A DNA stretch of 35,868 nucleotides, taken from Jimgerdemannia flammicorona (taxonomy: Eukaryota). The translations under genes were made by a program, and so were the position numbers. Shown piece by piece: positions 1-35,868 of this stretch (position 1 is its first letter; every line of letters starts with the position of its first letter). Under the pieces are notes generated by a model. It searched no databases. It was given only the letters and a program-made list of their open reading frames with translations, and was not told the DNA's origin. The stretch covers positions 1-35,868 of the forward strand of contig RBNJ01000236.1 in the NCBI GenBank assembly GCA_003990765.1. The letters are read 5' to 3'.

Positions 1-554
1 GCTGGTGCGCTTAGAGCGTTAATGTGATTCGTCAGCTCGTCAACCCGATCGGCGTATTTACGGATCGTCTCCTTGGACTTCATCCATAGGCTGAATAGTT
101 GCGATTTCAAGTGGAATCTGTTCGAGGTGGAGTCCTTTTGGTGTAGATCGCGTAAGATCTCCCAGGCTTCGTTTGCTGTTGTAGCGTAGATGACGTGTTT
201 CAGTTGTGCGTTAGATAGTGTGAATGTAATCTCGCGTAAGGCTCTCTCGTCGTTAGTGACATTGTATCCCATAATCTGTGCTTGCGGCTTCCAGTAGTCC
301 GCTAAGCCACATTCGATAAGGAGATTCTTCATATGATAGGCCCAGATTGCGTAATCTTTCCCGTCGAAGACAGGGATGGACCTCTTGGACGTTTGCACTA
401 TCATAATAGCCGCTGGGGCTAGAATTGACGTCGTCGTGATGGTCGTAGTAGTTGCCGCTGGGGCTGTTCCGGTACCCGTTCCGGTACCCGTTCCGGCACC
501 CATTCCGGTACCCGTTTCGGCACCCGCCGAGGGACTCCCTGGCGTATTCGACAT
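1..554 (-). CDS. Ty1/copia Gag(-Pol) N-terminus, open and running off the left edge of the window
   Basis: Manual translation from ATG at 554: MSNTPGSPSAGAETGTGMGAGTGTGTGTG...IPVFDGKDYAIWAYHMKNLL...QLKHVIYATTANEAWEILRDLHQKDSTSNRFHLKSQLFSLWMKSKETIRKYADRVDELTNHINAL. This is the copia Gag pattern (F.G.dY..W, then A.eaW..L). No stops in 184 codons and CpGs retained. Missing from the ORF track because there is no stop in the window. Confidence 0.92.
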   Translation of the reverse strand, partial: MSNTPGSPSAGAETGTGMGAGTGTGTGTGTAPAATTTTITTTSILAPAAIMIVQTSKRSIPVFDGKDYAIWAYHMKNLLIECGLADYWKPQAQIMGYNVTNDERALREITFTLSNAQLKHVIYATTANEAWEILRDLHQKDSTSNRFHLKSQLFSLWMKSKETIRKYADRVDELTNHINALSAP

Positions 555-616
555 CTCTTTTGTGCGTAGAGTAGTGTAGCGTATATTAAAGAGGTGTTTT
601 GGTTAGCCACTAATCG

Positions 617-628
617 GGGCTCATAACC
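617..628 (-). other. Primer-binding site of the copia element (half-tRNA-iMet type)
   Basis: The minus strand reads ...TTTCACA-ATA-GGTTATGAGCCC, matching the GGTTATG(A/G)GCCC PBS of copia-type elements, 3 nt after the LTR end. Confidence 0.85.
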
Positions 629-631
629 TAT

Positions 632-794
632 TGTGAAATACTGGAATTTGAGGGATAAAGGAGCAATCTTTATTGATATGCGCGAAGCGCGTATTTACGT
701 GTTGATGACGTTTCTACTGATGACGTCCTCACACGTGAGCTGCGCCACCTTCACGTGAGCTACATACCGAGTTGATTAGCTAGAAATCTCAACA
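632..794 (-). mobile_element. 5' LTR of the Ty1/copia element (163 bp)
   Basis: The minus strand runs TGTTGAGAT...TATTTCACA (TG..CA ends), contains AATAAA, and is directly followed by the PBS and gag. Composition switches abruptly to AT-rich DNA at 795. Confidence 0.85.
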
Positions 795-3030
795 TGGAGT
801 TTATATAGTAGATTTTTACTTAGTAGTAGAGTAAAATTCAAATTAAAGTAGTGATATTGATCTGATTCAATTTACTTCTTAGCTATCATTTATACTTCAG
901 AGTTAGTAATATAGTTTAAGAATTTCTGGTTAATTATAGTAATTAATTCTGGAGTTCTTATACAGCTAGTGTGACTTTGAGCAAGCATATTGAACCTATA
1001 ATAGCTATAGATATTTCTAAGGCCTGAGTGGTAGTTTCTAAATATATATCTTATAAAGGTCTCAATAGGTCTGATTTACAAACTGTTGATTAAGATCTTG
1101 ATCAGTGTTTTTCTAATTCCACTTAGTCCTAATAACTATAGTAAGATAGATCTTAGTTTATAGATCAATTTTTAAATTATCTATAGTTGGTTTTGAGTAT
1201 TCTCTTATCTAAGATTAGATCTAGATTCAACTTACAGAAGGGTCTTAATACTATCTTAGTTTAAAAATTCTACTACTACTAAGTTATAATAATACTTATT
1301 TCAATCTCTCTTATATTTTTAGATAACTTGGATAATAAGATATTACTTAGGAACTTGATATATACATATATATATCAAGAAGTTTTTCAATTGTTCTTTT
1401 ACTTAGTAATATTTACTAAGATTGAGGAAGTACTGTTTCTTTATATATAGCAAAAATAAGATATTACTCTTCTTTAGTCATAGTTATAAGAAACTATTCT
1501 TGTTGTATATAGACTAAATTTCTTATAATTTAGATTTAAAAGAGTTTTCTTTTTAGATTTTTTAGTTCTAACAGAAGTTAGCTAGACTTCTGGAGTTTAG
1601 TTAGAAATACTAGAGTAATTTAGAGTTCATTATTAAGAAACTCAGAGAAGTATATATATGGAGAAAAATTTATACTTAACTAAGAGCTGGTTTATTTTAA
1701 ATATAATTACTAAGAATATTTATATATATTAACTAAGTAATATTTTGCTATTTATATATAACTAATTTGATATATAACTGCTTAAGTTATTTATTTATAA
1801 AATGAATGATCTTTGTATTTAGAATAATTACTTTGAGTTTATAATTAAGATAAATATTTTTGATAATATATTAATTAAGTAATATAGTTGCTATAGTACT
1901 AATATAGACTCTAGTATTCAGAAGTTTTGATATTTCATTTTCTATATTTATCTTATATATTTATCTCATTTATCTTATTTATATATTACTTATTTATAAT
2001 ATTATTACTAAATTATATAATTGCTATTTATAGTATATTATAGATATAATTCTTATTATAGAAGATAGGAATTTCTACTAACTATCTAAAAGTTATATTG
2101 ATTTTTTGCTAATTGAGATCCTTGAAGATCTTATACTTGAAGATCTTATTCTTTCACAGCTTCTTCTCTTTCTCTCCTTTACTAGCAGGAGTATTATCTT
2201 AGATAATATCTTTAACTGCTTATTCAAATTCTATATCTTAATCTATTTCTTTAGCTATAGTTTTACTTTTTATAGATACTTCTGTTTGTCCTTCTAGAGA
2301 CTGTTCCACTGAGTTCTTCTTGAGTCTTTCTAGTAGTCAAGTTTTCTAGATATTCTTCTTAGAGATAAGGATATGATAAGCTTTCTATTCTTGTTCTTTC
2401 TCAGAATTTCCAATTTTTTCAAAAGTGATGATATTGATCTATTTATAGTTTTTAATAGTATTGCTTAGTTGGATCTTTTATTTGGTCTCACTTATGCATT
2501 TATAGAGTAGTAGCCTTCTTCTCTATAAGTATAGTAGATTTCTCTCTTCTTATCTATAGTAATAGCAAACTTTTAAACTAGGTAATAGTCTTTTCTTCTA
2601 ATTTTCTTTCAGATAAGCAGTCATTTTAGCAAACTTCTTAGTAAGTTTCTTCATAAGATTACAGTTTCTCTATTACTCTGTAACCTTTAGTTGAGATATA
2701 TTTTCATTAATTATAGTTATAAAGATTATACTAATTATCTTGAGTACTTCAATTTTGACTCCAGTAACTCTCTCTATTATATAGTCTTAGAGATATTCTA
2801 ACTATCTAATATTACTAAGCATAAGTCACCTTCTATACTAAGTTTAGAACTATTGATATTAATTAGATTGCTATAACTATTTCTGAGTAAATTTCTTTTA
2901 TAAAGGTTACTTTAGCTACTTGATCTCTGATAGTATCAGTATAATTAGCCAAGATTATCTAATAGTAGATTTAGATATAGAAGATATTTAGATCTTTATT
3001 TATTTCTTAATAAATAGTATTAAGTTAATT
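795..3030. repeat. Heavily decayed, AT-rich, CpG-free repeat relics of unknown family
   Basis: Essentially no CG dinucleotides, abundant TA, no intact ORF. 1300-1730 aligns by eye with 10355-10780. Confidence 0.6.
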
Positions 3031-3210
3031 CTTGAGAGTAATACTCTCAATAAATTAAAAAAAAATTAAATTTAATTTGAACTCTATTTTTTGAAATATA
3101 ATAACTTAATAAAAATATGTCCAAATTTAATAATCTTTAGCTTGTTAGATTCCTCTATATAAGAGAAATTTAATAAGCTAAAGATCATTAAATTTAGATA
3201 TGTATGTTTT

Positions 3211-3663
3211 TGTAACAATTTCACAATCATATTTAGTCTTAGTATATTTTTGTATCTTTTAATTAGTCTTTTCTTGTTATTTCTTAAACATTCTACTATG
3301 TTCTACTACCTTCTACTTGCTTAGAAACCTTCTCTTAGTACCTAGATACTACTAGAACATTCTTGTCTTTTTTTGGTATCCAGTATCTTGTCTTAGCTAG
3401 TTATGGAACCTTTTGGAATATTATAGAATAGTATTAGTCAGCTTTGCCAAGAAATTATTTCTTGATATTTCTTTTTCTTTCCAAGATCCTTCTGGATCTT
3501 TCTTTTAGATTATGTATAAATATCTTTATTCTCTATCTGAATAAAACTCAGAATATTTTCTCTCAGAAATTCTTCAACCTTTAAGTATCTCTTTGAACTA
3601 CTTTAGGCTAACTAGAACTTCTAAATTTAGCTACTTTCTCTTAAAGAAACTAGAACTGTTACA
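3211..3663 (+). repeat. Gypsy 5' LTR
   Basis: TGTAACA...TGTTACA terminal inverted repeats, internal TATAAA and AATAAA, collinear with 9498-9961. Confidence 0.93.
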
Positions 3664-4729
3664 CTTGGTAACAGTGATATCATTATATCTTACCTTATTA
3701 AGAAACCTTACACAAATTCAGAAACCAGTCACAACTAGTTATATGAATTCAAAATGAGCCATAAAGAGTCAGTCTATCAGCCAGATCTCTCTGGAGAAGT
3801 AGAAGAACCACAAGCCAGCATAGAGGACATAATTAATACTATGGCCCACTAAATCCAAGAACTTCAAGCACAACTAGAACAGCAGAAAACAAGAACTGTG
3901 AGTACATCATATTCTACTATAGCACTAGTCAGTTTTAAGCCACTTAAGCCAGATATCTTCAACAGTCATCAAGGAGGACTATCTACAGATGTATGGACCT
4001 TTCAGTTAGACCAATACTTCAAGCTCACAAGAATGGAAGAAGATATGTAAGTTCAATTTATCACTATACTTCTCCAAGGAAATGCAGCTATCTGGTAATA
4101 TAATCATACATATCATAGTTATATCTATATATTTATATATATGAATCAGAGACTAGAAAGCCTTCAAAAGAGCTCTCTACAAGTAGTTCAAGTCTGCTAA
4201 TACTACTAAGCTAGCTAGAGACAAGCTAGTGAACATCAAGCAACTCAAGTCTATACAAAGTTATAATATACAATTCTTGTCAATCCTACTCAAACTACTA
4301 GTAATATCTGAGGATGAAATGATAGACCACTATGTCTAAGATCTGAAGAGAAATACACAAGTCAAGATTGAGCTAGAAGAGCTCAAAAACCTTAATGAAG
4401 CCATGAGAATTACCAATAGGTTTGATATCATTATCTTTGGTAACTGCTTTGAACCAGAATACTACCAAAAGAACTACTTTGAGAACCACCACAAGAACTA
4501 ACCAAGGACAGTTGGCCTGGTATCAATGGACTTAGACACTATGAATAAAAAGAACACCAAGCTCACTTCTAAAGAAAAAGACCACCTGAAGAAATCTGGA
4601 GCCTGTTTCTTCTATCATCAAATAGAATATATTGCAACCAAATATCCTAAAAAGACTAGTAAACTCTCAAGACCAGTCACTGTATTGTCCAAGGACACCT
4701 CTGTCAACTCCACTATCAGTCTATCTGAG

Positions 4730-5070
4730 CTTAAGATCAAGAAGCTTTATCTGAAGGCCCAGGCCTCTCAATATCAAACAGAAGAAGCTATTAGTCTTGA
4801 CCTATACTCAGTCAAACAAGTCACTATTCCAGCCAAGGGCCAAACTCTAGTGCCTACTGAAATTGTAGTCTAATATCCTAAAGGACATTATGTCAGAATT
4901 GTATTATAATCAGGACTTAGTATCAAACATAATTTAGATATAGATACTGATATCATTGACTCAGACTTTTGAGGATAAGTTCAAGTTCTGCTTATCAACC
5001 AGAAGGATTAAGACTACATAGTCAAGGAAGGAGACCAAGTTATGTAAATGATCCTAGAAAAAGCTAGTCA
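4730..5070 (+). pseudogene. dUTPase domain inside the gypsy polyprotein
   Basis: In frame with the Gag knuckle and protease: LKIKKL..EAISLDLYS..VTIPAKGQTLVPTEI..PKGHYVRIVL*SGLSIKHNLDIDTDIIDSDF*G*VQVLLIN..YIVKEGDQVM*MILEK. These are trimeric dUTPase motifs I-IV once C>T/G>A changes are reversed. Confidence 0.9.
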
Positions 5071-6533
5071 ACTCAAGATTACAGAAGTTCAAGTACTCAT
5101 AGACAGCAGAGCTGCAGAGAACTTTATCAATCAGAACATCATTGAAAGTCTCAAGATCCTTACCAAGCCTGTACCCAAGAATAATAGTATAGTCACTACA
5201 GATACATAGTACTCTGTACCCTATTAAGTCAATTGCTACCAAACTACTCATCAAGATCTAGAAATATTGGGAATAAGTAGACTTCAAGATTACACCACTA
5301 GGAGATCATGATCTGATCTTAGGAAAATCCTGGCTTATGAAATACAACCCAGACATTAATTGGTATAAGAATGAAGTCACCCTACTCTAAGATAGAGCCA
5401 ATATCACTATCAAGACAGACAAGACTACAAGCAAGACCCAGATTGCAATACTGTCAGCTATATAGTATAAGAGAGTACTCAAGAAGATAATATATACCTT
5501 TATTATAATAGTCTATCTCAAGAAACAAGACAAGAGACTATCAGTTAATGAAAGTATTAAGTTACTACATATAAGAAGAATTCAAAGATGTCTTTTCAGA
5601 TAAGCTACCTGGTCTACTGTCTATATAAGAAGTTGATCATAAAATTAAACTGACCCCAGGAACTGTACTACCCAAGAAATACATGTACTATATGTCATCA
5701 CTTGAAATTGAAGCAGTCAAGAAGAAACTAAAAGAACTACTTATATAAGGAGCCATCCAGCCAATCAAATCTCCTTATAGCTCATTAGTCTTATTTGTCA
5801 AGAAGAAGGATAGTACCCTGCAAATATGCATAGACTATCATATACTCAATAAACTCACTGTCAAGAACTGCTATTCACTACTCTTAATTGATCAAATCTT
5901 TGATACTCTCAAGAATACCAAGTACTTCACCAAGTTGGACTTTATGTCAGAATACCACCAGATTCAAATCAAGCTAGAAGATATTCCTAAGACTATATTC
6001 ATAACCCCCTTTAGGCTCTATGAATTCTTGGTTTTAGCATTTGGTCTCACTAATATATCTGCCATATTCCAGACCCTAATGAATAAGATATTCAAGGACT
6101 AACTATTTATTTTTCTATTGGCATATCTTGAGGACATTCTGATCTTTAGTGCAACTAAAGAAGAATACCTCAAATACATTTGAATAGTCCTGGAGATTCT
6201 GTGAAAATACAAGCTTTATACTAAGCTCAAGAAGTGCAAATTCTTCAAAGAACAAGTCAAATATCTTGGCCACATTGTCTCTACACAAGGAATTCAAGTA
6301 GACCCATATAAGATAGAAGCAATTGAAGAATAGCCCATTCTGTTGAATCTCACAAAACTCCAATCCTTCCTTAGTCTAGCTGGCTACTACTGCTACTTTG
6401 TCAAAAACTTCTCTGGCATTGTTGAGCTACTGACTAATCTCATGAGGAAGGCACTGCACTCAGACCACTATGTACTCTATACCTAGAACCTCTTCTGTCA
6501 ATAAGCCTTTCAAGAACTCAAGAACCACCTGAC

Positions 6534-6957
6534 TAGTGCTTCCAAATGAGTCGAATCAATTTGAATCGAATCGAATTGAGGGTTAAATGAGTCAAATCGA
6601 ATTGGGGATTTTTCAATTCAAATCAATTTGAATCAAATCAAAAGTCAAATCGAATTGAGGGTCTAATTTGAACCCTAATTTTCAAAATGCAATAACTCAG
6701 CGTAAACTCATCCAAATCTAACGTACTTTAGCTTGTTAGAATCACATTAATATGGTTAATCTAACAAGCTAAAATACATCAAATTTGGATGAGGTTTCGT
6801 CGAGTTATTACATTTTGAAAATTAAGGTTCAAATCGAACTTCGAATCGAATTGGACCTTTGATTTGATTTGAATTGAATCGAATTGGACCCTTGATTCGA
6901 TTGAATTGAATTGAGTTTGGGCCAAATTCGATTCGATTCGATTCATTGGGAGCACTA
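6534..6957. mobile_element. hAT-type foldback MITE copy 2 (best preserved), inserted between RT and RNase H
   Basis: TIRs TAGTGCTTCCAAATGA and TCATTGGGAGCACTA, 8-bp TSD CACCTGAC/TACCTGAC, subterminal (GAATC/GAATT)n arrays, central long inverted repeat. Confidence 0.9.
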
Positions 6958-7257
6958 TACCTGACCCATGCTTCAGTCTTATATAATACAGATCAAGGCC
7001 TAAAATTTATAGTTACTACTAATGTATCAAATTTTACCATTGAAGCAGTCCTGTTATAAGATGATGGCAAAGGACATTGTCCTATTGCTTTTGAGTTCCA
7101 TAAGTTGGTCCTAGCTAAATAAAAGCTAGTCACTTATGAGAAGAAACTACTGGTAATAATGATATACTAGACCACCAGTGATGCTATCTAGAAGATATTG
7201 AGTTTGATGTCATTACTAACTATAAATCCCTCAAGTATATCAATACCCAACCTACTC

Positions 7258-7595
7258 TAGTGCTCCCAATGAATTAAATTGAATTGAATTAGACCTAAAT
7301 TTGATTTTATTCAAAAACTTTAAATTGAGGTCCAATTTGATTTGAAGTCTGATTCAAACTCTATTTTTAGAAATTTAATAACTTGATAAATATATATCTA
7401 AAGATCATTGAATTTAGATGTATATTTGTCGAGTTATTACATTTCTAAAAATAGGGTTTGAATTGGACTCTCAATTTGATTTGAATTCAATTTGATTCAA
7501 ACTCAATTTAAATTGAAAAATTCCCAATTCAATTCAATTCAAATGACCCCCAATTTGATTCAATTTAAATTGATTCAATTTATTTAGAAGCACTA
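7258..7595. mobile_element. hAT-type MITE copy 3 (opposite orientation to copy 2), inserted in RNase H
   Basis: Starts TAGTGCTCCCAATGAATT and ends TATTTAGAAGCACTA, with the same internal motifs. No recognisable 8-bp TSD. Confidence 0.85.
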
Positions 7596-9497
7596 GTTAC
7601 ATCTACAAGCCAAGTAGAGCCTCAAGCTTCAAACCTTTAACCTGATGATTATCTATAAGCCTGGCAAGACACTTGTAGTATCAGATATATTATCAAGATA
7701 CCCTGACCTCACCATAATCATACAAGTTACCTTGGTATCAGAATTTCTAGACCAAATCAGACAAGCTTATAAAGAAGACATAGTTGCTACTAGAGTTTTC
7801 TTGAATGAGCTCAAGGATACATATACTGTCAAAAACAATCTGATCTATTATCAAGATCAAGTCTATCTACCTGAAAACATAAACCTATACTATAATATTT
7901 TATAAGAATACTATAACTTTCCTCTTGCTAGTTATCTGGAAATCAAGAAGACTGTCAAGAACATTTAATACCACTACTATTAGCTAAGTATAATCAAGGA
8001 AATCAAGAACTATATTGTCAGCTATAATCTATATTAGTGTAACAAGTCTACCAATCAAGCATTAGCCAGTTTACTTCAACTACAGCTAATTTCCACTAAG
8101 AAATTTGAGCAAGTTACTATGGACTTTGTAACTCAACTATCATAAACTCAATCTGGTACTGATGTTATCATTATATTCATTGACTGCCTGATCAAGACTA
8201 TGGTTGCTGAACCAACTACTACTAATGCTACTGTACCCAAGATTACAAGAATCTTCTCCAAGTCTATCTTCTATCACTATGGCCTACCATGAGTAATTAT
8301 CAATGATTGTGATTCCAAGTTTACCAGTCACTTATGACAACCTCTCTTCAAGACCCTGGGAACTCAATTGACTATATCCACTACCTTTTACCTATAAACT
8401 AATGGACAAACCAAGCACATGAATAGAACTCTAGAACAAATGCTTAGAAACTATGTTTCTTATGAGCAAGATGATTGGGACCACTACCTGACTTATATAG
8501 AGTTTGTATATAATAATATCATCCAATTATCTACTGGTCTTTCTTCTTTCTAGTTACTCTATGGTCAAGATTCTGAGACCCCTACAAGTCTATTCTCTTT
8601 TAAAAAAAGTAGTCAAATACAAGTCTCTACTATCAAAAACCTTACAGATAAAATAGACAAACTACTCAAGATTGCTACTATAAATCTTCAGAAGGCTCAA
8701 CAGTATTAAGTCAAGTATGCTGATAAGAAATACTATGATGTTACTTATACTGTTGGAGATCAAGTCCTACTGTTTATCAAGAATCTCAAGATATAATCTC
8801 AAGTTAACCACCCTTTGAACAAGTTCTAACCCAAGTATATTGAACCTTTTGAGATCACTAAATAAGTCTCTACATCCTCCTACTGTCTTAAGCTATCTGA
8901 AACCATGAAAGTATATCCAGTCTTTCATGTATCATATCTTAAGATCTGAAACTAGTTACTGCTCTACCCTGGTTGAATTCCTAAGCCTTTCTTCTCTATA
9001 ATTATTAAAGACTATATTGAGTACAAAGCTGAGAAAATTCTTGACAAATGAATCCACTATTGTCATCCTAAATACCTAGTCAAGTAGATGAGTTACTCTG
9101 AATATAATACTACCTGGGAACTACTGATCAATCTCAAGAACTCTCAAGATCTAGTTCAAGACTTCAAGGTAAAATATATTATCTAATATCTGTAGTAATT
9201 TCTTTGGATTATTAATGACTTATGGCAATAATCAGTATCTTATATATTGGAAGTTTACTTTGGGACCCTGGAACTAGCAGAACATTTAATGAATAAGAAG
9301 TCTACCAAAATGAAGCTACTAGCTGGATTTGAACTCCTCTCAGTTAGTTAGTCTGGTAATAGGCCCTCTGCTCTATATGAGGATGGCCAATCTCCATCAA
9401 TATACTAATATAAGTTTGAGAAATTTTGATTAAGTATTATCTAGTCTTATGTTACCTAAGAACTCAACAAGAATATTAGTTCTTAAGGAGGGAGAGA

Positions 9498-9961
9498 TGT
9501 AACAATTTTACAGTTATATTTAATCTTTAGTATATTTTTACATCTTTTAGTTAGTCTTTTCTTATTATTTCTTAAATATTCTACTATGTTTCACTATCTT
9601 TTACTTGCTTAGAAACCTTCTCTTGGCACTCAGACACTACTAGAACATTCTTGTCTTTCCTTAGTACTCAGTATCTTATCTTAACTAGTCATGGAACCTT
9701 TTGGAACATTGTAGAATAGTATTAGTTTGCTTTGTTGAGAATACATTTCTTAGTATTTCTCTTTCTTTTCAAGATCCTTCCAGATCTTTCTTCAGATCAT
9801 ATATAAATATCCTTATTCTCTGCCTGAATAAAGCTCAGAATATTTTCTCCCAGAAATCCTTTAAGAATACTTGAACTTTTAAGTATCTCTTTAAGCTACT
9901 TTAGGTCAACTAAAACTTCCAGATTTAGCTGCTTCCTCTTAAAGAAACTAGAACTATTATA
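9498..9961 (+). repeat. Gypsy 3' LTR
   Basis: Starts TGTAACA immediately after the PPT and ends TATTATA (mutated TGTTACA), followed by TSD GTTTT. Confidence 0.92.
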
Positions 9962-10783
9962 GTTTTTATCAAGTTATTATATTTTGAAAAATAGAGTTCA
10001 AATTAGACCCTCAATTTGATTCAAATTTAATTTAATTTAATTTAAATTGATTTAATTTATTTAAGAGTACTACTTGAGAGTTTACTTGATTTTATCTATA
10101 TAGTAAGTAGTTTACAGTTACTTTCTGTACTGTCAATATTGTAGCATCATTATTTCCAACATAATTCACAGCTGTGAATATAGCTCTTATAGGTCCTTAA
10201 AGACTGAATAGCATTAGAGTTACTTATTATACTACTAATAGAGTTCTTATAGTAGTATATTACTTGAAATTATTAAAAAAAGATAATGATTGATTTATTA
10301 AAAATATATCTATGAAATACTGGTAGCCTCATATCCATCTTGTCTGGATGTCTTGTATAATAATCTATCTCTTATTCTTAAATAATCAGGGTATTGTAGA
10401 GAAATTACTTAGAGACTTAGTATATAAGTATATCAAGAAGCCTTCAGTATGAGAAAGTACTCACTTAAAAGTAGTTATAACAGTAATACCCTTTCTTATA
10501 AAGAACTTATTCTTTACTATGCACAGACTGGATTCACCTTGGAATTCAGATTCAATAAGGGGTTTTCCTTAAGTCTTTGAGATTTATATACTGGTCTCAG
10601 TTCTGGTAGAAGTTAGCTAAGCTTCTGAAGTTTAGTCAGAAATATTAGAGCCACTCAGGTACCACTACTAAGACTCAGGAGAATGTGTATGTGTGGAGGG
10701 GAAACTTGATTATTGTATCAAGGACTGAACTAAAACTGCTTTATTTTAGATAGAAATGTTTAGGATATTTATATAAGTTGGTT

Positions 10784-11037
10784 TGTGATTTCTAACTAAG
10801 TATGAGCAACTAATTTGGTCCTATGGATGACCTTTGTGATCAGGACCTTTATACTATGGATTGTTAGGTAATGATTAGTTGCTGCGGCGATTGCTGCGGT
10901 GGGATAAGCTGAATATCGTTTTATCTGCATCGTTCGCGTCGTATGCCGCTCGATTGTGACGTCATCACCGTGACGTTGCCGGGTCACGTGATCGCTCGTC
11001 GCGGCTTTGTCGCGTCCCATCTGTTCGTTCTATTACA
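10784..11037 (-). mobile_element. Candidate young solo LTR (CpG-rich island within decayed DNA)
   Basis: The minus strand runs TGTAATAG...AAATCACA with a TATA-like GTATAAAG and dense CpG in 10880-11030. No perfect adjacent TSD (TTGGTT flanks it with a 2-nt offset). Confidence 0.5.
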
Positions 11038-11802
11038 TCTTGGTTCAATTTGAGTGTGGGTTTGGGTGGTAGCAGTTGTTCATTATTCAGCTTAAAAATG
11101 AGGGATTTATCTTGAATTACCAGCCAATATTGACAGAAGTGTAGCAGATTTCTTTATCTTGAACACTTAATTTTCTTTGACTCCTCAGTGTCCTTAAATA
11201 CAGGAGTGGGTGAGTTCAAAGTGTATCTGTCCACTCTCTTTGCTTGAACTATTTCAATCTGAGATTTATTCACTCTAGATACTAAGGATATTATATAAGT
11301 TTTCTAGCTATATAGTAACTAAGTTAAGACTTCTTTTTCTGTAAGTTATTTTATAAAGTTAAGATATCAGTATATCTGTACAATTTATATGATTGTGAGT
11401 TTTGTATAGCTGTGCAAATTATATAACAGAGAGATTGAGTGACTGCTTAACAATATATTATACTATAATGAAAATCAAATTTAGGTACTATGATCAAATA
11501 TCTATTTTCTGATTATTGTTTCTAATTTAGATCAACTATTATACTACTTAGATAGTAGTCTTAATAGATCTAAATTAAGTAGTAAAATATATAGAACAAA
11601 TTTACTAAAACTATATAAATCTTAATTATCAATAAAAGAAATCTAAGTAATTATTTTTTAGTTATTTATATTAACTTAATTTAACTAAGTAAGAGCTACT
11701 AATATTTTATTTAAGATATATATAATAAAAAGATCTTTAATTTTATATAAGACTAAAAATTATAGTATTAAAATAGTTTTTTAAAAAAATAGATATATTG
11801 AT

Positions 11803-12112
11803 TAGTATTTATAATAAATTAAATTAAATTGAATTTGACTTTAATTTAATTTAAGTTTTAATTTGAATCTTAATAAAAATATGTCTAAATTTGACAAATT
11901 TTAGCTCATTAGATTTACCTTATCTAGAAAATCTAGTATAATAAAGATTATATATTTTGATTGAGTTATTGTATTTCAAAGTTTGACTCTTATATAAGTT
12001 CAAATTGAGGGACTATATGTCTATAAAAAAAAAAATAAAATAAAAAAAATAAGTTCAAATTAAATTTGAATTAAAAAATTCTCAATTTTGTTCAATTTAT
12101 TTAAGAGCACTA
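11803..12112. mobile_element. hAT-type MITE copy 4 (strongly decayed)
   Basis: Starts TAGTATTTATAAT and ends TTAAGAGCACTA; 8-bp TSD ATATTGAT/ATATTTAT (7/8 match); retains TTAGCTCATTAGAT and GAGTTATTGTATTTCAAA internal motifs. Confidence 0.75.
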
Positions 12113-13017
12113 ATATTTATAAGTTTAAAGTAAATAAATATATTAATAAATTTAAATACAATAATAATAATAATTAAAATATATATATATTTATTAAATA
12201 ATAGTAATAAGACAATAATAATGAGATAACTTCTCTAAAAATAATAATAATAGTAATTATAAAGTAAAAAGAGTACTAAATAATAAAAAGATAATTAAGA
12301 GAAAAATTATTATAAAATACTAAAAACAGAGAATAATAATAATGAAGAAACAGTAGAGATAAGGATAGAGAAAATAACTATAATAGTTGAAATAAATACT
12401 AAAGATAAGAAAAATATATAAAACTAAGTATTAAATTACTCATATATCAAATTACTAATCTATCATTATATACTACATCACACTGTATTTAAAAGTCCTC
12501 TAGAAGTATTACAGAGATTGTCCAATAAGTCTAAAAAGTCAAAAGGCCTGGTATATACTACTGCCTACATCATAAATTTTTTTCGCCTGCTTTATTCAAT
12601 ACCCTGCCTCCACTACTTAATAACATTGCTAGTTTCGTCCACCTCTCACTTGTCACTAAGCTATTAAATTTTCACAAGACATCTGTTATGTCTATGCCGT
12701 CTATTTATCGTTCTTATCCGGCCACATAAGCACCGATTTTGTTGCGAAGTGAATCATGCATTTAGTATTGGCAGTTTCCATCGGCGTGCGGGCCCGAATT
12801 TCGTGTCATCTTTCAGAAGTGTGTGGAGTACTAGCACCTAAGTGACAGTAGAAATAGCAAAACCACAAAACGAGATGCTTTTACAGATTTATGAGACACG
12901 AAATATGCAAGAAATACAGATGTCGAGACGTCAAATCGTATCCTACAGCCTCCAGATCTTCGTCGTCCCCAAACACTACACAGGTATCCTTCCCCGCGCT
13001 TTCCATCCATCCACACT

Positions 13018-16000
13018 TCAATAATCATATTCGTCCACATACCTCCTCTTATCCGCATTCGCTGCATCCAACGGATCGACCTCCCCGCTCCCCTGCCTGA
13101 CTAGCGTATGCCCTACGTCCCCCGCCACAGCCAGGATATCCGTCCCGCTCCCGCCGACGATACCAAGGATGGGGTCTCCACGGGCGGCGTGGTTGCCGAA
13201 GCTGGACCTCCTGTTGGTCGCAGAGCTAGTATTGGTACTATGGGCCCGTGGGATATGCGGGCGACCCTCGGCGATATTTCCCGTGCTTGCGGCCATGCGG
13301 TCGGGCGGCGGGGAACGTAAGCCGAAGAGTCCTTCCTTATTGCTGGAGGGGCGATGAGAGGCCCCTTCCTCGGTACCTAGTATCCAGCTGTACTTGTTGG
13401 CAGAGATGGCAGACTTTGGGGGCGAGGCCAGGGACGGGTCGGATAGGATATCGTCGATGGTGACGGGTGGCTTAGTCGGGGTCCGCGGGGAGGAGGACGA
13501 TGAAGGCGACGTGGGGAGCGATTTGGTGGATCTTGTTGATTCCTTGACAGCGGGCGCTGGGTTTTCCTGGAAGCTTGGGGTCGTCGTCGGCTCCATCACA
13601 TCGGCTCGTTCAACCTTATCAAGTATGCTTTCGTCCAGCCCGCCTCGCATGCCACCGTTCCCGGTCCCGACCAGCGCGACCTCGTCGCTCTCCACAAACT
13701 CCCACTCCCGCTCTTTCTCTCTCTCCGGAGGCGGCTGCGTCTGGTACTGTGTCTGCGTCTGGTGCTGTGTCTGCGTCTGGTGCTGTGTCTGCGTCTGGAG
13801 CTGTGTCTGCGTCTGGAGCTGTGTCTGCGTCTGGTGCTGTGTCTGCGGCTGCACCCGACGATGGCTCGCGGCCTCAGATACGATTTGGTCCATGATATCC
13901 TGGTCGAAATCGACGGTCTTCCCTTGCAGCACATCTCGCACATGCTTGAGCCCCACGAGCGCGAGGACGAGTGCCGCTTCCTTGACGGTATCAGAGGGCG
14001 ACGGAGCGGGTGCCGGCACGACGGGCTGCTCCGCGTCCGACGTGGGGGATGGGATGCTGACACCAGCCCCGAACACTTCACGCTCGAAGACCTCGACACA
14101 CTTCTCGACCAGCACGCCCATCTGGCGGTTCACGTCGCGCAGCCTCGCCACATCTTGGTGGAAGGTGGCCGGGTCCGAGAATGGCGGGGGCGGTATCCTC
14201 GATGAAGGTGAGTGAGGCGTTGGGGCTTGGGCGAGGGGTGGTGGCGGCGGAAGATTGGTCGATGTGATGGAAAGGCGGTCGAAACCTGAGGGGAACTCGG
14301 AGCGAATCTTCTGCGGTCCGGATTGGGTACCGTCGACTGAGGGACGGCCGAGCACGTTCTCGCCGAGGATACTGACGTTTTTCTACGAATGTCAAATTCG
14401 TAATTGATAAAATGAGCCCTCAAGTCACACTCTGTGTATTGGTTGTACCCATCTCATTTCACCACTTGGCCGGCCCATATGAACCACTCATTCCCTCCAA
14501 AAAAAAAAAAAAAAAAAAACACCACAAACATACCTTGACCTCATCCATGACTCCCGCAATGGCTTTATTAATCTCTCTAACCTGCGGGCTCTTCATGACT
14601 TCCTTAGTCATCTTCGCGAAACCCTCCGCAGCTGGTTTCGTCATTCTTGCGAGGTTGTCTGTGCCAGCCTCAATGGACGGGTGGTGCTGGTGATTGTACT
14701 CTCCGGCGTGGCGTGAGGGACTGGGTGGGGGAGCGCCGTGCTCACGGGGGACGCGGCCTGCGCGCACGTCGTTCTGGCGCATAATCTGGACCCCGCCTTC
14801 CTGCGAGAGGTGGTCGCGCAGGTAGACGGCTTGCTCGATCAGCGTGTGCGGGTTGACGTGCGCCGTTGGGTAGTGCATCAGTAGTCCCAGGCAGCTCGAG
14901 TAGTCGTCTTGGAGAACTGTGGATATGGTGGGGATGTCGTGAGTCAGGGATTTTCGGAGAGTTCATGCCGCCGAGAAACATCATACGTGAACAAGCATTC
15001 AAAGGACTCACGGTCGTCACGGATCCCGAACAGCATGGACAGGCACACGTAGTCGACGATTTTGAGCGTCGCGTCCTCGGCGAACATACCGTCCCATAGC
15101 TTGAGCAGGCTATCCATATCGAACTCGCGACCGAACAAGAGACGAAGCCAACGGCTGAAGAGAGGAGTGAAGATTGTACAACAATGTTTAGGTACCAGTG
15201 ACGAATTTCATGTAGTCATGTGGACGCTTGGAAGTCCTTCGTGAATATGGTGACCATGCCATGCCACAAAATTACCAGATACACCAAAACAAGCATGCCC
15301 CTATTCTACACCCCACAATACTTCCCGCCCTGCCCAAAGCATCATACAAGAATGAAAAATTGCCACAGCTCCCAAGATTAAACACATCCACCGCACCCAA
15401 CATTTCAACTCACATCCCGTAAAGCTGCGGCTCGATCCCCAGCCGTTCCAGATGTCCATAGAGTTGCGGGTCAACCGTGCGCAGGAATTCGTGGTGGATC
15501 CTGTGGCATTCCATCACGACGGGGTTAAGTTTCGCGGCCTGTACAAAGGGGAATAGGAATTCGGGTAAGGGAGTGACGGCAGACAATTTAAGTGTGACAA
15601 AGAAAAGGAAGGTTGTGAGGGCAGTTAAAAGGACAAAAGTGGTGATGAAGCTCTCCACTTACCTCGGTCGGCGTGGGCTCCCGCGAGGCGAACATACGGG
15701 ACTCGTCCGCCACGTTCGGCTGTATCAAATTGAATCGAGTGTCCAAAAAAAAAAGTGAGAACACGGTCCAGCAAACATTCCACAATCTTTTCCTCCCCCC
15801 TCCCCCCCTTCTACCACATCACGCCCACGCTTCCAAACCCAACACAGCCTCCATCATGGAGGCTACCGCGTAAAATAAGACGTATACCCTTGCCTGCTTC
15901 CGCTGTCTGGAGGAGTTGAACACCTCGTCGTTGAACTCGTACCATGTCTTCGCGGACTTCATGACCTGCGTGAAGAGCGAGAAGGCGTCATGCTCGACGT

Positions 16001-17461
16001 GGGCACGGTCGAGCGTCTGGAGGAGGACATCGGTTGTGGGGCTAAGAACACCGAACGAAATTAAATGCAACGGGGTTCAGATTGCGTCCAAAAGGTTTGT
16101 GCTCGTGAAACAATACATCAAAAAAAAAAAGGAAGTGGGACCCACTCGAGATCCGTCGCGCCTTCTACCAACTCAACGCTATCCTGATCCACGACCAACA
16201 AGACGGGAGCAAGCAGCTCGTGCATGCCCTGTCGATAGGATACGTCCTGGTTCATTTTGCAGTAGATGAAGAGAATGTCAACCATACGCTGCTGGACGCG
16301 AGAATCGCGGAAGTAGTCGATGTCGGGGAAGCTACAGTTGAGAAGGAAGGATAGGTAAGTTAGAGGAAGGTTGATTATGAGCGAGAAACTGGGCTAAAAT
16401 AAGGAGGAAACAAATGGCGATTACGACGCACGTGCGCTCAACGTCCTGGCGGATGACTTTGCGGATTTCAGAGTCGGCGAAGTACTGTTGCCACGGGTTC
16501 TTAGGACATCAAACGAAGGGGAAAAGAGTTAGGAAGCATCTTCGTGAGGTGTGTGAGGTGGATAGACTGATTAACATCTCCGTACATACACACACCTCAC
16601 TCAGTAAACCAATGATCACAACACGACGCACAACCGTCCTCCAATATCACAAGCACCTCCAATACTATTATCCATTCCGATTACCATATGACCTTTCGGC
16701 TCCCCTCTTCCGACCAAAAAACCATAACTCTCTTCCCCCCTACCAACGGAAACGTGGCAGCAACGTACATCGTCATTTGACGCCAGAGGGTTGTTCACAC
16801 TCAGATCGCCGCCTCCCTTGGCCATCTGCTCGGTCGGGTTCGTAATGTACTTGTACACCAGGTTACTGTAGTGCTGGCGCTCCTTCTGCAGAATGAGAGG
16901 CCAGGTTGAAGTTTCGAGGCTCGGGAAGTAGGTGAGATAGACCTGAACGAATGGGGAGAATAGTCGGTGGGGGGTGATATAAAAAGAAAAAAGGAATTTC
17001 GTGATCAGGGAGAGATGGGGAAACACCGTGTTGTACGGGGGGATTTGATGTGGAGGACGATTTGCGCTTCCTTTCGGTTTTCCGGATTCTTTGTTCTTCG
17101 GTCATAGAGCCCGCAAATACCCAGCTCCGCCAATCTCGACTTTGGTGAATACTTTCAAGTTCATGTCTGTGTCTTGGGCCCCACTCAATCTCCCAGGAGC
17201 TTACCTTCCAACAGACTGAGCGTAGCGTGGTCCGGCAAATGTTTGTGGCAACGGCCTTTTGCCTCAGACTGGTCAGCGACAGGAGCGGGTCGTTGAAGAT
17301 GAGGTCCCATTTTTGCCTAAGGTGGTTCGTATGAGTAGAAGAGGATCACGAGGGTGAGGATCAAGTGGAACATGGGGGAGCGAGAGCGGGGGGGGGGGGG
17401 TCGGAATGCGAGAATGTAATGCGTCTGCGAGCGGATTGTACCTTGCCTCGTGTAGGTCCAT
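13018..17461 (-). CDS. TBC1D5: TBC-domain Rab GTPase-activating protein, TBC1D5-like, 11 exons, about 928 aa
   Basis: Exons 17461-17442, 17316-17205, 16942-16769, 16499-16432, 16331-16146, 16041-15888, 15719-15663, 15538-15414, 15154-15012, 14916-14534, 14382-13018. All introns are GT-AG and the exons total 2787 nt in frame. Motifs LRSVCWKVYL, NPW..YF, IRQDVERTFP (R finger), YRQGMHELLAP (Q finger), YGIRWLRLLFGREF, LWD. Confidence 0.88.
13737..13848 (-). repeat. Coding 18-bp tandem repeat (QTQHQT/QTQLQT, about 6 units) in the RabGAP C-terminus
   Basis: Repeated TGCGTCTGG(T/A)GCTGTGTC units on the plus strand. Confidence 0.9.
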
Positions 17462-17609
17462 TGTTATTTCAGAAATGAGAGAATAATTCGGGTTCGGCAA
17501 CTCTCTCACCCATGACTGGGATAGTGACTGGCTGTCACCCAAATTCACCTGACGTCACCACGCAGAACAACAAGGCACGCGCGTGCTCCTCTCGACCCAT
17601 CCACCTGCC
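17462..17609. promoter_or_regulatory. Very short divergent promoter region between TBC1D5-like and MIM2, with a CRE palindrome
   Basis: 148 bp between the two ATGs; TGACGTCA at 17550-17557; palindrome GCACGCGCGTGC at 17575-17586. Confidence 0.6.
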
Positions 17610-18159
17610 ATGTCACAACCCACATATCTCTCGGAGGACACCCTCTACGCTCGCCTCCAGCAGACCACACATCATCGCCCGCTCCCCCATCCGGACCGCC
17701 ACTACAGCGACGACGAGGACCATTCCGAGGACGAGGACGAACTCGACTCGCTCCACTCCTACGGCCTCGTCGACGACACCGACGACACCGATGAGTACGA
17801 CGTCGAGGAGGAGTGGGAGGAAAACAAGCGCCAGATTCAGCTGATATTTTCCATGGTCATATTCCCCTACATGGGCAAGTTCCTCGGGAGGAAGTTTTCG
17901 TTTTACCGTGAGTTGACCGATGTTCCTTTCTTACTTTCTTTTTATGTGGAGAAGAGACATTGTGCAATATGGCGCGAGCCATTGTTCGGGAGCATACTTT
18001 TATTCCGATTGAGTAAATGTCTCAAATTGGCAAAGGGGTACTCATATAGTGTGTTACGACAAACGTCGCTGACCTAACCTCTTGCACTCTTGACTCATAG
18101 TATGGGGCAAAATGCTGAACTTTTGGTACGGCGCCTCCACCCCTCGGATAGGGGTATGA
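17610..18159 (+). CDS. MIM2: Mitochondrial import protein Mim2 (MIM complex subunit), 2 exons, about 118 aa
   Basis: Exons 17610-17907 and 18101-18159 (GTGAGT...CTAAC...CATAG intron). Acidic N-terminus followed by EEEWEENKRQIQLIFSMVIFPYMGKFLGRKFSFYLW, matching the Mim2 W......P..GK.LGRK signature. Confidence 0.8.
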
Positions 18160-18328
18160 CATCGGCCCCATAGATCTCGACGGGTTGCAGTGAACTCTTT
18201 GTTTCGTCGGCCAGAGTGGTGATTGTACTGCTGTGTTTGGCAGGTTGGAAATATCTATGTAATTTCTGATTGTGAAATATCATTCGGAATCCAGATGTTT
18301 CAATATTTCTTCTGATGGTTGCTGCTGG

Positions 18329-18331
<3 letters not shown>

Positions 18332-18411
<80 letters not shown>
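18332..18411 (+). repeat. Poly(T) homopolymer, 80 nt
   Basis: Uninterrupted T run. Confidence 0.95.
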
Positions 18412-18413
<2 letters not shown>

Positions 18414-20825
18414 GACTTTCAAATGCCCTTTAGCTTAATGATTCTTCATGTACTTATCTCTTTTGATTCACCTGCCTCCATTATCATGTATGTATGTGCA
18501 ATATCAAACACATTACATCTATAGACTCCTTTTCTCTCCAGAATATCCGTTAGACTTTAATAAAGCCTGTGAGGGATCTTATTGCATATGTGGAAGCACG
18601 TAATGTGACCTTTTCTTGAAGCACATTGAAGCCGGTGCCATACCTAACTCGGCCTTCCGCCGTCAAGGAAAAAAAAAAAAAAAAAGATCAGCTCGAAGAG
18701 TCGTCGGACTCGAGAAGCGTATGGATTACCTGCGCAAACGACTGAAAGACACATATCGGCTTTCTCAATGTAGTCATCCTTACAAAGTTTAGTTCTGAAT
18801 ATCCTGTGCCAAACAAACCACGACAGTGGAAAGCATTTATGCAGCACGCGCAGCATACGATGATTTTGACTATATATACGTACATTTTACTGGTAATACC
18901 ACATCTACAATTACAACCGTGATATTACCTCCACAGCGCTTACGTACATGTCCTCCAAATTTACAGTCGAAGTAAATGTGTGTCTTTGCCTAAAAAAAAA
19001 AAAGATTCGTGACACCAGCTTATTCAAGTTTACAAATGAATATGCAAAATTCGCCCCTCAGCGCCGAGCCAGCCGTTGCGATACGGGGCAGCAGATCGTG
19101 CGAGCTCCCTGACACTGAGGGTCGTATGTTACTTTTGCAAATGTTACATACCTTTATACCGACGCTACGGCGACCCGCATTCGCGAATGAGTAAGGCACC
19201 ATGGACAGAATAAAATATTACTGTTGATGACATATCTTGTTGGTCAGCTTCACGATGTTGTTAATTTTGTGCTTCTTTGCAGTCATGTCTGGATGACAGA
19301 GAAGACGATGGTGAGCTCCAGGATGACGCGGAGGGGGTCATCCTGGTAGGAGATAGCGCAGGACGCTCACGGAGCCAAGGATTTTACTTTTTTGGGTCAT
19401 GTAATTATATACTGGATGAGGGATGATGCTTATTTACACGTGACTTGCCCTACAATACATTCCTATAATGGAAGAGGACCACAATATTGAAATGTACTTG
19501 GAAGACGCCAATTTATAAATAGCTGTTTTGACCCTAGTGGCGTGCGGTTATGGGATCCACATATTTCACCACCAACCAATTGCCCAGCTCTTTACCGCCG
19601 CAACCACGCCTGTCTTTTTTAATTATTGCCGGTTGATGGCAGGATAGGTGGCGGACGTTGATGGCCTTATGTTGGATTGTCGTTTTATTTTGAAACGATC
19701 GGCTCTGCTTCGGGTAGATGACGAATGCACAAGCTACTATCTTTCCATTACTAAGTTCAACCAACCGGATGGGTGCTAAAAATAAAATATTATAGATACA
19801 TGGTTTGAACCCAGTAACAAATTTCGATTCCTTCCCGATATTAACAATAAAGCCATTTATTTGGATCACAGGCATCGAAAGTATAACGATTCGTGCCATC
19901 AAGAGATGTCCCTGGAACCTCCACACTGATTCTCTACTCCTGACACCCAGCTTAACGCCGACAATGTCTAGCTCAATTTGAACCACGTAGGGCCTCACCC
20001 AAGGCCTGACCGAAGAGAACATTCAACCCTTCCCTTCGACCTCCAACGGCAGAGCTCGTATTCCTTTGGGAAAATAGTTTGGCGTGTCTGTCTTCCGTGA
20101 TCTTAAGACGGGGCGACGTTAGGGACGGGGACCCTGACGCTGAGGCAAAACGTGCTTGTCAACTTGGACCATAATCCCTACCAAGAGCCTCATCCAAGCG
20201 TCGCGCAAGCTGGAGAACAGCATGCGCGGTGGACGGAAGTATATTTGGGTTGGAAGGCGAAGTCAATACGATCGTCAAACATGCGTGAGCCATCGCAAGA
20301 TAAATACACATTCTTTATGCTGTCCCAATCTTTATTTTATCAAGTTTCGACCGTTCTTTGTGGGTGATGCCTTCCTTCAACCGAGGGACATATTTTTCCT
20401 GAACTGATTCTGGAGTTGCGTATATTTATTGCTTTTTGTGCCGAATGCTATTTACACGAGATTTATTCATTCAATCATCCCTCGACCTCACACCGCTAAA
20501 AAGAGAGAATGAAGAGATATGACGGAAAACGATACTTACGCGTTCAGCGCACGACGTTGCGTCTCCGTCTTCCCACCGCTCCAAACGGTACATTATTGTT
20601 TGAACGCAATATTCTTTGAAGGGACTACAGAATGCATATACGGCATGTTTATTATCCCGTTTACTATAGCATTAAAGTTTTTTTTTTTTTTTTTTTTCCA
20701 TGCATTCAGCGAGCTTTCTTCGCCAAGGGTAGCATGCCAACGAAGAACTTCATTCCGTTGACCTTGATCAAAGATTCCTTATCATGAAATCCCTCCTTGT
20801 TATCAGAAACAGGAACGTAAATGTT

Positions 20826-23800
20826 TCAGCACAATGATGCCAACACTAAATCGACGTTTTCCCGGCATCCGTTTACATCTTCCTTCCTCAGCCATTGAGG
20901 TATCGCAAACTCCTTCAACCCCGTCTCACTCACTTCGCTAACCATCCTTCCGTCCCGCACTACAACGCCGTCGTCCACCTTCCTCTTCCATAATTCCTCC
21001 ACCAACCCACAACATCCCAACCACACCGCATCTGCATGACCCTTTCCCAACGCTATAAACAACCTCACCCCGCACCGTTGTAGTTCATCATGCCATCTCA
21101 TCGCGTCTAAATACGGTGCACATGTCGTTACAATCTCCAGCACATTGCCGTCCTTGAGCGGGACGTGCTCGGCCACGAGCGCCAACGTCTGCAGCACGGA
21201 TCTCTGCAACCTGTGGGCGCGCGTGAAGACCGAGTACGCGTTCGGGTTGGCAGCCAACGCGGCGGTCATCGTGATTCCGGTTCTTCGCTCCTCAGCCTCG
21301 GCCTCACGCACCCGCTCGCGAAGCATGACCTTAAACCGCGGCCATAAATCGTCGACGACGCGCCTGCTTAGGAAGTCGCCGCAGCACTCGGCGACGCATT
21401 GCACGAGGTGCACGGCGTTGAGGATGACGAAATGCTCCTTGTCGTCCAGGCGGCGCACGACCGAGGGCCAGATCTTATGTACGAGCGGATTGAGGTCCTG
21501 CGGGCGCGGGCGGAGAACAGGCAGAGCGGACTCGATGAGGGAGAGGATTTGCGAGCGGAGGTGCGGCGAGGGCGCGGTGAGGAAGTGGATCGTCTTGTGG
21601 AGAATGTCGAGTACCGTCTGTTGGTTGCGCGTGGGAGGAATCTTGCGGTCTGTGTCAGAGTCGCGGCGACTAGAGGGTGGTCTGTTTTGCTCGCGTTCGG
21701 CTTCGGAAGCAAGCTTCTCCAGATCCTCTTCGTCCAATTCTTTGACCTTGTCCTTCTTTTGTTGTTGCTCGAGGAAATACTGTCCAATCTCGTTCATGGC
21801 CTTCGTTTCCACACGCGACTCACGTTGATACCCGTCGCCATCAAAGTCAATACCCTTATATCTAGCAACAAAGCCCGATATCTCCTGCGACACTCCTCCT
21901 TTTTGTTGTTCCTGTAAGCCCTCTTTTGCGCCCCCTTCTTCCCTATTTGCACCATCTTCCTTCTCCTGCAGAATATCCTCATTTTCGACAACCCTCACGA
22001 CCTCCCTCAACACGCCACAAAGCTCAGCGCACATCCACCCGTTCATATGATACGCATCCAGTGCGTCAAAGATCTCTTGCACCGAGTCTCCCATATACTC
22101 TATCACGCTCCCGCCACCAACCCTCACTACCGCGGTCATAACCCTGGGTGCGCGCGGGTCGAGCGGCACGCGCGCTAGCCTGTCCGACACGGTGTTAACG
22201 ACGTAGTCGACGTTGCCGAGCACAAGTGCTTGCGTCGGAGTAGCGCGCGGACGCGAGGGCCAATACCCACAAGCACGGGCGACGGCATCCAGGGTAATAG
22301 AGGCTGTAAAACTTATGCGGGCATTCTGCGAGCCGAGCTGGTCGAGGAGCGGGTAGAGGGCATCGATGAGCTCGAGCTTGAAGGCCGGGCCCAGGATCAG
22401 GGAGGTCGTGGCGACGCATTCGAGCATGTGGCAGATGGTGAGGATCGTCGCGTTGAGGGAAGGGGTTGGAATGATGTCGGTGGAGGGGCGCGTCGTCGTG
22501 AGAGTGAGGGGAGTAGAAGCAGAAGGGCCGAATTGAGAGTGAAGTGCGATGACGGCCTCTTTGTCCAGGACACTTGTAGGCGCGGTCAGGATCTCGAGGG
22601 AGATGAGCTCGCGGAGGATTTGCTTGGCTAGTGAGCGAACCTGTCGTTCAGAATTCGTGTTCTGCGATTGAGACGCAAACGGCGTGTCATTGCTAGTCTC
22701 CAATGAAGATGACGGATCTTCAGCAGGAACCGTCAGGCCGAATCCGCCAGCACCCAAAAGTATCTCGTTGACCACCCATGCGGCTTGCGGCTGGTACGAT
22801 CCCGTCTCGACTATTCCCCCTTGCCCGGACCGTAGATACCTCATGAAATGCTCTACCAAAAATCCCGCGTCGCCAACCCTCCCCAACGTGCGAAACAATC
22901 GCGATGCACCCTCAACTGCGCGGTCGCTAACCAGGTACCCAAACCGCTTCGTCGGATACCGCGGAATTCTCGACCTTTCGCCGGCACCTCCCTGACTTCC
23001 GTCCCCATCTCCGTCCGCCGTCCCGACGCTGCCTCGCCCATACTCTAGTTCCGCGAACCTCCCGACCGCAGCCCTCTCCACCTTGACGTTCACGTCGTCC
23101 ATCTCCAGCCCCCTCAGCCATCCGCCCGCCACCTTCTCCAGCGATGTCTCCAGCACGCTGCGTGCTTCCGCACCCAGAAGCGCGAGCAGCCCGGCAATTA
23201 GTGAAAGGGCGGAGCACTTGGCGGCCTCATCGGCCGAGGTAAGGTGGCGTGCCAGCGAGAACATCCAGTCGTCCAGCCTGGACTTGAGGATCGGGACAAG
23301 CGAGGCAGCAAACTCTGGGTGCCGCGACAGTGCCAACAAATGTTCACGGCAGCGAGCCACAACCGGCGCGTAGTCGTCGTCGAGATGTAAGACGAGCGTC
23401 TCGATCAGGTTCGGCGCGCACAGCTCGAGAGTCAGCGCGCACTGCAAGAGGAGCGTGTAAGAGAAGTCGACAAAGTGCATGCGTGTCGACCAGTCCGGGT
23501 GGTCGCGCGCCGTAAGCGTTTGGGTCAGGAGCCGCTTAAGCTGGGTTTGCGTGGCGGCGAGCCAGTGGCGGGTGCGAGTCGCGGTGAAAATTTTGGGGGG
23601 CGTCGAAGAGGAGGTTACCAGTGCGGTAGAGGTTTCACTACCTTCGTCCGTCGTCGAGTCCTTGGTCTCAGGCGCGGAGGGCAATCTCCTTCCGACGAAA
23701 TTACGCAGGTCGCTCAGCTTCGTCGCGCGCGTTACAAACTCCGCGTTTGCCTCGTCGTTCATGACCGCAACGACAACGTCGCCGAGCAAACCCACCGCGG

Positions 23801-24575
23801 CCGAGATCACACGATGGTGCTCCTTATCCTTGTCCCGTACGACGACCTTGCACATCGCCGACGCGACGCCCGGAAGGAAACTCGCCAACACATCTGCATC
23901 CCGCAGGTTGTCCGTCAGGAGCTGAGACAATGATCCCAGTGCCGCCAGCCGCAGCTCGAGCAGCCGTTCGGTCATCACCACGTCGAGTAGGACGGCGACG
24001 CAGTGGCCGACAGAAGGGCGGAATACCTCAGCCCTTAATGCATCCAACAAATCCAACCGTTTCGCGCTCTCCTCTTCGGAATCGGGGATCTTGCCCTCAC
24101 AGTGTGCGCGAGGCAGAATCGCGGACAAGCATCTCACCGCGACAAGCGTCGTCTCCTCCGACGGCCTCGGCAGCTTCGGGTCATTCGGTCGGACAAGCGG
24201 GCCGCCGGCGGATAGGGTGAACAGGATAAATAATTGCTTGAAGATCTCGGGTTCGAGGGTTCTGTTCCACCCGCACTCCTCTAGCAAAAAAAGCAGACAT
24301 CGTAACCACGTCTCGGCGACGGTGTCGGGAAGTGGTTCTTGCGGTTGACGGCGTTTGTAGAGCTCGAGGAGGGGAAAGAGGACGTAGTCGACGAGGGCTT
24401 TGGTGAATATGGTAGAGGGCTCAGATATGGCTCGGAGAGTGTCGAGGAGGGCATTCAGAGCGTCTCGGATGGGTCGTTGATTGGGTCGAGATATGTTTGG
24501 GAAGGAGAGTAGTGGCACGCAGACGGGCTTGAGTTTCAAGAAGACATCCTGGCGTCTCTGGTCCAGTTCAGCCAT
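20826..24575 (-). CDS. TTI1: TEL2-interacting protein 1 (TTT complex, HEAT/ARM repeats), single exon, 1249 aa
   Basis: N-terminal F.KLKPVCVPL and LVDYVLFPL, LASFLPGVAS, NVDYVVN, and LVHKIWP..VRRL are characteristic Tti1 motifs; length fits. Confidence 0.88.
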   Translation of the reverse strand: MAELDQRRQDVFLKLKPVCVPLLSFPNISRPNQRPIRDALNALLDTLRAISEPSTIFTKALVDYVLFPLLELYKRRQPQEPLPDTVAETWLRCLLFLLEECGWNRTLEPEIFKQLFILFTLSAGGPLVRPNDPKLPRPSEETTLVAVRCLSAILPRAHCEGKIPDSEEESAKRLDLLDALRAEVFRPSVGHCVAVLLDVVMTERLLELRLAALGSLSQLLTDNLRDADVLASFLPGVASAMCKVVVRDKDKEHHRVISAAVGLLGDVVVAVMNDEANAEFVTRATKLSDLRNFVGRRLPSAPETKDSTTDEGSETSTALVTSSSTPPKIFTATRTRHWLAATQTQLKRLLTQTLTARDHPDWSTRMHFVDFSYTLLLQCALTLELCAPNLIETLVLHLDDDYAPVVARCREHLLALSRHPEFAASLVPILKSRLDDWMFSLARHLTSADEAAKCSALSLIAGLLALLGAEARSVLETSLEKVAGGWLRGLEMDDVNVKVERAAVGRFAELEYGRGSVGTADGDGDGSQGGAGERSRIPRYPTKRFGYLVSDRAVEGASRLFRTLGRVGDAGFLVEHFMRYLRSGQGGIVETGSYQPQAAWVVNEILLGAGGFGLTVPAEDPSSSLETSNDTPFASQSQNTNSERQVRSLAKQILRELISLEILTAPTSVLDKEAVIALHSQFGPSASTPLTLTTTRPSTDIIPTPSLNATILTICHMLECVATTSLILGPAFKLELIDALYPLLDQLGSQNARISFTASITLDAVARACGYWPSRPRATPTQALVLGNVDYVVNTVSDRLARVPLDPRAPRVMTAVVRVGGGSVIEYMGDSVQEIFDALDAYHMNGWMCAELCGVLREVVRVVENEDILQEKEDGANREEGGAKEGLQEQQKGGVSQEISGFVARYKGIDFDGDGYQRESRVETKAMNEIGQYFLEQQQKKDKVKELDEEDLEKLASEAEREQNRPPSSRRDSDTDRKIPPTRNQQTVLDILHKTIHFLTAPSPHLRSQILSLIESALPVLRPRPQDLNPLVHKIWPSVVRRLDDKEHFVILNAVHLVQCVAECCGDFLSRRVVDDLWPRFKVMLRERVREAEAEERRTGITMTAALAANPNAYSVFTRAHRLQRSVLQTLALVAEHVPLKDGNVLEIVTTCAPYLDAMRWHDELQRCGVRLFIALGKGHADAVWLGCCGLVEELWKRKVDDGVVVRDGRMVSEVSETGLKEFAIPQWLRKEDVNGCRENVDLVLASLC

Positions 24576-25080
24576 TGTTTATCGAATTCGAGAACCTTGT
24601 AGAGGCACGTGCTCAGAAATCGACGCGTCCTAACAAGCGAAATCCATGTGTAACCCTACCATTAGCCATTAACGGAAGAAATCCGCTACGCGCAGAAGCT
24701 CCCAGTGGACTTCTTCCGCAAGGATTACATAGAGGAAGCTTACATATCATAGTGGAATTATCTAGTAAAGGGCAAGAACATGTATAAATAAGAAGAGGTT
24801 GGAGATGACAATAAAGCAGTTCTGAAATCTTGAATAAGTAAGTGTATATTGCCAAGGATCGGATATCCAAGGAATATCACATACGATAGGTCGTTTTCAG
24901 GCTCCCCCGGTGACCTTCAGACACGTTTCTTAGTAAGATCCTTAGCAAACCCGTCCATACATTCCCAACAAATTCCTTCTATTAACCGCTCATATCCACG
25001 GCCTCTTTATTATCGATAATTATTGTGTAACCTCTCCATCGCCGCCAGCCAAGCCTCACACTGTCATCACATCAATACCT

Positions 25081-25131
25081 ATCTCGTCACCTCGTTTTTT
25101 TTTTTTTTAAACGGATCTCGTCACCTCGTTT
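25081..25131 (-). repeat. 17-bp direct repeat flanking a short poly(A) insert (TSD-like)
   Basis: ATCTCGTCACCTCGTTT at 25081-25097 and 25115-25131, separated by T11 plus AAACGG. Confidence 0.75.
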
Positions 25132-25630
25132 GATCACCAATGTATTTCATAAATGTGGTGGAGACAGGATACATCCCCATCATCATCTTGATACCATCGT
25201 CAATTAAAACTATCATGACAGGATTGATAAGTTTAGAACTTACATATCTAACCTCTTCTCCTGTTACTGGACCTTAGGGTGCTGAGTGATGGTTTCAAAC
25301 ACAAAACAATGCCTCTACAACTATAAACATGACAAGCTATTATTGATATTTAGTTTATAATTGAGAATCTTTGTGAGGTCATAAGTTAAAAATAAAAAGT
25401 AAATATTGTTGTTCCAAATCCTTCACTTACGGCCTACACGCAGCCGGCGTGTTCTCTGGCGTGGTCCTCCTATGCAGGGATGACCTTATGTATAATTACC
25501 CCTCGATTTGATGTGCTACCATTTATTTTTGAAGATTGACACGGCCCCATTAAAGTTAGCGTTTCCCATTTGTCATACGTGGCGCGTCCAAAGTCACAGG
25601 AATCCGTGCTACGCAACTTTACAACTTGTC

Positions 25631-27001
25631 ATGGACTTCAACGGACACCAGGCCCTCATATCGAACCGCGTGCTCCTCCCCGAGATTCTCGCACACATAT
25701 TCCTCCTCTTCGGCGACGTCAGCGTCCTGCACGACGACGATAACCGCAGTAATCTGGCCTCGTGCTCCCGAGTTTGCCGCGAGTGGCGTGACCTAGCGCT
25801 TCCGCTGATATGGCGCTACCTTGACTTCCGATGCAGGTCGACCCGGCCAAATGGCATTGAACGACTCAAGCGCCTGGCGCACTTCCTGACTGACCCTCGT
25901 TCGCAGCGCGTTTACAGGACTGTCGATTACGTCAGTTTCGTCAGGAGGATCTACTTGAGGGTACCGGTGGCTTGCACCAGACGGTGCCGGCTCGAGGCGA
26001 CATCGTCCATCAACAACTTCTTGCGACAGATGAGCAACCACCGAATCATTGAGGAGCCTGTGAACGAAGGTTTGGTTGGAAGAATCGCTAATCTGAGCCT
26101 GCGACCGAAGGTTACAAAGCGGGTGTTAGACGAGGCGACATCGGACATTATCATTGGCATCTTGCAGCTGCTGGCGTCCGATCAGATCGAGTCGATTGAG
26201 ATCGATTGGCCTGCGTGCAACTGTTGCGAGTTGGATGGGCTGTCGCGATTGTTCAAGACCCTCGTTCCACTCATGAGCAACCTCAGAAAGTTGTACTACA
26301 ACGGGCCTTGGGACCAAGATGTCGGCGCCTTCCTTCAACATATTCCCAAGTCACTCAAGGAAATAATATTGATCAGCCATAGGGAGGTATCACCACGCCT
26401 TGACCACATCATGTTCTTCCGCCACCTCACGACGCTTGAGCTCCACGGCATCGCGAGCGTGACGGTCCCGCACCTTCAACAAGGCCTGAGTATCTGGGGC
26501 GCGTGCCTCCACCACCTCGACATAACCGCCTGCCCGCGCCTCCTCGACGACCTCATCCTCGACGCCGTCGCACTCCACTGCCGCCGGCTAAAGGAGTTGC
26601 GGCTCTACGTCGGGTTCACAGCACACACCCCACAGCGGATCACGGAGCCCGGGCTATGCCGCGTTGTCGACTCGTGCCCGCACCTGGAGCGCCTGCGGAT
26701 GCATGCGATCGATGCCGTGGGGGATGCGTTTCTCGCACGCTGTGCGAGAGGCGCGCGCGAGTTGCGGTGCTTGAATATCGCCTCGGCGTCGGCGAGATTG
26801 ACGGGCTTGGGGGTTGTGGATGTGGGCGCGTGGGGGATGATGACTGAGCTGCGCATCTTGTACGCTTACGATCGAGAAACGGGAGAATACGTGCAGAAGG
26901 AAGGGTTGGACCTAGGGTTCGTGCGGGCGGTTGAGATAGGATGCCGTGCATTGAAGAAATATGAGCTTCAGCCAGACCCGCGATGTTTTGTGAAACATTG
27001 A
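25631..27001 (+). CDS. F-box protein with C-terminal leucine-rich (RNI-like) repeats, about 456 aa
   Basis: Likely ATG at 25631. F-box LLPEILAHIF...LASCSRVCREWRDLALPLIW; LRR-like HCRRLKELRL, SCPHLERLRM and LRCLNI. Confidence 0.85.
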   Translation: MDFNGHQALISNRVLLPEILAHIFLLFGDVSVLHDDDNRSNLASCSRVCREWRDLALPLIWRYLDFRCRSTRPNGIERLKRLAHFLTDPRSQRVYRTVDYVSFVRRIYLRVPVACTRRCRLEATSSINNFLRQMSNHRIIEEPVNEGLVGRIANLSLRPKVTKRVLDEATSDIIIGILQLLASDQIESIEIDWPACNCCELDGLSRLFKTLVPLMSNLRKLYYNGPWDQDVGAFLQHIPKSLKEIILISHREVSPRLDHIMFFRHLTTLELHGIASVTVPHLQQGLSIWGACLHHLDITACPRLLDDLILDAVALHCRRLKELRLYVGFTAHTPQRITEPGLCRVVDSCPHLERLRMHAIDAVGDAFLARCARGARELRCLNIASASARLTGLGVVDVGAWGMMTELRILYAYDRETGEYVQKEGLDLGFVRAVEIGCRALKKYELQPDPRCFVKH

Positions 27002-27151
27002 GGAACCCGTAACCGTTTGCTTATGTTTGTTACAATGATCATTGGTGGAGATGTGGTAGTCAAAAGTATCTCTCTTATTTTTATGGTCGTCCTATTGAAT
27101 CCTATTAAAGGCCAAAAGGAGAGTTGTGATTGCCTCCGATAAGCAGTCCTA

Positions 27152-27164
27152 TGGTGACGTCAGG
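27152..27164 (+). promoter_or_regulatory. CRE-like element TGGTGACGTCAGG about 100 bp upstream of RabGGTase alpha
   Basis: Contains the TGACGTCA palindrome; the identical 13-mer lies upstream of the TBC1D5-like gene. Confidence 0.45.
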
Positions 27165-27265
27165 GTAGGAACACTACGCTTTTTGGGAGCGAAGGCTTGT
27201 GCACTGTGAACTGAAAACACCGCAAAGACGCCTTTGCTCTCTATTAAATCAAAAGATATACCAAA

Positions 27266-30056
27266 ATGTCGGGCATGGTAGGCAACTCGCTAGACACCTC
27301 GTCTCTACAGAATTTCGCATTGCATTACTCGCTGTATCTCAAAAGCACCCAATGGAATGCCTCTTGCAAAGTCTTGGCACACCGCGTCCAGACTAGAGTT
27401 TTCGGCTCCTTTTACGTCAATATACATCTTTTGACCTGCCGTTAACCATTGTTCCTCGCGGCGTTTATAGCACGGACGTAAGAAAATACGGACGACCGAA
27501 GAATTGCAACAGGCGCGCAAGGAGCGTGAGGCCGTCAAGATCAAGGAGTACAATGCTTTGGTGGCCGAGTGTTTTGAGAAAGTGAGAGGAATATTTTTGG
27601 CATGATAACGAAAGTTTATGAAAACGACGAAAGAGATATGGGAATATCGGCATGGTAGTGGTAACTATGGTGGGACAACATTCGGCCATCCATTCTTAAT
27701 TCGTTTCCAAATCGCAATCCCACAGAAAACCGAGAAGCAATACGACGGTGCCGCCCTTAACATAACCACGCGCATTCTGCACCAAAATCCAGACTTCTAC
27801 ACCGTCTGGAACTTCCGCCGCCTCATCCTGCGCGAAGGGGTTTTCAAGGACGCGTATGTGATCCCGTTCTTTTCCCTCTGATCTCTTACTTCCATTTCCC
27901 AGACCTTCTAAGACGCATCTCCTATGTCAGATCTGCCGACGCGATTCAGGTCAGCCTCAAATCCGAGCTCGACTTCTTCATGCAGATCATCACGATTAAC
28001 CCCAAGTCCTACTGGATGTGGAACCACCGGCGGTGGTGCCTCGAGACGATGCCGAAGCCGGCGTGGGAGCGCGAGTTGGCCTTGGTAGATAAGATGTTGG
28101 ATATGGACGCAAGGAATTGTGAGTTTTCTGGCGGATAAGGGTGACGCTGGTCGGAAAGAGGGAGGTGCGGAGCAGATGAAATGAATTGGACCACATTCCA
28201 AACAAGATAATATTGCTCACTAAATACCATTCCTCCTTAAAGTCCACGGCTGGAACTACCGTCGCTACGTGATCTCGCAGTTGGCGCGCGACCCCGGGAT
28301 GACGGATACGCAGGCGCTACGCACGAGCCCGGCGCTCGCACGGTCCGAGTTCGAGTTCACCACACGTAAGGTCACGCAGAACTTCTCTAACTACTCGGCA
28401 TGGCACAACCGGTCCAAGCTGCTGCCGATAGTTGTGGACGGGATCGAGGGCGAGGAGGCAAGGAATGAGATCGCGAGGCAGGGTGGGTTGGGTGGGACTG
28501 TAACGGTGTGGGAGAGATAAATGTGTTGGATCTTTGGTGTGTGGACTTCACTTAAGGCCCCACTTATTGCCTATCGAATAGAGATCGAGTTGATCAAGGC
28601 TGCAGTCTACACCGACCCCGACGATTCCTCTGTCTGGCTTTACCGCTGGTGGCTCATTGGCCGTGGTACGTACTTCTCCCTTGCTGCACCCTCCTCGTCC
28701 ATGTTCAAAGCTCGCCATGCTGACGCACAATGAATCTCCACTCCAGACACCACTCCCATTTCCCTCCTCGGTACCCACCTCACCTCCGCCAACACCGTCC
28801 TTCTTGCCTTCGACGATGAGATCAGCATGCTCAATCCCTTTGCCGTCCTGACGTCGCAGGGCGTCCCCGTACCGGGCTCGTGGCGCAGCTTTGGCTCCGG
28901 GAACAAGGTCAGCGGCAACCTCGGTGAGCAGCTGCACGGGTACGTTTGGGCATTTGAGCCCGAGACCAAGGACATCCCGATCCAGGGGGTCGAGGTGGTC
29001 GTAAGGGCGGCGGATCTGGTCGCCAGCAGGAGTGAGAGGGCATGGAGATACGGCGAGGTCAGGGTTAGGGTCACGGGTGAGGTAGAGACGAGAGAGGGTG
29101 AGGCGACTGGGTCGGCGAAGTGGTATACACTTGATCGAGCGGAGTTGTTGGAGGAGGAAGTGAAGGATGTGAGGGAGTTGTTGGAGCTGGAGCCAGGAAG
29201 CAAATGTAAGTGTTTGGTATTGTATTCCTTGTGGGTGTTTTTTTTTTTTTTTTTGGGGGGGGGGGGGGAAGAAGTATTTTTTGTGGAGTTTCCAATTCTT
29301 ACCCATCATCCTTCCCACCTTCCAACCCTTCCTTAGGGGCCCTGCAAACCCTCGCACGCTTCCTGACCGAGCTGTGTCATATCCGACCTGCAGACCCGGT
29401 GAACCCGCAGGTCGAGGACGAGGTCATTACAATCCTGGAACTGCTGCAGACCATTGATCCAGATAGGGCGAGAAGGTACGAGGATTGGCGTGAGTATTAA
29501 GAGGCTTGATTGGAATGGCATCGTTGTTGTGAGGTTTAGGATGCCATATTACATCTCATTAACAAATAGAGCCCTACCTGCTGTTCTATTCTACATTTTG
29601 TGTTTGAAGTTGCTCACAAATGATTATACATACGATATAGGCACGAACCTAGTTTTCGAACGCGCGACGCGCCATCTTGTCAAATGCGTTGGCGAACATG
29701 GCGAGGTCATGTTTGCGGACAAGCAGGTTCGTTTCCGTGAAGCGGTTACATAAATGCTCTGACCTTTTCAATTCGTCTTGTGAAGCGCCATCGTTCGTCC
29801 CCTTTAACATATTTCCGGCTCTATTCCCCTTGCTTCCCCCTCACAGCCCGACGTCCTCGACCTGTCGAACCTCGGCCTCACGCACATCCCGACCCCCTCG
29901 CTTCTGCTCCACGTCCCACGACTTAACCTCAAAGGAAACCGGCTTTCTGCCTCACAGGCTGCTAGGATGCTGGCGGCGCTACCGTTGATGAAGGAGATGG
30001 ATTGGGACGGGAACCTATTCGTGAAAGAGGAGCTGGATGTGGCGCTACGGGATTGA
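27266..30056 (+). CDS. BET4: Rab geranylgeranyltransferase (GGTase-II) alpha subunit, 10 exons, about 556 aa, with Ig-like insert and C-terminal LRR
   Basis: Exons 27266(or 27275)-27277, 27471-27581, 27726-27853, 27931-28118, 28243-28482, 28582-28665, 28747-29205, 29337-29489, 29641-29726, 29847-30056 (1671 nt, in frame). MHGRKK start; PPTA repeats [76 protein letters not shown]. Confidence 0.92.
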
Positions 30057-30369
30057 GGCCTATAAGACGGCGAGATGGTGCGGGGCGGAAGCCGATTGAA
30101 GCGTTTGTGGTTTATTCTCATGTAAGTTTGACGACAGGAAAGAAAAAAAGAAAGGAATTTTATTCACTTGACAGATTGATACAATGAGTATTCATAAGCA
30201 GGCACGATAGACGAAAAGTTACAACACTCCATGGTTGAATTCCTTAGAACTCGCTATTAGTTGCAAAAATAATCCCAGATATCTTTCGTCTGAACACAGA
30301 CACCAGACAACGAGCAGCATCAAAATTGCAAACTTAGAACTGATCTCACAAAAATATCATCGCCTCACT

Positions 30370-31269
30370 TCAATCGCCCTTTAATATACGCTCGTACCGA
30401 TCCTCACACTCCTCCCTCGATCTATGGGTAGACATGTCTTTGGCCACCGCGTCCCAGTAGTCGCGCCAAGACCGCGCATGCCTCCTCCTCGAATCCTTCA
30501 AAGCAGCATCCTCGTCAGGGCCCCATTCCAGCACCGACATTCTCTTCTTCTTCAATATATTGTATTTCGAACTGCATGCCCTGGGCTCACGGTCTGGCAG
30601 CAGCCGCGCAGAAATTTCGGTGAAAGACATTTTATTTTTTTCTACGGCGTCGATCAACTTCTGCTCCTCCATCTCCGTCCACTGCAGATACGGCTTGCGC
30701 ACTCGGCTAGAGCTCGCGCGTTGCTGGAAGGGAGTTGCGCTGGGACCGCGCGATAAAGACGGGTCGCGTGATAAAGATGGGCCGCGCGAGTAGCTGCGGG
30801 CGCGGGCGACGGACGGCGGCATGCTGCTGCGCGCACTTTCGTCTATTAGGGTCAGGCCGTCGTCGTAGGGCTCCAGCTTGAAGCTCGGCTCGGTCTTCAC
30901 GCCTGGCTCGGTCTTGACCTTGACGCCTGGCTCGGTCTTGACGCCTGGCTCGGTCTTGACGCCTGACTCGGTTTCGACGCCTGGCTCGGTCTTGATGCCT
31001 GACTCGGTCTTGATACCCAGCACGCGATTGAATTGCTTGAGGTATGCGCCTCGGGGCCGCACAGCCAGAGCGGTGGTCTTCTTGCGTGGCTGGTCGTCGT
31101 CGTCGCCCGTGATGTCGATCGTGACGGGCATGGCCTTGAACGTGCGCTTTTGAGGGATATTGGTCGTAAGTGTAGTGTCGACGGAGGATTCGAGCTTCAC
31201 CTTGTCGATAACCGGCGGGCGGGAGGCGTCGGCCTCATGCTTGATCTTTGGAATGGTTTCGAATTCCAT
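30370..31269 (-). CDS. Two-repeat Myb/SANT-domain protein with N-terminal (V/I)KTEPG repeats, about 299 aa
   Basis: Likely ATG at 31269. Myb-like repeats QWTEMEEQKLIDAV...FTEISARLLPDREPRACSSKY and EWGPDEDAALKD...WDAVAKDMSTHRSREECEDRY. Confidence 0.8.
   Translation of the reverse strand: MEFETIPKIKHEADASRPPVIDKVKLESSVDTTLTTNIPQKRTFKAMPVTIDITGDDDDQPRKKTTALAVRPRGAYLKQFNRVLGIKTESGIKTEPGVETESGVKTEPGVKTEPGVKVKTEPGVKTEPSFKLEPYDDGLTLIDESARSSMPPSVARARSYSRGPSLSRDPSLSRGPSATPFQQRASSSRVRKPYLQWTEMEEQKLIDAVEKNKMSFTEISARLLPDREPRACSSKYNILKKKRMSVLEWGPDEDAALKDSRRRHARSWRDYWDAVAKDMSTHRSREECEDRYERILKGD
30884..31015 (-). repeat. Coding 18-bp tandem repeat encoding (V/I)KTE(P/S)G
   Basis: Repeated GCCTG(G/A)CTCGGTCTTGA(C/T) units on the plus strand. 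Confidence 0.88.
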
Positions 31270-32015
31270 TGGCTTGTTATTTGTAGATGGGAGGATGGCG
31301 TAAGATTGAAGGGGGGATTTTGGATGAGGGAGAAGCCCTGAAAGGCCTATAGAACGGAAGCAAGAAACTCCTGAATGGACGTGTAGCTTTTTTTTTTTTT
31401 TTTTTTGTAAGATCACCTGCAAGGCCTTATGCTGTGAGCTTGATAAACTCTTGTCCCGTGGGAAACATTCAGTGTATCAATATTATCATGCATGTAGTCT
31501 GATATAATATCAGTGCGCTTGGTTATCGATGATTTCGGCTTCGTTTTTCAAGCAAACACTCAACGCCATGGTGAACACAGATATTGAAAGCCTTTTTTTT
31601 TTTTCTTCTGTGTGTCGAAATCGGGCCTTGAATGATATTTTGTCAGCCGCGCATACAGTGACTTTATGAAACATTGCCTTGTTTCAGGTTTGACGGAGTA
31701 TGGCTGGATAAAAAAAGACTACATAGGAGTGAGGCATGCCTGCTTTACATAGAGGTATCGGAGGGCACATGGCAAATATATACAATCATTGATGTCGCGT
31801 ATGCAACGATGTCTGTTCTAGCCCCTCTAACACTGCCGTTCATTTCACTTTCGTTCCCCCCCTTTCACATTGAAATTGTACATGCATCGGCGGCCCAGTC
31901 TCTTTCTTTTCTTCCTACACGTATACATAGTGGAGATGCAATATGATTGTAGAAAGTCACGTGCAGGACCATGTAGACGTATTAAGCAACAGCTCATTTT
32001 CCATCACTTGTTGAC

Positions 32016-34040
32016 ATGACCCCACAACAAGAACGACCACCGTCGTCTCTTCCCTGGGAGATCATTTATGCAATACACACTCATCTTAAAGACGAAGGTT
32101 GCTTCCGCGATCTGCGCGAATGCCTCTTTGTCAGCCGTCAGTTCTGGTCCTCAAGCCGCCTCTTGCTTCGCCACACCGTCGTGATTAGGACGCGTCCGCG
32201 CTTCCGCCGCTTCCTTGCCACCCTGCGCGAAGATGCGACCCACCCGCCCATGGGCCAAATCGTAAAGGCCCTGGAACTCATCAACATTGGCCTGACGAAC
32301 GAGGAGCTGGTGGAGCTCGGTGCCCTCCTCCCTAACATCGAGCGTCTCGACTTCGACATCCGCGCCTGGCAAAACCTTATCCCGCCCGCCAACTTCTTCC
32401 TCACATGGCCGAACCTCACCGACGTTGGCGACATCAGCCGTCCGCGCGTCCTTAAAACCCTCTGTGAAACGCATGGTTTCCGCCTCACCAGCCTCTGCAT
32501 CAGCTGGCAGGCAGTCGAGTCCATCAACGACCTCCCCACCTGGGTCCCCGGTCTCCGCCGCCTTGTCATCCACAACGACGACCACAAGTTCAGATGGGCT
32601 CTCAATCCCTCATTCCTCAACCACCTCGAGCACAGCTGCCCGCTTCTCGAGTCCCTGAGCATCTCCTCGTGCCGTATCCAGGATATCGACCACATCGACC
32701 TTGATAACCATCCACGGAACCAGACCCTCCGCGACCTCACATTCGCACCGCACGAGATCAGTGCCAAGTGGGTTGTCTACATCGCATATCGATACCCGGA
32801 ACTCCGCGCTCTCAACCTTTTCATCCCGCCATCGGCCCCCACCATAGGTGATAAGAACATGCAGGCTGCGCTGATGGAGGTCGCGCATCGATGCCCACGC
32901 CTTGAGCGGTTCAGGTACACCAATTCGTGGCTCATGCATAACATCGGGCCGAAGGGACTGTTCTTCGAGTACCTTGTCAATGCTGCAGGCGAGGATCCCC
33001 CGCTGAGGGAGCTACAGCTTGCAAACATCCAGTCGTTTAATGACGACGACGTGTTCAGCCTTGCCATCACTATCGGGCCCAACCTCACCAAGCTCGACCT
33101 ATCGTTCCTCTGGAAGATGACCTCCTCAGGCCTCATGGCCGCTCTAGAGAACTGTAAGAACCTTAGAGAGCTGACGGTCGGCGGGAAGGTGTTGGGGCAG
33201 CCCGAATTCGAGTTCATGCCAGAGGTCGTCGCAAATGCGTGTCCCAAATTGAGGATACTGACGTTAAAGCATTTAACCATCGTGATGGACACGCCGAGTG
33301 ATACGGAGAGGATGGTGGACACGTCGGGTGATGCGGAGAGGATGGCGGAGGGAGACGAACAAGACGCGCTCCGTCAAGCCGACCAGGACGACAGATCGAC
33401 CACGGTCCACCCACCGTCGCGACTCGAGGAGCTCTGGCTCCACTCTGTTCGGTTCCCACCCACGTTTCCGTCCTTTCTCGCCCTCGCCGAACGCCTTCAC
33501 ACTCTCGTCATGAGGGACTCGGGCCAGGTTGTCGAACTTCTCGACGAAGACGACAGCGGTGACAAGTCTGCGCCCGTGGAGGAGACCGATCTCGTGACGT
33601 GTTATGCGTCCCTTGCACGTCGTTTGACACTCCAGCAACGTACCATTGCGTTCAGGTTCCCGCGCCGTGCCATTCAGAATATATCGGTCTCGTGTCCGTT
33701 TGTCGAAGTCGTCAAGGGGGGAAGCTGGAGGGGTCCAGTTGACGCGATGGGGGAGGGAGAAGGGGAGCGTGTGCTTGAGCATGTGAGATTGACGCATGTG
33801 GAACATCGGGTTGGATTGACGGTGGTGGAGATGGAACGGTTAGGGGTTGCGACAGTGGATGGTGGACCGGCGGAACATGGAAAGGCACATACTCTATATT
33901 ACGAGCAGAAGGCGCTGAACAAGCATATGCCAAAGAGGGTCGCGGAACCGTCGAATGGAATCGTGGTCGAGGTGGAGTGCGGAAGGATACATAGTCTCGT
34001 GTTCGAGGGGGCTTTATTGAAGGGAAGTTTGTTATGGTGA
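32016..34040 (+). CDS. F-box-like protein with RNI-like leucine-rich repeats, single exon, 674 aa
   Basis: N-terminal SSLPWEIIYAI...LRECLFVSRQFW; repeats LPNIERLDF, SCPLLESLSI, RYPELRALNL, RCPRLERF, NCKNLRELTV, ACPKLRILTL. Confidence 0.82.
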   Translation: MTPQQERPPSSLPWEIIYAIHTHLKDEGCFRDLRECLFVSRQFWSSSRLLLRHTVVIRTRPRFRRFLATLREDATHPPMGQIVKALELINIGLTNEELVELGALLPNIERLDFDIRAWQNLIPPANFFLTWPNLTDVGDISRPRVLKTLCETHGFRLTSLCISWQAVESINDLPTWVPGLRRLVIHNDDHKFRWALNPSFLNHLEHSCPLLESLSISSCRIQDIDHIDLDNHPRNQTLRDLTFAPHEISAKWVVYIAYRYPELRALNLFIPPSAPTIGDKNMQAALMEVAHRCPRLERFRYTNSWLMHNIGPKGLFFEYLVNAAGEDPPLRELQLANIQSFNDDDVFSLAITIGPNLTKLDLSFLWKMTSSGLMAALENCKNLRELTVGGKVLGQPEFEFMPEVVANACPKLRILTLKHLTIVMDTPSDTERMVDTSGDAERMAEGDEQDALRQADQDDRSTTVHPPSRLEELWLHSVRFPPTFPSFLALAERLHTLVMRDSGQVVELLDEDDSGDKSAPVEETDLVTCYASLARRLTLQQRTIAFRFPRRAIQNISVSCPFVEVVKGGSWRGPVDAMGEGEGERVLEHVRLTHVEHRVGLTVVEMERLGVATVDGGPAEHGKAHTLYYEQKALNKHMPKRVAEPSNGIVVEVECGRIHSLVFEGALLKGSLLW

Positions 34041-34099
34041 GGTGGATGTGGTTATTTTTTATTTTTTGGGAGATGGAGTTGAACATCTACATTGAAACC

Positions 34100-35868
34100 T
34101 ATATATTTTCTTGTCAAACCTCACATTACTGTGTAAGTTTAAAGTAATGTATATACAAGTTTCATAAGGGAGTATGCTCTTGCATCAGTTCTTTCAGACT
34201 GACTTGTTTTGTTAGTGGTAAGATGATAGAGGAGAATATTCTAGACACTATTGATATCTTTATTAAGCTCTGTCTGATATACTGGATAGTAAAATATCTT
34301 AGATTTATTCAGAATATAATGAAGATGATATAATAGTAAATATATAACTTAAAAAGTATATTAGATTTTTTTATCTTAAATTCTTAATCTTCTTAACTTC
34401 TTAGAGTTAGTTGTAATGAGTACAAAGGTGGTATCTATCTGAAAGTTTTATTATCAGACTACTAGAGTAAGATCAAAATGTAAAATAATATATCTGAAAA
34501 TCTCATTATTAGAATACTTTTCATTTTACTAAATTCTGTTAATTAGAGATTTATTTATTAATAATTCTAGAGTTATTTGTATAAGTTTACTAAATATATA
34601 ATAGCTAAGTTGAGTTATTTTTATAAGAGAAATATTATTTAAAAATATTATATAAAAATATTATTATAATATTTATATATTTTATAAATTAAGTAAAAGT
34701 ATAAATATATAGTATATTATAGAGTATATCTATTGCTATATATATTTTGACTATTGCTATAATACTTTCATTATCTCTATATATATTATTAGTTATTATT
34801 ATATATATATATATATATATATTTAACTAAGACCATATATATATACCTCTTTATAGAGCTATTATAATAATCTGTAAGAGGGTTGCTTTTTAGAGTAACT
34901 GTTACGTAGTTCTGGAAGGGTTTTCTGAAAGTTCTGGATATTCTGGATGTTCTGGAAGACCATTTTCTTATGGTCAAGATCAATTTCATATGGAGTACAT
35001 CCTCTATACTTATTGATTTTAAGATTGGGTTGACGTTTCAACCAAAGTTCTTTTTTGGACTAGTTCTGGGTATTCAGGATTTTCCATATTTCAGAAAGTT
35101 CAAGAAACTAAGACCAGCTTAGTTGAATTGGCATATTGCTGCAGACAATACCCAATTAGGAAATTTTGTGATAGAGTTAGGAGTGGGACCTAATAGAGAG
35201 CAGATTTACTTAAGAGTTATTAAATAGGTTTATTCGCTATTCATAATATTGCTATACTAGGAGTTGTTGTGTGAAGGGATATTTGTGGGGAAGTGCTCAA
35301 GAGTTGTGTTTGGAATGTTTAGGTCTGAGATTTTGAGGTCTGGGGGAGGGGGTATTTATATATACTAGTGAGGGGCTATCTGGATTATGCTGAATATGGA
35401 TATAGCACTAAGTGCCTTGCTAAGTTGGAATGCAATCACATAGTACAAGTATGATCTAATATGTCAAGAGATTGTCTGACTGCTGAGTCAGTTCACAGTC
35501 AGGTTATACAAGGCTAATCTAACTATACTATGACTGCTAGGCTATTTATAGATTTAGGCACTGTCTGGGTAGTCCTTGATGATATCACCATTGATTGCAT
35601 CATCTCTGATGAAGTAGTTATCTAGGAAGAGTGGTTCACAGATTACTTCTCCTTATTCACTGAGGTAATAATACATTGGAACTTCATCTCCATCCCACAA
35701 GATAGCATCATCTGTCTCATATACTGGATAAGGTATTGGTGGGTGAAGGAGGGATGCATCATCTTCACTTTCATCGATTTTGCTATCTGCATACCTTCTA
35801 TAGGTTACAGCACTATGAGTCGCAGGGTTGTAGTAAGCTGGTGGTTGTGGTTTATGTTTTTTTTTTTT
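34100..35868. repeat. CpG-depleted, AT-rich decayed repeat or gene relic block
   Basis: Abrupt compositional switch after the F-box stop, very few CG, TA-rich tracts, broken minus-strand reading frames. Family not recognised. Confidence 0.55.

Follow-up and report, generated by a model that had tools for sequence, protein, structure and literature searches.

Transposon-confined C-to-T decay at CpG, CpA and CpC in an Endogonales fungus looks more like a scar of DNA methylation than classic RIP

In canonical RIP, mutation is heavy and strand-coordinated in each round, falls between fertilisation and meiosis, and strikes long, similar duplicates of any kind, those of genes as well. The N. crassa RIP study used here for comparison, cited from selected passages, applies strand scoring and describes RID-independent RIP acting via DIM-2, DIM-5 and HP1 with a very strong CpA preference (bioRxiv 10.1101/115501). 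RID has been reported in Pezizomycotina only, and the H3K9 methyltransferase and HP1 are reported to be conserved in Mucoromycota (PMC9963178). For Zymoseptoria tritici, the passages cited give Dim2 methylation of transposable elements (TEs) at 43-61% of CG, 10-22% of CA, 3-8% of CC and <0.01% of CT, a more than tenfold dim2-dependent mitotic mutation rate, and Dim2-dependent mutation that is >98% CpA with CpG spared (PMC8016269). A table in a review credits DIM-2 with 'all CpN contexts, CpT preference' (PMC13297926, table entry). TEs of Basidiomycota undergo CpG hypermutation, as excerpted from Horns et al. (PMC3318451), and those of Phycomyces blakesleeanus, in which DIM2 is present, carry CG and CHH 5mC (PMC11258239, selected passages). 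Across 1,239 genomes, a 2025 screen found RIP-like signatures confined to ascomycetes, with 30 of 30 Mucoromycota rows, Jimgerdemannia flammicorona included, scored 'no_rip'. CpG hypermutation of TEs is also said to occur in 'some lower fungi' (reportedly Clutterbuck 2017).

The window, that is, the whole stretch of 35,868 nucleotides analysed here, comes from the order Endogonales (Mucoromycota), either from J. flammicorona itself or from a fungus very closely related to it, in agreement with the non-ascomycete fungal host proposed in a first-pass annotation; an ascomycete origin was rejected on this placement. In this early-diverging, root-associated fungus, transposons, not the neighbouring genes, steadily lose C to T.

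Positions 795-12540 consist of dead transposons nested in one another. At the left edge, the 5′ end of a young copia LTR retrotransposon on the minus strand (1-793; gag at 3-602 with a Pfam Retrotran_gag_2 match, LTR at ~632-793) sits in the decayed block and keeps 60 CpG. It is followed by old, heavily decayed repeat DNA (794-3035; GC 0.236, 0 CpG), whose homology is patchy (1-18 loci per 100-nt bin among the loci compared), and by the left-hand piece of an old copy from the MITE family (3036-3210), which was recognised by self-alignment to other MITE copies and is split from its right part (~9962-10075) by a dead Ty3/gypsy LTR retrotransposon on the plus strand (3211-9961). The latter, identified by its LTR ends, target duplication and an RVT_1 match, comprises a 5′ LTR (3211-3663), a polypurine tract (9485-9497) and a 3′ LTR (9498-9961), and is flanked on both sides by the 5-bp duplication GTTTT. 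Its gag-pol has many in-frame stops, and the whole element has zero CpG except within two MITE inserts, one young and palindromic (~6534-6957; terminal inverted repeats, TA target duplication, 2,005 candidate copies) and one older, of a related subfamily (7258-7595; TA duplication, 1 CpG remaining). Downstream, a multi-copy LTR-like element on the minus strand has a decayed body (10361-10860; 0 CpG, homology at 29 other loci, 8 ex-CpG column pairs) and a CpG-retaining end (10861-11040; 22 CpG, GC 0.52), followed by old decayed repeat DNA (11041-12560; GC 0.20, 0 CpG) with a further MITE-family relic near 11800-12110. CpG returns to normal abruptly beyond ~12580, and the gene block (12561-34050; TTI1, Mim2, F-box, prenyltransferase alpha, Myb) served as an unaffected control.

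Only 40 CpG are left in 795-12540 (o/e 0.16), 39 of them in two features: 17 in the young MITE (~6532-6957), which keeps 17 of its 37 ancestral CpG, and 22 in the LTR-like end (10885-11026), plus one at position 7430. The gene block holds 1,591 CpG (o/e 1.08), which bears out the normal CpG content noted earlier for the nearby genes. The first-pass annotation had also described CpG as virtually absent outside the youngest inserts; the depletion stands, but the 22-CpG cluster is no young insertion, since other copies have this body joined to homologous ends that are decayed, and it represents an older repeat's conserved end.

The twin gypsy LTRs diverged after insertion. Within their first 120 nt, all 13 differing sites are transitions, in both directions, exactly as first counted, and their full length yields 58 transitions and 5 transversions (442 gap-free sites); across 11 LTR pairs, 422 transitions stand against 36 transversions (ratio 11.7). 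The TAG codons listed at 6331, 6484, 7615, 7981 and 9085 and the TGA at 8335 are present, at sites where other copies have TGG, while a second TGG>TGA (8947) and two intact TGG (8476 and 9115) had been overlooked. The resulting 5:1 TAG skew, previously read as CpA preference, is not upheld family-wide, since the Trp columns of the gypsy family carry 49 TAG and 36 TGA (binomial p 0.19), along with 2 TAA (224 codons in 9 columns, from as many as 32 copies). Stops at probable Gln codons, also claimed earlier, do recur, at 326 of 1,504 codons in 57 Gln columns of the family. In the window's own gypsy copy, T now occupies 119 of 351 CpA, 53 of 221 CpC and 17 of 343 CpT sites, a context bias that exceeds chance.

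Mutation spectra were derived from three repeat families with 30 copies each: copia, as the youngest time point (40 copies scored, at 95-100% identity, out of 370 candidates), MITE, and gypsy (best 40 of 1,438 candidate copies, at 87-100% identity). The order of C>T change was CpG >> CpA > CpC >> CpT in all three. In copia the ratio CpG:CpA:CpC:CpT was 100:22:10:3 (CpG hazard 0.112; CpA 64/2,577; CpC 29/2,669; CpT 9/2,726), with T>C at 13/11,569 and transversions at 13/23,737. In the MITE family, 492 of 1,110 CpG were intact (CpA 37/960; CpC 17/750; CpT 4/870), and in gypsy 40 of 2,039 ex-CpG (CpA 2,391/9,473; CpC 1,205/5,967; CpT 458/9,221; T>C 195/32,050; transversions 163/57,760). Over the three families, CpG decayed 4-10 times faster than CpA, CpC reached 0.4-0.8 of CpA, and CpA lay 5-9 fold above CpT and 18-48 fold above T>C; relative to the transversion rate, C>T was 16-103 times higher at CpA and 165-695 times at CpG, a ratio that varies six-fold between families. 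CpA and CpC rates were independent of the distance to ex-CpG (rho 0.00, −0.04), so spill-over from CpG methylation was rejected. From these spectra and the TAG and TGA counts it follows that CpA is hit and CpC nearly as much. With CpG fastest and CpC close to CpA, the CpA-targeted RIP-type process first proposed is not supported.

A gene duplicate provided the control. The two HSP70 genes (1.9 kb, 91-92% identical) are spared, with CpG o/e of 1.03-1.12, and differ by 67 transitions and 33 transversions (ratio 2.0, against 11.7 in the LTR pairs; Fisher p 6e-10), with CpA and CpT equal at 0.028 each; as a test of duplicate sparing this single case is weakened by coding constraint and unlinked position, and as a stand-in control it is weaker than isolate polymorphism in unique versus repeat DNA would be. 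Together with the three-family spectra, the pair shows that the non-CpG transitions are context-biased, repeat-confined and far above background, which supports the earlier interpretation on this point, and the transposon-confined C>T decay is real.

The decay is gradual and has accumulated on both strands after insertion. Per-copy strand bias is absent (heterogeneity p 0.87 in MITE, 0.70 in copia and 0.97 in gypsy); a slight same-strand clustering was seen in the two young families (0.553 versus 0.509, p 0.042; 0.536 versus 0.497, p 0.029), and none in gypsy (p 0.965). Young copies bear light, partial and graded loads; gypsy loads are over-dispersed (variance 432 against 70) and do not track transversions (rho −0.35, p 0.057). 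RIP indices are mixed here and not diagnostic: 794-3035 gives a RIP-like composite of 0.58 (product TpA/ApT 1.27, substrate 0.70), while the gypsy composite stays near zero (−0.02 to 0.15) and fails. The decay shares with N. crassa RIP, as described in the passages cited, repeat-confined C>T/G>A change, AT-rich relics and many nonsense codons, yet it departs from a process that is premeiotic, heavy per round and CpA-preferring (bioRxiv 10.1101/115501): CpG leads, CpC is near CpA, loads in young copies are light and graded, single copies show no strand bias, and the gene duplicate at 92% identity is spared. The pattern looks more like a DNA methylation scar than classic RIP.

The genome encodes three large C5-methyltransferases, divergent paralogues that all retain the usual catalytic motifs. 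Two are clearly DIM-2-like (loci C11271 and C8187), with DUF7893, BAH and DNA_methylase domains and a best PDB match to 9baq/9bap, which we take to be Neurospora DIM-2; in the tree they fall among DIM-2-like proteins of Mucorales and are separate from MET1. The search returned no longer homologue of the C11271 exon. No RID was seen among the PF00145 and TIGR00675 matches, a weak negative given that the same exon-wise search missed UNG, and PF12047 and a plant MET1 query matched only the DIM-2-like loci, which in an assembly of 35,354 contigs is likewise weak evidence against a separate DNMT1. A Pre-SET profile match above cut-off, a candidate for the H3K9 methyltransferase, lies on C732. A homologue of the TDG repair gene is present, on which ground loss of T:G repair was rejected as a cause.

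The decay is best, and probably correctly, read as deamination of DIM-2-type 5mC in heterochromatin. The transposons of this Endogonales genome would be packed into heterochromatin, where DIM-2-type enzymes would methylate CpG most, CpA and CpC to a lesser degree and CpT hardly at all; in the course of many cell generations, the methylcytosines of both strands would then deaminate singly to thymine. With deamination one at a time and graded by context, a copy would lose CpG first, then CpA and CpC. The direct results are the spectrum itself, its restriction to repeats, the gradual way in which it built up on both strands once elements had inserted, and the enzyme genes found in the genome; we infer methylation of this DNA by these enzymes, targeting through H3K9me/HP1, and spontaneous deamination. 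The reading is also favoured by the independence of CpA and CpC rates from ex-CpG distance, by the spared HSP70 pair and by the CpG-rich end that persists in the LTR-like repeat. Of the two options originally offered, a mutator or broad-context methylation, the latter fits best and a CpA-targeted RIP-type process does not. As in Z. tritici, by the passages cited, the changes are TE-restricted and >90% C>T in a genome with a Dim2-class enzyme, and the order CG > CA > CC >> CT with similar ratios appears there in methylation and here in mutation (PMC8016269), although this match rests on one species, an ascomycete and not a member of Mucoromycota, and the review entry with a CpT preference for DIM-2 runs against it (PMC13297926). 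Mutation there, unlike here, is >98% CpA without CpG, whereas CpG is fastest in all three of our families. Repeat-confined CpG loss, the strongest signal here too, is shared with Basidiomycota and 'lower fungi', where CpG or TpCpG is the reported target (PMC3318451); here a second strong CpA/CpC component outlasts CpG. In Phycomyces, likewise a member of Mucoromycota, 5mC is higher on LTR elements than on DNA transposons, like the mutation load here; the passages cited from that study present a methylation map and contain neither hypermutation nor a CpA/CpC/CpT split (PMC11258239). Several observations weigh against this reading: for passive decay the effect is large, and its ratio to transversions differs six-fold between families, a TDG gene is present, gypsy loads are over-dispersed, and the two young families show slight same-strand clustering. 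DIM-2 enzymes are also capable of more than passive marking, because Dim2-dependent mutation in Z. tritici and N. crassa, in the passages cited, centres on CpA and does not scale with methylation.

Active conversion of heterochromatic C to T in vegetative growth by a DIM-2 paralogue, acting by itself or coupled to a deaminase, is unlikely, though worth weighing; it would be a mitotic activity like that of Z. tritici Dim2 except that it mainly targets CpG. The very high ratios of C>T change to transversions, the three divergent paralogues and the slight clustering in two young families suit such an activity, as does the more than tenfold mitotic precedent; that same precedent, as excerpted, is >98% CpA without CpG (PMC8016269), against CpG at 4-10 times CpA here, the gypsy family lacks clustering, and all three methyltransferase genes keep the usual catalytic motifs. 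Less probable again is a homology-triggered, sexual-stage RIP-like pathway that runs through DIM-2 and needs no RID, with small doses in single cycles adding up over many. N. crassa has a RID-independent branch of this kind, strand bias would average out over many weak rounds, and the oldest blocks have RIP-like indices (as in 794-3035); however, that branch strongly prefers CpA in the passages cited (bioRxiv 10.1101/115501), RID is reported in Pezizomycotina only (PMC9963178), the HSP70 duplicate is spared, a point softened by coding selection and unlinked position, and in the LTR-like element an intact end lies next to a homologous part that has decayed. An APOBEC/AID-like deaminase that edits transposon DNA, at reverse transcription or later, would account for a pure C>T excess with 3′ neighbour bias, but is very improbable: cDNA editing would be one-stranded and common to both LTRs, whereas here the strands are hit equally, the twin LTRs diverged after insertion, and a DNA transposon (the MITE) has the same context ranking. 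Methylation of CpG alone, with AT-biased neutral decay of old elements elsewhere, scarcely merits consideration and is already contradicted: CpG dominates in all families, and CpG hypermutation of TEs is reported from some lower fungi (Clutterbuck 2017), but the excess of CpA over CpT and T>C in all three families, set against an HSP70 pair with CpA equal to CpT and a ratio of 2.0, bears out the first-pass annotation's view that CpG deamination is insufficient.

If the decay is passive, as the reading of deaminated DIM-2-type 5mC would have it, methyltransferase specificity would be cleanly readable from sequence alone. If it is enzymatic, DIM-2 mutator activity would date back before Dikarya. 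An active transposon mutator of Endogonales that works without RID, with an expanded DIM-2 family and C>T at CpG, CpA and CpC, is doubtful but deserves attention, as such a system would extend RIP-like genome defence beyond Dikarya and serve as a living model of RIP arising from heterochromatic methylation. Under either outcome, repeats in a species that the 2025 screen scored 'no_rip' show strong C>T decay that is confined to them and goes beyond CpG, with a context order that predicts a methylome; that test needs repeats distinct from all non-coding DNA and may fail where most of the non-coding DNA is itself decayed repeat.

A comparison of old MITE copies with the young-family reference was discarded: the 36 alignments fell below 78% identity and involve other subfamilies, so the comparison is not polarisable, and its values, in which CpT is not spared (CpA 0.374, CpC 0.221, CpT 0.317; 10% transversions at T), refer to a sequence that is not their ancestor. 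In the LTR-like repeat, the CpG-rich end carries CACGTG and TGACGTCA motifs and, with CpG-free DNA on either flank, persists intact within an otherwise decayed element.

The host was placed by the TTI1 gene (ORF 20829-24578, minus strand), whose protein matched Jimgerdemannia flammicorona best (100% identity), with another protein (61%), Endogone (63%) and Ambispora (31%) coming next; this series therefore assigns the host to Endogonales, Mucoromycota, and upholds the non-ascomycete host proposed in the first-pass annotation. The genome assembly is fragmented (35,354 contigs, the window being C236). Nested dead elements occupy 795-12540: an old decayed block (794-3035), a gypsy element (3211-9961) that is flanked by a GTTTT duplication and splits a MITE-family relic, two MITEs within this gypsy element, an LTR-like element whose end lies close to 11040, and then further decayed DNA as far as about 12560; a young copia element lies at 1-793. 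CpG was indeed nearly absent from 795-12540, at 40 occurrences (o/e 0.16), whereas the gene block (12561-34050) holds 1,591 (o/e 1.08). A second CpG-depleted block (34051-35868; 5 CpG, GC 0.30) has a very sharp boundary, starting directly after an F-box/LRR-like ORF (31986-34040).

Mutation spectra were determined for the copia, young MITE (6534-6957) and gypsy (4100-6530) families, each from 30 loci (the window's copy plus 29) drawn from the best 40 scored candidates among totals of 370, 2,005 and 1,438, respectively; the sets are biased to copies most like the window's, and the copies are not fully independent. In copia, CpG was intact at 1,673 of 2,098 sites, with C>T at 64/2,577 CpA, 29/2,669 CpC and 9/2,726 CpT, T>C at 13/11,569 and transversions at 13/23,737. 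The MITE retained 492 of 1,110 CpGs, with C>T at 37/960 CpA, 17/750 CpC and 4/870 CpT, alongside 17/7,860 T>C and 31/12,660 transversions. In gypsy, 40 of 2,039 ex-CpG sites were intact and 366 were doubly changed to TpA, while C>T reached 2,391/9,473 at CpA, 1,205/5,967 at CpC and 458/9,221 at CpT (T>C, 195/32,050; transversions, 163/57,760). Setting CpG at 100, the CpA:CpC:CpT ratios were 22:10:3 in copia, 10:6:1 in the MITE and 15:12:3 in gypsy, where CpG is saturated. With columns as units, CpA exceeded CpT (P value=2e-72), as did CpC (P value=4e-54), and CpA exceeded CpC only modestly (P value=0.009). All-against-all alignment yielded 155,897 transitions versus 9,476 transversions.

Two LTRs were present in 11 of the 21 gypsy elements examined. 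These 11 pairs (one of them at a locus that gave three LTR hits) differed by 422 transitions and 36 transversions over 4,930 sites (CpA 0.261, CpC 0.154, CpT 0.043), and since twin LTRs differ by transitions, the changes postdate insertion. The transitions described earlier between two gypsy LTRs were borne out on re-check, as were, with corrections, the reported conversions of codons to stops. With the reading frame adopted across 6958-7257, TAG stands at gypsy column 7168 in 30/30 copies and at column 7189 in 28/29, probably because the window's copy is frame-shifted or because the family shares these stops. Ahead of the gypsy protease region, at about 4740-5090, there appears to be a stretch that we take, from motifs recognised by eye, to be dUTPase-like, and another retroelement (L039) appears to carry one as well. 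At a further locus (L192, contig C231), two of three LTR hits lie in tandem, 19 nt apart.

What the first-pass annotation termed RIP-like, CpA-inclusive hypermutation is real, strong and repeat-confined and does include CpA, but is not canonical RIP, as CpG is hit first, CpC is affected too and CpT is spared. The simplest reading of such decay would be a scar left by DIM-2-type methylation. CpG hypermutation of transposable elements in 'some lower fungi' was reportedly described by Clutterbuck in 2017. Comparison literature on CpG hypermutation outside ascomycetes includes PMC3318451. Literature searches, partly directed at Endogonales or Mucoromycota, turned up no account of such a spectrum in Endogonales; as most subscription journals fell outside these searches, CpG loss may already have been published for the lineage.

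Profiles PF00145 and TIGR00675 matched six contigs. Three of them (C11271, C8187 and C3657; loci L041, L037 and L040) bear large methyltransferase genes of several exons, in which motifs I, IV, VI and X can be read. The first exon of C11271 matched DUF7893 and, weakly, RFD, and its PDB matches were 9baq/9bap only, which we take to be Neurospora DIM-2; its Endogone counterpart scored 269 bits on 9bap versus 152 on DNMT1. The C8187 protein shares these domains and, in a tree of 29 rows that included no fungal DNMT1 or RID, clustered with those of Endogone and Mucorales (100/99) and away from plant MET1; one of its exons taken alone scored higher on DNMT1. Its branch in the tree is long. The C3657 product is alignable to these proteins, its class assignment being tentative. 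These are three large genes of the DIM-2/DNMT1 superfamily in one Mucoromycota genome. The remaining contigs look like DNMT2 pieces (C1744 confirmed; C58 and C2181 by motif), apparently from two genes, C58 plus C2181 and C1744. Neither RID, in profile searches, nor a separate DNMT1 was seen in searches of this assembly, both being weak negatives; TDG and Pre-SET genes are present. DIM-2-like genes in Endogonales are already in the literature (PMC9963178).

In Z. tritici transposons, bisulfite sequencing ranks Dim2 methylation CG > CA > CC >> CT (PMC8016269), which is the order of mutation here. Were 5mC to deaminate in proportion to its level, mutation would follow this same ranking, and our analysis points to passive decay, by deamination of DIM-2-type 5mC, as the probable process. 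Mutation here tracks the methylation-type ranking. That of Z. tritici (PMC8016269) and of Neurospora RIP in its DIM-2 branch (bioRxiv 10.1101/115501) centres on CpA and does not follow the methylation pattern. The strand ratio was alike among copies (P value=0.87 in MITE, 0.70 in copia and 0.97 in gypsy), and young copies had lost only 20-56% of CpGs plus a few other cytosines. Neighbouring lost CpGs fell on the same strand slightly more often than when shuffled in copia (0.553 vs 0.509; P value=0.042) and MITE (0.536 vs 0.497; P value=0.029), with no such excess in gypsy (0.506 vs 0.519). In the 23 gypsy copies that are nearly complete, loads ranged from 59 to 143, with a variance of 432 against 70; this unevenness and the clustering in copia and MITE count against a pure trickle. 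CpA C>T changes per transversion numbered 46, 16 and 103 in copia, MITE and gypsy, a difference implying that there is no single clock and that element type or chromatin setting matters. A mitotic enzymatic mutator is an unlikely source of these changes, though kept alive by the size of the C>T excess: in humans, methylated CpG transitions run at about 30 times the transversion rate, and here CpA alone runs at 16-103 times. A low-dose sexual pathway draws on the same excess and is more doubtful still. Extended dormancy, during which cells divide rarely, could also increase deamination compared with errors of replication.

In the window's copy of one LTR-like repeat family, the CpG cluster at 10861-11040 forms the end and 10361-10860 the decayed body. 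At least 14 CpGs were kept in this end in 10 of 30 copies and at most 6 in the other 20, a frequency inflated by its being part of the query, and the adjoining 170 nt held 0-2 CpG in all 30. In the 10 copies keeping the island, 61 of the 71 scored ex-CpG positions of the body had ceased to be CpG. Among the seven best-preserved copies, CpA mismatch was 0.031 in the end versus 0.154 in the body at equal transversions (0.032 and 0.028), with no drop for CpC or CpT. Beyond the island, 3 of 9 resolved copies adjoin CpG-rich DNA, and 6, the window's included, have at most 4 CpG in the next 450-500 nt. The island motifs CACGTG and TGACGTCA (copies L142-L150 and L170) occur in part in the copia LTR as well. 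The island is possibly a factor-bound or 6mA-marked methylation-free patch in heterochromatin, and such local protection within a homologous repeat would fit chromatin- or factor-guided methylation better than homology recognition alone.

Among duplicated genes, HSP70 pieces L199 and L202 aligned to L195 over 1,890 nt at 91-92%, with CpG o/e of 1.03-1.12 on both sides, 67 transitions, 33 transversions and equal CpA and CpT rates (0.028 each); this single pair is constrained by its coding function and may be allelic. Young insertions lie almost only in CpG-free DNA, a distribution that may reflect targeting of, or survival in, heterochromatin. Outer flanks held at most 2 CpG in up to 500 nt for 28 of 29 copia loci (L073-L101) and at most 4 in 600 nt for all 30 MITE loci (L043-L071). 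Poly-T runs that look like assembly artefacts are very long, one of about 80 nt at 18332-18411 and others within L152, L166 and at several loci ends.
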